Shown here: piece by piece, positions 1 to 64,000 of the stretch
How the letters are laid out: the number at the start of each line of letters is the position of its first letter
Numbering within the stretch: position 1 is the stretch's first letter
Assembly: GCF_030028105.1 (NCBI RefSeq)
Contig: NC_092374.1
Coordinates: 175,050,057-175,114,056, forward strand
Length of the DNA: 64,000 bases
Origin: Mobula birostris
Lineage: Eukaryota
Direction of reading: 5' to 3'
Position numbers and translations under genes: made by a program
Notes under the pieces: model-generated
Database searches by the model: none
What the model was told of the DNA's origin: nothing
What the model saw: the letters and a program-made list of their open reading frames with translations, nothing else

Positions 1-410
1 ACAGAGAAACCTGGACAATACTCTTCTGGGCCGGACACAGGAGCAAGCCTTTCCCTCTCAGGTACAGAGTAACCGATCAAAAGACAGGCAGCTGGCGCTC
101 ACCCTCTGGTCTCGCTTCTGTGCTTCAATCGCCCTCACAGACCTCAGAGAGACAGAGAGTGACTTAACCCATCCGGCCCTGCTGAACATGTCGTGTTCCA
201 TGGACCCCACAACTCAGGTCATCCAGGAAACTGCAGCTGTCTCCAGTTGGGACTCACATGGCTCCTTGGGCGAGGGGTCAGTCGTGATGGAGACCCTGAT
301 TTACTCGGGGGTTCAGAGTTGTACCACGGGTCCCCCCCCCCCAGTTTTTCGGACCCTGATCATGGGGTTCGGGGTCTCGAGGCCTCCCTGACTCTCTGCT
401 CCAATTCCAG

Positions 411-671
411 GCTCTCACTCTCTCCGTTATTTCTACACGGCGGTGACCCCGGTGCCAGAGGTCCCCGAGTTTGTGGTGGTCGGGTACGTGGACGAGGAGC
501 AGATTGTTTACCACGACAGTGTGCTGGGGCAGACGGTGCCCCGGCGGGGGTGGATGGCGGAGAGCCAGGACCCCGACTACTGGGAGCGTGAGACGCAGAA
601 CCTGCGGGGCAACGAGCCGGGCTTCAAGGCTGACATCCAGACACTGCAGAAGCGAACCAACCAGACGGGCG
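411..671 (+). CDS. MHC class I heavy chain, alpha1 exon (GSHSLRYFYTAVTPVPEVPEFVVVGYVD...DPDYWERETQ...LQKRTNQTG)
   Basis: Acceptor ttccag at 405-410 and donor gtgagt at 672; 261 nt, phase 1/1. Canonical class I alpha1 motifs are present, including Y7, Y59, R84 and the N86 glycosylation sequon NQT. Confidence 0.96.
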
Positions 672-812
672 GTGAGTGGGACACCAGGTGGGGGCAGAGT
701 GGGTGTGGAGATGTGTCAGGTGGCGGATGAGCGAGGGAGGAACAGCACTTGTGGGAAAAGGGGACGGTTCCCACCCCACTCTCAGCCCACACTGATGGAC
801 GGTGTGTTCCAG

Positions 813-1085
813 GGATCCACACTATCCAGTTGATGTACGGTTGTGAGCTCCATGACGACGGGACCACCGCTGGGTTCATGCAGTACGGCTGGGACGGGTC
901 AGACCTGATCAGCTTCGACAAGGACCGGATGGTGTGGGTGACCCCTGTGCCCTGGGGTGTCATCACCAAGGACAAGTGGGACCAGAACACGGCCAGGAAC
1001 CAGCAGTTCAAGGGATACCTAGAGCAGACCTGCGTCGAGTGGCTGAAGAAGTACGTTCAAGATGGGGGGAGTCACCTGGAGCCCA
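813..1085 (+). CDS. MHC class I alpha2 exon (GIHTIQLMYGCEL...WDGSDLISFDK...ITKDKWD...GYLEQTCVEWLKKY)
   Basis: Acceptor gttccag, donor gtaagt at 1086; 273 nt. Cys101/Cys164 pair, T143, K146, W147, Y159 and Y171 are present. Confidence 0.96.
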
Positions 1086-1260
1086 GTAAGTGGTGGTGGC
1101 GTCCGGTGTGTGTCTGTGGGGTGGGGGTGGAATGGTGGGTTGGCGTGTGCTGGGAGTTTTCCGTGTGTGTTATGCATGTCTGGGGGGTAGGGTCAGTATG
1201 TGAGTGGAGGGATCAGTGTTTTTACGCGAGTACCCCCCGCACTGTCTCCTCTCACTGCAG

Positions 1261-1524
1261 ATCCCCCCGAAGTCTCCTTTATCACCTCGCTGGATAACCG
1301 CCACCTCTCCTGTGTGGCCACTGGCTTCTACCCTCAGTCCATCGACGTGACTATTCTGCGGGACGGCCGGATCCTGGAGGAGACCCATTCCCACGAGATC
1401 CTCCCCAATCACGACAACACCTACCAGCTGACCAGGACGGTGCGGGTGGAGCCCACGGACACAGGAAAGTTCTCCTGTCGGGTGGAACACCGGGGTCTCC
1501 CCAAGCCCCTCATCCTGTTCCTGG
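1261..1524 (+). CDS. MHC class I alpha3 exon, C1-set Ig domain (PPEVSF...LSCVATGFYPQSI...ILPNHDNTYQL...FSCRVEH)
   Basis: Acceptor ctcactgcag at 1251-1260, donor gtaaga at 1525. C1-set motifs CxxxGFYP, LPNxDxTYQ and FxCxVxH are present. Confidence 0.95.
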
Positions 1525-1786
1525 GTAAGAGACACTCACCGGTGGGGCGGTACAGAGGCAGGGAGAGAGAGGGAGCACTGGTGACCACTGGCCTTGGTGT
1601 GGATAGAGGGAGGGGGGTCAGAGGTGCTAAGACAGGATGATGGGCCTTGAATAGGATGAAAAGACCGGGGAAGTCAGTCTCCCTCTGTTGGACAGAAGGG
1701 TGTAAGGTGGGGGAAAGTTGGTGTGGAAACAGACTGGGAATCTTGGTCCCTGTGCCTAACCGACTGTTTCTCTGAAACTTGGCCAG

Positions 1787-1894
1787 TTCTGAAGTCCAGC
1801 TATATACCTCTCATGGTCATTGCCGTGCTCGTGGTCCTGGTGATCCTGGTCGTCTTCGCTGACGTTGTGAGTTATCCCTTCTACAAGAAGAAAG
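1787..1894 (+). CDS. MHC class I connecting peptide/transmembrane exon (VLKSSYIPLMVIAVLVVLVILVVFADVVSYPFYKKK)
   Basis: Acceptor ggccag at 1781-1786, donor gtagga at 1895. A hydrophobic stretch is followed by a KKK stop-transfer motif, and phase matches alpha3. Confidence 0.88.
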
Positions 1895-2980
1895 GTAGGA
1901 CTGGAGGGAGATGTACTGTTCCCCAGGGGAAGTGAGTTTGGGAAGGAGAATGTCGTCTCGGCACTCCAGCCTCTCTACTCAAAAGGATGCCCTGTCCTCA
2001 GACCCTCCCCCTCCTCGCCCATCCCATACCCTTACTATTGCTGACCACCTTCCCTTTCGCTGATATAATGACATCTGTGTTACCCCTACCACTCTGCTCT
2101 CCCTCTCCTTCCCCCTGACTGTCGGGTCGGTCAAACCGTTATCCATCTTCCCCCAGTCTTATAGAGAAGTACAGCACAGAAAACAGGCCCTTTGCCGAGC
2201 CATTTAAATTGCTTACTTCCATTGAGCTGCATCGAGACTATTGCCCTCCATACCCCTTCAATCCATGCCCTAACCTCTCATAAAAATTGAACTCAGGCTC
2301 ACATGCACCACTTGTGATGGTAGCTTGTTCCACACTCTTAACGTCCCACTGAGCGAAGAAGTTGCCACTCGTATTCTGCTTAAACTTTTCACCCTTAACC
2401 TATGACCTCTAGCTGCCATCCCAACCAACCTCAGTGGAAAAAGCCAGATTGCATTTACCCTCTCTATACCACTCATAATGTTGTATAACAAAAGCTTTCT
2501 TTATGACCCTATCTACATGTGATGCCACTTTCAATGAATTATGGACCGGTATTCCCAGATCCCTTTACCGTTCACTGTGTAAAACCTACCCTGGTTCGTC
2601 CTGCTGAAGCACAACACCTCTCACTTGTCTGAATAAACTTCCATGGGCCATTTATCAGCACATATTTTCAGCTGGTCCCTATCCCGCAGCAAGCCATGTT
2701 AGTCTTTCTCGCTGTCCAGTCCACCACCAATCTTAGTGTCATCTGCAAATTTGCAGATCCAGTTAACCACATTATCATCCAGATCGTTGATATAGATGAC
2801 AAACAACAGTGAACCCAGCACCAATCCCTGCAGCACTCCACTATGCACAAGCCTCCAGTCAGAGAGGCAACCATCTACTACCACTCTCTGGCTTCTTCCA
2901 CAAAGCCAATGTCCAATCCAATTTACATCAAAGTTGCTGGTGAATGCAGCAGGCCAGGCAGCATCTCCAGGAAGAGGTAC

Positions 2981-3016
2981 AGTCGATGTTTCAGGCTGAG
3001 ACCCTTCGTCAGGACT
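2981..3016 (-). ncRNA. Second (antisense) hammerhead motif in the other PLE terminal repeat
   Basis: Reverse complement AGTC-CTGACGA-AGGGTCTCAGCCT-GAAAC-ATC-GACT, with one stem III change (GTC>ATC). Confidence 0.55.
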
Positions 3017-3654
3017 AACTGAAAGAAGAGCTAGTAAGAGATTTGAAACTGGGAGGAGGAGGGGGAGGGGGAGATCCAAAATGATAGGAGAAGACAGGAG
3101 GGGGAGGGATGGAGCCAAGAGCTGGACAGGTGATTGGCAAAGGGGATATGAGAGGATCATGGGACAGGAGGTCCGGGGAGAAAGAAAGTGGGAGGGGGGA
3201 AAAATCCAGAGGATGGCAAGGGGTATAGTCAGAGGGACAGAGGGAGAAAAAAGGAGAGAGAGAGGGAAAGAATGTGTGCATATAAATAAATAACGGATGG
3301 GGTACGAGGGGGAGGTGGGGCATTAGCGGAAGTTAGAGATGTCAATGTTCATGCCATCAGGTTGGAGGCTACCCAGACGGAATATAAGGTGTTGTTCCTC
3401 CAACCTGAGTGTGGCTTCATCTTTACAGTAGAGGAGGCCGTGGATAGACATGTCAGAATGGGAATGGGATGTGGAATTAAAATGTGTGGCCACTGGGAGA
3501 TCCTGCTTTCTCTGGCGGACGGAGTGTAGTGTTCAGCAAAACGACCTCCCAGTCTGCGTCGGGTCTCGCCAATATATAGAAGGGCCACATCAGGAGCACC
3601 GGACGCAGTATATCTCCCCCTCCCCCTCCCACTTTCAAATCTCTTCCTTCAGTT

Positions 3655-3690
3655 AGTCCTGACGAAGGGCCTCAGCCTGAAATGTCGACT
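3655..3690 (+). ncRNA. Minimal type I hammerhead ribozyme motif in the PLE pLTR
   Basis: AGTC-CTGACGA-AGGGCCTCAGCCT-GAAA-T-GTC-GACT. It has the CUGANGA and GAAA core, stem I AGTC/GACT, and a GUC cleavage triplet. Confidence 0.65.
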
Positions 3691-4173
3691 GTACCTCTTC
3701 CTAGAGATGCTGCCTGGCCTACTGCATTCACCAGCAACTTTGATGTGTGTTGCTTGAATTTCCAGCATCTGTAGAATTCCTCGTGTTTGCATGTCTAATC
3801 CAATTTACCACCTCGTTATGAATACTGAGCGACTGACTTTCCTGACCAGCCTTACCTCGTCACGTGCTGTGTTAAGGTCCACGTAGGCAACCTCTATTGC
3901 CTTTACTTCATCAACCTTCCTGGTAGCCTCCTCAAAAAACTCTGGGATCGGTCAGACATGACCTACCATGCACAAAGCCATGCTAACTAACCTTAATCAG
4001 TTTACGTCTATCAAAATACTCATATATCCAGTCTGTTAGAATACCTTCCAATAACTTTCCCACGACTGATGTCAGGCTCATCAGTCTATAATTTTAGAGC
4101 CTTTCTTAAACAGTGGAAAAACACTGGCTATCCTGCAATCCTCTGATACCTCACCTGTCACTAAGGATGTTTT

Positions 4174-7100
4174 TTTCTCTTTTTTCAATATTTTATTGAT
4201 ATTATATAAATTGCATGAATGCAAATACAAAATTCATAAGGATACAAGTAAATAATACAAATTACATTACATTTAAATCACAGTAATATGATCACAGTAT
4301 CCCATATTCCAAACCAATCATGTAGAAAAAAACATTGAATTATGAAATGAAAGAAAATAAAATAATTGTATTTTATTTAAAAGAAAATCTACCCCCACTA
4401 CCAAAATGAGCTGGTAGGTAAAAAAAAGAAAAAAGAAGAATACCTTACCATATGATATTATAATAATAATGGCTCAGATCCATACTTTATTAACAGTTAG
4501 GTCACCCTCCTGGCCATAAATTAGATGGCTTCAATTTTGTAGCACTATCCTCAACAATACCAAACAGGGCAGTCAAAGGATTGGGCCTAAAGCTGACATT
4601 GAAAAGAGCAGAAAAAGTTTGAAATACATCTTTCCAGAATTTCTCAAGGCTCGGACATGTCCAAAAGATATGAATTAGTGTGGCCACTCCATTAGTACAT
4701 CTATCACAGTAAGGAGAAATATCTGCATAGAAACAGGAGAGCTTGTCTTTAGACAAATGAACTCTATGTACCACGTTGAATTGTAATAAAGAATGATGAG
4801 CACATAATGATGAAGAATTAATCAATTTTAAAATAATCTTCCAGCTCTGTTCAATATGAAAATCTGTAAATCCTTTTCCTAGTCTCCTTTAATTTTATCC
4901 AAAGACGCCTTTTTCAGTCCCAACAGTAGACCATAAATGTAAGATATTGAACTGTTAAAGGGTTTCAGATTAAAAATTGTACCTATTATATTCTTATCTG
5001 GACTTGTAGGAAATGTATGTAACTGAGATCTTAAAAAAATCTCTAATCTGTAAGTAGTGAAAAAAGTGGGTATTGGAAAGGTTGAATGTCACTGAAAGTT
5101 GCACAAGAGAAGAGAGATTCCCCCCATCAAACAAATCCTGAAATCATTTAATACCCAATCTATCCCATTCTTTAAAAGGTAAGTCAATTAAAGATGGTTT
5201 TAAGAAAACAATTAGAAAATTTGGGACTTGAGAGGGAGAATCTCAATAAACCAAAATGTTTTCTAAACTGTAACCACCACATTTTCAGTTTGTTTATTTA
5301 AAGATAAAGGAAGCGAGGATCCAAGTAAAGAAATAATGGAAAATTTTATAACAGAGTTGACTTCCAAAGAAACCCATATAGGGCAAAACTCATGGTTAAT
5401 GTAAAATATCCAGAACGTAATATTTCATATATTAACTGCCCAATAATGTAACCTAAAACTGGGTAAGGCAAATCCTCCGTTCTGTTTGTTTTTTTGAAGG
5501 AGAGCTTTATTTTTTTGAGGTTTTTTATTCTTCCATATATAGGAAGAAAGAATTGAATCCAAAGAGTCAAAAAAAGATTTAGGAATTAAAACAGGCACAG
5601 CTTGTAAAAGGTATATAAATTTAGGTAAGATATCCATTTTAATAGAATTGATTCAGCCAATCAGTGATAAAGAGAGAGGCGACCAATTAGAAAGTGCTTT
5701 TTAACATAATTCAATAAACTTAAAAATTTTTCCTTAAATAAATCTTTATAATTCTTAGTAATTGTTACTCCTAAATATGTAAATTGTTTTCTTAAAATTT
5801 AAAAGGAAGGTTAATATCAGTTGGTATTCAATTGTTTAAAGGACCCAGTTCATTCTTCTGTAAATTTAATTTATATCCTGAGAACGGACTAAAATTAGTC
5901 AATAAACGGAACACAAATGGTAAGGAGGTTGTAACATTAGATATAAAAAGCAATAAGTCATCAGCATAGAGTGACACAATAGTACCTCTCCTTAAAATAC
6001 CAGTGATCTCTTTAGACTCTCGAAAAGCAATTGCAAAGGATTCTAATACCAAATCAAAAAGTAGAGGGCTCAAAGGGCAACCTTGTCTAGTTCCACATTG
6101 GAGTTTAAAGGGTTTAGAATTCTGAAAATTAGTAAGAACCCGAGTGGAGGGAGATAGATAAAGTAATTTAATCCAAAGAATAAAATTAGGTCCAAAATTA
6201 AATTTTTCCAAGGATGTAAATAGATAGTTCCATTCAACTCTGTCATAAGCCTTCTCCGCATCCAAAGATATCACACATTCCGATATTTCCTTAGATGGAG
6301 AGTACATAACATTTAACAAATGCCGTATATTAAAATGGGAATATCAATTTTTAATAAATCCTATCTGATCATCTGATACTATAGAAGATACAATATTTTC
6401 AAGTCTGCGAGCCAAAATTTTAGATAAAATTTTAGTATCAAAATTGAGTAAAGAGATAGGTCTATACAAAGAACATTCAGTAGGATTCTTATTCTTTTTG
6501 AGAATGAGCAAAATGGAAGTTTCGTAAAAAGACTGCGGTAATCTTCCTACCTTAAAGGAATCTGTAAGGGTAGAACATAAGTGTGGTATAAGCAAGGAGG
6601 AAAAAGCTTTATAAAGCTCTCCAGAGAATCTATCGGTCTTGGGGATTTCCCAGACTGCAACTTTCAAATAGCCTAGGCTATTTCCTCCTGGGAAGTTGGT
6701 TGATCCAATTGCCTATGATCATCTATCGAAAGAGTAGGAATATTTAATTGGTCTAAAAAATTATTCATTGCAATATTATCATTAACAGAGTCAGAACTAT
6801 ACAATTCAAAATAAAATTCCCTAAAAGTGTTATTAATTTCAAGGTGGTCAGTTGTCATGTCCCCATTAATTTTACGTATTTCTTTAATTTACCGCTTGGC
6901 TATAAATGGCTTCAATTGATTAGCAAGTAACTTACCAGTTTTATCTCCGTGAATAGAAAATTGACTTCTATCTTTTAAAAGTTGGCTTTCAATTGGATAC
7001 CTTAAAAGAATATCATATTTAGTTTTAGTTTCAATATGTCTCTTATGTGTTTCAGGATCGGGTACCGAAGTATATTTATGGTCCAGTTGTTTTAACTGAT

Positions 7101-9457
7101 TGGCTAGTTCATTTCTCATTTTGTTAGCTTTTTTAATGATGTTTGCAATATAAGAAATAATTTGACCCCGGATGTATGCTTTAAAAGTATCTCATGTAAT
7201 AAGACTAGACTTCCTTTCCAACGTATTTTCTTCAAAAAAAAAGAGTAATTTAATTCTCCATAAATTTTAAAAAGGCCTCATCAGATAACAGAGTTAAATT
7301 AAATTGCCAAAATCTACTCATAGGGATAGGACCAGGAAGATTTAAAGATAGAAGTACAGGAGAGTGGTCAGAAATAGCAATCTCTTTATATTCGATCGAT
7401 TGAACAAATGGAATCATTTGACTATCAATAAAAAAAATGATCAATCCTGGTATAAGAATGATGAACATGAGAGAAAAAAGAATACACCCTGTCCGTCGGA
7501 TGGAGAAAACGCCAGGCATCAACTGTACCACATTTAGTTAGAAAGGATTGGATAAACAAAGCAGATTTATTAAATGTGGCTGGTTTAATAGATGAGCGAT
7601 CTAATACTGGATCTGACCAGCAGCTGAAATCTCTTCCCATCACAAGGGAGTAAGTACACAAATCTGGCAAAAATGAAAATAGACGTTCAAAAAATCCTGG
7701 ATTGTCTACGTTGGGGGCATATACATTAGCAAAAACAATCAATTTACTGTTGAAACTCCCTGATACAATAACAAATCGACCATTAGGGTCTGAAACAACT
7801 TTATGCTGAACAAAGGAAACTGTATTATCTACAAAAATCGAAACTCCACGTGATCTTGCATTAAACGAAGAATGGAATTGCATACTCTTCCACCGAGTAA
7901 AAAAACGTAAGCTATCACAGCTGCGTATGTGCGTTTCTTCTAAGAAAATAATGGGTGCTTTTAATTTTTTAATATAAGCAAACACTTTGTTCCGTTTAAT
8001 GGGGTGATTCAGCCCTTTCACATTCAAACTAAATAAGGTAATATTTCGCACCATTTTAAATACCAATCAACATGTAATTAAAAGATCTGGCCATAAGTTA
8101 TGAAAACTAGAAAACAAACCGTAAGGTAAGGCATTCAAACAAGTAATCATATAATCAACCCAACACAGCTCCCAGAGAGAAATAGGCCCTACCCCTTCCC
8201 CCAGCCGAAGTGAGAAAGCTGACCAATAGGCAGTCAGCGAGCTAAGAACCAAGTTCCCTCCCCAAAAAATCCTGTTGACAAAAACTCCGGTCCTGCAAGG
8301 TCATTATGTCCCTACCAAGACACAACATAAAAAGAAAAAATAACTCAGTATTCGAAAATATAAAAGGATCAGTTTAAACAAATTCAAAGAGAGCTGTATT
8401 AAAATAAAGCCTCAAAAAGGGATAAAATAAAGAAGTATCAAAAGAAAGTACAACAAAAGACAATATATGAACAGCCAAAACGTAAGCTTAATGAAACCTT
8501 ATTTCAAATTCATATTAACAGAAGAAAAAATTGATCAAATAAGAAATATAACAGTTTTAGACTTCATCCTTCAGAAACGCTTTTTCTTCTTCAACTGACC
8601 TTATTCTTTTTTGCAATCCGTTCTTCAAAACAATACTCAGGCGGGCAGGAATCTGAAGGGATAGTTTAATATCCTTTATTATAAAATTCCGACATAACTT
8701 CTTTATACTTATGCGATCAGCCATAATTTCAGGCGAGCAGTCTTCCACAAATCTAACCTTGTAACTTTGGAAATCGATCATTCCTTGTCGACGGGTATGG
8801 TGAATTAAAAGACCCTTAATACAAAATTCATGAAAGCTTAGAATTACCGATCTGGGTCTTGCCGCCGCCGACAATGGCTTCGAAGTCGGTGAGTGATAAG
8901 CTCGATCGAGCTTCGGCTCAGAACTGAATAAAGCAGGGAATAGCTGTTTCAGAAAGTTTGCAAAAAACTTCGTAGGGTCAGCGCCTTCAATTAATTCTTC
9001 AAGACCCAGAATTCACAAGTTATTTCTCCTGTTTCCATTTTCTAGACTGATGATCCTTTTCATCATTTTGTCATTGGATAGATAACATTTTTCAGAGTTT
9101 AATTGTATCGTCAACATCCTCTTCAAGTGTCACCAGCTTCGCAGTATTTTCCTGAATTCGGTTCTCATGCTCAGATAAAGTTTGTTTAATTTTAACCAAT
9201 TTGCCGTTAAGTCGTTGAAACTCCTCAGAAAATTCCAATTTTTGCCGTTTAAGGAAGTCACTGATTGAATCCAAAGTGACTGGGGATTCATCTTCTGTTT
9301 CCCTTTCTTTTGCAGAAGCTTTTGTTCTATTCCCAGCCATAGCAAAGCAGTATTAAAGTATTATAATAAAGTTTCAAAAAAAAAGACTGGTCGGAGACAA
9401 TTAAGTAAACAGGGTAGGAACAGATGGTACTCCATCAGCTGCCAACAGGGCTCTGTG
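4174..9457 (-). mobile_element. Full-length but decayed L1 LINE (ORF1 about 9340-8557, ORF2 about 8066-4420)
   Basis: APE motifs (SLNVKGLN, EETH, NVYAPN, TRIDHF), RT motifs (SLDAEKAYDR, GTRQGCPLSP, LYADD) and C-terminal CDRC..ATLIHIFWTC. PolyA at about 4170 and 10-bp TSD AGGATGTTTT at 4164-4173 and 9458-9467. Many stops and frameshifts. Confidence 0.93.
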
Positions 9458-9785
9458 AGGATGTTTTAAATCTCTGTGCTAGCATCCCGGCAAATTCTGC
9501 AGTTGCCTCCTACAGGGACTGAGGGAACACATTGTCAAGCCCAGGGGATTTATCCACCCTAATTTGCCTCAAAACAGCAAACATCTCCTCCTCTGTAATC
9601 TGTATAGGGTCCATGAAGTTGATGCCATATTGTCTTCTAGAGACTCTGCGTTTATCTCCTGAGTAAATGCAGATGCAAAAAAATTATTTAAGATCTCCCT
9701 CATCTGCTTTGGCACCACATATGGATTACCATTGTGATCTTACAGAATTTTGTCTCTTGCAATCCTTTTACTCTTAACATATCTT

Positions 9786-10110
9786 TATACTTTATGTTTT
9801 ATAGTCGCTAAACAATTGATACTAGAACATACAATCATCATAGCGATATTTGATTCTGCACTTCCCACTCCCTGGATTACAAATCTATAGTAAATATTAA
9901 AAATTTAAATTATAAATCATAAATAGAAAAATGGAAAGTAAGGTAGTGCAAAAAAACCGAGATGCAGGTCTGGATATTTGGAGGGTATGTCCCAGATCCG
10001 GGTCAGGATCCGTTCAGCAGTCTTATCACAGTTGGAAAGAAGCTGTTCCCAAATCTGGCTGTACGAGTCTTCAAGCTCCTGAGCCTTCTCCCGGAGGGAA
10101 GAGGGATGTA
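9786..10110 (-). mobile_element. 3' fragment of a Rex1/Babar-type LINE, same family as 47190-48320
   Basis: Close match to the 3' UTR at 47190-47510 (aaacaattgatactaga...cccagatccgggtc). Confidence 0.75.
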
Positions 10111-11964
10111 GGATCTGTAGAATCCCTTGGGATTCTCCTTCACCTTGTCTGCTAAGGCAACCTCACACATTCTTTTAGCCCTCCTGATTTCTTTCTTAAG
10201 TGCTCTCTTCCATTTCCTGTATTCCAAAGGCACCTCTTTTGTTCCCACCTGCCTATATCTGCTCTGCACCTCCTTTTTCTTTCTTAACCAGAGCCTCAAT
10301 ATCTCTTGAAAACCAAGGGTCCCTGCACTGGTTATCTTTACCTTTTATTCTGACGGGCACATACAAGCTTTGTATTCTCAAAATTTCACTTTTGAAGTAC
10401 ATCTTTGCAGAAAACAGCCTGTTCCAATCCACATTTGCCAGATCCTTTCTGATACCATCAAAATTGGCCTTACCCCAATTTAGAATCTCAACCTGTGGGC
10501 CAGACCTATCTTTTTGCATACTTACTTTGAAACTAATGGCACTGTGATCACTAGATGCAAAGTATTCCCCTACACGAACTTTTGTCACCTGCCCTGTCTC
10601 ATTCCCCAATAGCAGATCAAGTATCACACAGTTGATTATTGGGACTTCTATGTACTGATTAAGGAAGCTTTCCCAAACACGTTTGACAAACTCTATCCTA
10701 TCTAGTCCTCTTAAACTATGGGATTCCCAGTCAATATGTGGAAAGTTAAAATAACCTACTGTAACAATCTTGTGTTTCTTGCAACAGTCTGCAGTCTCTC
10801 TACAAATTTGTTCCATCGGACTGTTGGGTGGTCTGTAATATAGCCTCATTTATGCGATCATACTTTTCTTATTTCTCAGTACCACCCATAATTCCTCACT
10901 AGTCGAGTTCTCTGGTCTGTCCTGACTGAGCACTATCATGACATTTCCCCGAACAATAACACGACCCCTTCTCCTTTAAACCCTCCCACTGTCATGCCCA
11001 AAATCAACAGAACACCAGAAAACTGAGCTGCCAGTCCAGCCTCTCCTGTAACCAAGTCTCATTAATGGCTACAATATTATAATTGTGTCGCCCCATGCCC
11101 TGAGTTCATCCGCCTTTCCCATGATACTCCTTGTGTTGGAATATACAAGTTTACAACTCAGGACATTAGTTGCACCATGCTCAGCCTTTTGATTCCTGAC
11201 TTTGTCTGAGATCTTAGCGGCATCTGATTCCCATCCCCCTGCAATTCTAGTTTAAAACCCTCTCATCCCCTATCCCTGTGCAACACCAGCAAACCTTCCC
11301 ACTAGGATATTAGCCCCCTTCCAGTTCAGGTGCAAACTGGCTCTTTTGTGCAGGTCCCACCTTCCCTAGAACCTGTCTCTCTCTTCCCCAGTACTGACTC
11401 TCTAACCAAGAGTCATATGGTACAGTATGAAGCCCTTGTCCCCTGCTGTCCAGACTGATCCCATTTTGTATCTCTCTGTACATTGGTAATTAAGTGCCTC
11501 TCTAGATCCAACTTCAATGATATGAGGGTTTCCACCATCCCCTCACACAGTGTGTTCCAGCCTCCTTCTGGGGAAAACCTTTCCTCAGGTTGTTTCAGGT
11601 TCACTTGCTCCTCGTTTATAGACCTCTGCCCTAGGGAAATGGTTTCTCCTCCCTGCCTCATCTGTGCTTCTCATCCTTGTGTATATTCCCACCTGGTGGA
11701 CCTGATGGGGACAGTATCCGAGTAAATGGTCACTCCGGACTTCCCCCCTTCCCACCCGGTCACCCGCCAGCTTTGTTCGGTCTTTTACGGAGAGATGTCT
11801 CATGGTGTTGCAGTGGGCTGGGAAAGTTAATGCTTTCCCAACTTGTATCTGGACTATGGTTTGAATGGGGTTCAGAGCCCACTGGGTGTATCCGGTATTG
11901 AGCACATAAGGTTATATGCTCGGGACAAGGGAGCCTTCTCACTGACTGTCTCTGTAGTTTACAG

Positions 11965-11994
11965 AGGGGGAGAGCGGCAACAATCCCATCAGAA
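11965..11994 (+). CDS. MHC class I first cytoplasmic micro-exon (EGESGNNPIR)
   Basis: 30-nt exon between the acceptor tctgtagtttacag and a perfect donor gtaagt at 11995. It is phase 1/1, keeps the frame, and has the size and position of class I exon 6. Confidence 0.7.
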
Positions 11995-12041
11995 GTAAGT
12001 TCACTATAAAACACGTCTGGATGGTCGTGTTGCAGTAGTTA

Positions 12042-12717
12042 CACTCAGTGGCACTTTATTAAGTACACCTGGAATCCATTTCAAGGTTCAACGTGTTGTA
12101 CGTTCAGAGATGCTCCTCTCCACACCATTGGTTTTCCACACGTGTGGCTACTTGAGTTACCTTCATTCTTCTATCAGCTTGAACCTGTCTGCTCACTCTC
12201 CCCGACCCCTCTCGTTAACAAGGTGTTTTCTCCAACAGACATGCCGCTCGCTCGATGTTGATTTTCACCATTCTCTGTAAATTCTAGAACTGTTTTGAGT
12301 GAAAATCCCAAGAGGTCGGCAGTTTCTGAAATACTCAAGCCACTGCATCTGGCACCAACGATCATTCCACGGTCAAAGTCACTTTGATCACAATTCTTCC
12401 CCATCCTGTTAGTATTTTGTGTGCAAGAAGGGGGGATTTGGGGTTTGCAGGATTTTATTTCTTTTTTGTGTGCAGTGGTGGGGGGGATGGTTTGATGCCT
12501 TTCTTTCAATGACTTCCATGGTTTTCTTTGTTTCATGGCTATCTGGAGAAGACGAATCTTAGAACTGTATACTGCAAAATGCTTTGATAATAAATGAACC
12601 TTTGGGCTGAACGACGACTGAACCTCTTTCATGCTTGCCTTTATGTTTGAGTTGCTGCCACAAAGTCGGCTGATTATATTAACAAGCAGGTTGACCTAAT
12701 AAAGAGGCCGCTGAGTG
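12042..12717 (-). mobile_element. Non-autonomous Tc1 DNA transposon with both TIRs
   Basis: TIRs cactcagtgg(c)actttattaagtacac and gttgacctaataaagaggccgctgagtg, each flanked by TA. Tc1 HTH peptide SDFDRGMIVGARCSGLSISETADLLGFS on the minus strand. Confidence 0.85.
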
Positions 12718-12897
12718 TATGTTTAACATATCTTATTAAGGGATCTGGGGCTGTCTGTGTGCATGTCTTTGTATCTGTGCTTGTTTATCTCTATAGACTT
12801 TAACCTGTGTCTGTACAGTGTGTGCATATGTCTTTGTTTCTCCATGTCTGCACTACATTGGTAGTAAATGTTTTCCTGCCTGTCCTTCCATTCACAG

Positions 12898-12944
12898 CTT
12901 CTGACAAAGAAGAATCCTCTCCCAACTCCTCCGACGTGGCCTGA
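12898..12944 (+). CDS. MHC class I terminal coding exon (TSDKEESSPNSSDVA-stop)
   Basis: Pyrimidine-rich acceptor cctgtccttccattcacag. The Ser-rich SD..SS..SSDV tail is typical of class I cytoplasmic ends, with TGA at 12942-12944. Confidence 0.75.
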
Positions 12945-13084
12945 GGTAGGAACTGTGTTGGGCACTGGTCAATACTCGTTTTCCCAGCTCTTGTCACTGG
13001 AGCTGGTCATTACAGCACAGTCTGGGCACTGGAACTAGTACTCTGAGATGGGCAGTAACCAGTCCCACAGCATCTCACCCTTGG

Positions 13085-14660
13085 AATTTATAAATGGCAC
13101 AATTCAAATGCCATCTATAAATTTGCTGATGACACAACTACTGTTTGCATAATTTCAGATGGTGACAAGAAGGCGTACAGGAGCGAGGTTGAGTGGTGTG
13201 ACAGCAACAACCTCGCACTCAATGTCACTAAAACCAAGGAATTGATTGTTGACTTCAGGAAGGGTCATCAAGGGGGCTGAAGTGGAAAGTTCCAGCCCGC
13301 TTCAAAAAGGGCAACAATTATACCAGTGCCCAAGAACAGCAGTGTGAGCTGCCTCAGCGGCTACCACCCAGTAGTGCTCACATCTGCGGTGATAGTATGC
13401 TTTCAGCGGCTTGTCATGGCTACAATCAACACCCCTCTCAGAAAGGACCTGGACCCACTGTAATTTGCGCATCACCATAATGGGTCTGCTGCAGACATGA
13501 TCTCAATGGCTCTCCACGCAGCCTTGGATCAGCTGGACAATGCAAGTACCTATGACAGGATGCTGTTTGTTGACTATAGCTCAGCATTTAACACCATCGT
13601 TCCTACAGTCCTGTTCGCAAAGCTACAGATCCTGGGCCTCTGTACCTTCTTCTGCAACTGGATCCTCGACGTTCTAAACAGAAGACCACAATCTGAGCGG
13701 TTAGGAAAAAACATCTCCAAATCACTGGCAAGTAACACTGGTGCTCCACAGGGACGTGTGCTTAGCCCACTGTTCTACTCTCTCCACACCCATGACTGTG
13801 TGGCTATAAATTTGCTGATGATACAACCATTGTCAGCAGAATTTCAGATGGTGACGAAAGGGTGTACAGGAGGGAGACATACCAGTTAGTTGAGTAGTGT
13901 GACAGCAACAACCTTGTAGTCAACTAATTTAACTATTTAATAGACATATATATACTTAATGTAACTCAGTTGCACCCAATGTCAGCAAGATCAACCAGCT
14001 GCTTGTGGGCTTCAGGAAGGGCAAGACTGGGGAACACAAACCAATCCTCATAGAGGGATCAGAAGTGGAGAGAGTGAGCAATTTCAAGTTCCTGGGTGTC
14101 AAGATATCTGAGGACTTAACCTGAACGCAACATATTGATGCAGCTATAAAGGAGGCAAGACAGCGGCTATATTTCATTAGGAGTTTGAGGAATGTTGATA
14201 TGACACCAAAGACACTGGCAAATTTCAGCAGATGTACTGTGGAAAGCATTCCAACCGGCTGCATCACCACCTGGTATGGTGGGGGGTGGGGGGGGATACT
14301 GCACAGGATCAGAATAAGATGCAGAAAGTAAACTCAATCAGCTCCATCATGGACACTAACCTCCCCAGCATCCAGGTAATCTTCAGGAAGTGATGCTTCA
14401 AAAAGGTGGCATCCAGCAGTAAGGACTGGCATCACCCAGGACATGCCCTCTTCTCATTGCTACCATCAGAGGCGGGTACAGGACCTGTAGGCACACACTC
14501 AATGATTCAGGAACAGCTTCTTCCCCTCTGTCATCAGATTTCTGAATGGACATCGAACCCATGAACACCAGCTCAATATTTTTATTTTCTCTTTTTGCAC
14601 TATTTGTTTAACTTTTTAAATATATATTTATATTTGTCGTTCTTATTATGCATTACATCG
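13085..14660 (+). mobile_element. Mosaic of Rex1/Babar-type LINE fragments
   Basis: RT motifs MLFVDYSSAFNTI, NWILDVL, TGAPQG, YKFADDT. Confidence 0.8.
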
Positions 14661-15359
14661 TACTGCTGCCGCATTAACAACAAATTTCATAACGTATGCC
14701 AGTGATTCTGAACGGGCCCTGGCTTCGCTCGATTCCAGGGAATCGTGTTCCTGGTTCTCCTGCAGTTTGTGACCAGGGTTCCACACCACTGCCGTCTTGC
14801 GGGGCTTGCGGGGTGTTGTGATGGGGAGTTATGGGGTGAGGTTGTTAGATGGGATGGTGGGGGAGCGGGAGGATATCTGGGTTACGTTACAGTGGATGTT
14901 GGGAATTGGGAATGCCCAGACATTATCCTCACTGTTGCGTGGGTGGTTTCAGTGGGTTTCACTGTCAGTATTGGGGGAAGCTTGACTACTGAAGTTTCTC
15001 TGGGTTTGTCTCACTATATCAATCTCTCTCCCACTCCCCTCCTCCTCTGCAGGAAATCTGATCGACGGTGGGATGTTGATGAAGAAAACTTGGGTGGCAG
15101 AGTGTAATCCTGGGCTGGGCCTTTTTCTATGCCAAGGTTCCCAACCTTTCTCATGCCATGGACCAATATCACAGACCCCAGGCTGGGAACCCTTATTCTA
15201 CAGGGAAATCTATCACTTGGGTGTTTACCTTTATGGTTGGGTTTAGTGACAAGTCACCGCTGTCACTATATAATGCTGCTTTTCAAAAGTTAAATCACTT
15301 TGGAAAAGTGATTTGGTTTAGATAAAGTGAATGGGGTTTAGAGGGGAATTTCTATTTTT

Positions 15360-16960
15360 ATAAAAATATACTTTATTCAGAATAAAAATATTTACAAGCA
15401 TAAACTTTGCAACACCTTTTTACTTACTAGTAGACAATCCTCAATTATATTTTTTTAAAGCCAATAGCAACATTGTCACTCATGTGGTCCTCTGGGGTGG
15501 TACGCTAGTTTTTTTAAACAGAATAAACTTTATTCTTAATAAATTATTTACAAGGATAAACAGTTGAATGCGTTTTCATTCTTTACGTCCATAGACAATG
15601 CTTTCTGTTCTGTTCCAATGCATTCATTGCTCCCTGGGGTGGTACACTGCTACAGTAATAATGGAGGGGCTTCCTCCTCCAACCCAGCCCTTCCCTCTCC
15701 AGCACAAGAAGAATCTTACACTGTGGTCCTTCCCCACCCAGCCCTTACAGTGGCTGCACCAAGCATCAGTGTGTCCCTCAGCAAGTACGTACTCCTGCAG
15801 CCTGGACTAGGTCAGATAGCAGCGTTCTTCCATGGAAATCTCGACGTGCTGGCAGATCAACAAGGTTCAGGCTGACCAAAGAGCGTCTTTCACTGAGTTA
15901 ATGATCTGCGAACAACATAGATGTCCCGTGTGTGTGTGTCCGTCCGTCCTTGGGAACAGCCTGTACGTCAGAGAGTCCTCTGCGACACTTGGGTTGAACT
16001 ACTGTGACACAGGCCCTCGCATCTTTCTTCACACCCTCTTTGCAAACCTCACCACCATCGTCCCTCGGGCAGCGCGCAGTAGGAACGACGAACCGGACAA
16101 GCAGGAGGGAACAGTCTGGGAGGACCCCTCTCACTGCATGCCAGGCAAGTTCACGCTATCTGCCGGTGGGATCTGGCAGTGAGCCAGATGGTCCAGACTG
16201 TCTGCTCGGGAAACCACCCCGCCGTGTCCATGGAGCCCTGTCCCGGCAGCGTTTTCAGGAAGCTCTGTGCTGACCCATGCTGATGGCCTTGTAGTCAAAG
16301 GTGACGGGCTGGAGTAATTCAGTATCAGAGTCACCAGCATTTGTCGTGAAATTTGTTAACTTTGCGGCAGCAGTACAATGCAATACATGATAATATCGGG
16401 GAAAAAAAACAAAATCCCAGTAAATTTATATTTTATATATAAAAATAGTTAAATTAAGTAAGTAATGCAAAAACAGAAATTTAAAAAAGTACTGAGCTAA
16501 TAAGGACAACTAGGCCGGCAACATCTTCGCAACACAGGGGACAGGTAGATCCTCGGCACGTAGTGGAACTTGATGCCCACTTCCTCAGTTCCACACACAG
16601 CCTGATGTAACCATTCATGAAGGGGGTCATCAGGGTGAGGGTGCCATTGGTATATTTTTGTCCGCAGTGTCCATGGGCTTGTGCACTGACCTGTCTCACT
16701 TCCTCCATCTTGGATCTCCTGAAAACATCTCAAGTGATTTCCAAGCTGGAGGAGCAAGGGATAGGCCATACCTGCGCCAAGAACATCAGCTCTGAGAGCA
16801 CCTCACACCTGATGACCAGGGTCTTCCCAGTTATTGATAGAGAGCATCTTCCCTGCAGACCCAATTTCTGCTTCACCTTCCCAGTCACTCCAGCCAATTC
16901 TTTGCCCAACTCAGCCCCTCCAAACCAGATCCCCAGCACCCTCAGCACCGGACCGTGAAG
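15360..16960 (-). mobile_element. Tx1-clade LINE fragments (ORF2 C-terminus and 3' UTR), with a second 3' tail and an intervening insertion
   Basis: Peptide KVKQKLGLQGRCSLSITGKTLVIRCEVLSELMFLAQVWP matches 44200-44330. The aataaagt 3' tails appear reversed at about 15375 and 15530. Confidence 0.8.
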
Positions 16961-17024
16961 GGGGCACAGGACTGGTCGGGTCAGTTGCCGAAGAGCAAGG
17001 TCTCACTTTCTGTGCGGTTAACCG

Positions 17025-17666
17025 TGGCAATTTACTTGCCAAATGACGCTTCAAAAAGTCAAGTTTCCAAATATCATCTCACTTCTTTCCACTAGCAAAT
17101 TCTCCAGCGACTTTCGCATCACGACAATACAAACAGAAAACTCCAGTTTCTGAATCATACATAAATATTTCTCATAGCTGGACGTTCGTGACCTCATGAG
17201 CTTTCGGTGTAACAGTTTCTACTATTTTGTTTAGCCATTCAACTTTAAACAAATTTGCACTTCTTTTGCGCTTCACACCCTTCGCTTCTTTTGAATTCAA
17301 CATAGTGAATCAATATTTTTTCCAATAAAAACTTAGTAAGCTATCTACAGGATTTGAAACAGATCTTTGTAAACTTTACGATATGAACACCGTCCGCCAA
17401 ACACAGCCGCCGCCGTGATGCAGCTGTTCAAACCAGAACAGGATAGGTGAGGTGACGTAAATTAGTGACGTGCATTGTGGTATTTGAAAAACCGACTAAC
17501 TAGTTAACAGAAACAGTTAGCTAAAAGATTATTTTCAATAAGTATAATTATTAACTACTGTGTTATTTTAGGTAAGTAACTTTTTGTGCGCGCACTAATT
17601 TCCTTTGTGCGCTGGTTGAAAAACGTGTGCGCGCGCGCACATGCGCACAGTTTAGAGGGAACTATG
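17025..17666 (-). mobile_element. hAT DNA transposon 5' end with a disrupted transposase start (TTF-type zinc finger)
   Basis: Terminus catagttccctctaaactgtgcgc at 17666. ATG at 17303 gives MLNSKEAKGVKRKRS..FKVEWL..*..FCLYCRDAK..F..G..*..WKLDFLKRHLAS, with two in-frame stops. Confidence 0.7.
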
Positions 17667-17825
17667 TCACAGACCCTTCTGGACCCGACCAGCTAAATTC
17701 TTTATCAACAGTTTCTGTTTCTGTTTTAGATTTCCAGCATCTGCATTTTTTTTTCACCCAGGTCCAACAGGGTGGTGTTAATTCCAGATCATTAACCTCC
17801 AGGGTAGAAAATTCCAAATAATCCC

Positions 17826-19040
17826 TTGGAGAATCAGAGTGGACAGCTATGTGCAGAGCCAAAAGAGATGGGGGAGATTTTGAACAATTTCTTTTCTTCG
17901 GTATTCACTAAGGAGAAGAATATTGAATTGTGTAAGGTAAAGGAAACAAATAGGATAGTTATGGAAAATATGAGAATTAAAGAAGAGGAAGTACTGGCAC
18001 TTTTAAAGAATATAAAAGTGATAAGTCTCCGGGTCCGGATAAGATATTCCCTAGGACTTTGAGGGAATTTAGGTGGAAATAGCAGGGGCTCTGACAGAAA
18101 TATTTCAAATGTCATTAGAAACAGGAATGGTGCCAGAGGATTGGCGTATTGCTCATGTGGTTCCATTGTTTAAAAAGGTGTCTAAGAGTAAACCTGGCAA
18201 TTATTGGCCTGTGAGTTTGACGTCAGTGGTGGGTAAATTGATGGAAAGTATTCTCAGAGATGGTGTATATAATTATCTGGATAGACAGGGTCTGATTAGG
18301 AACAGTCAATATGGATTTGTGTGTGGAAAGTCATGTTTGACAAATCTTAATTGAATTTTTGATGAGGTTACTAAGAAAGTTAACGAGGGTAAAGCGGTGG
18401 ATGTTGTCTATATGGACTTCAATAAGGCCTTTGACAAGGTTCCACATGGAAGGTTAGGTAGGAAGGTTCAATCGTTAGGCACTAATATAGAAGTAGTAAA
18501 ATGGATTCGGCAGTGGCTAGATGGGAGATGCCAGAGAGTAGTGGAGGAGGTTTACTAAATTGAGAGAGTACAGAGGAGGTTTACTAAAATGTTGCCTGGG
18601 TTTCATCTCCTAAGTTACAGAGAAAGGTTGAACAAGTTATGTCTCTATTCTTTGGAGCGTAGAAGGTTGAGGGGGGGGGGACTTGATAGAGGTATTTAAA
18701 ATTATGAGGGGGATTGATAGAGTTGATGTGGTTAGATTTTTTCCATTGAGAGTGGGGGAGATTCAAACAAGAGGACATGGGTTGAGAATTAGAGAACAAA
18801 AGTTTAGGGGTAACATGAGGGGGAATTTCTTTACTCAGAGAGTGGTAGCTGTGTGGAACGAGCTTCCAGCAGAAGTGGTTGAGGCAGGTTCGATGTTGTC
18901 ATTTAAAGTTAAATTGGATAGATATATGGACAGGAAAGGAATGGAGGGTTATGGGCCGAGTGCAGGTCGGAGGGACAAGGATAGGGTAAGAGTTCGGCAC
19001 AGACTAGAAGGGCCGAGATGGCCTGTTTCCATGCTGCAAT
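17826..19040 (+). mobile_element. CR1 LINE ORF2/3' end with an internal deletion
   Basis: Peptides WRIAHVVPLFKK..GNYWPVSLTSVVGKLME..GKSCLTNL and RGHGLRI..NFFTQRVVAVWNELP. Confidence 0.88.
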
Positions 19041-19214
19041 TGTTATATGGTTATATTAGTCCTGTCTGAATGAAGGAATTTCTTCATAGTGAGATTTGAT
19101 CTCAGGGTCTTTGAGTTATGAGTCAAATAACGTAACCTCTCCGTCACTCAGTCATGATGAGGGGTCTCTACCCAAAACGTTGATTGTGCATTTCCCTGCC
19201 CAGAATTTGAACAT

Positions 19215-19466
19215 TTTAATTTAGAGATACAGTATGGTAACCGGCCCCTCCAGTCCAACGAACCCACGCCCCCCGCACTTACGCTCACGTCATCAATCAA
19301 TCTACCAGCCCCTACGTCTCTGGAATGTGGAGGAAACTGGAGCATCCGAAGGAAATCCACATGGTCACGGGGAGAGTGTACAGTCCAGGCTCCTTACAGG
19401 CAGTGGCCGGAGTTAAACGCAGGTGGCCTGCACTGTAACAGTGTGATGCTCACCACCGTGTCGCCC
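19215..19466 (-). mobile_element. tRNA-derived SINE (HE1/V-SINE-like)
   Basis: Reverse complement has the central core tctccccgtgaccatgtggatttcc..gctccagtttcctccacattcc, which is shared with 52600-52834. Confidence 0.6.
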
Positions 19467-20190
19467 ACAGACGCTGCCAGACCCACTGAGTTTCTCCAGC
19501 ACTTTGCACAGTGCTGCCCATTTCCAGCACCCGCAGTGTCTTGTGCCTCCAACTTGTATTCCCTTTTGAATCTAGAATCATTTTCCTCGAATCTAGGACT
19601 AAGGGCCAGTGTTTAAAACTATGTCAGCCGGTTGAGGCAGAGCGAAAAGCTACTATCGTGTCTTTCTGTCAGAGAGTTATGATCTTGGTAATGACCAGTG
19701 TATGCAGAGTCTTTGAATCTTTTTAAAGACGGAAGTGAATAGATACGTGACTAGCAGGGGGTGAAAGGTCTCTATGGAACAGATGGACAGGCTTATGGGT
19801 TTAAGGTTACAGTCAGATCATAATTTTATATGATGGAGAAGGCCAATCGGCCTTCCTCTGTCTATGCCAGTTTACATAAATAATCCCTTTCCTCACCGAA
19901 GGGTCTCGGCCTGAAACGTCGACTGCACCTCTTCCTACAGATGCTGCCTGGCCTGCTGCGTTCACCAGCAACTTTGATGTGTGTTCCTTTCCTCGCTGAA
20001 TCCCTTTCCCCGAACCTGTTTTCCCGACATTCCCAGCTGATCACTGATTCCGTTTGCTCTTGTCTGGGAGACATCCCGGGCTGCAGAGAATGGATTACAG
20101 GACAAGACGAAACAAATGCGAAGCACTGACGAGGACTAGGCAGAGAGCCGGTGGAGCAGCTGACTGCAGCCGGCAGTTCCCGGGCAGTCG

Positions 20191-20920
20191 GTGCGGGGAC
20201 GCCTCTCCGTGCCACGTGTGCGGGAAGCGCTTTGGCTGGACACGCTCCTGCGGGTTCACACCGGAGAGAAGCCTTTCGAGTGCACTGTCTGCAGGGAGAG
20301 AAATCACACATCCAGTACTCCTATTCAACACAGAAAATTCATAGCGGCGAGAAGACGTTTGCCTGTGCTCTGTGCTCAAGGAAGTTCTACACACCTTGTG
20401 ACCTGAGCAAACACGAGCAGATTCACACGGGCGAGAAGCCGTGTGAATGTAGCGTGCGTGCGAGGAGATTTCACACGTCCAGTAACCCGATCCAACATCA
20501 GCAGGTCCAGGCGGATGGGAAAGCGTTTGAATGTGCTGCGTGTAAAAAGCGGTTCTATACCTCCAGTCTTTTGACCCAGCATCAGAAGATTCACACCGGA
20601 GAGAAGCCTTTCGAATGGACTGTGTGCGGGGAGCGGTTTTTCCGGTCTGGTTACCTGATCGAGCATCAACGGGTTCACACCGGGGAGAAGAGGTTCAGGT
20701 GAGCAGTGTGTGAGAAGAGATGTCACACACCCAGCAACTTGAACGAGCACTTCAAAATTCACACTGGGGAGAGGCCTTTTGCATGTTCAGTGTGCAGAAA
20801 GTGCTTTTACACGGCCAGTAATCTATCGCAGCATCACGCTGAGGAGAAAGCCTTTCAGTCAGCCCTGTGCCAAAAGAGGTTCAACAGTTACAACATCAGA
20901 CAACGTACAGCGGGGAAGAT
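20191..20920 (+). pseudogene. C2H2 (Kruppel-type) zinc-finger array, nine fingers, mostly disabled
   Basis: HTGEKPF linkers. Frameshift near 20325, in-frame TGA at 20700-20702 replacing a Cys, Cys>Arg/Trp/Ser changes and two deletions. Only fingers 3 and 5 keep the full CxxC..H..H pattern. Confidence 0.88.
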
Positions 20921-22899
20921 GGCGACTGCGCAGGTTGAGCCGCCGATTACTCCCTGCGGTTTCGCACGTCCGAAGAATCTCTTTGTGGGATTACCTGTGG
21001 GTGGAGGTTACCGTGCCAGAGAATCTGTCATGCCGCTGTTCATGGTTAAAGCCGGCAGAAGAAATGCCGGTGAGGTGCCATTTTGTAGAAGAATGTGTCC
21101 TCCAGCTGTTTTGGGAGGTTTCAGCCCGCCCCTCCCCTCACCGTGTTCACCACAGACCTGCACGGTGCTCTCGTTCGGATAAAGACCCTGCTGTCCCGTC
21201 ACCCCTCTCCTCTGTTTAAGTTGATCCCACTGCCTCGTCACTCTGCGCACTGGAATGTGTCGTCACGCAGCTTCCACCGGGATGTAATAATCAGCTCACA
21301 GCCGTCCGCTGTGATCTCCGTTCATGCCCGGAGTCGGACTGTGCCTGGTTACTGATTCTGAGAATGCGAGAGATTGGTCTACAGTGTCTGCGCTGCCCTC
21401 AATTCCTCACTTCACTCCCCCCTCCAGCAGCCCTTTCCAAAGGTCGACGCGCAACCCTATCTCCGACCTCCTGCGATACCCTCGCCCAGTGGGAGCGATC
21501 AGCGGCCCGCTGCCCTGGTCTGAAGCGGCACCCTGTGCACAGCTCTCTGCCGGGTTTGGCCCCCTCTTTACCTGCTCGCTGCTCTCTGGGGATGGCAGCC
21601 TCCTGCTCGCCATGAACTGCGTCTGAGGGTGGCTCAGGTGTGTTGAAGTCTCATGCAGCATCACAGGCAGCTTCTTTCAGTGAGTGGCATTTGCTGAAGG
21701 CCACTGCGTCAGTGTTGTTATGGGGTGCAGTTACCTGGGGACACTGTGTCCAGATCACCACTCCCTGGTGTAAAAGGTGCTGACTGTTTACTTGGAATGT
21801 AATCGGTGTTGTAAGGATTTAGCTGTTGAATTGTTGGAGAGATCCACCTGATAAAAAGTATTGTTTAAAAATCAATATATTACCAGGATATGTATTTCCA
21901 AATCTTGCCATATGTCTCTGTCCAATTAACAACTTCACTCATTTTCTTTTAGGTATTACTCTCACTCTGAGCCCATAGTGCCCCTTCCCTCTTTAAACTT
22001 GTCTTCCCATCCTGGTCTCCTCGCTCCTGTTTTCCCCTCACTACTTCCACCTCGATTACCCTGTCACCACACCACCCAATCCCTCCCGAGGCCCACTGCT
22101 CCCCACTCCAGCACCTCCTCCCCAGGTGTGCCCGGCTGCTGAACGGGGAGTTTACCCCGCCCCTGTTCGTTGTTCAGCTCCTTGTGGTCACTGACTCTGC
22201 CCGTCCCGGGTGTCCAGCCTGGAACGGATCAGGTAACCGAGTGCTCTTCCCATTCATCACCATGGCTGTGCGTGCAACGATATTGGCCAGGACTGTCCAT
22301 TTGGCCTTTCCAGTTCTGTCTGTACAAGGATGTGGGCCAGTATCAGGCCATTCGGCCCCTCCTGCCTGCGCTGCCACTCCAAAAAGTTCTTGGCTGATTC
22401 GACCTTGGCCTCCACATCACCTTCCTGTGGTCTCTCCGTACCCCTCGACTGCCATGCAGTTTCGATATCTGTCAGTCTCCAACTTGAAGGTGTTGACCGA
22501 CTCTGCCTCCACCACTCACTGGGGGTGAGATTTCGAAAGTCGCCCCTCCCTCACCCCGCGGAGGGAAGGAATTCTACCTCTCAGCCGCCTGATACAGGCA
22601 TCATTCCGGGGCTCTGCTCACTATTTCCAGATCTCCCCCATCCCCACCCCCACCCTGGGAAAACACCCTGCCAGAGTTCAATCCCAGACAAGAGGAAATC
22701 TGCGGATGCTGGAAATCTGAGCAACGCACACAAAGTGCTGGAGGAACTCAGCAGGCCAGGCGGCGTCTATGGAAACTTGTCTTTTCATTCCCACCCCCAC
22801 TCCCCGCCCCGCAAGTGGGTAAGCTCAGGTTTTCCCTTCCTTACGTTCAAACTGCCAACACCTTGCCCACACACCTCACCTCTCCTCTCCATATCCCTC

Positions 22900-23620
22900 T
22901 TCGTGCCCCCCTTGCATCGTGCTGCCCCACATATCTGTGTATCACCAGTAGATCGGGCTACAATGCACTCATTCCCTGCATTCACATCATCAGCATCAGA
23001 GGTTTCAGCCCTGTGAACACTCACCAGTTTAACTGATCACGGCTCTCTGTCCTCTGCTACACTCCCACCGCTCTCTCCAAAATGATCTGTCACCGCTAAC
23101 CCTGTGATGTCTTGTGCAGGAAGTTTTTATACTGAGCATCCGGAAACCCGGATACAGTATATCATTGAACCCCCTATCTATCCTCACAAATGTCTGACAA
23201 ATGTTCTCAAACACAATTTCCTTTTCATAAAGTCACATTGATTCTGCCTTTTTTCTAAGTGTCCTGTTGCTGGTCCACGACTAACTGGTCCAGTATTTTC
23301 CCAGTAACTGATCTACAGGCTCCTACTTCTCTCTCCCTCCTTCCTTGAATGGTGGTGTTGCAATGCTCTAGGACCTCCCCGGAGAATCCACGGAATTTTG
23401 GTGAGTCATTGACTCTACAGCGATGTGCTTCGGGAGCCCAGGATACAGACTCTCATATCCTGGGTACTTACTTTTGCCCCAAAATAGTTTGCCTCACACC
23501 TTGCTTCTAGTGATGAAGATTCCATTATTGAGATGTTTTCTGCGACCTACCAGTGAGATCAAGGTGGAACCTCTGCCATTTTAGAATTCCCCATCATTAA
23601 TTCCTGGCCCCATGTTGTCT
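22900..23620 (-). mobile_element. Degenerate CR1 RT fragment
   Basis: CR1-like segments (ttatccgggtttccggatgctc; ELMMGNSKMAE, compare 31180-31220). Confidence 0.6.
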
Positions 23621-24125
23621 GGTTCTTCCAAAATTTAAAATCTATCCCCAGCCTTGAAAAGACATGAATGATCGTGGAGTTTAAGTGAGGAAGAGGTGGT
23701 CTGAGGGAGATGTGCCAGATCGTGTGCAGAGAGGGAGTACCTGTAGGCATTATAGGGGAGATAGACATGCACCGGAGGCTGCAGTGACAAGATTCAGCTG
23801 GTGAGATAGCTAGACTGGAGCAGAGTTGCTCATTGTGCCTCCGATCACAGGTGTCTATTCCGTGAAACACCTTTCCGAGTGCCAGTTAACTCATCGCCTA
23901 CACACTGCTCCCTGCCCCTTTAGTCCTTTCCCCGGTCCCCTGGTGTGACGGTGCGGTCTCGCCATTATTTGTGATGGGAACCATCCTCTCAAAAAAACTT
24001 TGAGTTACCAACCTCCGGGCATTCTAAAACCATTAGAGAGCACAGGAACCCGCCCACGATGCCCGGACACCAGGTGAGGAAAACGGACTCGCAGGGACTG
24101 GCGTTGTGCGGATAACGAGTTGGAT

Positions 24126-24138
24126 TCTAGCTTTCAAC
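24126..24138 (-). terminator. snRNA 3' box of U1 copy A
   Basis: GTTGAAAGCTAGA lies 8 nt after the U1 3' end and resembles the vertebrate 3' box GTTTN0-4AAARNNAGA. Confidence 0.65.
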
Positions 24139-24145
24139 CGAAGGT

Positions 24146-24309
24146 CAGGGGAGAGCGCGAACGCAGTCCCCCACTACCACAAATTTTGCAGTCGAGTATC
24201 CCGCATTTGGGGACATCGCAGGCATCAGCACACCCGCAGTGCAATGGGATAGCCTCATCCTGGAACCTCAGCCTTACTGATCACCGACAGTTCCCTGCCA
24301 GGTAAGTAT
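24146..24309 (-). ncRNA. RNU1: U1 snRNA, divergent copy A
   Basis: 164 nt: 5' ATACTTACCTG, SL1 loop GATCAGTAAG, U1A loop ATTGCACTGC, Sm site AATTTGTGG, SL4 GGGGACTGCGTTCGCGCTCTCCCCTG. Confidence 0.96.
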
Positions 24310-24660
24310 GATCTCTTAGCCACCTCACCCCCGGCCAATCATGCTCATCACTCCTTACCATCCTCACGACCAGCAATTTCAAACATTTTCTTTCATTCCC
24401 TCAACACAACCAGCAGCCTACACACGCATGTATCTCCTCGAGTTAATATTCGTCTCTTGTAAATTACTGCAGCTTTTAGACATTTCGCACCCGCTTCTTC
24501 TTTGCATATTTTCCATAAAAGGAAATAGCCTCTCTGACGACCCAGCTGCAATTTTAACACTGACCACGAGGTGTCACACCACCCCGCGGTTTTATTCAGC
24601 GGCTGCGGTACGTGTGAGTGGTGTCCGCGGCTCCTGTGCGCTCAGCCTCGCTGCCCGGCC
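24310..24660 (-). promoter_or_regulatory. snRNA-type promoter of U1 copy A
   Basis: PSE-like GGTCGTGAGGATGGTAAGGAG at -62..-42, octamer-like ATGCAAAG at 24507-24500, and CTCF-like GACACCTCGTGGTCA starting at 24575. Homologous to 42015-42364. Confidence 0.75.
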
Positions 24661-25794
24661 GCGTTCTGCTCGCCCAGACCGCCAGGTTCGTACTGCGAAC
24701 TCGCAGTCACGGCTGGGGCACCCTGGAGAAAAGCCGGGGTCTTGGAGTTTCTCCGTGTATTGAAGATTCAATGAGTTGCTGTTCTGGTCACCGGAAAGAA
24801 TGAATTCAGAGTCCCCACCGGGAAGTGAACATAATGTCGCAAAATTGTTGTGACCATCTAAAGCTGGGGGTTGAACCCGGTTAAGCATCGGGGCAGGCTT
24901 TGACTGCAGTGCCAGAGAAAACCAGATGGAAAACTATGATCTGGAACGGGTAATGGTGAACATTTGCCATGGCTTTGAGTCGTACACCTGATCAGGGAAG
25001 AGGCCGTGCTGCAGGATCGGTGCTGCGCTCCCAGCTCCTCGCAGTGGGAATCGATGTGATCCAAGCAGTCAGTGAGGGTACAAAGAGCTAAATATGGTCG
25101 CTGTGTTGTTCGTAATCAAGATAAACTCAGCTGCCGGGAAACGTTTCTTACAGGTGACGGCTGGGGTCAGCATCGCAGCAATATCACGGACTGAAATCCA
25201 ATCGAAAGACGTACCCAGCAGGTCCCTACCGCATCTCGGTCTCATCGCGCATGAAGTGCCACTAGTCTTCCACTGTTTGCTCAGTAACGTGTGCACCTTG
25301 TTATTTCTTAGTTCATTTATCGTAATATCACTTTATGTGTTGTGTGTGAGTTATCTGTACTGGTTGTGCACTTGAAAAAAAAAAATCTGCAGATGCTGGA
25401 AATCGGAGCAACACACACAAGATGCTGGAGGAACTCAGCAGGCCAGGCAGTATCTATGGAAAAGAGTACAGTCGGCGTTTCGGGCCCAGACCCTGCCGTC
25501 CTAGTCTGGGGCTGGAGTGCGGAGAGTGGGTGGGACAGGATCTGTGGGTGGGAGATCCCCTCCCGCTTTCCACCATTGTCTCAGATTTAGACTCTACTGC
25601 CTTGGGAAATTTGCCACCATCCACTACGCCCTGGTGATTTTATAAACAAGGTTATCACTCAGTCTCATTTGCTCTGGGGAAAAACAATCTCAGATCATCC
25701 GATCACCCCTAATAAATGAAACCACCATTCTCGGGAAATAAATCTTATCTGCACCTTTCCTGGTTTAACTCCTGGATGACCGGATGTGTACACA

Positions 25795-26527
25795 TGTCAT
25801 AAGGAGGTGGCTGGGAACGGACCCAAGTGCCAGACACAGACACTGAAGTACTAGGGACAGGACTAGGATACAAGGCAATGGCAAGGACATGGACAGGAAA
25901 ACCAGGAACCTGGAACAGGACTGAACAAGGGAACTAGGAGCCCGGGCATGGACTCCTAGCCAGAGACTGGACAATGATCCAGTACCTGGGTCTTGCCTCT
26001 GACTTGGACCCCAGAACTAGGCAAGGACGAGGCTTGGCAGGCAGGCAGGACGAGGCAGAAATCTACAGGTGAGGCTGGAGACTTGAGGCGAGGCTTGGCT
26101 CCTCCTGGGCAGGGCGTGGATCACCACCCGACAGAGGCAAGGGACAGGAAGGGACAGAACCAACCCCAGGTAACGGCGAGACAGCCTGGCTTACCTGGGC
26201 AGAGGCAAGGGACAGGAAAGGAGCTAGGAACAGGGTGGCTCCAGGACCAGACAGCAAGACAAGGCAAGGCTGCTGGCAATGCAAGGCGAGACAAGAACTT
26301 CAGGCAAGGAAACAAGGCAGGGGAAGGGATACAAGGAGTAAGGACAAGAGCAATACAGCAGCCACACCCTGGTCTCTGAAGGTATTTATGCAGCCAGCCC
26401 CAACGAGCATCAGCTGTTTCAATTAGCTCAACAAGAACAGAAACAGGGTAGATAGGAGAACCTGGAGCAAGGGTTGATGGACCGGACCGTGAACCGGAAT
26501 ATGGACTTCACGGACCGGACTATGACA
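25795..26527 (-). mobile_element. Solo LTR (733 bp)
   Basis: TGTCAT...ATGACA termini and 5-bp TSD ACACA (25790-25794, 26528-26532). Related to the LTR at 49973. Confidence 0.8.
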
Positions 26528-26760
26528 ACACATTAAACCAAAACTGGCCTCACCCACATCTTGTTCAACTGTAACATGACATCCCAACTCCAGCCGTCAA
26601 TATCCTGACCGAAGGCCATTGCTCTCCCCACCTGTGTCATCATTGTCAGAGAACTGTGCACAATACCACTCAGTTTCTCCATCGTACAGGAATCTCTATG
26701 GCCCTCCAATTCAGTGAACGCTCCCCTCTGTACATCCGCCACCTCCCACACCTAATTCTC

Positions 26761-28343
26761 CAGCATCCTCACAGACATCCATCACTCCCACACTCCAAAC
26801 TGTCCAGCATCCTCACACCGGGATGGACATCCATCACTCCCACACTCCAAACTGTCCAGCATCCTCACTCCGGGATGGACATCCATCACTCCCACACTCC
26901 AAACTGTCCAGCATCCTCACACCGGGATGGACATCCATCACTCCCACACTCCAAACTGTCCAGAATCCTCACTCCGGGATGGACATCCATCACTCCCACA
27001 CTCCAAACTGTCCAGAATCCTCACTCCGGGATGGACATCCATCACTCCCACACTCCAAACTGTCCAGAATCCTCACTCCGGGATGGACATCCATCATTCC
27101 CAGACTCCAAACTGTCCAGAATCCTCACTCCGGGATGGACATCCATCACTCCCACACTCCAAACTGACCAGAATCCTCACTCCGGGATGGACATCCATCA
27201 TTCCCAGACTCCAAACTGACCAGAATCCTCACTCTGGGATGGACATCCATCACTCCCACACTCCAAACTGACCAGAATCCTCACTCCGGGATGGACATCC
27301 ATCACTTCCACACTCCAAACTGTCCAGCATCCTCACACCGGGATGGACATCCATCACTCCCACACTCCAAACTGTCCAGAATCCTCACTCCGGGATGGAC
27401 ATCCATCACTCCCACACTCCAAACTGTCCAGAATCCTCACTCCGGGATGGACATCCATCACTCCCAGACTCCAAACTGTCCAGAATCCTCACTCCGGGAT
27501 GGACATCCATCATTCCCACACTCCAAACTGACCAGAATCCTCACTCCGGGATGGACATCCATCATTCCCAGACTCCAAACTGTCCAGAATCCTCACTCCG
27601 GGATGGACATCCATCACTCCCACACTCCAAACTGTCCAGAATCCTCACTCCGGGATGGACATCCATCACTCCCACACTCCAAACTGTCCAGAATCCTCAC
27701 TCCGGGATGGACATCCATCATTCCCAGACTCCAAACTGTCCAGCATCCTCACTCCGGGATGGACATCCATCACTCCCACACTCCAAACTGACCAGAATCC
27801 TCACTCCGGGATGGACATCCATCATTCCCACACTCCAAACTGTCCAGAATCCTCACTCCGGGATGGACATCCATCACTCCCACACTCCAAACTGTCCAGA
27901 ATCCTCACTCTGGGATGGACATCCATCACTCCCACACTCCAAACTGTCCAGAATCCTCACTCCGGGATGGACATCCATCACTCCCACACTCCAAACTGAC
28001 CAGAATCCTCACTCCGGGATGGACATCCATCATTCCCAGACTCCAAACTGTCCAGAATCCTCACTCTGGGATGGACATCCATCACTCCCACACTCCAAAC
28101 TGACCAGAATCCTCACTCCGGGATGGACATCCATCACTCCCACACTCCAAACTGTCCAGAATCCTCACTCCGGGATGGACATCCATCACTCCCACACTCC
28201 AAACTGACCAGAATCCTCACTCCGGGATGGACATCCATCATTCCCAGACTCCAAACTGTCCAGAATCCTCACTCTGGGATGGACATCCATCACTCCCACA
28301 CTCCAAACTGACCAGAATCCTCACTCCGGGATGGACATCCATC
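26761..28343. repeat. 52-bp minisatellite, about 30 copies
   Basis: Unit cctcactccgggatggacatccatcactcccacactccaaactgtccagaat, embedded in the 3' part of a Rex-type LINE. Confidence 0.97.
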
Positions 28344-28527
28344 TCTGCCATCAGATTTCTGAACGGACAGCGAACCCAGATACACTACCTCACTACTTCT
28401 GTTCCAACAAGAGTGAATCTGCAGATGCTGGAAAGCCCAGCAACACACACAAAATGCTGGAGGAACTCAGCAGGCCAGGCAGCATCTGTGGAAAAGAGTG
28501 GACAGTCGGTTTTTCGTCTGTATATAA

Positions 28528-28720
28528 GGGGCCAGCCAGTGGTTTAGTGGCATCAGCACTGGACTTTGAGATGGATAGTCCTGAGTCTGAATCCAGCCAG
28601 ATCCCAAACCTGGGCAGCAGTGTCTGTGTGGAAGAAAGACTTGACAATATACAGTACACAGTTACAATCAGAAATGCAGTGCACTGCCTTGGTAAGTAGC
28701 AGGGCCAGTACTTGTTCACT
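28528..28720 (+). mobile_element. tRNA-derived SINE head
   Basis: A-box-like gtggtttagtgg and B-box-like gagtctgaatcc. Confidence 0.45.
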
Positions 28721-28859
28721 CAGATCTCTACTGGCTGTGAACAGTGGGCTGGTGCTACTGAGTGTCTGCTCACCAGCTCTTGTTAATGTGGAAACACAAC
28801 CCTCCCACAGCTTTAGAAAGAGTCGTTACGACACACGCACACACACACACACACACACA

Positions 28860-31800
28860 AGGTATGAACCCACGACCCACGGTATGACAGGAAAGATACT
28901 AGCATTGGTGGAATATTGGCTGACTGGCAGGAAACTAAGGAGGCCACTTCTGGTTGACTGCCAATGACTAGTGACGTTCTGCGGGGGTCGTTGTTGGGAC
29001 CGTTTCTTTCCATATTATATATCAATGATTTGCATGATGGAATTGAAGGCTCTGTGGCCGGGTTTGCGGATGATATGAAGATAGGTAGAGGGCAGGTAGA
29101 GTTGAGGAAGCAGAGTGTCTGCAGAAGGACTTAGGAAGATAAAGAGATTGGACAAAGAAGTGGAAGGTGGAACAGAGTGAAGGGAAATGTATGGTTATGC
29201 ACTTTGATAGAGGAATGAAAACAAAGGCTATTTCAAAACAGGGAGAAAAGTTCAGCAACCAGAGGTGAAAAAGCACTTGGGATTCCTTGTGCGGCATTCC
29301 CTAAACATTAACTTGTGGGTTGAGTCGGTGGTGAGGAGGGCCAGTGGAATGTTGGCATTCATTTCGAGAGGACTAGGGTGTAAAAACAAGGATGAAATGC
29401 CGAGACTTTGTAAAGCACTGGTCAGATCGCACATGGAGCATTGGGAGCACTTTTATAGACAATAGACAATGGACAATAGGTGCAGGAGTAGGCCATTCGG
29501 CCCTTCGAGCCAGCACCGCCATTCACTGTGATCATGGCTGATCATCCACAATCAGTATCCAGTTCCTGCCTTATCCCCATAACCTTTGATTCCGCTATCT
29601 TTAAGAGCTCTATCCATCTCTTTCTTGAAAGCATCCAGAGACTTGGCCTTCACAGCCTTCTGGGGCAGAGCATTCCATACATCCACCACTCTCTGGGTGA
29701 AAAAGTTTTTCCTCAACTCTGTTCTAAATGGCCTACCCCTAATTCTTAAACTGTGGCCTCTGGTTCTGGGCTCACCCGTCAGCGGGAACATGCTTCCTGC
29801 CTCCAGCGTGTCCAATCCCTTAATAATCTTATACGTTTCAATAAGATCCCCTCTCTGCCTTCTAAATTCCAGAGTATACAAGCCCAGTCACTCCAATCTT
29901 TCGACATATGACAGTCCCACCATCCCAGGAATTAACCTTGTGTACCTACGCTGCACGCCCTCAATAGCAAGAATGTCCTTCCTCAGATTTGGAGACCAAA
30001 ACTGCACACAGTACTCCAGGTGTGGTCTCACCAGGGCCCTGTACAGCTGCAGAAGGACCTCTTTGCCCTTATACTCAATATGAAGGCCAGCATGCCATTA
30101 GCTTTCTTCACTGCCTGCTGTACTTGCATGCTTACTTTCAGTGACTAATGTACAAGAACACCTAGATCTCGTTGTGTTTCCCCTTTTCCTAACTTGACTC
30201 CATTTAGATAATAATCTGCCTTCCCGTTCTTACCACCAAAGTGGATAACCTCACATTTATCCACATTAAACTGCATCTGCCCACTCACCCAGCCTGTCCA
30301 AGTCACCCTGCATTCTCATAACATCCTCCTCACATTTCACACTGCCACCCAGCTTTGTGTCATCGGCAAATTTGCTAATGTTACTTTTAATTCCTTCATC
30401 TAAATCATTAATATATATTGTAAACAGCTGCGGTCTCAGCACTGAACCCTGTGGTACCCCACTAGTCACCGCCTGCCATTCTGAAAGGGACCCGTTAATC
30501 GCTACTCTTTGTTTTCTGTCAGTCAGCCAATTTTCAATCCATGTCAGTACTCTGCCCCCAATACCATGTGCCCTAATTTTGCTCACTAATCTCTATGTGG
30601 GACTTTTATAAAGGCTTTCTGAAAGTCCAGGTACACTACATCCACTGGCTCTCCATTGTCTATTTTCATAGTTACATCCTCAAAAAATTCCAGAAGATTA
30701 GTCAAGCACGATTTCCCCTTTGTAAATCCATGCGGACTCGGACCAATCCTGTTACTACTATCCAAATGTGTCGTAATTTCATCTTTTATAATTGACTCCA
30801 GCATCTTTCCCACCACCGACGTCAGGATAACTGATCTATAATTCCCTGTTTCCTCTCTTCCTCCCTTCTCGAAGAGAGGGACAACATTAGCCACCCTCCA
30901 GTCCACAGGAACCGATCCTGAATCTATAGAACATCAGAAAATGATTACCAATGCGTCCACGATTTCTAAAGTCACCTCCTTAAGTACTCTGGGATGCAGA
31001 CCATCAGGTCCCAGGGACTTATCAGCCTTCAGACCCAACAGCCTATCCAACACCATTTCCTGCCTAATATAAATTTCCTTCAGTTCCTCAGTTACCCCAG
31101 GTCCTTTGGCCACTATTATATCTGAGAGATTGTTTGTGTCTTTCCTAGTGAAGACAGATCCAAAGTACCTGTTCAACTCGTCTGCCATTTCCTTGTTCCC
31201 CATAATAAATTCACCTGCTTCTGTCTTCAAGGGCCCAATTTTGGTCTTAACTATTTTTTTCCTTTTCACGTACCAAAAGAAGCTTTTACTATCCTCCTTT
31301 ATATTCTTGGTTAGTTTACCTTCGTACCTCATTTTTTCTCCGCGTATTGCCTTTTTAATTACCTTCTGTTGCTCTTTTAAAGTTTCCCAATCCTCCGGCT
31401 TCCCACTCGTCTTTGCTATGTTATACTTCTCTTTTATTTTTATATTGTCCATTACTTCCCTCGTCAGCCACAGCCTCCCCTTACTCCCCTTAGGATTCTT
31501 CTTCCTCTTTGGAACGAACAGATCCTGCACCTTCCGCATTATTCCCAGAAACACTTGCCATTGCTGTTCCACTGTCATCCCTGCTAGAGTATTGTTCCAT
31601 TGAACTTTGGCCAGCTCCTCCCTCATAGCAACATAGTTCCCTTTGTTCAACTGTAAGACTGACACTTCCGAGTTTCCCTTCTCCCTCTCAAACTGTAGAT
31701 CGAAGCTTATCATATGATGGTCACTTTTGGGCCCATTATCTACGAAAAGAAGTAATCACATTGGAGAGGGTCCAGCGGAGGTTTGTGAGAATGATTCTGG

Positions 31801-31990
31801 GAATGAAACGGTTAATGTATGAGGAGCACTTGATGGCTGTGGGCCTGTACTCACCGGAGCTTAGAAGAATGAGGGGAGATCTCACTGAACACTTTCAAAT
31901 CCTGAAAGGCCTACTAGAGTGGATGTGAAGAGGATGTTTCCTTTAGTGATGGAGTCTAGGACCAGAGGGCACAGCCTCAGAATGGATGGA
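28860..31990. mobile_element. CR1 (+; 28860-29454 and 31722-31990) interrupted by a second CR1 (-; 29455-31721)
   Basis: The + copy reads through the junction gagcactttt|gggccc. The inserted copy has a (tagacaa)n tail at 29456 and RT peptides DWRVANVVPLF..GKSCLTNLLEFF and SGVPQGSVL. CACTTTT is duplicated at both ends. Confidence 0.85.
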
Positions 31991-32979
31991 CATCAGATTT
32001 CACAGTTCAAAGTAAATTTACTGAAGTACGTATATGTCAGCATATGCAACCCTCAGAATCATTTGCGGACATTTGCAGTAATAAGACCATAAGACACAGG
32101 AGCAGAATTAGGACATCTCACCCGTCGAGTCTGATCCACCATTCAATCATGACTGATCCCGTTCTTTCCTCAACCCCAGTTCCCGGCCTTCTCCCTGTAA
32201 CCTTTGAAGCCGTGTCCAATCAAGAACCCATCAATTTCCGCTTTAAAGACACCCAAGGACCTGGCCTCTTCCCGGTAATTACAAGCAGGAAAATGGCATC
32301 AGTGAAATGCCAGTCGCAATTGGAGAGACAAGCAAGCAACGTGCAAACGACAACGTACTGTCCAAATACAAAATGAGAAAAAAGAACAAAGTTACAGTAG
32401 TAAATAATCATAAATATCGATAAAATGAGTTGTGGGGTCCCTTAAAGTGAGTCCATTGATTGTGGGAGCAGTTCAGTGATAAGATGAGTGAAAGTATTCC
32501 CACTGGTTCAAGAGCTTGATGGTTGAGGGGCAATAACTGTTCCTGAATCTGGTGGTGTGGGTCCTAAGGCTCCTGTACATTCTTCCTGATAGCAGCACGA
32601 GAGGACGGCATGACTGGGTGGAGGCCTCGATGACGGACTTTGTGTAGATGTGCTCAGTGACCGAGAGGGCTTTACCCGTAATAGACCGGTCTGTAACCAC
32701 CACTTTCTGTAGACCTTTCCATTCAAGGGCATTGTCCCTTTAGAACAGAGATGAGGAGGAATTTCTTTAGACAGAGAGTGATTCTGCGGAACTCAATACC
32801 ACAGACAGCTGTGGAGGCCAAGTCATTTAAAGTGTAAGGGTGTCAAAGGTTATGGAGCAAAGGCAGGAGAGAGGGGTTGAGAAGGATAATAAATCAGCCA
32901 CAATGGAAAGGCAGCGCAGAGTCGATGGGCTGAATGGCCTAATTCTGCTCCAATGGCTTATGGTCGTTAAACGGCGAAC

Positions 32980-33320
32980 AGAACGAGGCTGGGTTGAGGG
33001 CGGATAAGATCTCCGACCGGATCCCAGTCACATGCTTAAAGAAAACCCGGGGCGCCCTGACGCCTAGTGGGCAGCATCAGAAGTGCAGGTAGCATCGTCG
33101 GAGAGCTGCATCCTATTAGGGGAAGATATGCAAATACAAGTAAATTTCGACTCGTTAAAAGACAGTCGTCAGTCACAAGAAAGGAAAGTTAAAGCTTTCA
33201 GGAATATTTGTGTTTAAACTAGTTCCAGTAAGAAGAATCCATGGACGTTTTGCAACTACAGCTCCTGTTGATATTAAGGTGTGATGCATTCGATTGGAAG
33301 AGAGAGCTGTCAAGGTTCCG
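32980..33320 (+). promoter_or_regulatory. Orphan snRNA-type promoter cassette, paralogous to the U1 promoters, with no U1 downstream
   Basis: GACGCCTAGTGGGCA at 33059, perfect octamer ATGCAAAT at 33128-33135, PSE-like GCTCCTGTTGATATTAAGGTG at 33261-33281 and GATTGG at about 33292. Order and spacing match the U1 upstream regions. Confidence 0.65.
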
Positions 33321-33332
33321 AGAAAGGAGAGT

Positions 33333-33722
33333 GGGAAGATCCGGCGGTGCTGATGTTTCTCGGCGGACCAGGCGTTCTTAACGTGACAGTGGACGGGGAC
33401 GGCTTCGCGCTGTGTTGTGGAGGAACTTGGGTTTTGATGCGATTCCCAGTTCTCCGGCGTTGCTATTAGAGAGCGGCTCTACCTACTGTTCTTATTAGGG
33501 CAGAGTGAACGAATATGGCGGGGAAGATCTGGTGCGGATGCGGTTCCCAGCGCTCAGGCGTTCTTGTTAGAGCGCGGCTATACCAACTGTTCTTATTAGG
33601 GCAGAGAGAACGATGATGGCGAGGAAAGTCTGGTGCTGATGCGATTCCCAGCGCTCAGGCGTTCTTGTTAGAGCGCGGCTATACCAACTGTCCTTACTAG
33701 GGCAGAGAAAACGAAGGCAGGG
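33333..33722 (+). repeat. 101-bp tandem repeat, three good copies plus one diverged 5' copy
   Basis: Anchor c(a/c)ggcgtt at 33369, 33454, 33555 and 33656. The unit includes gtgctgatgcgattcccagcgctcaggcgttcttgttagagcgcggctataccaactgttcttattagggcagag. Confidence 0.85.
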
Positions 33723-33884
33723 AACACGATCTCCAGCTGATGCAGGCGTGGATCCTGGACTTCCTCCACCAACGGCAATGGAAAAGAAGATGGCGAGGCA
33801 GAGCCGTGATCGGTGAAGAAGGCTGGGGAGATCAGCGCTTCGACTTGTGGGGCTGGAAATCAAGAACGCCGTCAGATTGTGTCC

Positions 33885-34790
33885 GTGGTTAGAAGGCGGC
33901 ACCCTGGGCAACGGGGGGAAAATGTCTCCAATGTCGCTCTCACCCTGAGGGTCGGCTTCATATGTGCCTGCATCAGGTTGTGTGTGGATCCCGAATTCCC
34001 CCCCCCCAATAAAATATACTTTATTCAGAAGGATTCGAAGTAAAATTCTTTGCAAAAACCATTAGTTGATTCCTTGTCTGTTTGTGACCTCCGATTAGTT
34101 AGCGCAAACGGTGCATTACAGCGGCATTTTTTTTTAGGGCTAAATCGGCTTAAAATGCGCTAATTTACAGAACGCCAGCAGCTGCGTTGCCGAGGACTGT
34201 TCCCGGGGACGCACACGGAGACCAACATCCGGTGCTGCTGGCAGATCATCAATTCGGTGAAAGACGCGCTTTGGTCGGCCCGAAACTTGGTGGTCTGCCA
34301 GCACACGGAGATGTCCGTGACTGAATGCTGCCGACTGGCTCACTCTCGCCTGCAGGAGTACGTGCTGAGGGATGCACTCAAGCTTGGTGCGGCCACTGCG
34401 AAGGCCCGTTGGGGAAGGACCACAGTTCATCACCCGTGGGAGTGGGGGGGGGGTCGGGTGGGGAGGAGACCTACCCTCATCAGCGGTGTGGACAGATAAT
34501 CAACATGGTGCCCCAGGATTGGGTGGAATTGTTAATTTGTTAAAAGAATTAGGGCCAACGCCTGCCTTTATTGTTGATAATTTTATTGTAAAGTCTTAAC
34601 TCTTGACCAAGGGTTGAGAGTAAACGAACGATTTATTGTAAACATCTTTTATTTGTATATGAACAGAGTCAACGCATAAGTTGATTGTAAATAACTTTAT
34701 TGAATAAGGACTCAGGGTCAACGAATGTTCTTTTATATGTATATAACTTTATTTTGTAATACTTCTGGATAAAGTATTTTTGGAGAAAAA
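33885..34790. mobile_element. Cluster of Tx1 ORF2 C-terminal/3' UTR fragments on both strands
   Basis: NVALTLRVGFICACIRLCVDP (+, about 33930), KDALWSARNLVVCQHTEMSVTECCRLAHSRLQEYVLRDALKLG (+, 34257), an overlapping minus-strand tail at 34010-34300, and polyA at about 34780. Confidence 0.8.
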
Positions 34791-35439
34791 AATATTTAAA
34801 AAATTACAGAATACAGGCAAAGTTCAGGGTTATATATTAGTATAAATTGCTCATTCGCCAAAATCAACCTTTACTCGAGAGCCGATCCGCCATCATGGAA
34901 ATCGGTACGCGACACCACGACCCACGAGCGCGGCCAGCCTCAGCGACAGCAAGCGGAGCAAAAGGGCAGGGCAGCTCTGTTTTGACTCTTTCAAAGGGTG
35001 CCCCACGGGTCACCTCGTTGTCTAGTTCAAAATAAAGATGTTGCAATAAATTATCCCGTGATTCTCAAACCCTAATCAGGAATAAAACCTATTTACAATA
35101 CAACCAGGCGTTGACTTGCTTTCCTTTACCGTCTATACCTTTCCAGCCACTCCTGTGGCACTATGTTGATTCATCTATGCACACCGCTGATGAGCGGTGT
35201 ACTCCTCACCGCCCGACCCCTCCCACTCCCGCGGGTGACGAACCCTAAACTGGCCCTTCCCCAACGGCCTTGGTACACAATATGCTGGTGGAAGGCAGCA
35301 GGCCGGGCGGCATCTATGGGAAGAGTCGACGTTTCGGGCCGAGACCCTTCATAATGGATTGCTGTGGGTCAAGGCGGAGGATTTCGCCGGTTACAATGAC
35401 GTCACATGCCGCAGGCCGGCAGAAATTACAATATTTACG

Positions 35440-36990
35440 CGAGGCGCCGCTGTCGCACAGCCCCTCTTCGCCGACGCAACGCAGCAAGAAGGAACGGTAA
35501 CGGTACAAATGTTTAACCCCTACATACCAGTCGTTCACGTCCTCACATTCCTGGCGCTGTATGTGGGCAAATGTGTGGATGTCAACGACAATCCAGGAAT
35601 ATGGAGCAGCAAAAGGCAGGTCAGGGTGAAGCTGAGGGTGGATGCCAGCGGCTGTCATCCACCCAGCCTCAGTCCTCGCAATCGGAGGCAACCAGGGCTT
35701 CCTGGTTTATGCCGGGCAATCCAAGGTGTGACGCAACTGCGGCAAGGCGGGGCACATCGCATCCCAGCGCAAGGCTGTGGTGTGTAGGAAGCTCGCCAAG
35801 GACTGTACGCAGGCCAGGTCCTGCAACCTCTGCGGGCAGGCGGGCCACCTGTACAGGGCCTGTCCGAAACGTGCGGGATCCTACGTACAGCTGTCCAGGG
35901 GAGGTGATGCCATCGAAGAGGCTCCGGCTGGTTTGGAGGTTCCCGTCACCTCTGAAGAGGCGCCTCCAGAAACAACGGAGGAAGACGCATCCACCCTGAG
36001 CCCCCCCCCCTTGCAGAACACCCGGGACCCACTGCTTGACGAGGAGGGGTCATGGGGTGGGGGGAGAACTGAGGGGGGAAGAAAGAGCATGGAACGTGGT
36101 TGCCAACCGCAAAATGGCCTAGAAGGCTCCGCCAAAAAGGCAGTCGACGGAGAAAGGGCAGTGGAATCTAAAGCATCCTTTGGTCACCTGTCGAACTCGG
36201 AGGAGGAAGGCGGTAGGCGGCAGAGGAAGAGGTGGGCAAGAGTCGAGAGAACGGTGAAAGTCTGCCTGCCACTCCCCAAATACAGGAGATGGAGATCAGC
36301 AGAGCCCCTCAGCTCCGCTCCGGGAAACCGGGAGCAGTAGCGCATCTGGCGGCCCGCAGCCAGAAGGAGAGGCAGCCCCGGGAGACCCTCCACGTTCAGA
36401 GCCGGCGCTGCCTCCCCACAGTACCTGAACCCACAGCAGGTGGAAAGACTTCACCAAGGCCGTGGGCATGAGGACTCAGGACTGCGAGGGGGAGGACGAG
36501 GGTCTGTAAAGGATGACGACCTTAAGCTAACATCCTTAAACGTTCTCATTTGCGTCAGTACTTGAACACTGAATGCCGACGTGAGCTTCCTCCAACAGTG
36601 CGGCCTGCAGCACCTCCGCTACTACCGGAGGTGGTCCCAGGGTTTGTCGGTGTGGTCGGGGGACAATGATTGTCGGGCCTCCGACCTGGGGATTCTGCTG
36701 CGGGGAGGCAACTTCTCAATCACCCAAGTTAAAGAGGTGGTTGCGGGGCGCCTCCTGGTAGCAGGCGTCAAATACCGGGGCACTCCGCTCCGGCTGATCA
36801 ACGTGTACGCCTCCCCCGTGCGGAGCGAGCGGCGGGCCGACCTCGAGCGGCTCCCACAGCTGCTGGTGACCGTCCCGGCCGGTCGCTCTGGCCGGAGACT
36901 TCATTGATGCGGCTGGACGGTACCTGTAGGCTCCTGAGGGAAACGGTGAAGACAGCCAAGCTGCGCAACGCCTTTGGCACCCCAAGCCAC
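35440..36990 (+). mobile_element. Tx1-clade LINE 5' part: ORF1 (gag-like with CCHC knuckles) and the start of the ORF2 endonuclease, frameshifted
   Basis: VTVQMFNPY..GIWSSKRQVRV, CNLCGQAGHLYRACP, and EN motifs GRLLVAGV..LRLINVYASP. Confidence 0.85.
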
Positions 36991-39340
36991 CTGGTCACGA
37001 TCGGACGACTCAGCCCGCTCCTCTGGATAGACTTCCTCCTGACTAACTGGTCATTAGAAATTGGAGGGAACATTGCAGAGCAGGTCCTGTGAGCCAAATC
37101 CCTCCCTACCATTGAGTGAATTTATCCAGGAGCAAAGATCCCTACTATTCAGTGTGAACGTTGTGGTAAGGTGAGACCGAAAGCAACATCCAGGCAAGGA
37201 CAGTCTGGGGCGGCTGTAGTTAAGTGAGACTGTCGGAGATACCTCTGCTTACTACAGGCAAGATAGGCCTGGGTGACTGAGGCAGTGTGAGCTCAGGCCA
37301 GACAAGTGAGGCATCTATAATGAGACTTTTACAGAAAGGACTTCCTAAAGCATAGTGTCCCTTTACACAACGAGGACGGACAAGATAGGTGAGACAGGCA
37401 TAATGGAAGCTTGTGAAACTAAGGGACAATTGTCTTTACTACTATTAAAATAACATCGGCTGTCAGCTTGAAGTTCGTCTGACTTTTAACACCTCCGTGA
37501 CAATTAAGGAACTCAAACATATGCAATAATTAACTTCAGTAACTGACCAGCCAACTCTGTGTACCAATAGCAGTTTCTTGCCCTGCCTTCAGAACAGTGT
37601 GGGTGAGAGGGGCCATGCTTGTGCACCAGTAAAATAAAAGGAATGTTTGAGTTGTGAGAGTGTCTGTATTCTGCGCCCAGTTATTTTTGTTATATTAATT
37701 ATTTATTTTGATATTGGCGATGACATCAGAATCAGGATATAGTTTAATATTGGGAAATTTGTTGATTCCAATTCTGATTCCGAAAGATACCCGCCATCCT
37801 GACTGCACTCTCTTCTCACTACTACCGTCGGGTAAGAGGTACAGCGGCCTTAGGCTCCTCACAGCCAGGATCAAGAAGAGTCCCTACTCTATAACCATCA
37901 GGATCCCGAAACAGCTTTGATAATTTCACCTAACATAACTCTGAGTTGGACCTGCAACTTACAGACCCATTTCCACAGACACTATGCAACTCAGGTTCTC
38001 AGTATTACCTTTTAAATTTGCACAATTTGTCTGGAGGAAGGTGAAACGGCCTCTGTAGTGTTTCATCCCTAGCAGCTGTGTGACAGAGGACCCTCTGATC
38101 TCTGTTCCCAGAGACAAACACCGTGGGCTGATGGCAGATCACCAACTTGGTGAAAGGCAAACTTTGTTTCAGGGGCGACTGAGGAGAACCCAAGGTCAGG
38201 ACACAGGCACGGAGACTGAGTTGGGATGCTTGTGCAGACGTGAACGTAGAACAGCAAACAGGAGGAATCTTGACGCGGAGCTCTGATCAGGAGTCTTGAC
38301 ACGGAGACGGGTTTTCATGGAATATCTCGAAACTGGAGCTGAACTTAGAACTAACGGTTCTAAGCGGCAGGGAAACGAAATTATCACACGGGAATAGACC
38401 AACGAACTGGCATCCAGTGGTTATGACGCCGAGATTTTTACACTGCAGTTCTTGATGGAGACCAGGTATGCTGTCATCAAGGGAATTAGCAGTAAATGGG
38501 AAATTAAGGATTGGAATCAAGGCATAATCAAAGGAAATTAGGGGCAAAATAGGGGATTAACAATCGGGACCATGGCAAACTTCGGTCACCCAAAACTTGT
38601 TGGTCTACCAGCACATCGTGATGTCCGTGGAGGAACGCTGCTGATTGGCTGATTCCAGGCTCTAGGGGTCCGTGCTGCGGGATAACCTGAAGCTCAGTGC
38701 TGCCACCTCGAGGGGTCAGTAGGGAATGACCATGGCGTAGGGTTCTTCACCAACAGGTGTAGGAGGGGTGGGTGGGGAGGTAGCCCCTGATTTTTGTAGT
38801 ATTTAATTTAAAACCCCAGAATGCGACTGAACAGGTAATTTTGTAGTTTTTAAAAATAACATTTATTTTGTTTACATTTTTTCTTTTGCACATTGGTTGT
38901 CAGTCTTGTTTATGTATAATTTTTCGCAAATTCTCTTGTACTTTAGTTTCCTGTGAATGGAAGTAAATGTATCTCGTGGCAGTGTACGATAGTGTGTTAG
39001 ATAGTACTTTGATAATGAATTTCGCTTCGTTCTACCGTATGAAATGCTGTGTTGCGTTAGTGAGCCTACTTCCATTACTCTTCCAACAGTGTGAAATACC
39101 GCGTTCATTTCTGAATGTTGTAACAATCCTCATTCAGATTTAAGTTCTCAGCTTTAGATCGAAAGAAGTCACATTGTGCTGATATCAGTTCTGTGATGTT
39201 ATAGCCACTGCTCCGGATGGCAGACCCTCAATCGGTTTGTTCCTTCAATGAACCCTCAATAGCTTGAGACACCCTAAAATCCGACTTGCCTGCGTCCTGG
39301 GGACAGAATCCGCGCCCGGATCCGTCACACGCCCGCCATC

Positions 39341-40330
39341 TGAACAGAGTCAACGCAAAATTTTATTGTTAATAACTGTATTGAATAAGGACTCAGTCAA
39401 CGAATGGTTTTCTTTTCCTGTATGTAATTATTTTTATTTTGTAATATTTCTGAATAAAGTATTTTTGGAAAAAAAATCTGTTGTGCTAAGACACCTAGTG
39501 GCCGGTTTCAGAGCTGCAGGTGGCGGGTCAGAGACTGTTTCTTTTTAGGGAAGATATGCAAATCAAATGATGATGAAATTTTGAAAGGCTGTGATATTTT
39601 AAAGCAAAAGTAAGATAAAGGATGATCCACATTTGTGTTTCTTAGCACCAGTTGAGCGTAAAACGTTGGAGCGGCGGAGGATGAGAGGTGACCTGATAGA
39701 GGTGTGTACGATGATGAGAGGCATTGATCGTGTGGATAGTCAGAGGCTTTTGCCCAGGGCTGAAATTGCTGCCACAAGAGGACACAGGAAAGACGCTCTG
39801 TGGTCGGCCCGAAACTTGATGGTCTGCCAGCTGACAGAGATGTCCGTGACTGAATGCTGCCGACTGGCACACTCTCGTCTGCAGGAGTACGTTCTGAGGG
39901 ATGCACTCAAACTGGGTGCAGCCACCGCGAAGGCCCGGTGGGGAAGGACCACAGTTTAACGTTCATCACCCGTAGGAGGGGGAGAGGTTGGGTGGGGAGG
40001 AGACCGACCCTCATCAGCGGTGTGGACAGATAATCAACATGGTGCCCAAGGAGTGGGTGCAATTGTTAATTTGGGAAAGTATTAGAGCCATTGCCTGCCT
40101 TTATTGTTGAAAATTTTGATTGTTAATAAGTTTTAACACTTGACCAAGAGTTGAGAGTAAACGCATGATTTACTGTAAACATCTTTCATTTGTAAATGAA
40201 CAGAGTCAACGCAAAATTTTATTGTTAATAACTGTATTGAATAAGGACTCACAGTCAACGAATGGTTTTCTTTTCCTGTATGTAATTATTTTTATTGTGT
40301 AATATTTCTGAATAAAGTATTTTTGGGAAA
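39341..40330 (+). mobile_element. Two Tx1 3' ends (39341-39478 and about 39785-40330), plus a CR1 3' fragment (about 39650-39785)
   Basis: 39341-39478 duplicates 40196-40330. Peptide KDALWSARNLMVCQLTEMSVTECCRLAHSRLQEYVLRD, with polyA tails. Confidence 0.85.
39490..39640 (+). promoter_or_regulatory. Truncated snRNA enhancer cassette (distal part only)
   Basis: GACACCTAGTGGCC at 39490 and ATGCAAAT at 39556-39563. Aligns to 42106-42260, then is cut off by CR1 sequence. Confidence 0.65.
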
Positions 40331-40719
40331 AAAAAAGTAGGCTGGCGTCAGCCCAGGCTCTGGGTGTTGAGGAGTCTGATGGCTTGGGGGAAGAAACTGT
40401 TACATAGTCTGCCACATACATATTGACCAGGAACATCAAGAAGGACTGTGCCGACTGGCTGATCCCGGTCTGCAGAAGCACATCTACAGCAGAGGGACGC
40501 ATTGAAGCTTGGCGCAGCCTCCGCAAGGGCCGGTTGGGGAAGGACCCCGGTGCAGAGTTCTACTCCTATGGGAGAGGGAGGGATCGGTAGGGAGAGGGAG
40601 GCCCTCAATTATTGCATTTGATTTAAAACTAGTGCCAGGTGAGTGGGTGCAGTACTATAACAGTACGTAAAACTTTGAACATGCATGTAAAATGGAAAAG
40701 CATTGTAAGCTTGTAGGCA

Positions 40720-41210
40720 CAGCTCAAATGCCATCTATAAAATTTAGTGACGACACAACCTTTGTTGGCAGTATTTCAGATGGTGACAAGAGAGCATACG
40801 GGAGTGAGATATATCAGCTAATTGAGTGGTGTCGAAGCAAGAACCAGTCCTCATAGAGGGACCAGAGGTGGAAAGAGTGAACAATTTCAAGTTCCTGGGC
40901 GTCAATATCTCTGAGGATCTGACCTGGACACAACACATCGATGCAGCTGCAAAGAAGGCAAGAGCGTCTATATTTCATTAGGCGATTGAGGACATTGGTA
41001 TGTCAACAAACCACTCGCAAGTCTCTACAGATGTACCGTGGAGAGCATTCTAACTGGCTGCATCACCGTCTGGTATGTGTGTGTGTGTGTGGGGGGGGGC
41101 GCGGTGGGCTACAGCATTAGATCGAAGTAAGGTGCAGAGAATTGTAAACAGTCAGCTCCATCGTGGGTTCTAGCCTCTGCAGTACCCAGGACATCTTCAA
41201 GGAGCGATGA
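40720..41210 (+). mobile_element. Rex1/Babar-type LINE fragment
   Basis: YKFSDDTT and EVERVNNFKFLGVNISEDLTWTQH-type sequence. Confidence 0.75.
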
Positions 41211-42014
41211 CTCAAAAAACAACTCGGCCCTCTCACGCAAAACAACAGCAGAAACATCGACCCTCCCCCCCCCGCCACTTGCACCACCAAAAGCAACGAC
41301 CCCCTCCCCCCACGATGCAATCAATAGCAAAGCCCCCAAAGAGACCTTGAGTCCGTGAAAAACTACAGTCGGTCGCAGTATTTTGGTGTCAGACAAGCTC
41401 TCTCGTACTTGAGGGAGAGCGAGGTCGTTCCTGCAACAACCAAGAGCGGGAGACCAGCAGCTCACTGTTTCAATGTTACAACCTTCCGTGTGGCTGATCC
41501 CGGTCAATCGCCCACTCCCACCCACAGATCCTCTAGAAGTGATTCTCCTCACTTCACCCCGGGACCTGATGCAGACCAGGCCCAGGACCGCGTGGAGCTC
41601 CGATCACATCCTCCTCTGCAGTCACTCACTGCTCTGCCTTCAGGAAGGCGCTTCCTACACCACTCCCACCCGCTTCAGGGTCTGAGGGTCTGATCCGTCC
41701 CTCCGGGCACCGATCTCGTACATCTGCTTCCTATCACGGTCCTTATTCAGATTTACCTTTCCAGCTTTAGACGGAACGGAGTCTAAGCGGGGTACAGTAA
41801 ATATAATTCAGTAATGTTATGGTCACTGATCTTCAATTCCTCAATCCTGAAATCAACCCTTCCCACTGACACAATAGCATATGCAAATGATCCGTTCCCT
41901 CATTGAATCCTCAATACTCCGACATACTTTAGCCCCCGGCTTTGCCCCAGCTGTCCTCCAGGAGCACCAACTAAGACTGCGTGCACATAGTGACAGCCCA
42001 AAATCCCTTGTTGA

Positions 42015-42364
42015 AGGGGACGAGGCCGAGACTGGACTGGAGCCGCGGACCTTCACCAGTCTCACGCCTGCAGCTGATGAATGAACCGCCGCGGCCGGAT
42101 ATTGTGACACCTAGTGGCCAGCCAGAGAACTGCAGGCGGGTGTCAGGCCCTTTCCTTTTTTGGTAAATATGCAAAGAAGTAACGGATGCGAAATGTTTGG
42201 AAGCTGTAGTAATTTACAAGATGCAAATTATAATCCATGCAGTACATTTGTGTGTGTGGGCTATTTCCGTTGAGGAACTGCAATGTAAGGTTTGAAATTC
42301 TAGGTCGTGTGGATGTTAAGGAGTATTGTGCATGATTGGCAGGGGGTGAGGTGGCTAAGAGATC
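42015..42364 (+). promoter_or_regulatory. snRNA-type promoter of U1 copy B
   Basis: CTCF-like GACACCTAGTGGCCA at 42106, ATGCAAAG at 42169, perfect ATGCAAAT at 42221-42228, and PSE-like GGTCGTGTGGATGTTAAGGAG at 42303-42323 (-62..-42). Confidence 0.8.
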
Positions 42365-42528
42365 ATACTTACCTGGCAGGGAACTATCGGTGATCAGTAA
42401 GGCCGAGGTTCCAGGACGAGGCTATCCCATTGCAGTGCGGGTGTGCTGACGCCTGCGATGTCCCCAAATGCGGGATACTCGACTGCAAAATTTGTGGTAG
42501 TGGGGGACTGCGTTCGCGCTCTCCCCTG
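42365..42528 (+). ncRNA. RNU1: U1 snRNA, divergent copy B
   Basis: 164 nt with the same architecture as copy A and 5 differences from it. The U1A loop reads ATTGCAGTGC. Confidence 0.96.
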
Positions 42529-43214
42529 ACCTTTTTCAACCAAAAATAGGATGTGAGTGCGGTATCTGGGGTGAGGAACGTTTCTGAGCGATAACCCACA
42601 AACTCTGATCCCCTACATGCTACCCGACCTGCTGAATTGTTCCAGCATTCCATGTGTTTCTTCCGTTCCTCATCCTACTTCACACTGCGTTCTCGGCGTA
42701 CAGGATGCAGAGAGAGGGAGTGAGAAAAGCCGCAGAGTGAGTCTTCGTTGGGTCCACAAGAGCCGGGCTGAGTCTGAGGTGCCGAAGGTCTCGACCCTGT
42801 CAGTCCGTGCCTCCATGTGACTCCATGAGCAGACTGGGTGGGTAAAGCGGTTGATTCTGGGGAGAGGGAGAGAGGCAATACAGAATGGATACACACCCTT
42901 CTGCACAGCCAATCTCAGTGGCATCACAGCTGGCCCTAATTTCCTGTGTTACGCTCGCATCCCGCCAAGCCTCACCTCTTCATGTAACTAAGAAAATGCT
43001 TCTTATAGTATGCTATTGCAACTTCCCGAACCGATTTACTAACCACCTTTTGCGTGAAAATATTTCCTCTCAGGTGTCTTTCCTCTCACACCCGAACCTA
43101 TGCCCCTTAATTTTGGACTCTCTTACCCTTAAGGTAAAGTCACCATACACCTTATCCATGCTTCACATAAGGCGCTGCACTTGTATAACGTCGCCGCTCA
43201 TTCTCGTCTGTTAC

Positions 43215-46200
43215 AAAGAATAAAGAATGGCTCAATCCGTTCCTTCGATGCGTTTAAAAATCCCGGACGCGACAGCTCACCGGCTGAGTTGTACTCGGCT
43301 CTGTGGAACTGGATGGGCCCAGACCTGCTGGAAGTGTACAACGCTATGCTTCTGGCCGGCAGTATGTCTGAGTCCATGAGGAAGGGCATCATCACCCTCA
43401 TCTACAAGCAGAAGGGGGAAAGGGAGGACATTAGGAATTGGAGACCCATCTCTCTCCTGAATGTGGACTACAAGATCCTGTCCAAGGCTATCGCCGACAG
43501 GGTCAGGTCTGCTCTGGGACAGGTGATCCACCCGGACCAAACCTGTGCTGTACCGGGCAGGAAGATCTCAGACAGCCTCGCGCTGCTGAGGGACACCATC
43601 GCCTACGTGCAGGACAGGGGGGTGGACGCCTGCCTGGTCAGCTTGGACCAGGAGAAAGCCTTCGACAGGATATAGCACACGTACATGGCGGACGTGCTCT
43701 CCAAAATGGGATTTGGGGAGAGAGTCCGGAATTGGATCAGACTGCTCTACACAGACATCCGTAGTGCAGTCCAGGTCAACGGGTGGGAAACAGACAGCTT
43801 CCCCATCAGGTCTGGAGTCAGGTAGGGCTGTCCCCTCTCCCCTGTCTTGTTTGTCTGCTGTATAGAGCCCTTTGCCGAGGCCATCAGGAGGGATGACGAT
43901 AAGAGATAAGACGGGTGACGCTGCCAGGCAGTGGAGGGACCCAAGTGAAAACCTCCCTGTACATGGACGACGTCACCGTCTTCTGCTCTAATCCGAGGTC
44001 AGTTCGCAGGTTGATTGGCATCTGCGAACAGTTCGAGCTAGCGACGGGGGCCAGGCTCAACCGCACGAAGAGTGAAGCCATGCTCTTCGGCAACTGGCCA
44101 GACCGTTCCAGCGTCCCCTTCACCATCAGGTCTGACCACATGAAGGTGTTGGGGATCTGGTTCGGAGGGGCCGAGGCGTGCAACAAGAACTGGCGGGAGC
44201 GGACTGCCAAGGTGAAACAGAAACTGGGACTGTGGGGAGGGCGCTCCCTGTCGATAACGGGCAAGAACCTGGTCATCAGGTGTGAGGTGCTCTCAGGGCT
44301 GCTGTACCTGGCGCAGGTCTGGCCCGTCCCCCGCTCCTACAGCTCGGAAATCACCCGGGCTGTCTTCGGATTCGTCTCGGGATCCAAGATGGAGCGGGTG
44401 AGACGGACCGCCATGCACAAGTCCCTAGACAATGGGGGCAAGAACGTCCCCAATGTCGCCCTCACCCTGATGGCCAGCTTCGTGTGTGGCTATGCTTTTA
44501 GCTGCCAGCCCGAAGGACTCTCCCACGAGGAAAGGCACCATTACCCCTCATCTACAGACAGAAAGGGGAAAGGGATGACATCAATCATTGTGACCCAATT
44601 TCGTTCCTGAATGTGGACTCGAAGATCCTGTGCAGGACCATCGCCAACAGAGTCAAGCCTGTTCTGGGAAAGGTGATGCTCCTGGAACAAACCTGTGCTG
44701 TACCTGGCCGGAAAATCTTTGGCAGCCTCGCGCTGCTGGGGGACACCGTCACCTACGTGCAAGGCAGCGGGGTGGACGCCTGTCTGATCAGCTTGGGCCA
44801 GCAGAAAGCCTTCGACAGGATGTCACACACTTACACCAATAGGCTGGTCCTGGACTTATTTCCTGGCATAATTTACATATTACTATTTAACTATTTATGG
44901 TTTTATTACTATTTATTATTAATGGTGCAACTGTAACGAAAACCAATTTCCCCCGAGGTCAATAAAGTATGACTAAGACGTGATGGACGCACACTCCAAA
45001 ATGGGATCTGGGGAGGAAATCAGGAACTGGATCCAATTGCTCAACACAGACATCTGTAGCCCGGCCCAAAGCAATGGGCGGGGAATAAATAGCTTCTCCA
45101 TCAAGTATGGAGTCAGGCAGGGTTGCCCAATCCCCGTCTTGTCTGTGTGCTGTATAGAACGTTTCGCCGAGGCTGTCACGGAGGACGAGAGCGTAGGAGG
45201 GGTGACGCTGCCGATCAGTGGAAGGACTCAAGTGAAATCCTCCCTCTACATGGACCGCTTAATCATTTTCTGTTCAGATCCGGCCAGTTCCCAGATTGAT
45301 CAACATCTGCGCCCAGTATGAGTTGGCATCAGGGGCCAGGGTTAACCGCATGATCTTCGTCTAATGACCTGACCGATCCAGTGTCCCCATTCACCAGCAG
45401 CTCCGATTACCTGAAGGTGCTTGATATGGTTTTCGCAGTGGCCGAGGCGTGCAACAAGAATTGGCTGGAGTGCACTGGGCAGGTAAAACCGAAATTTGGA
45501 CTGTGGGGAGGGCGCTCTCTATCCATAACCGGGAAGAACCTATTCCTCGGGTGTGAGGTGCTCTCAGAGCTGCTGTGCTTGGCGCAGGTGTGTCCCATTC
45601 CCCAATCCTCCAGCTTGGGAAAGACACGAACTGTCTTCAGTTTCATCCAGTGATTCAAGATGGGATGGACAGGCGGGCCGCAATGCATATCCCTGGACAA
45701 TGAGGGCAAAAATTACCCGATGTTGCCCACACTTCGATGTGTGTGATGGCCTCAGGCTGTGCGTGGAACTTGAATACACGGGCACTAAGTGTCACGGCCT
45801 GCCGAGTCTCTACCAGTCACCGGTTTTGCCAAGGATGATGGTTTTGGTCCCGTTGTCGCGCAACATCCCAGTCAGCTGGACGATGATGCACTACCTGTCC
45901 TACGCTGAAATTTTCTTCCAGACCAATACACTTTGACCAGAAGGCCATCATACAATGGTCAGCACGGAACGTCCTGCCGAAACTGCAGGACAACTACATG
46001 GACACTGTAGGGCAGGGTTTTCCCGAAGAGACTGTCTGGCGGAATGACTCATCGCCAGGCCTCACCAACAGGCACCAGGACCTCGCCTGGCTGCCGATGA
46101 GAGCTCCTCACCCCCCAAATGAAATCCTTCTTGCATACCCGGCGCATCATTCCCACAACCGGCAGCCCGCGGGATGGCTAGCTCACCTCGTTGTGGACGG

Positions 46201-46310
46201 TGGGTCTGCGAAGAATGCGTGGAGAAAGATGAAAGAGCCTGTAGCGCGTTTCCTCCCGAAAAGGGCGTGTCGCGTGTCCTCCCGAGAAGTTCTCGCAGAC
46301 TGAAGAGAGG
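43215..46310 (+). mobile_element. Three successive Tx1 ORF2 (RT) fragments: about 43215-44490, 44510-44830 and 44975-46310
   Basis: RNWRPISLLNVDYKIL, SLDQEKAFDR, GVR.GCPLSP and LYMDDV. Stops and frameshifts are present, and the later copies are more decayed. Confidence 0.9.
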
Positions 46311-47189
46311 CAACCGTATAAAATGAATGAAATCAGCTGTAAAATGCTGCCAACTGTGGGAAAATACTACCACACACTGAGTTGCATTAAGGCCCTTTGT
46401 CCATCACATCAAGGACACTCGATGAAGGTAGAAGGTTCAATCCCTGCAGTCTTCCGGCTCTGCCTCACCCAGTTTCCTTCACACCACCCCTGGGATACAA
46501 CATAAGAGAGCTCACTTAAACTTACGGCTGACAGGAACAGTCATCAGCTGTAGCTGTAGGCATACGTGGTTTCTGGTGACCACATCTACAGCAAGTGTTG
46601 GTTTCTCGAGGCCCAATGTCAATGACCTGGAATCTAAGCTGCAAACACTCTTGACACTTCAGAGAGGAGGAGAGTTACCCGTACACTGTGTCTCTGGAGC
46701 CAGTTACACCCATTTTATTAACTTTCTCAAATCTATTTAATCCAAAGATTAAATTAACTTTCTCAAATGCAGTTTATGGTCGGGGACAAGAGGGCATGAC
46801 TGTGAGTGAGGCAGGTAGGGGATGGAAGACGTAGTGCTGGAGGAGCCTCGGCCCTCCATTGAGGTTATCAATTCATTGTTTCCCCTACTTATCTCTCCAG
46901 GCAGATGTTCAATTATTTTTTGAAAGAAAATGTTACCTTGTATCTGTACTGGTTCAATTTCCAGTAACCTGACTGTGTCATGTTACAGCAGGAAATACTC
47001 AGCAGGTCAGACAGCATCAGACAGGAATAAGACAGTTAATGTTTCAGTTCCAGTGATGAAGTCATACCTCTAAATATCGCTGATGTTTTCTGCAGATTTG
47101 TGTGTTTTGATTTCCAAGATTGACCTCTGGAAACTGACTCCATTGCTGCTGGAAACCCTTTCTCCTTAGTTACCTTGTCAAGCATACTT

Positions 47190-48320
47190 TATACTTTAGT
47201 GTCGCCAAACAATTGATACTAGAGTGTACAATCATCACAGTGATATTTGTTTCTGCACTTTGCGCTCCCTTGAGTACAAATCCATAGTAAGTATTAAAAA
47301 TTTAAATTGTAAATCATAGATAGAAAATAGAAAAGGTAAAGTAAGGTAGTGCAAAAAAAAAATGAGAGAGAGATCTGGACATTAGAGGGTATGGCCCAGA
47401 TCCGGGTCGGGATCCGTTCAGCAGTCTTATCACAATTGGAAAGAAGCTGTTCCCAAATCTGGCCATACGAGTCTTCAAACTCCTGAACCTTCTCCTGCAG
47501 GGAAGAGGGATGAAAAGTGTGTTGGCTGGGTGGGTCGTGTCCTTGATTATCCTGGCAGCACTGCTCTGACAGCGTGTGGTGTAAAATGAGTCTAAGGACG
47601 GAAGATTGGTTTGTGTGATGTGCTGCGCTGTGTTCATGATCTTCTGCAGCTTCTTCCAGTCTTGGACAGGACAAATTCCATGCCAGGTTGTGATGCACCT
47701 GAGAAGAATGCTTTCTACAGTGCATCTATAAAAATTAGTGAGGGTTTTAGGGGACAGGCCAAATTTCTTTAGTTTTCTCAGGAAGTAAAGGCACCAGTGG
47801 GCCTTCTTGGCAGTGGACTCTGTTTGGTTGGACCAAGTCAGGTCATTTGTGATATTGACCCTGAGGAACTTAAAGCTTTTGACCTGTTCCACTTGCGCAC
47901 CACTGATGTAAGTTGGGTCGTGCGGTCCGCTACTCCTTCTGAAGTCAACAACCAATTCCTTCGTCTTGCTGACATTGAGGGATAGGTTATTGCCTTCACA
48001 CCATGCCACCGGGTTCTTAATTTCCTCTTTGTACTCATTATTACCCGAGATACGGCCTACAGCTGTGGTGTCATCAGCAAACTTATATATTGAGTTTGAT
48101 GGAAACTTGGCTACACAATCATGGGTGTACAGTGAGTACAGCAGGGGGCTGAGTACACAGCCTTGTGGGGCACCGATGCTCAGGGTGATCGTAGAGGAGA
48201 GCTTGTCCCCTATTTTTACAGCCTGGGTCCTGTCTGTGAGGAAGCTGAAGATCCAGCTGCAGATCTGAGTGCTAAGGCCCAGGTTCCGGAGCTCATGATT
48301 CAATATCTTCAACAAAGCTC
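47190..48320 (-). mobile_element. 5'-truncated Rex1/Babar-type LINE with an open 333-aa RT C-terminal frame
   Basis: [38 protein letters not shown] and RRFRSLKTR. The 3' tail is a taaag-like repeat. Confidence 0.9.
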
Positions 48321-48559
48321 TTCATCTCTTCATCTCTTTCTAAACAGCTTCTTCTTACTTCCCTGGGACTATGACAGTAAATTCACACTGATTTCAAGGT
48401 TCAACGTAAAATTTATTATCGGAGTGCATGCATGTCACCACATACAACCCTACGATTCTTTTCCTGCAGGTATACTTAGCAAATCTATAGAACAGTAACT
48501 GTAAACAGGATCAATGAACAACAAACTGTGCAAATGCAGATGTAAATAAATAGCAATAA

Positions 48560-49940
48560 TTAACGAGAGCTTGAAATAACAAGATAAAGAGTCCTTAAAG
48601 TGAGATAATTGTTTGTGGGAACACAGGAAGTAGAATGAATGTGGTTATCTCCTTTTGTTCAAGAGCCTGATGGTTGAGGGATAGTAACTGTTCTTGAACC
48701 TGGTGATACAAATTCTCTTGTACCTTCTACCTGATGGCAGTGGTGAGAAAGGAGCCTGGCCTGGGTGATGAGGATCTTTGATGATGGGCAACATTTCCCT
48801 GACAACATTTCGTGTAGATGTGCTCAATGGTTGGGAGGGTTTTATCCATGATATACTGGGCTGAATCCACTACCTTTTGCAGGACTTTTTGCTAAAAGGG
48901 CATTGGTGTTCCCATACCAGCCAGTCAGCACACTTGTCACCACACATCTGTAGAAGTTTGCCAAGGTTTTGGATGACATGCCGACTCTCCGCAGACTCCT
49001 GAGGAAATAGAGGCACTGCCATGCTTTCTTCACAATTATATTTATATGCTAGATCCAGGACAGGTCCTCTGAGATAGTGACACCCAGGAATTTAAAGTTA
49101 CTGTCCCTCTCCACCTCTGATCTTCCAGTGATTACTGACTCATGGACCTCTGGTTTCCCTCTCCTGAAGCCCACAATCAGTTCCTTGGTCTTATTGACAT
49201 TGAGTGAGAGGTTGTCGTTAGTACACCACTCAGCCAAGTTTTCAATCCCTTCCTGTATGCTGATTCATCACCCGCTTTGATACAGCCCACAACAGTGCTG
49301 TCATCAGCAACCTTGTACATGGTGTTGGAGCTGCACTTAGCCACACAGTCACAGGTGTAAAGGGCTGAGTACACATCCCTGCGGTGCTCCTGTGCTGATG
49401 GAGATTGTGGAAGAGATGTTTTTTGCCAATCTGAACTGACTGGGGGTCTACAAGTAAAGGAATCCAGGATCCAATTGCACAAGGGGGTATTGAAGCCCAG
49501 GTCTTGGAGTTTACTGATCAGTTTTGAGGGGGTGATGGTATTAAAAACTGAGGTGTAATCAATAAAGAGCATCCTGATGTATACATCTGTGTTGTCCAGA
49601 TGATCCAGGGTTGTGTGAAGAGCCAATGAGATGGCACTTGCTGCAGATCTGTTGCTTTGGTAGGTGAATTGGAGCAGACCCAAGTCGTCACTCAGACAGG
49701 AGCCGATATGCTTCAACACCAGCCTCTTAAATCACATTATCATTGTGAGTGTAGGTGCCACCGGGCGAATGTCATTGAGACAGGTTACCAGGCTCTTCTT
49801 GGGCATCAGTATGATTGAAGCTTGCTAAAAGCAAGTGGGTACCACACATTGCCAGAGCGAGCGAGAGGTTGAGGATATCCGTGAATACACCAGCCAGTCG
49901 GTCAGCACAGGTCCTCAGTACTCGGCCAGGTGATTTAGAT
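48560..49940 (-). mobile_element. Decayed Rex1/Babar-type LINE
   Basis: [34 protein letters not shown] and YKVADDS. Confidence 0.85.
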
Positions 49941-49972
49941 ATTCCCACATTTGCTGACACAGAACGTGCTGG

Positions 49973-51418
49973 TGTCATGGGGCGGAGCACAGGAGGACCC
50001 AAACACGAGACACAGTTACTGAAGTAGTAGGAATTGGACCATGTTTATTAATGGTTACAAGGAAAGCAGAGAAGCAAGGATTGTTCAGAGGGAAATCAAG
50101 GAGTAAGCAAAACAGAAGTGGGAATGAGCGTATCTGGACTCAGACTTAGGCCCTGGACTAGACTGGGACTCAGGGCTTGGGCTAGGACTTCGACTTAGGA
50201 CTAGGAACACGGGACCCGGACGTGGAACTTGGAACTAGAAACCTGGACCTAGATTGGGACTCAGAAGCTGGGTCTTGACTGGGACTCGGAACTGAGGTCT
50301 TGACTGCGACTCCAAACCTGGGTCATGGCTGGGACTCTGAACCTGGGTCGTGGCCGGGACTCTGAACCTGGGTCGTGGCTGGGACTCTGAACCTGGGTCT
50401 TGACTGGGACTCTGAACCTGGGTCGTGGCCGGGACTCTGAACCTGGGTCGTGGCCGGGACTCTGAACCTGGGTCGTGGCTGGGACTCTGAACCTGGGTCG
50501 TGGCCGGGACTCGGAACCTGGGTCGTGGCCGGGATTCTGAACCTGGGTCGTGGCCGGGACTCTGAACCTGGGTCGTCGCTGGGGCTCGGAACCGGGGTCT
50601 TGGCTGGGACTCTGAACCTGGGTCTTGACTGGGACTCGGAACTGGGGTCTTGGCTGGGACTCTGAACCTGGGTCGTGGCTGCGACTCTGAACCTGGGTCT
50701 TGACTGGGACTCGGAACCGGGGTCTTGGCTGGGACTCTGAACCTGGGTCGTGGCTGGGACTCTGAACCTGGGTCTTGGCTGGGACTCTGAACCTGGGTCT
50801 TGACTGGGACTCTGAACCTGGGTCGTGGCTGGGACTCTGAACCTGGGTCTTGAATGGGACCCTGAACCTGGGTCTTGACTGGGACTCGGAACCTGGGTCT
50901 TGGCTGGGACTCTGAACCTGGGTTGTGGCTGGGACTCTGAACCTGGGTCATGGCTGGAACTCTGAACCGGGGTCTTGGCTGGGACTCTGAACCTGGGTCT
51001 TGACTGGGACTCAGAACCTGGGTCGTGGCTGGGACTCGGGACTTGGATCTATGATTGGACTCGACTCGGAGCCGGGACTCTTCTTGGATACAGGATACAG
51101 AACTGGGACTCTTCCTGGACACAGGACATGGAGCCAGGATTCTTCCTTGGATACAAGACACAGAGCCAGGACTTTTCATTGGACACTGGACACAGAGCCA
51201 AGCCTCTGGGTGTGGGTTCTGATGGGGTTACTGACGAGGATGGTCCAGCAAGGAGTCACTGGATCCCAGAGCTATTTATGTTGCCAGCCCGAAACAAGAA
51301 CCATGTGCCTCAAATTAAGGCGCCCAACGGAATAAGGGAAAAAAGGAATAGCTGGAATATGGAATCCACGGATGGGACTGTGAACTGGAATGCGGACTTT
51401 ATAGACCGGACCGTGACA
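49973..51418 (-). mobile_element. Solo LTR expanded by an internal minisatellite
   Basis: TGTCA...TGACA termini, 5-bp TSD GCTGG (49968-49972, 51419-51423), and reversed AATAAA and TATA-like signals. Confidence 0.8.
50256..51040. repeat. 25-bp minisatellite, about 31 copies
   Basis: Unit gggactctgaacctgggtc(g/t)tg(g/a)c(t/c). Confidence 0.95.
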
Positions 51419-52599
51419 GCTGGGGCTCTGACATATCATAAGGATGCAAAGGTGACAACAGTAATAAATGGGGTCTTCACAGGGTGGGCCCCACAATTGT
51501 CAGTGCTTGGGCCATGGATGTCACAAAGTACATCAGAGATTGGATGCAAGGGACTAAATGCAATTGTAATGCGCTGTAAGGTTTCACTGTTAATGTAATG
51601 GCCTCTCTGTAATGTTTCCCTGCTAATGTAGCAGCAATATTTGGGTTATATTTTTAGTCAGAGGGTGGTGAATCTATGGAATTTGTTGCCACGGGCAGCA
51701 GTGGAGGCCAAGTCATTGGGTGTATTTAAGGCAGAGATTGATAGGTATCTGAGTAGCCAGGGCATCAATGGTTATGGTGAGAAGGCGGGGGAGTGGGACT
51801 AAATGGGAGAATGGATCAGCTCATGATAAAATGGCAGAGCAGGCTCGATGGGCCGAATGGCCGACTTCTGCTCCTTTGTCTTATGGTCCTTTGGTCTTAT
51901 GGGCTAGAGATAACGGGGGTTTGGAATGTGTGCCATCTAATGAGAGGCATGTTGTTTTCTCTTGTGGGTCTGAGAGCAGGGATTTCACGGTCTTTTGTTG
52001 ACGAGAGACGAAGAGGGAAGATGTGAGTGGAGAGATTTGGTAGTCCGGCGGATGGAGTGGGTTTGGAGAGAGGGTCCGAGGAGCGTCGACACTCGGGGGA
52101 GGTCGATGGGGAACGAAAGGATGGAACCATGAGCTCCAGCGTGCACATCAGACTATTTCATTAAACTGGGCCCTTTTTATTTTTATTTTCTTTAGTAACC
52201 CTATAGTCAGATTAAGATTTATAAAGTTCAATCGTATAATTGCAGATGGCGTACTGTCTGATACTTTGAGGTTCGGATTTGTAACCGGGTAACACATCAC
52301 ACAGCATCCACACCAACGAGATTTCTCAGTTCGGCGGGGCCAGAGGCTGCCTTTCCCTAGACAAAGGCATGCTGGTCAGACCTGAGGGTTACACAATGTT
52401 TCTAAATTTGACAGCGCCACACAACTGCTGAATCGTAAGGAGGAAGCAAAGATGCTTCAACATAACATTAAAGTTGAACGGGTAGTAGATGTGGTGCAGT
52501 GTAGAATATATTTAGTAGGAAAGGCAGGGAGGTGAGGATCATTTAAATAGTGAAGGATTACAAAGTGCTGCTGTATAAAGGGATCCAGTGGTACCCATT

Positions 52600-52834
52600 T
52601 TCACAACTCCCCAGATCCTATCACCCACCTAACGGCACGATTCTACCACTATGCACATTTTACAGCCACCGATACACGCGTCTTTTGAGATGTTCTGAGG
52701 AAGCTGGAGCATCCGGGGGAAACTCACATGGTCACAGAGAGAACATGCAAACTCCACACAGACAGCACTGTGGGTCAGAGTGAACGTGGGTCTCTGGTGC
52801 TGATGGGTCTACACGCTGCACCATTGTGCCACCC
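52600..52834 (-). mobile_element. tRNA-derived SINE (HE1/V-SINE-like)
   Basis: Head gggtggcacaatggtgcagcg and core gctgtctgtgtggagtttgcatgttctc. Confidence 0.7.
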
Positions 52835-52914
52835 AGTGCAGTTTGGTCTGCGAATTGAAAACTGCCCATGATGGATACTGTTGTGGATTTGTAACAAAAC
52901 ATTTCACATCTTGC

Positions 52915-52988
52915 AGGCACCACTGAGACTTGAACTCAGGATCTCCTGTTTACTAGACAGGCGCTTTAACCAACTAAGCCATGGTGCC
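52915..52988 (-). tRNA. tRNA-Thr (AGT)
   Basis: GGCACCATGGCTTAGTTGGTTAAAGCGCCTGTCTAGTAAACAGGAGATCCTGAGTTCAAGTCTCAGTGGTGCCT. All four stems pair, A and B boxes are present, and a TTTT tract lies about 16 nt downstream. Confidence 0.93.
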
Positions 52989-53039
52989 AGCTCAGAGCTT
53001 CAGTTCAGTTTCAGCACACCAGTCTCTGAATGCAAATGT

Positions 53040-53720
53040 GCAGGTATCGCAAGCAGTTGCAGAGGCAACACGCACAAAATGCCGGAAAAATGCAGCAGGT
53101 CAGGCAGCATCCATCAAAATGAATAAACAGTCGACGTTTCCGGTCAAGACTCTTCTTCAGGGCTGAAAAGGAAAGGGGAAGACATCAGAATAAAAAGATA
53201 GAGAGAGGGGAAGGAGGATAGCTAGAATCTGATAGGTGAAGCCAGGAGGGTAGAAAAGCTCGAGGGCTGGAGAGGAACGAATCTGAGAGGAGAGGAGAAT
53301 GGACCATAGGAGAAAGGGAAGGAGGAGGGGACCCAGGGGGAGGTGATAGGCAGGTAAGAAGAGGTAAAAAGACAAAAGTGGGGATAGAAGAAGAGGGAGG
53401 GAAAATAAGCACCGGTAGGAGAAATTGATATTCGTACCATCAGGTTGGAGGCTACCCAGACGGAATATAAGATGTTGTTCCTCCACCCTGAGGGTGGTCT
53501 CATCTTCGTGCAAGAGGAGGCCATGGACTGACATGTCAGAATGGGAATGGGAGTCAGAATTAAAATGTCTTGCCACCGGGCAGTTCTGCTTTTGGCAGAT
53601 GGTGTGGAGGTGTTTGATGAAGTGGTCCCCTAATTTACGACAGGTCTAACCAATGTAAAGGAGGCTGCATTGGGAGCACCAGATACAATAGACAACCCCA
53701 GCAGATTCACAGGTGAAGTG
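53040..53720 (-). mobile_element. Penelope-like element 3' part (GIY-YIG C-terminus and pLTR with a decayed hammerhead)
   Basis: ARHFNSDSHSHSDMSVHGLL..EEQHLIFRLGSLQPDG.N, and CTGAAGA...GAAACGTCGACT at about 53128-53165. Confidence 0.85.
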
Positions 53721-55889
53721 TTGCCTCACCTGGTAGAACTGCTTGCGGCCCTGAATGGAGGTGAGGGAGGAAGTGAATGGACAGGTGTAGCACTTGAGGG
53801 AAATCATACATTGGTCATTATTGCAAGAGAATTGGATGTAGAAACCGTATTATACTGGGCCTTGGTGAGATCCCGCATCATTCAAATTTGTCCTTAATCT
53901 ACATCCGATTGCCATAGAGACCAGTCTTGTGGGTACCTTGGAACTTTCTGCACTACCATGGAGACAATCCTGGAGTTAGCTCAGTTATTGATCGAAAATG
54001 ACAGCTGCAAACAATAGCCTGTAACTTCACTTTCAGAGTTGAGCTTTTGAACCACCTGAACAGCTTGCTATTTTTGTGGTGTGAACTGAAGTCTTGGAGG
54101 TGCAGGACGGTTGTGGCGTGGATCATGTACGGGCCGAATAGAGGCAGCAGGGCCCAGGCCTGAGAGGGAGGGATGTATGGCCATTGTGGAGTGGGCAGAG
54201 GCAAGACAGAGTCGAGGTGGCAGAGTTCGGGCCAGAGAGAGAAGAGCAACCCACTGTTTGGCTGATTTAAGTCCTGGGGAGGATTGTAAAGGTCAGGGTG
54301 TCGGGGCTGGAGGAGAGTTACAGGCTGCTTGCAAGTTTTACTCATCTCTGTGCTGATCTGAGGCTCTGGGCTACAACTAAGGGGCTCCTCAATTGTCCCT
54401 GAATCACTTTGTGGCTGTGGACTCACTTTTGTGAACTTCAGCTCTAAATGTTATTTGCTTACTTTTATTGATGGCATGGTTTGACTTTGTTTTGCACATT
54501 GGGTGCTTGATGGTCTTTTTTTTAATTGATTCTGTTGGGTTTCCTTATTTTGTGACTGCCTGTAAGGAGACAAATCTCAAGGTTGTATGCAGTATGCATA
54601 CTTCAATAATAACTATATTTTGAACTTTGAACTTTGTTATCTCCAGAAACTTTCCCACAGTGGTTTCATGCACTATTCTTCCCAAGAGCGTTATGCCCTT
54701 CTTGGAGAAAGTGCAGGAAAATGGTGCTGATGCCAAAGTTCAATCATTAACTTGTTAGATGTCAGGCAATATCGATGGCCTCTTCCTATTTCTTATGTTT
54801 ACATTTGTGCCTTTCAGTTGCCAAAAGCACGTCATCTCACATCCACTGGGTTGAATTTCACCCACCCCGTGTCTTCCCAGGTCACCAATTTGTCTAAACA
54901 CGTCATTAGCTGGAGAGGATTGGGATGGACAGAGGCTGGGAAAGGTCCCATATAAACGTTTCTTCCTTGCTACGCTGTTTGGGCAACTTAAACACCGGCC
55001 CAGATAGATGTGAAAGGCAGGGTGTCGGGATTGGAGGTGAGAACCAATTTTGATCGCTCTCCCACGATGTTTACTCCTCTCTCTCCATGGTGCTGAGGCT
55101 ATGAAGACTGCCCCAGCTGCTGTACTCCATACCTGCCAATATGATGAACTGATACCGAGGCTTTGGCCTACTTCAGTCTGCTCTGGGGTCAGATCTAAGG
55201 ATTCACTTGGTTCGGGAATGTTGTTGCTCACTTAAATTGTTTGCATGATTTGTATTTTCCGCCCCTTTCTTTGCGTATTGGGTGTTAGTCTTTATTTTAT
55301 TCTTTTAAATTGGGTTCTTTCAGGTTTCTTGCTTTGTGGCTGGCTTAAGCAGACAAATCTCAAGGTTGTATAACTTATACATTCTTTGATAATAAATGTA
55401 ATTTGAAACTTTGAAACTTTGTAAGTTTACAGTATGGTGACTAGAACTGCACCCAATACGTCAGCTGTGACTGAAGCAGACTTTTATAAAGTTGTAGCTG
55501 AACCCCTCATGCTTTCGTATTTTGTCCCCAAGCTAATGAAGACAAGTATGACAAACGGCTTCTTCACCACTCTACTCCTCTGTGCTGCCTCCTTCAGGCA
55601 TCTTTGGATTTGTATAACCAGGTCCCTCCATTCCTCACTGCATGTGTCCAACCCTTATTATTCCTCCCAAAGTACCAAAATACACCATTTCATAATTATC
55701 TAGATTAAATTCTATCTGACATTACTCTGTCCATCTTGACAAACCTCTTCACTATTAACAGATCTCTGACTTTTACCGATTACATCCAGTTGTAACTCAA
55801 ATAACCCCACGTTACAACAGTGATATGCAGAAGAGCATCTCTGAATGCAGAACATGTCGAACCTTGAAACGGACGGGCTACAACAGCAG

Positions 55890-56056
55890 ACTCAGTGGCC
55901 ACTTTATAAGTTACTTTTGTTAGGTACACTCGTGAACAATGCTGAACCTCTTGACCATGTCTGCATGCTTTTATACATCGAGTTGCTGCCACGTGACTGG
56001 CTGATTAGATATTTGCATTAATGTACAGGTGTATAGGAGTACCTAATAAAGTGTGT
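55890..56056. mobile_element. Short Tc1-derived MITE remnant, same TIR family as 12042-12717
   Basis: cagtggccacttta at the left end and gtacctaataaagtg at the right end, followed by (TA)n. Confidence 0.6.
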
Positions 56057-57799
56057 ATATATATATATATATATATGTACAGTATAGTGTATATAGCCAA
56101 CAGTGGATACAGTTTCTATACCTGGCATATGCTTCTTCCTTCAGTTCTGAACATCTCCTGATATCAAAGTTCCTCCTTACCTTTCACCCTAATGAAAACA
56201 CAAGGGCCCTGAACTCTCTCTGCTTCATTTTGAAATGAATTGCCTCCCCCCCACCATTTATCTGCTGTAGACTTACCTGCATGTAGCTGTTCCCAGTTTA
56301 CTTTTGCCAGGCACTGTTTTGTGATATTGAAATTGACTTTCATTTCCAGACTCCTTTTGCCTCCTCTCCAATCAGACTGCCTATGTAATGGTTCAAAATA
56401 AAAACTCTCCAGGATGTTCTTTTGAAATTTTGCCCCCTCTGTGCTTTCCACACTGAAGTAAACCCATTTAACACTGTTAGAGTTGAAATCCGCTACTACT
56501 GCAGCCCTGCGACATTTTCACCTCTGTATCAGTCCACATATCTGCTCCTCTGTCTCCTGTTGAGAGTCATGAGGCCTATGGTACTGCACCAGCAAAGGGG
56601 CTGTCCTCTTTATATTCTCAAACTCTGCCAAATTGCTTCATTTGAGGTCCTTCTGAGATATCCTCCCTCTTATTGCGGGAATGAATCTGTGATAGATATT
56701 GCAGTCACACCTTCTCTTTACATCCCCGATCATGGATGAGGGTTCTTCACCATAAGACCATAAGACATAGGAGCAGAATTAGGTCAACTGGCCATCAAGT
56801 CTGCTCTGCCATTCACCCTAGGATGTTGGACTGCCCATCCTGCCCTCCCTTCAACCATGTCTCTGAGACTGCAACAAAAACCTATCCTGATTATTGCTTT
56901 AAATTCATCTGCCTTACAGACCTGAACACCTTGCTCTAAAATAAGTGCACATTAGTTTGCATTCCTCGCATGTGCCGAATCATAGTCATGTCTGCTCTGC
57001 CCAAGGCATTGGCTTCTTGCCTTCTCCACTTGACTGCACCTCCCACTCCAACTGAACACCCACCCTTTGTCTCATTGCCCTGCTAGCTTAGGATGAACCC
57101 TGTCCAACAGCAACAGCAACCCTCCCTGCAAAGACACTGGACCCGGTCCTGTTGAGGAGCATCTTACACAGGTCCTGCTGTCCCCAGGAACCGTCCCAGT
57201 GATCCATAAATCTAAAGCCCTCCCCCCATGCCATTCCTTTAGCCAGACATTCATTGGATCTGCCCTACACTCATGACATTGTCATTCAGAAATCATAGCC
57301 TCGTGTGTTCTGCTCTTTATTCTGTAGCCAAGCTCCCTAAATCCTTGATGAAGGATCTCAGACCGTGATTACCTGTGTAGACCATGATCTCTGGCTTCTT
57401 GCCTCCCTCTGCTGAATCCCTGTATCACTTTCGTGACATTCATGGTGTTGACATGTCAGATCTTGGATTCACATTTACTCTTGGGTCTGGCCAGTGCGGC
57501 CCTTTGCAGGAGTAGCCAGCAGCCATGAATGGTCTGTCCAAGCTGAGGCCTCCCCTCTTCTGTGAGTACATCCATGCCCGAGCGCCCTGGCGAGGGAGCA
57601 CACTGTGTCCACAGGCTCTCTGAAGACCTTCCAGTACCTGTGGAAGGAACAAGAGCTGGAGCCTAAACTAGAAGATGAGGATCATATCTTATTGTAAACG
57701 CTGGATTGTATCTCATTCTAAATGTTGTTATAAGTTATTTTGAAGAAAGAAAACAACAAGGTGGACACAATCTTTAAATTGACAGAGAATGAAGCTCTC

Positions 57800-58332
57800 T
57801 CTGTACTGTCACTTCACACTATCCCGTGGTCAGACACAGAGTGAAGCTCCCTCTATACTGTCCCATCACACACTTATGGGGTCAGACACAGAGCGAAGTT
57901 CCCTCTACACTGTCCCATCACACGCTCCCAGGGTCGGACACAGAGTGAAGCGCCCCTACAGTGTCCCATCACATACTCCCGTGGTCAGACACAGAGTGAA
58001 GCTCCTTCTATACTGTCCCATCACACACTTATGGGGTCAGACACAGAGCGAAGTTCCCTCTACACTGTCCCATCACACGCTCCCAGGGTCGGACACAGAG
58101 TGAAGCGCCCCTACAGTGTCCCATCACATACTCCCGTGGTCAGACACAGAGTGAAGCTCCTTCTATACTGTCCCATCACACACTTATGGGGTCAGACACA
58201 GAGCGAAGTTCCCTCTACACTGTCCCATCACATACTCCCATGGGCAGACACAGAGTGCTCCCTCTAACTGTCCCATCACACACTTCTGGGGTCAGACACA
58301 GAGCGAAGCTCCCTTTACACTGTCCCATCACT
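57800..58332. repeat. About 52-bp satellite with a 155-bp three-monomer higher-order period
   Basis: Unit gtcagacacagagtgaagctccctctacactgtcccatcaca; identical phase recurs at 57876, 58031 and 58186. Confidence 0.9.
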
Positions 58333-59748
58333 GAGTTGCTGAGTGAACACAAGGTCCTTCTGACACTGTGAGCCAATCAGAAGGCAGCCTGCTAGTTTTT
58401 GGGGCTGGCGTTGAGCCTGTGATGAATCCATTAGTTTGACAATGTCTTCCTTTGCAGGAACAGCCTTACATTCACCTGAAAATCAGGTCTGTGGGTTTGG
58501 GGTGTGGGAGGGGCAGCAATGATACTCCACATCAGAATGTGTCCACCTTCCTGGAGAGACAGGGTCCCTGACACCTTCATTGGAGGAGGGATGGGGAGAA
58601 TGATGGGGGCTATGTCAGAGGCATGAAACAGAACTGCAGATCATTACATGCATTACATTACAGAATGGAGAACAGTGAACCGAGTGTAATGCATCATGGG
58701 TCTTGTCCGCATTCCTATGGTTACCACGGATATGGCAGCTCCTTCTATGGAGCCCGGAGATAACAGAACTTGGAGACCATCTTTCAGTTCTAGTCCATGT
58801 CAACCTTGGTGTACTCTGATCTAGTCCCATTTGCCTGCACTTGGACCATATCACTTTAAATGTTCTTATCTATGAATCATTCCAAATGTCTTTTAGATGG
58901 AATTGTAGCTGCTCCATCCACTTCCTCTGGTAGTTCATTCCACATACCTACCACCTTCTGTGTGAAAGATTTGCCCTTCACATCCCCTTCAAATCTTTCC
59001 CCTTTCATTTTACACAGTTCCCTCTAGCTTTAGGCTCCCCCACCCTCGGAAAAGGTCTGTGACCATTCACTTGATCTATACTTCCTGGTGGTTATGCCGC
59101 TGGTGTGTAGGGCAGGAAATGCAGGTCCTCCATCTCTGGCCGTCCTTGGCCATTCAGAGGTAGAAGGATTCTTTATTGCTATTTCCCTAACAGTTTTGTT
59201 TTACCAGTCAGGGTTGTTAGCCCTGAGCTGAACCCCCAAACCTGGAGGACCGGTAGACTACTCTTAGTCTGGCCTCTGTCCATTAGTTTGTATGGCATGG
59301 GTGCCCATACCAAGAGCCAAAGAATAAAACCCTGACTCCAGCCAACATAGCTCTCTGGATGATTGAGACACGCAAGCCCCCAAACCATAACATGGTTGTA
59401 GTCCTCTTGGAGGCACCTGATCTGTGCCCGCATGAATTAAAAAACTCCTAGGAGATTACCTCTCATCCTCCTAACTCCAGGGAAAGCACTCCTAGCTTGT
59501 CCTGTCTCTCCCATATCTCAAGCCCTCCACTCCAGGCAACATCCCAACGGATCTCATGTGCATTTTTTTTCTTGCACTACCACACAATATTTTAAGTGTT
59601 AACTAACCAATGTCTTGCATATCTACGACAAAATGTCCCAACTCTCATACTGAATATTCATGTTTAGGCAAGCAGGTGAAACACCTTGTTCACCAACATA
59701 ACCACCTGTGTCACCAAGCTGAGGCTGGACTTGTGTGTACATATTAAT

Positions 59749-60793
59749 GAGTGGAGTGAAGGGACGGGCAGGGGAGTGAGGTGGAGTGAAGTAACAGGGA
59801 GGGGAGTGAGGTGGAGTGAAGGGATGGGGAATGGGAGTGAGGTGGAGTGAAGTGACGGGCAGGGGAGTGAGGTGGAGTGAAGTGACGGGGAGGGGAGTGA
59901 GGTGGAGTGAAGGGACGGGGAGGGGAGTGAGGTGGAGTGAAGTGACGGGCAGGGGAGTGAGGTGGAGTGAAGGGACGGGAATAGGAGTGTAGTGGAGTGA
60001 AGTGACGGGGAGGGGAGTGAGGTGGAGTGAAGTGACAGGGAGGGGAGTGAGGTGGAGTGAAGGGATGGGGAATGGGAGTGAGGTGGAGTGAAGTGACGGG
60101 CAGGGGAGTGAGGTGGAGTGCAGTGACGGGCAGGGGAGTGAGGTGGAGTGAAGGGATGGGGAATGGGAGTGAGGTGGAGTGAAGTGACAGGGAGGGGAGT
60201 GAGGTGGAGTGAAGGGATGGGGAATGGGAGTGAGGTGGAGTGAAGTGACGGGCAGGGGAGTGAGGTGGAGTGAAGTGACGGGGAGGGGAGTGAGGTGGAG
60301 TGAAGGGACGGGGAGGGGAGTGAGGTGGAGTGAAGTGACGGGCAGGGGAGTGAGGTGGAGTGAAGGGACGGGAATAGGAGTGTAGTGGAGTGAAGTGACG
60401 GGGAGGGGAGCGAGGTGGAGTGAAGTGACAGGGAGGGGAGTGAGGTGGAGTGAAGGGATGGGGAATGGGAGTGAGGTGGAGTGAAGTGACGGGCAGGGGA
60501 GTGAGGTGGAGTGCAGTGACGGGCAGGGGAGTGAGGTGGAGTGAAGGGATGGGGAATGGGAGTGAGGTGGAGTGAAGTGACAGGGAGGGGAGTGAGGTGG
60601 AGTGAAGGGATGGGGAATGGGAGTGAGGTGGAGTGAAGTGACGGGCAGGGGAGTGAGGTGGAGTGAAGTGACGGGCAGGGGAGTGAGGTGGAGTGAAGGG
60701 ATGGGGAATGGGAGTGAGGTGGAGTGAAGGGACGGGGAGGGGAGTGTAGTGGAGTGAAGTGACGGAGAGGGGAGTGTAGTGGAGTGAAGGGAC
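59749..60793. repeat. G-rich 30-31-bp minisatellite
   Basis: Unit gtgaggtggagtgaagtgacgggcagggga, with variants. Confidence 0.95.
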
Positions 60794-61419
60794 AGTGGCA
60801 TGCAGGGCCAGAGGGCAGGACCATTTTGAACAGAGATGACGAAGAATTTCTTTAGCCAAAGGAAGCTGACCCTGCAGAATTCTTTGCCAAGGATTTTTTT
60901 GCAGGTCAAGTCATTGCTACTAAGAAAGAGAAGGCTCAGGAGCCTGAAGAAACACACTCAACATTTCAGGAACAGCTTCATCCCCTCCACCATCGGGTTT
61001 TGTACGAGCAATGAACCCGTGTACAGTACATTAGTATTTTTCCTCTCTTTTGGACAACTTTTTAAATTTTTTTTATTTTCTATGTATACATCTGTCTGTA
61101 ATTTATAGTTTTTATTATTATGTATTGCAATGTAATGCTGTGATAAAACAAGGAATTTCACAACATAAATCAGTGATACGAAGCCTGATTCTGATCCTGG
61201 GATTTATTTAAAATGGAGTTCGATAGGTTCTTGATTAGTCAGGAAACCAAAGGTTATGGAGAGAAGGTGAGAGAATGGGGTTGAGTGGGATAATAAATCA
61301 GCCATGATGGAATGGCAGAAAGTACTGAATGGGCCAAATGGCCTAATTCTGCTCCTTTGCCTATAATCTAAGAATGTTCCTACACAGATGTAAAGCTCTG
61401 CAGCTGTTCGCTCCTTGTT

Positions 61420-62880
61420 GCCTTTCTTAAATAGATACAACTTGGAGCAGCAGCCAGCTGGAGCCAGCAGAAGCTTGAGCGGAGGTGATTCACTCAGGTT
61501 TACTGATTGAGTATTAAAGGCTGCGACTCACGGCAGCTCTTGGCGGCTTTGAGCAGCAGCCAATCATAGTTTGGGATTGATTAGCAAGAACAGGTTAAAG
61601 TAAGGCAGGGGCAGGTGGAGTGCCCATCGTCACCGCGGCCGGCAGAGTGACCATTGCCCGGGCAGACAACGTTGCAGTGGATAGGGTCAGAGTGAAGATT
61701 CTGAGGTTTTAGCTCTTTGAGGCTTCAGTCAGAGAAGGCAAAAATGAAAAGCTGTAGGTAGAATTCTATTTTTTTGCCCCTTTCCTTATACTTGCTTAAA
61801 ACAGTAGATATGCCAGGAAGGATAGTGGAATGTTCCTTTTGTTGGATGTGGGAAGGCAGGGAGACCTCCAGTGTCCCTGATGACTACACCTGTGAAAAAT
61901 GTGTTCAGCTACGGCTTCTATCAAACCACGTTCAGGAGTCGGAGCTGGGACTGGATAAACTCTAGATCATTTGGGAGGCTGAGGGTGTGATAGATGGGAT
62001 GTAGAGAGAAGGCACAGGACACAGGAGACTGGGTGACAGTCAGGAGAGGGAAAGGAGTTAAACTACCAGTGCAGAGTACCCCTATGGCCACCCCTCAACA
62101 ACAGGTATATCACTTTGGATACTATGGGTGCAGATGACCTAGCACAGAAAAGTCGCAGTGGTTGGACCTCTGGCACTGGGTCTGGATCTGTAACTCTGAA
62201 AGGAAGAGGGGAGAAGAGGCGAGCTGTGGTGAAAGGGGATTTGTTAGTTAGGGGAACAGAAAGGTTCTGTATGTTGCCTCCCGGGTGCCAGGGTCTGGGA
62301 CATCACGGATTGACTCCTCAGCATTCTTAAGGGGGAGGGTGAACAGCCGGAAGTTGTGGTCCATGTAGGTATCCACGACCTGGGCAGGAAGAGTGATGAG
62401 GTTCAGCAAAAAATGTGCTGGAGTTCAGGGAGTTAGGTACTAAGTGAAAGGGCAGGACCTCCAGAGTTGTGATCTTAAAATTTTTATCCATGCCACGTGC
62501 TAATGAGGCTAGAAATAGGAATTTATACAATTCAACAAATGGCTAAGGAGTTGGTGCAGGAGGAAAGGCATAGAGTTTTGGATCATTGGGCTCTTTTCCA
62601 GGGAAGGTGGGACCTGTACAGAAGAGACTGTTTGTACCTAAACTGGAAGAGGACTAATATCCTAGCGGGAAAGTTTGCTGGTGCTGCACAGGGAGGTGGG
62701 TGGGTTTAAACTAAAGTTGCAGGGGGATGGGAACCAGAGTGCCAGAGCAGTTAGTGGAGAAGTTGTGGAGACAGATGTTGGTAGGTCCTCAGAGAAAGTC
62801 AGGAATGAAAAGGTTGAGTGTGGTATGACTAGTTTCCTGAGCTGTGTATATTTCAATGCAAGAAGTATTGTATGAAAGGC
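61420..62880 (+). mobile_element. CR1 5' part: 5' UTR, ORF1 (zinc finger plus esterase) and the first ORF2 codons
   Basis: VECSFCWMWE..PDDYTCEKCVQLRLL, LPPGCQG, and VYFNARSI. Confidence 0.8.
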
Positions 62881-63960
62881 ACTTGAGCTCAGGGCATGGA
62901 TCAACAGACAATCCCTCCATGACTTCTTCCTCTTCTACAGCCATGATACTATTCCTGATTAGCAATGCCACTCTCCCACCTCTTTTGCCTCCCTCCTTGT
63001 CCTTCTTGAAACATCTGAAGCCTGGCACACTCAGCAGCCATTCCTGTTCCTGAGACATCCAAGTCTCTGTAATGGCCAGAGCGTCATAGTTCCACGTATT
63101 GATCCACGCTCTAAATTCATCAGCCTTTCTCATGATGCTCATTGCATTAAAATAGACAGATCTCAAATCATCTGGCTGAGTACATCTTTGCTCTATCATC
63201 TGCTTATCCTTCCTCACAAACTCTCTGCAAGCTGTCTCTAATTGTGTGCCAACCGCCCATCCTCTGCCTCTTCACTTCAGCTCCCACCTCCCTGCAAATC
63301 TAGTTTAAACCCTCCCAATAGCATTAGTAAACCTTCCTCCCAGGATATTGGTTTCCCTCCAGTCCAAGTGCAACCCGTCCCACTTGTACAGGTCACCCTT
63401 CCCCAGAAAAGGTTCCAATGATCCAGGAACTTGAAACCCTGCCCCCTGCACCATCTCCTCAGCTACTCATTCATCTGCGCTATCTTCCTGTTCTGACCTT
63501 CTGTAGCTTGTGGCACCGGGAGTAATCCGGAGATTACCACCTGGAGGTCCTGCTCTTCAGCCTCCTTCCTAACTCCCTCAATTTACTGCACAGGACCTCT
63601 ACCCCTCTCCTGCCTACATCATTGGTACCAACATGTACCACGACCTCCAGCTGATCACCTTCCCCTGCAAGAATATTCTGCAACCACTCAGGGACCTCCT
63701 GGGCCCGAGCTCCCGGGAGACAACACACTACCCTGGTGTCTCTTTTGCTGCTGTAGGGCCTCCTACCTGTCCCCTAACTATCGAGTCCCCTGTGACTATT
63801 GCTCCTCTTAACTTCACTCTACCCTTTTGAGGCTCAGAGCTGATCACAGAGCTATTGGTCTGGCTGCTGCTGCCTTGCCCAGACAGGTCATCCCCCACAG
63901 CAGTATCCAAAGGGATACGGCCACAGAGGGACTCAGCACTGCCTTCTTTCTCCCTTTACC
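62880..63960 (-). mobile_element. CR1 ORF1 esterase and ORF2 endonuclease start, opposite orientation
   Basis: TGDSIVRG, CCLPGARAQEV, VVVHVGTND, and VYFNAMSI..AITETW..RGGRVALLI. Confidence 0.85.
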
Positions 63961-64000
63961 TCTCTCTTGGTGTTCACCCACCTACTCCCTGAATTCTGCA

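What the first reader, a model, noticed from the sequence alone, without database searches (positions are those of the whole stretch)
24146..42528. Pair of divergent U1 snRNA genes with a rewritten but fully base-paired stem-loop 1
Seen: both copies keep the 5' splice-site recognition end (ACUUACCUG), the Sm site and SL4. SL1 reads GGAACU(A/G)UCGGU-GAUCAGUAAG-GC(C/U)GAGGUUCC, against GGGAGAUACCAU-GAUCACGAAG-GUGGUUUUCCC in human U1. Most stem positions differ, yet both arms still pair. SL2 has a U-A>C-G change and SL3 has U-A>G-U. The U1-70K loop keeps GAUCA..AG. Known: vertebrates carry variant or developmentally regulated U1 genes (e.g. mouse U1b, human vU1). Inference: the covariation points to selection on structure, so this could be a functional variant U1 class. 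It could equally be the ordinary major U1 of this lineage, which cannot be decided from this window.
Basis: partly seen in the sequence, partly recalled or inferred. Interest (0 to 1): 0.72.

Follow-up and report, generated by a model that had tools for sequence, protein, structure and literature searches.

The report
Minority U1 snRNA genes, rewritten stem-loop 1
The window holds two real, intact-looking genes for a minority version of the U1 splicing RNA, whose first hairpin has been rewritten by paired compensating mutations; the same genome also carries a conventional U1 in a tandem array, so this is a well-made example of a known kind of snRNA variant, and whether it is expressed could not be tested.

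Summary
Rfam U1 (RF00003) matches 24146-24309(-) at 149 bits and 42365-42528(+) at 148 bits, both full length.

This SL1 is not the genome's only or commonest U1 type.
- Type A has a human-like SL1. It has 12 copies at C6:197.4-197.65 Mb (11 identical, one differing at one base), 10 of them direct repeats mostly ~16.35 kb apart. It also gave rise to most processed pseudogenes.
- Type B is the window's type. It has only 4 copies, all at C6:175.07-175.66 Mb.
- Type C is a sister type with 5 intact-looking genes at C6:184.6-189.4 Mb.

A and B differ at 11 of 33 SL1 positions but at 1 of 131 elsewhere (p=5e-8). Five of 11 stem pairs changed on both sides, and 97.7% of cells still pair.

All three types keep a distal octamer element, a PSE-like box and a 3' box inside otherwise unalignable flanks. 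Their flanks are CpG-rich, unlike pseudogene flanks.

Best reading: functional genes of a second U1 lineage that make an ordinary U1 snRNP, possibly with different expression or U1-70K affinity.

Expression was not tested. U4 shows one type only, so there is no zebrafish-style dual spliceosome. This is a new member of a known kind.

The parts
24146..24309 (-). U1 snRNA gene, copy 1 (type B). Private changes C40U, C53U and C86U, all CpG to TpG; the two that fall in pairs leave G-U wobbles.
   Evidence: RF00003 149.3 bits, full length; alignment A1; differences listed
24262..24294 (-). Stem-loop 1 of copy 1 (variant stem, loop GAUCAGUAAG)
   Evidence: Folds as 6 bp + bulge + 5 bp + 10-nt loop, -10.7 kcal/mol
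24350..24371 (-). PSE-like proximal promoter element of copy 1, -62 to -41
   Evidence: Read; aligned with the same box in all intact U1 genes
24500..24524 (-). Distal element of copy 1: TTCC..GGAA palindrome plus octamer-like ATGCAAAG, about -215 to -191
24562..24576 (-). Far-upstream conserved box TGACACCTCGTGGTC (about -267 to -253), shared by A, B and C genes
   Evidence: factor unknown
24125..24139 (-). 3' box of copy 1 (GGTTGAAAGCTAGAA), starting 7 nt after the RNA end
   Evidence: fits the snRNA 3' box consensus GTTTN0-3AAARNNAGA (established knowledge); aligned
42365..42528 (+). U1 snRNA gene, copy 2 (type B). Private changes G22A in the SL1 bulge and C71G in the U1A-binding SL2 loop.
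   Evidence: RF00003 148.0 bits.
42380..42412 (+). Stem-loop 1 of copy 2
   Evidence: -12.9 kcal/mol, z -3.5
42303..42324 (+). PSE-like element of copy 2, -62 to -41
42153..42177 (+). Distal element of copy 2 (TTCC..GG palindrome plus ATGCAAAG), -212 to -188
42105..42119 (+). Far-upstream box TGACACCTAGTGGCC
42534..42551 (+). 3' box-like sequence of copy 2 (…CCAAAAATAGGA). The last base departs from the consensus; the near-identical paralog L017 has AAAAATAGA.
33058..33282 (+). Third U1-type promoter between the two genes, with the same three boxes (33058-33072, 33111-33135, 33261-33282) but no U1 body behind it. Probably a dead U1 unit.
   Evidence: No Rfam match downstream. The downstream 101-bp repeat is homologous to DNA about 370-490 nt downstream of a type C U1 gene.

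Best explanation
The two features are intact RNA polymerase II snRNA genes of a second U1 lineage, which I call type B. With its sister type C, this lineage has at least 9 intact-looking genes on the same chromosome. It coexists with the genome's conventional U1 (type A, in a tandem array). The RNA should act as an ordinary U1. It has the same 5' splice-site pairing end, the same Sm site, SL3 and SL4, and an SL1 loop that keeps the U1-70K motif GAUCA..A.G. Only the SL1 stem has been rewritten. Five of its 11 base pairs are replaced on both sides, so the helix, the bulge and the loop size are all kept. U1-70K reads the loop through its RRM and touches the stem mainly through the phosphate backbone, so such a stem should still assemble into a U1 snRNP. 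What differs between the classes is most likely regulation, because the promoter flanks are class-specific. A quantitative difference in U1-70K affinity or snRNP assembly is also possible. Shown here: gene integrity, covariation, minority status by gene count, conserved promoter and 3' box motifs, and CpG-rich flanks. Inferred: transcription, snRNP assembly, and any stage- or tissue-specific use.
For: Full-length RF00003 matches far above threshold. Genome census: three SL1 classes, with the variant 5' pattern found 12 times and the canonical one 21 times, and type B only 4 times. In SL1, 5 of 11 pairs changed on both sides and 97.7% of cells are paired, versus no double changes in SL2-SL4; the covariation score exceeds 500/500 shuffles and all slid controls. 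A and B differ at 11/33 SL1 positions versus 1/131 elsewhere, Fisher p=4.9e-8. All classes fold into the same SL1 shape. Between classes, promoter flanks are only 41-57% identical, yet all keep the far-upstream box, the octamer element, the PSE-like box and the 3' box. Copy 1 versus copy 2 is 76% identical upstream but shows 5/164 differences in the RNA. Upstream CpG o/e is 0.56-1.16 for intact A/B/C genes (0.92 and 0.59 for the window copies) versus 0.05-0.33 for processed pseudogenes, as expected for promoters unmethylated in the germ line. Literature: the U1-70K N-helix lies along the SL1 stem backbone (PMC9371917). A single SL1 stem change (C25G) raised U1-70K binding fourfold in a human vU1, and the SL1/U1-70K interaction is needed for Sm-core assembly (PMC10870369). 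Type B/C has G at that position with a compensating C40. Variant U1 isoforms with developmental regulation are widespread (PMC4291461; 10.1101/858944).
Against: In the run index no run held more than 0.75 of the sampled words, and most held only the conserved 3' half. A metagenome scan for the variant SL1 found nothing. Type B has left no processed pseudogenes, against about 14 for A and 4 for C-like, so it may be rare in the germ line. Three of the four B copies carry private changes, two of them in the U1A-binding loop (copy 2 C71G; L022 G68A/C69U). This hints at relaxed constraint. Similarity of the RNA-coding part could be kept by gene conversion rather than selection. Copy 2 is a mosaic of L017-like upstream and L022-like downstream DNA. 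A promoter with the same boxes sits in the window without any U1 body, so conserved boxes alone do not prove an active gene. No relatives' genomes were available, so the age and conservation of the variant SL1 are unknown.
Confidence: 0.6

Rival explanations
1. The roles are reversed. The tandem-array type A is an oocyte/embryo ('maternal') U1, and the scattered B/C genes encode the main somatic U1 of this animal. In that case the window's SL1 would be the ordinary adult U1.
For: In zebrafish the maternal-type snRNA genes lie in dense repeats and the somatic type is scattered. Maternal and somatic U1 differ by 11 nt, all but one in one stem-loop, and the maternal U1 is the one closer to human (supplement). 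Here too the array type is closer to human in SL1, and A differs from B by 12 nt, 11 of them in one stem-loop. A germ-line or embryo-restricted type A would also explain why most processed pseudogenes derive from A.
Against: There is no parallel dual set for other snRNAs. U4 has a single intact type, and U5 shows only small differences in its 3' hairpin. The zebrafish system involves all five major snRNAs. In mouse, fly and Xenopus the minor isoforms are the embryonic ones and the major isoform is expressed throughout. C-like pseudogenes exist, so that class is present in the germ line.
Confidence: 0.15
2. The window copies are silent or decaying gene copies. They look intact only because gene conversion and recent duplication within the U1 family keep copying good sequence into them. 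On this view the SL1 differences are neutral drift in the least constrained part of U1.
For: SL1 is a hot spot of change inside every class (A_L016, A_L018 and C_L021 differ from their class mainly in SL1). There are private hits in the U1A loop in copy 2 and L022, and three CpG decays in copy 1. Type B has no pseudogene offspring. Mosaic flanks show ongoing exchange. A bodiless promoter next door shows that units in this cluster do die. Many human vU1 genes are poorly expressed or inactive in splicing.
Against: Drift alone would not keep 97.7% of SL1 cells paired through five double changes. Promoter boxes and the 3' box are kept in flanks that are otherwise unalignable. Flank CpG content is 2-4 times that of true pseudogenes, and the promoterless L018 drops to pseudogene level. 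Copy 1 has 3 changes in 164 nt against L017, while its upstream 300 nt are 24% diverged.
Confidence: 0.2
3. The pattern is an assembly or chance artefact.
For: None found.
Against: There are nine intact-looking genes in two subtypes at separate loci, plus independent decayed pseudogenes with the same SL1 on four chromosomes.
Confidence: 0.01

Closest known systems
Human variant U1 (vU1 / RNVU1) genes at 1q12-21 versus RNU1 at 1p36
   Same: Both are sequence-divergent U1 paralogs with their own snRNA promoters, clustered apart from the canonical repeat on the same chromosome. Some human variants have a strongly altered SL1, and a stem change at position 25 alters U1-70K binding (PMC10870369; PMC3561869 listed). 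A tRNA gene lies nearby here as well (tRNA-Thr at 52915-52988). That human U1 loci are interspersed with tRNA genes is from my own knowledge.
   Different: Human vU1s differ at scattered positions, often including the 5' end, the loops and the Sm site, and many are inactive in splicing. Here the changes are almost confined to the SL1 stem and are compensatory, and all known protein- and RNA-contact motifs are kept (except C71G in copy 2).
Zebrafish maternal-type versus somatic-type U1 (Pagano et al., bioRxiv 10.1101/858944)
   Same: Two U1 classes in one genome differ by 11 nt, nearly all in one stem-loop, with co-evolved stem pairs and unchanged pre-mRNA binding sites. One class is in tandem repeats and the other is scattered.
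   Different: In zebrafish all five major snRNAs have two types, and expression was measured. Here U4 has one type and expression is unknown. The zebrafish alignment as stored compresses its dots, so the stem-loop concerned cannot be placed, though the visible maternal/somatic differences appear to lie around SL2.
Mouse U1b, Xenopus embryonic U1 and sea-urchin/Drosophila U1 isoforms
   Same: Minor U1 isoforms are encoded by separate genes, and their use changes during development (PMC4291461).
   Different: Those isoforms differ by a few nucleotides. From my own knowledge, the mouse U1b differences lie mainly in SL2. A stem with five compensatory pair replacements is a larger and more structured difference.

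Membership tests
U1 spliceosomal RNA (Rfam RF00003) | Covariance-model score above the curated gathering score over the full model | tested here: met
   149.3 and 148.0 bits against 69.5, model 1-166
U1 spliceosomal RNA (Rfam RF00003) | 5' end ACUUACCUG for 5' splice-site pairing | tested here: met
   Invariant in all 12 intact genes aligned
U1 spliceosomal RNA (Rfam RF00003) | SL1 with a 10-nt loop carrying the U1-70K motif | tested here: met
   The loop is GAUCAGUAAG. Only positions 33/34 differ from the Rfam consensus GAUCAaGAAG, and these also vary among the genome's other U1 types. Binding itself was not tested.
U1 spliceosomal RNA (Rfam RF00003) | SL2 loop AUUGCAC (U1A site) | tested here: inconclusive
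   Copy 1 has AUUGCAC. Copy 2 has AUUGCAG, i.e. C71G at a consensus-conserved position.
U1 spliceosomal RNA (Rfam RF00003) | Sm site and SL4 | tested here: met
   AAUUUGUGG and SL4 are identical to the canonical type
Pol II snRNA gene | PSE near -55, distal octamer element near -200, and a 3' box within about 20 nt of the RNA end | tested here: met
   Motif-level alignment across 13 genes. Copy 2's 3' box has one departure from the consensus. Factor binding was not tested.
Developmentally regulated / variant U1 isoform | A distinct sequence class coexisting with a canonical class in the same genome | tested here: met
   Types A, B and C
Developmentally regulated / variant U1 isoform | Transcription, and expression that differs between stages or tissues | not testable with these tools
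The run index gave no holder of the variant words.
Zebrafish-type alternative (maternal) spliceosome | Two sequence types for each major snRNA | tested here: not met
   U4 has three identical intact genes plus decayed copies. The 12 U5 genes differ only in the 3' hairpin. U2 and U6 were not examined.

The most novel reading that the evidence does not exclude
The two SL1 versions are kept apart by selection while the rest of the RNA is homogenised among all U1 genes on this chromosome. This would give two flavours of U1 snRNP that differ in U1-70K affinity or in the U1-70K-dependent Sm-core assembly route, and that are used at different stages or in different tissues. Points in favour: the near-identity of SL2-SL4 across classes despite saturated flanks; the mosaic character states (type B shares columns 96 and 124 with A but its SL1 with C); a single U1-70K gene; and the human C25G result.
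Probability: 0.15. Interest if true: 0.6.

Novelty: new member of a known kind. Interest (0 to 1): 0.35.

Why it matters
If expressed, these genes would be a clean natural experiment on U1 stem-loop 1. The RNA is identical to the canonical one except for a helix rebuilt from different base pairs, with position 25/40 flipped, a site where a human variant changes U1-70K binding. That would allow a test of whether the SL1 stem sequence matters for U1-70K binding and snRNP assembly. It would also allow a test of whether vertebrates outside mammals, frogs and teleosts use distinct U1 classes. As it stands, this is an ordinary kind of finding: snRNA multigene families with variant members are well known.

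Tried and rejected
1. Expression by reads. The look-up of sequencing runs with copy 2 (kind rna) and with the type B consensus copy L017 (kind any) listed only runs holding 0.43-0.75 of the sampled words. That is essentially the conserved 3' half, from many coded organisms, and no run looked like the source species. Only two local scripts re-read them: on the stored alignment, a sandbox BLAST of the window against three loci of the same genome.
2. Conservation in other species. No eukaryotic relatives are searchable here. A metagenome-contig scan for the variant 5' end + SL1 pattern gave 0 hits, which says little.
3. A co-evolved protein partner. Only one locus matches the U1-70K N-terminal domain PF12220, so there is no paralog to pair with the variant SL1. 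The search works exon by exon, so this is weak negative evidence.
4. A genome-wide dual snRNA system as in zebrafish. This is not supported for U4 or U5.
5. An RNA behind the orphan promoter. Rfam at E<=1 found nothing relevant.
6. The zebrafish supplements. I tried to place the maternal/somatic U1 differences, but the stored text compresses the dots, so the stem-loop could not be fixed.
7. The organism was not identified.
Full report
**Observation**

A scan of the whole window against Rfam finds two full-length U1 snRNA matches and one tRNA.
- U1 at 24146-24309 on the minus strand: 149.3 bits.
- U1 at 42365-42528 on the plus strand: 148.0 bits. The gathering score is 69.5.
- tRNA-Thr(AGU) at 52915-52988.

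The two U1 genes lie head-to-head and transcribe away from each other. The only similarity between their surroundings is an inverted repeat. It covers the RNA, about 230 nt upstream and about 5 nt downstream: 274 nt at 91% plus 89 nt at 82%.

Each SL1 folds alone into 6 bp, a one-base bulge, 5 bp and a 10-nt loop.

**Is this the genome's ordinary U1?**

The window is G000:C6:175,050,057-175,114,056 of a 4.0-Gb assembly. RF00003 over the whole genome gave 42 scored matches. Exact-pattern searches for the 5' end plus the 5' arm of SL1 gave 12 hits for the variant arm, 21 for a human-like arm, and no further class. Reading the sequences gives three classes.

- **Type A.** The SL1 is close to the human one. 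It has 12 copies at C6:197.43-197.65 Mb. Ten are direct repeats, most of them 16.35 kb apart, and two are inverted. Eleven copies are identical; one inverted copy (L013) differs at one base. There is one further gene with its own promoter at C6:80.9 Mb (L016) and a promoterless copy on C9 (L018).
- **Type B.** This is the window's type. It has four copies only: the two in the window and two at C6:175.65-175.66 Mb (L017, L022).
- **Type C.** It has the same rewritten stem with small differences, plus A96 and U124. Five genes look intact at C6:184.65, 188.40 and 189.34-189.35 Mb.

Dispersed, mutated, promoterless or truncated copies are mostly A-derived (about 14). Four are C-like and none is B-like.

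By gene count and by pseudogene offspring, that test is not met.

**The covariation**

I aligned 12 intact genes and counted pairs on the Rfam structure.
- The SL1 helix has 5 of 11 pairs changed on both sides: G-C/A-U, G-C/C-G, A-U/U-G or C-G, A-U/U-A and C-G/G-C.
- 97.7% of SL1 cells are paired.
- SL2, SL3 and SL4 have no double change.
- The covariation score beats all 500 shuffles and all slid controls.

Type A and type B differ at 11 of the 33 SL1 positions and at 1 of the other 131 (Fisher p=4.9e-8).

SL1 is also where members of one class differ from each other (L016, L018, L021). Part of the pattern may therefore reflect a stem whose sequence, though not its pairing, is weakly constrained.

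**Are they genes or relics?**

All intact A, B and C genes share the same layout:
- a TGACACC..GTGG box near -260;
- a TTCC..GGAA palindrome joined to an octamer-like ATGCAAA(T/G) near -200;
- a PSE-like box at -62 to -41;
- a 3' box 7-16 nt after the RNA.

Outside these boxes the 300 nt upstream are only 41-57% identical between classes, which is near alignment noise. The two window copies are 76% identical upstream, and copy 2 is 97% identical to L017.

Against those flanks the RNA-coding parts are almost frozen. Copy 1 differs from L017 at 3 of 164 positions.

CpG observed/expected in the 500 nt upstream is 0.56-1.16 for every intact gene. The window copies score 0.92 and 0.59. Seven processed pseudogenes score 0.05-0.33, and the promoterless L018 scores 0.26. 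This is what promoters left unmethylated in the germ line look like.

Together this argues that the genes are maintained, but it does not prove it.
- Gene conversion is active in the family. Window 41535-42549 is 98.2% identical to L017, while 42281-44033 is 96.2% identical to L022. Copy 2 is therefore a mosaic whose junction lies at the gene.
- Copy 2 carries C71G in the AUUGCAC loop that U1A recognises, a position conserved in the Rfam consensus. L022 has two changes in that loop.
- Copy 1 has three private CpG-to-TpG changes. Two fall in base pairs and leave G-U wobbles, and one is in a bulge.

**Mechanism**

The pre-mRNA pairing end, the Sm site, SL3 and SL4 are unchanged, and the SL1 loop keeps GAUCA..A.G. 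The RNA should therefore recognise the same 5' splice sites and enter the same particle.

Published work shows that the U1-70K RRM binds the loop. A basic N-terminal helix lies along the stem's phosphate backbone, and a C-terminal tail moves with the mid-stem (PMC9371917). That fits a stem that may change sequence as long as it stays a helix.

The stem is not entirely irrelevant, however. In a human variant U1, C25G alone raised U1-70K binding fourfold, and the SL1/U1-70K interaction is needed for Sm-core assembly and U1 levels (PMC10870369). Types B and C have G25 with a compensating C40.

Only one locus matches the U1-70K N-terminal domain, so both SL1 forms would meet the same protein. The most likely differences between classes are therefore regulation (class-specific promoter flanks) and perhaps affinity for U1-70K.

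**Expression and conservation**

These could not be tested.
- The run index returned only runs with 0.43-0.75 of the sampled words, essentially the conserved 3' half.
Two local scripts re-read stored data.
- A metagenome scan for the variant SL1 pattern found nothing.
- No relatives' genomes can be searched here.

**Comparison with what is known**

Variant U1 genes are well known. Examples are human vU1, mouse U1b, Xenopus embryonic U1, and sea-urchin and fly isoforms. snRNA families evolve in concert, and minor isoforms are mostly embryonic.

The nearest parallel is zebrafish. There, maternal and somatic U1 differ by 11 nt, all but one in one stem-loop, with co-evolved stem pairs. The maternal type lies in tandem repeats and the somatic type is scattered.

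That parallel leaves open that the array type A is the oocyte/embryo form and B/C the somatic form. It is weakened because U4 has a single intact type here, and U5 varies only in its 3' hairpin. In zebrafish all five major snRNAs come in two types.

**Verdict**

These are real, intact-looking genes of a minority U1 lineage with a compensatorily rewritten SL1 stem. That makes them a new member of a known kind.
- Functional variant genes: 0.6.
- Silent or decaying copies kept similar by conversion: 0.2.
- Reversed roles (B/C somatic, A maternal): 0.15.

Interest is moderate. It would rise if RNA data showed class-specific expression, or if the two stems bound U1-70K differently.

Noticed in passing
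window 33058-33743 (+): A third U1-type promoter sits between the two genes. It has the far-upstream box at 33058-33072, the octamer element at 33111-33135 and a PSE-like box at 33261-33282, but no U1 body. It is followed by a 101-bp x 2.8 repeat (33436-33716). Parts of that repeat and of the DNA before it match sequence about 370-490 nt downstream of a type C U1 gene (L014). The simplest reading is a dead U1 unit that lost its RNA-coding part, not a new snRNA.
   Followed up: partly
G000:C6:197431091-197651578 (L002-L013, L031): This is the canonical U1 array. It has 10 direct copies, most 16.35 kb apart, and 2 inverted copies about 70 kb further on. Eleven of the 12 RNAs are identical (L013 differs at one base). 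Rfam found no other RNA gene in the first 10 kb of one unit.
   Followed up: partly
L038 = G000:C12:100704300-100705500 (-): A chimeric retro-pseudogene. The first ~50 nt of type A U1 are joined directly to what looks like the 5' part of U2 snRNA (…CTTTTGGCTAAGATCAAGTGT…). This would fit template switching during retroposition.
   Followed up: no
window 52915-52988 (-): tRNA-Thr(AGU), 70 bits, lies 10 kb from U1 copy 2. From my own knowledge, human U1 loci are also interspersed with tRNA genes.
   Followed up: no
window 26774-28350 and 50255-51037: Two long minisatellites: 52 bp x 30 at 95% identity, strongly C-rich on the plus strand, and 25 bp x 31 at 89%. Long ORFs at 27395-28207 and 50235-51179 are probably repeat artefacts.
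   Followed up: no
window 20251-20818 (+): There are five 84-nt-spaced repeats encoding C2H2 zinc-finger linker-like units (…CACACCGGAGAGAAGCC…). Several look degenerate.
   Followed up: no
L023 = G000:C6:184653099-184653262: This type C copy has a compensatory change in helix H (G12A with C122U). It also has changes in the region next to the Sm site and in SL4, so it is either still under structural selection or decaying.
   Followed up: no
G000:C9:94.41-96.07 Mb and C9:68.43 Mb (L045-L056): There are twelve U5 genes on one chromosome. The lone copy at 68.4 Mb differs from the cluster only in the 3' hairpin. U4 has three identical genes at C20:35.87-35.90 Mb.
   Followed up: partly

What the first reader, a model, noticed from the sequence alone, without database searches (positions are those of the whole stretch)
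32980..33722. Orphan U1-type promoter pointing at an unexplained 101-bp repeat array: candidate novel snRNA-promoter-driven RNA
Seen: the cassette has the same ordered elements as the two U1 promoters (CTCF-like box, perfect octamer, PSE-like box, GATTGG). The CTCF-box-to-start distance is 259 nt for copy B and 266 nt for copy A, which places the start here at about 33318-33325 (aligned A at 33321). What follows is not U1 but a CpG-rich array of 101-bp units with no TE or protein match that I can recognise. There are short echoes of U1: GTGCTGATGCGATTCCCA in the units (U1: GTGCTGA....TGCGATTTCCCCA) and GGGGACGGCTTCGCGCT at 33395-33411 (U1 SL4: GGGGACTGCGTTCGCGCT). Inference: either a U1 gene was scrambled and amplified into a new repeat RNA, or the snRNA promoter was captured by another transcript. 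The echoes are short and may be chance.
Basis: partly seen in the sequence, partly recalled or inferred. Interest (0 to 1): 0.7.

Follow-up and report, generated by a model that had tools for sequence, protein, structure and literature searches.

The report
U1 promoter relic driving repeat transcript
Between two working U1 snRNA genes of a manta ray lies an old third copy that kept its promoter but lost its U1 RNA to a wrecked stretch and a small single-copy 101-base repeat; it still looks open and weakly transcribed, so it is most likely a leaky gene relic, not a new RNA gene.

Summary
A profile built only from the two true U1 promoters (U1 at 24146-24309 minus, 42365-42528 plus) finds 32973-33302 at E=2.5e-21. 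Box, octamer, ACAAGA and GATTGG keep the U1 spacing, which puts +1 at about 33323. No U1 or other Rfam family follows. What follows is a half unit (33333-33380), three 101-bp units (33436-33738, 74-83% alike) and a partial last unit ending near 33760.

The array is not a dispersed TE. In the DNA run laid (X1, same species label), 33018-33905 has single-copy depth (about 5), against 1e3-1e6 in the flanks. A related species carries promoter and array on one contig.

The U1 "echoes" fail strict tests. A gap-tolerant collinear alignment of 33298-33445 to U1 is unusual (p about 0.003-0.03), so a wrecked U1 body is plausible but not shown.

Two signs suggest activity. CpG o/e is 0.9-1.0 across 32970-33905, against 0.46 for the window and 0.31 in a second, truncated promoter relic at 39484-39646. 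Three low-depth contigs from two probable RNA runs tile 33360-33879 and none covers the promoter. Strand, start and polymerase are unknown.

Nothing points to a functional RNA: no excess folding energy, no Sm site, no significant 3' box, and motif conservation no better than chance.

Verdict: a transcribed U1-gene relic. The scan has no record of this on other DNA.

The parts
32973..33302 (+). U1-type promoter paralogue, equivalent to about -350 to -20 of the true U1 genes
   Evidence: nhmmer profile of the A and B promoters only: E=2.5e-21, 70 bits; z about 25 against shuffles; about 62% identity to A and B
33059..33074 (+).
   Evidence: The core CCTAGTGG at 33063 is present in B, the orphan and the 39.5-kb relic; A has CCTCGTGG
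33126..33135 (+). Octamer (Oct-1 type) of the distal element
   Evidence: ATATGCAAA is identical in all four promoter copies. It starts at -195 here, -196 in B and -198 in A
33261..33279 (+). PSE-equivalent block (aligned to -62 to -44 of U1 A and B)
   Evidence: Defined by position and alignment only. The human PSE consensus scores 7/12 here and only 6-7/12 in the true ray U1 genes, so it does not discriminate
33292..33297 (+). GATTGG block, at -31 to -26 in both true U1 genes
33318..33326 (+). Predicted transcription start (inferred from spacing, not observed)
   Evidence: GATTGG spacing gives 33323; the first RNA-type contig begins at 33360
33298..33445 (+). Possible wrecked, internally deleted U1 body; holds the SL4-like string at 33395-33411
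   Evidence: Gap-tolerant collinear alignment to U1+flank: 3/1000 (A) and 26/1000 (B) shuffles reach it. It is the top window of about 12,000 genomic windows for A, with 0.8% at least as good for B and 0.2% for U1 alone. There is no Rfam or nhmmer hit
33333..33380 (+). Degenerate half unit ('unit 0') of the repeat
   Evidence: Local alignment to 33521-33566, score 20 against shuffles of 11.1 +/- 1.9; 1 of 1000 reach it
33436..33760 (+). 101-bp CpG-rich tandem array: three full units to 33738 and a partial last unit
   Evidence: TRF 33436-33716, period 101, 87% matches; unit identities 75-84/101; single-copy DNA depth
33360..33879 (.). Span tiled by contigs of two probable RNA runs; strand unknown
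   Evidence: X5: 33360-33546 and 33716-33879. X14: 33581-33752. Depth 3.7-8.2, with 1-2 differences each. Nothing at 33018-33313 or 33906-34053
33761..33902 (+). Unique non-repeat tail of the island
   Evidence: Single-copy depth; no match elsewhere in the window
33782..33790 (+). 3'-box-like core (AAAAGAAGA), probably chance
   Evidence: The core occurs 38 times in the window on both strands, so about 0.17 are expected in this 585-nt stretch. The full consensus is absent here
33903..33995 (.). Dispersed repeat fragment that ends the unique island
   Evidence: DNA depth 1000-2200; copies at 44423-44491 and 16590-16650
39484..39646 (+). Second promoter relic: box and octamer only, cut off at about -108, CpG-depleted. 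Serves as an internal dead control
   Evidence: A+B profile E=1e-12; CpG o/e 0.31; aligned

Best explanation
This is the relic of an old DNA-level duplicate of a U1 snRNA gene inside a small U1 cluster.

Shown: the upstream 330 bp is a paralogue of the U1 promoter, with box, octamer, PSE-equivalent block and GATTGG in the original spacing.

Inferred: the U1 body was destroyed by deletions and rearrangement. About 145 nt of barely recognisable remnant is left. Part of it, together with adjacent sequence, was duplicated locally into a single-copy minisatellite of 101-bp units.

Inferred from CpG retention: the promoter has stayed unmethylated, so the whole 0.9-kb island keeps its CpGs.

Inferred from three low-depth RNA-type contigs: the promoter still recruits RNA polymerase II by the snRNA route (Oct-1 on the octamer, SNAPc on the PSE-equivalent block). 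It starts near 33323 and runs at least 0.55 kb through the remnant and the array.

Inferred: the product has no U1 5' end, no Sm site, no convincing 3' box and no stable fold. It is therefore most likely an unstable by-product, cleared like other defective snRNA-gene transcripts, and not a working RNA.
For: Promoter homology. No U1 or other family downstream.

Single-copy status and the same arrangement in a related species (one 1151-nt contig covering 32936-33300 and 33544-34126).

Possible U1 remnant exactly where a body should lie and on the right strand. Array starts 10 nt after the predicted start, with a half unit inside the remnant.

CpG o/e is 0.91 in the promoter and about 1.0 downstream. 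Against the window background of 0.46 this gives P=0.008 and 9e-6. The truncated sister relic has decayed to 0.31.

RNA-type contigs lie only at 33360-33879. The X5/X1 depth ratio is 0.78 there and at most 0.12 in repeats, so X5 is not plain DNA. A third run of that study lacks the locus.

No fold signal (z -0.22 and +2.5).

Precedents: transcribed U1 variants and pseudogenes, and seven un-annotated SNAPc/Pol II loci in human cells (PMC3561869, PMC3499247, PMC12667742).
Against: The runs are only guessed to be RNA, and the contigs are unstranded with depth 4-8. With three contigs, missing the 296-nt promoter has a chance probability of about 0.2 by my estimate.

Standard tools see no U1 in the body. 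The evidence for a remnant depends on permissive gap costs, and other genomic windows come close (43.0 against 43.8).

If the body had simply decayed at the promoter's rate it should be easier to recognise than the promoter, so extra rearrangement has to be assumed.

The orphan promoter is as diverged as the dead relic (55-61%), and its motif runs are not beyond chance (permutation p 0.14-0.25). No selection on the promoter is therefore shown.

Some nearby TEs also have high CpG o/e.
Confidence: 0.55

Rival explanations
1. The promoter relic is dead. The CpG-rich array acts as its own CpG-island promoter, or the contigs come from read-through, antisense or intronic transcription unrelated to the snRNA-type elements.
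For: The orphan is as diverged as the truncated dead relic, and motif conservation is not beyond chance. Only three low-depth, unstranded contigs exist, and their absence from the promoter is weak evidence. There is no 3' box. The human PSE consensus fits poorly.
Against: The promoter part itself keeps its CpGs (o/e 0.91, P=0.008 against background), whereas the sister relic lost them. The most upstream contig starts 37 nt after the predicted start. The window shows no host gene, only LINE fragments.
Confidence: 0.25
2. One reading: a U1-derived snRNA-type promoter has been co-opted to make a functional, lineage-specific repeat-containing non-coding RNA.
For: There is an ordered promoter with the right spacing, an unmethylated-looking island, transcription signs in two of three probable RNA runs, the same arrangement in a second species, and human precedents of un-annotated SNAPc/Pol II loci (PMC3499247).
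Against: There is no excess structure, no Sm site, no significant 3' box and only low depth. The region around the start and first units (33301-33543) did not align at 90% between the two species and differs in length, 243 against 205 nt. Substitution levels in the promoter (8/365) and downstream (24/583) do not differ clearly.
Confidence: 0.12
3. The 101-bp array is the 5' UTR monomer array of a transposable element that landed behind the promoter.
For: CpG-rich tandem units of about 100 bp at the 5' end of a transcript resemble LINE monomers. The surroundings are full of LINE fragments.
Against: DNA depth is about 5 across 33018-33905, against 1e3-1e6 in true repeats. There is no other copy in the window, no ORF or Pfam domain behind it, and the next TE pieces are unrelated fragments.
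Confidence: 0.03

Closest known systems
Vertebrate U1 pseudogenes and variant U1 (vU1) genes made by DNA duplication, with flanks (PMC3561869, PMC5493778)
   Same: It is a paralogous copy of a U1 unit in a U1 cluster. It retains DSE/PSE-type upstream sequence, and it may still be transcribed.
   Different: Known vU1 genes and pseudogenes keep a recognisable U1-like body and usually a 3' box. Here the body is unrecognisable to Rfam and nhmmer and is replaced by a remnant plus a 101-bp minisatellite.
Un-annotated SNAPc- and Pol II-occupied loci of human cells ('Unknown-1 to -7', PMC3499247), and computationally found snRNA gene-like units (PMC1790723)
   Same: An snRNA-type promoter architecture stands in front of sequence that is not a known snRNA.
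   Different: Those were defined by factor occupancy or transcription assays. Here occupancy is untested. The PMC1790723 units are presented there as putative PSE/DSE-dependent units with noncoding products; I recall that they are Pol III units with a TATA box, but did not check this in the paper. No TATA box is seen at -30 here.
Defective snRNA-gene transcripts removed by quality control (PMC12667742)
   Same: It is a transcript from an snRNA-type gene copy that lacks the features needed for snRNP assembly, and it is seen only at low abundance.
   Different: Degradation has not been examined here. This transcript would be far longer (at least 0.5 kb) than a defective snRNA.
LINE 5' UTR monomer arrays (mouse L1 type; from my own knowledge)
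   Same: CpG-rich tandem units at the start of a transcribed region.
   Different: This one is single copy, has no TE body behind it, and is tied to a U1-type promoter in two species.

Membership tests
Pol II snRNA-type promoter of the U1 lineage | Sequence homology to bona fide U1 promoters of the same genome | tested here: met
   A profile from A and B only gives E=2.5e-21 over 32973-33302; z about 25
Pol II snRNA-type promoter of the U1 lineage | Distal element with an Oct-1 octamer about 200 bp upstream (consensus in PMC5493778) | tested here: met
   ATGCAAAT at 33128, 195 nt before the predicted start; the true genes have it at 196 and 198 nt
Pol II snRNA-type promoter of the U1 lineage | PSE near -55 able to bind SNAPc | tested here: inconclusive
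   The block aligned to -62 to -44 is partly conserved. The human consensus scores 7/12 here and 6-7/12 in the true ray genes, so it cannot discriminate. Binding is not testable here
Pol II snRNA-type promoter of the U1 lineage | No TATA box at -25/-30 (this separates Pol II from Pol III type 3 promoters) | tested here: met
   Read from the sequence: -31 to -26 is GATTGG, followed by a purine-rich stretch, as in the true U1 genes
Pol II snRNA-type transcription unit | 3' box (GTTYN0-3AARRYAGA or the older GTTTN0-3AAARNNAGA) shortly after the RNA end | tested here: not met
   The full pattern is absent from the locus. The only core match, at 33782, is expected by chance about 0.17 times. U1 A does have the core at 24126-24134
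Pol II snRNA-type transcription unit | Start site, SNAPc/Pol II/Integrator occupancy, non-polyadenylated capped product | not testable with these tools
   Only unstranded contigs of probable RNA runs were available.
U1 snRNA / variant U1 (Rfam RF00003) | Covariance-model match, U1 5' end, Sm site | tested here: not met
   No U1 hit at E<=10 in 32500-34500 or at E<=1 elsewhere in the window beyond the two genes. No nhmmer hit with a U1+flank profile. By reading the sequence, no U1 5' end and no Sm-type site is seen
U1 pseudogene by DNA duplication | Flank homology plus a recognisable U1-derived body | tested here: inconclusive
   The flank criterion is met. The body is supported only by a gap-tolerant collinear alignment, p about 0.003-0.03 from shuffles and at or near the top of genomic windows
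TE 5' UTR monomer array | Many dispersed genomic copies attached to a TE body | tested here: not met
   DNA depth is about 5 over 33018-33905 against 1e3-1e6 in the flanks. There is no second copy in the window. No TE domain lies behind it
CpG island | More than 500 bp with GC at or above 0.5 and CpG o/e above 0.6 | tested here: met
   33300-33999: GC 0.53-0.57, o/e 0.77-1.11. The promoter has o/e 0.91. The window mean is 0.46

The most novel reading that the evidence does not exclude
In mobulid rays a U1-gene promoter has been taken over to make a new, SNAPc-dependent, probably non-polyadenylated RNA of about 0.45-0.55 kb. The RNA is built from a scrambled U1 remnant and 101-nt repeats, and its CpG island is kept open by selection. 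It would be an snRNA-type gene with a wholly new product.
Probability: 0.12. Interest if true: 0.6.

Novelty: new variant of a known kind. Interest (0 to 1): 0.3.

Why it matters
snRNA-type promoters are thought to serve a very small, fixed set of genes. A copy that has lost its snRNA but stays open and transcribed shows how such promoters outlive their genes and can expose new sequence to transcription. That is raw material for new non-coding RNAs, and a source of defective transcripts that quality control must remove.

The window also gives a natural series: two live genes, one leaky relic and one dead, methylation-decayed relic. This series could be used to ask what keeps an snRNA promoter active. 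As it stands the locus is more likely a by-product than a new gene.

Tried and rejected
- **Rfam** at gathering and at permissive thresholds found no U1 fragment or other family at the locus.
- **Strict local alignment** of U1 to the array was not significant. The 101-bp units alone score like ordinary DNA.
- **nhmmer with a U1+flank profile** found nothing in 32900-34000.
- **Flank homology beyond the promoter**: A and B share only -466 to +168, and the orphan shares nothing downstream with either.
- **A displaced U1 half**, as from a Dada-type insertion into U1 (lead from PMC8869645), was not found in the window.
- **Human PSE and STAF consensus scans** were uninformative, because even the true ray U1 promoters fit poorly.
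- **3' box search**: no full match. The core match is not significant.
- **RNA folding** of both strands showed no excess stability.
- **ORFs across the locus** have no Pfam family, and 101 is not a multiple of 3.
- **Motif-cluster permutation test** for selection on the orphan promoter was not significant.
- **The scan's own notes** by sequence and by words held nothing on this repeat.
- **Resemblances I noticed only by reading the sequence**: a TTAGGG string in each unit, C/D-box-like strings, and a TTCCCAG string in each unit that recalls the start of a STAF/ZNF143 site. I treated all three as chance. The STAF consensus scan scored 12-13/18 in the array, no better than elsewhere. No Rfam telomerase or snoRNA match reached significance.

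Full report
**Setting.** Earlier notes of the scan say the window comes from a manta ray. I did not verify the species. Rfam finds two full U1 genes: A at 24146-24309 on the minus strand and B at 42365-42528 on the plus strand. It also finds one tRNA, which ARAGORN reads as tRNA-Thr(AGT). The finding lies midway between the two U1 genes. The rest of the window is mostly LINE debris, with endonuclease, reverse transcriptase and zinc-knuckle ORFs. I saw no host protein gene.

**The promoter is real and is a U1-promoter paralogue.**
- Local alignment of 32901-33330 to the 420 bp upstream of U1 A and B scores 48 and 45. Dinucleotide shuffles give 11 +/- 1.4, so z is about 25.
- A leave-one-out test is cleaner. 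An nhmmer profile built from the A and B upstream regions alone finds 32973-33302 at E=2.5e-21. The match covers profile positions equivalent to about -355 to -20.
- The conserved blocks keep their order and spacing: CCTAGTGG at 33063, ATGCAAAT at 33128, ACAAGA at 33175, GATTGG at 33292. The spacings are 65/47/117 nt, against 59/47/118 in B and 64/47/120 in A.
- GATTGG starts at -31 in both true genes, so the predicted start is 33323.
- A and B share homology only from -466 to +168. The duplicated U1 unit is therefore small.
- A fourth, previously unmentioned copy lies at 39484-39646 (E=1e-12). It has the box and the octamer, and repeats cut it off at about -108. No further copies exist in the window.
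- Over the shared part, A and B are 74% identical. The orphan and the fragment are 55-61% identical to A, to B and to each other. Both are therefore old.

**What follows the promoter.**
- No U1 and no other Rfam family is detectable, even at E<=10.
- TRF reports a 101-bp period at 33436-33716. The three full units are 84, 84 and 75 of 101 identical.
- A degenerate half unit at 33333-33380 matches the unit junction (1 of 1000 shuffles). By my reading of the sequence, a partial unit closes the array near 33760.
- The array therefore begins about 10 nt after the predicted start.
- The local ORFs have no Pfam family, and the unit length is not a multiple of three.

**Not a dispersed element.** I laid Logan contigs of four runs on 32500-34700.
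- In the DNA run X1, which carries the window's presumed species label (organism A), 33018-33905 has depth about 5 from three contigs that tile the locus.
- The flanks reach 1e3 to 1e6.
- At 90% likeness or better, the promoter, the array and the 140-bp tail are single copy.
- The island is bounded by high-copy repeats. One ends at about 32965. Another starts at about 33903, with copies at 44423-44491 and 16590-16650.
- In a related species (run X6), one 1151-nt contig covers 32936-33300 and 33544-34126. The promoter-plus-array arrangement is therefore orthologous.
- The 243 nt in between, which hold the start, the remnant and the first unit, correspond to 205 nt in that contig and did not align at 90%.

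**Are the U1 echoes real?**
- Under strict local alignment they are not significant. For 33298-33760, 74 of 500 shuffles reach the score. For the first 143 nt, 22 of 500 do.
- The units themselves are unremarkable against U1, and nhmmer with a U1+flank profile finds nothing.
- With soft gap costs, 33298-33445 aligns collinearly with U1 positions 13 to 187 including the 3' flank. The score is reached by 3 of 1000 shuffles against A and 26 of 1000 against B.
- I also compared every 148-nt window of the 64 kb on both strands, leaving out the true genes and a 52-bp satellite that inflates such scores. Against A this window ranks first, but narrowly (43.8 against 43.0). Against B, 0.8% of windows do as well. 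Against U1 alone, 0.2% do.
- Place and strand were fixed beforehand, so I take this as modest support for a wrecked U1 body. It is not proof.
- One point counts against simple decay. The U1 sequence of A and B has not changed, so a body decaying at the promoter's rate should be easier to recognise than the promoter. It is harder, so deletions and rearrangements must be assumed. The tandem duplication shows that this stretch has been unstable.

**Signs of activity.** There are two.

*CpG content.*
- CpG o/e is 0.91 in the orphan promoter and about 1.0 over 33321-33905. The window mean is 0.46.
- The Poisson probabilities against that background are 0.008 and 9e-6.
- The true promoters have 0.95 (A) and 0.70 (B).
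- The truncated relic at 39.5 kb has 0.31, with 2 CpGs seen against 6.4 expected at o/e = 1 (P=0.048).
- In a methylated vertebrate genome, which I assume from general knowledge, an old sequence keeps its CpGs only if it is unmethylated in the germline. Active promoters typically are.

*RNA-type contigs.*
- Two small runs of another study on the same species label are flagged as probably RNA. They give contigs at 33360-33546 and 33716-33879 (X5) and at 33581-33752 (X14).
- Their depth is 3.7-8.2, and each has 1-2 differences from the window.
- Neither run gives anything at 33018-33313 or 33906-34053.
- The X5/X1 depth ratio is 0.78 on this unique stretch, at most 0.12 on the neighbouring repeats, and 0 on a repeat whose DNA depth of about 2200 I estimate to mean roughly 440 copies. 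X5 is therefore not plain genomic DNA.
- A third run of that study, from the same sample as the best DNA holder X1 (probably the individual that was assembled), lacks the locus.
- Other agents' notes say that public RNA of this species shows spliced transcripts. That is a lead only. I could not confirm that these are the same runs.

*Limits of the RNA evidence.*
- The contigs are unstranded and of low depth.
- With three contigs, missing the 296-nt promoter would happen by chance about one time in five by my estimate.
- The start, the strand and the polymerase are not shown.

**Nothing indicates a functional RNA.**
- The predicted RNA (33323-33800) folds no better than shuffles, with z = -0.22. 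The opposite strand folds worse, z = +2.5.
- The 3' box consensus is absent. A core match at 33782 is expected by chance about 0.17 times.
- I saw no Sm-type site on reading the sequence.
- Runs of three-way identity in the orphan promoter are no longer than permutation predicts (p 0.14-0.25). The orphan is as diverged as the dead relic.
- The human PSE and STAF consensus sequences (PMC5493778) fit even the true ray U1 promoters poorly. The PSE is therefore assigned by position only.

**Best reading** (confidence 0.55). This is an old duplicate of a U1 unit. Its body was destroyed and partly amplified into a private minisatellite. Its promoter has stayed unmethylated and still fires at a low level, giving an unstable by-product.

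**Rivals.**
- The promoter is dead and the contigs have another source: 0.25.
- It is a genuinely co-opted snRNA-type gene for a new repeat RNA: 0.12.
- It is a TE monomer array: 0.03.

**Closest known cases.**
- Transcribed U1 variants and pseudogenes (PMC3561869, PMC5493778).
- The seven un-annotated SNAPc/Pol II loci of human cells (PMC3499247).
- The snRNA gene-like units of PMC1790723.
- Defective snRNA-gene transcripts cleared by quality control (PMC12667742).

The difference here is that the snRNA body is gone and a single-copy tandem repeat stands in its place. I rate it a new variant of a known kind, of modest interest.

**Housekeeping.** No N stretch is in the window.

Noticed in passing
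window 39484-39646 (+): A fourth U1-type promoter relic, 2.7 kb upstream of U1 B. It has the box and a perfect octamer. It is cut off at about -108 by repeats and is CpG-depleted (o/e 0.31). The finding does not mention it.
   Followed up: partly
window 26774-28350: A 52-bp satellite of 30 copies, 95% alike, 2.5-4 kb upstream of U1 A. It carries long spurious ORFs (26656-27219, 27395-28207).
   Followed up: no
window 52915-52988 (-): tRNA-Thr (AGT), 70 bits in Rfam, about 10 kb from U1 B. Together with the U1 genes it makes a small-RNA gene cluster.
   Followed up: no
window 34259-34792 and 39788-40334: Two 87%-identical copies of a retroposon 3' end with an AATAAA and an A-rich tail. A CCHC zinc-knuckle ORF (35777-36340) of a LINE-like element lies further downstream.
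   Followed up: partly
window 24310-24775 and 41899-42364: The two live U1 genes share only -466 to +168, with 74% identity in the promoter and near identity in the RNA. Their 3' boxes differ: A has the core AAAGCTAGA, and B has only a weaker AAAAATAGG.
   Followed up: partly
window 33688: The probable RNA run X14 reads T where the window has C and the DNA run X1 shows no T. This is most simply a polymorphism between individuals, because the samples differ.
   Followed up: no
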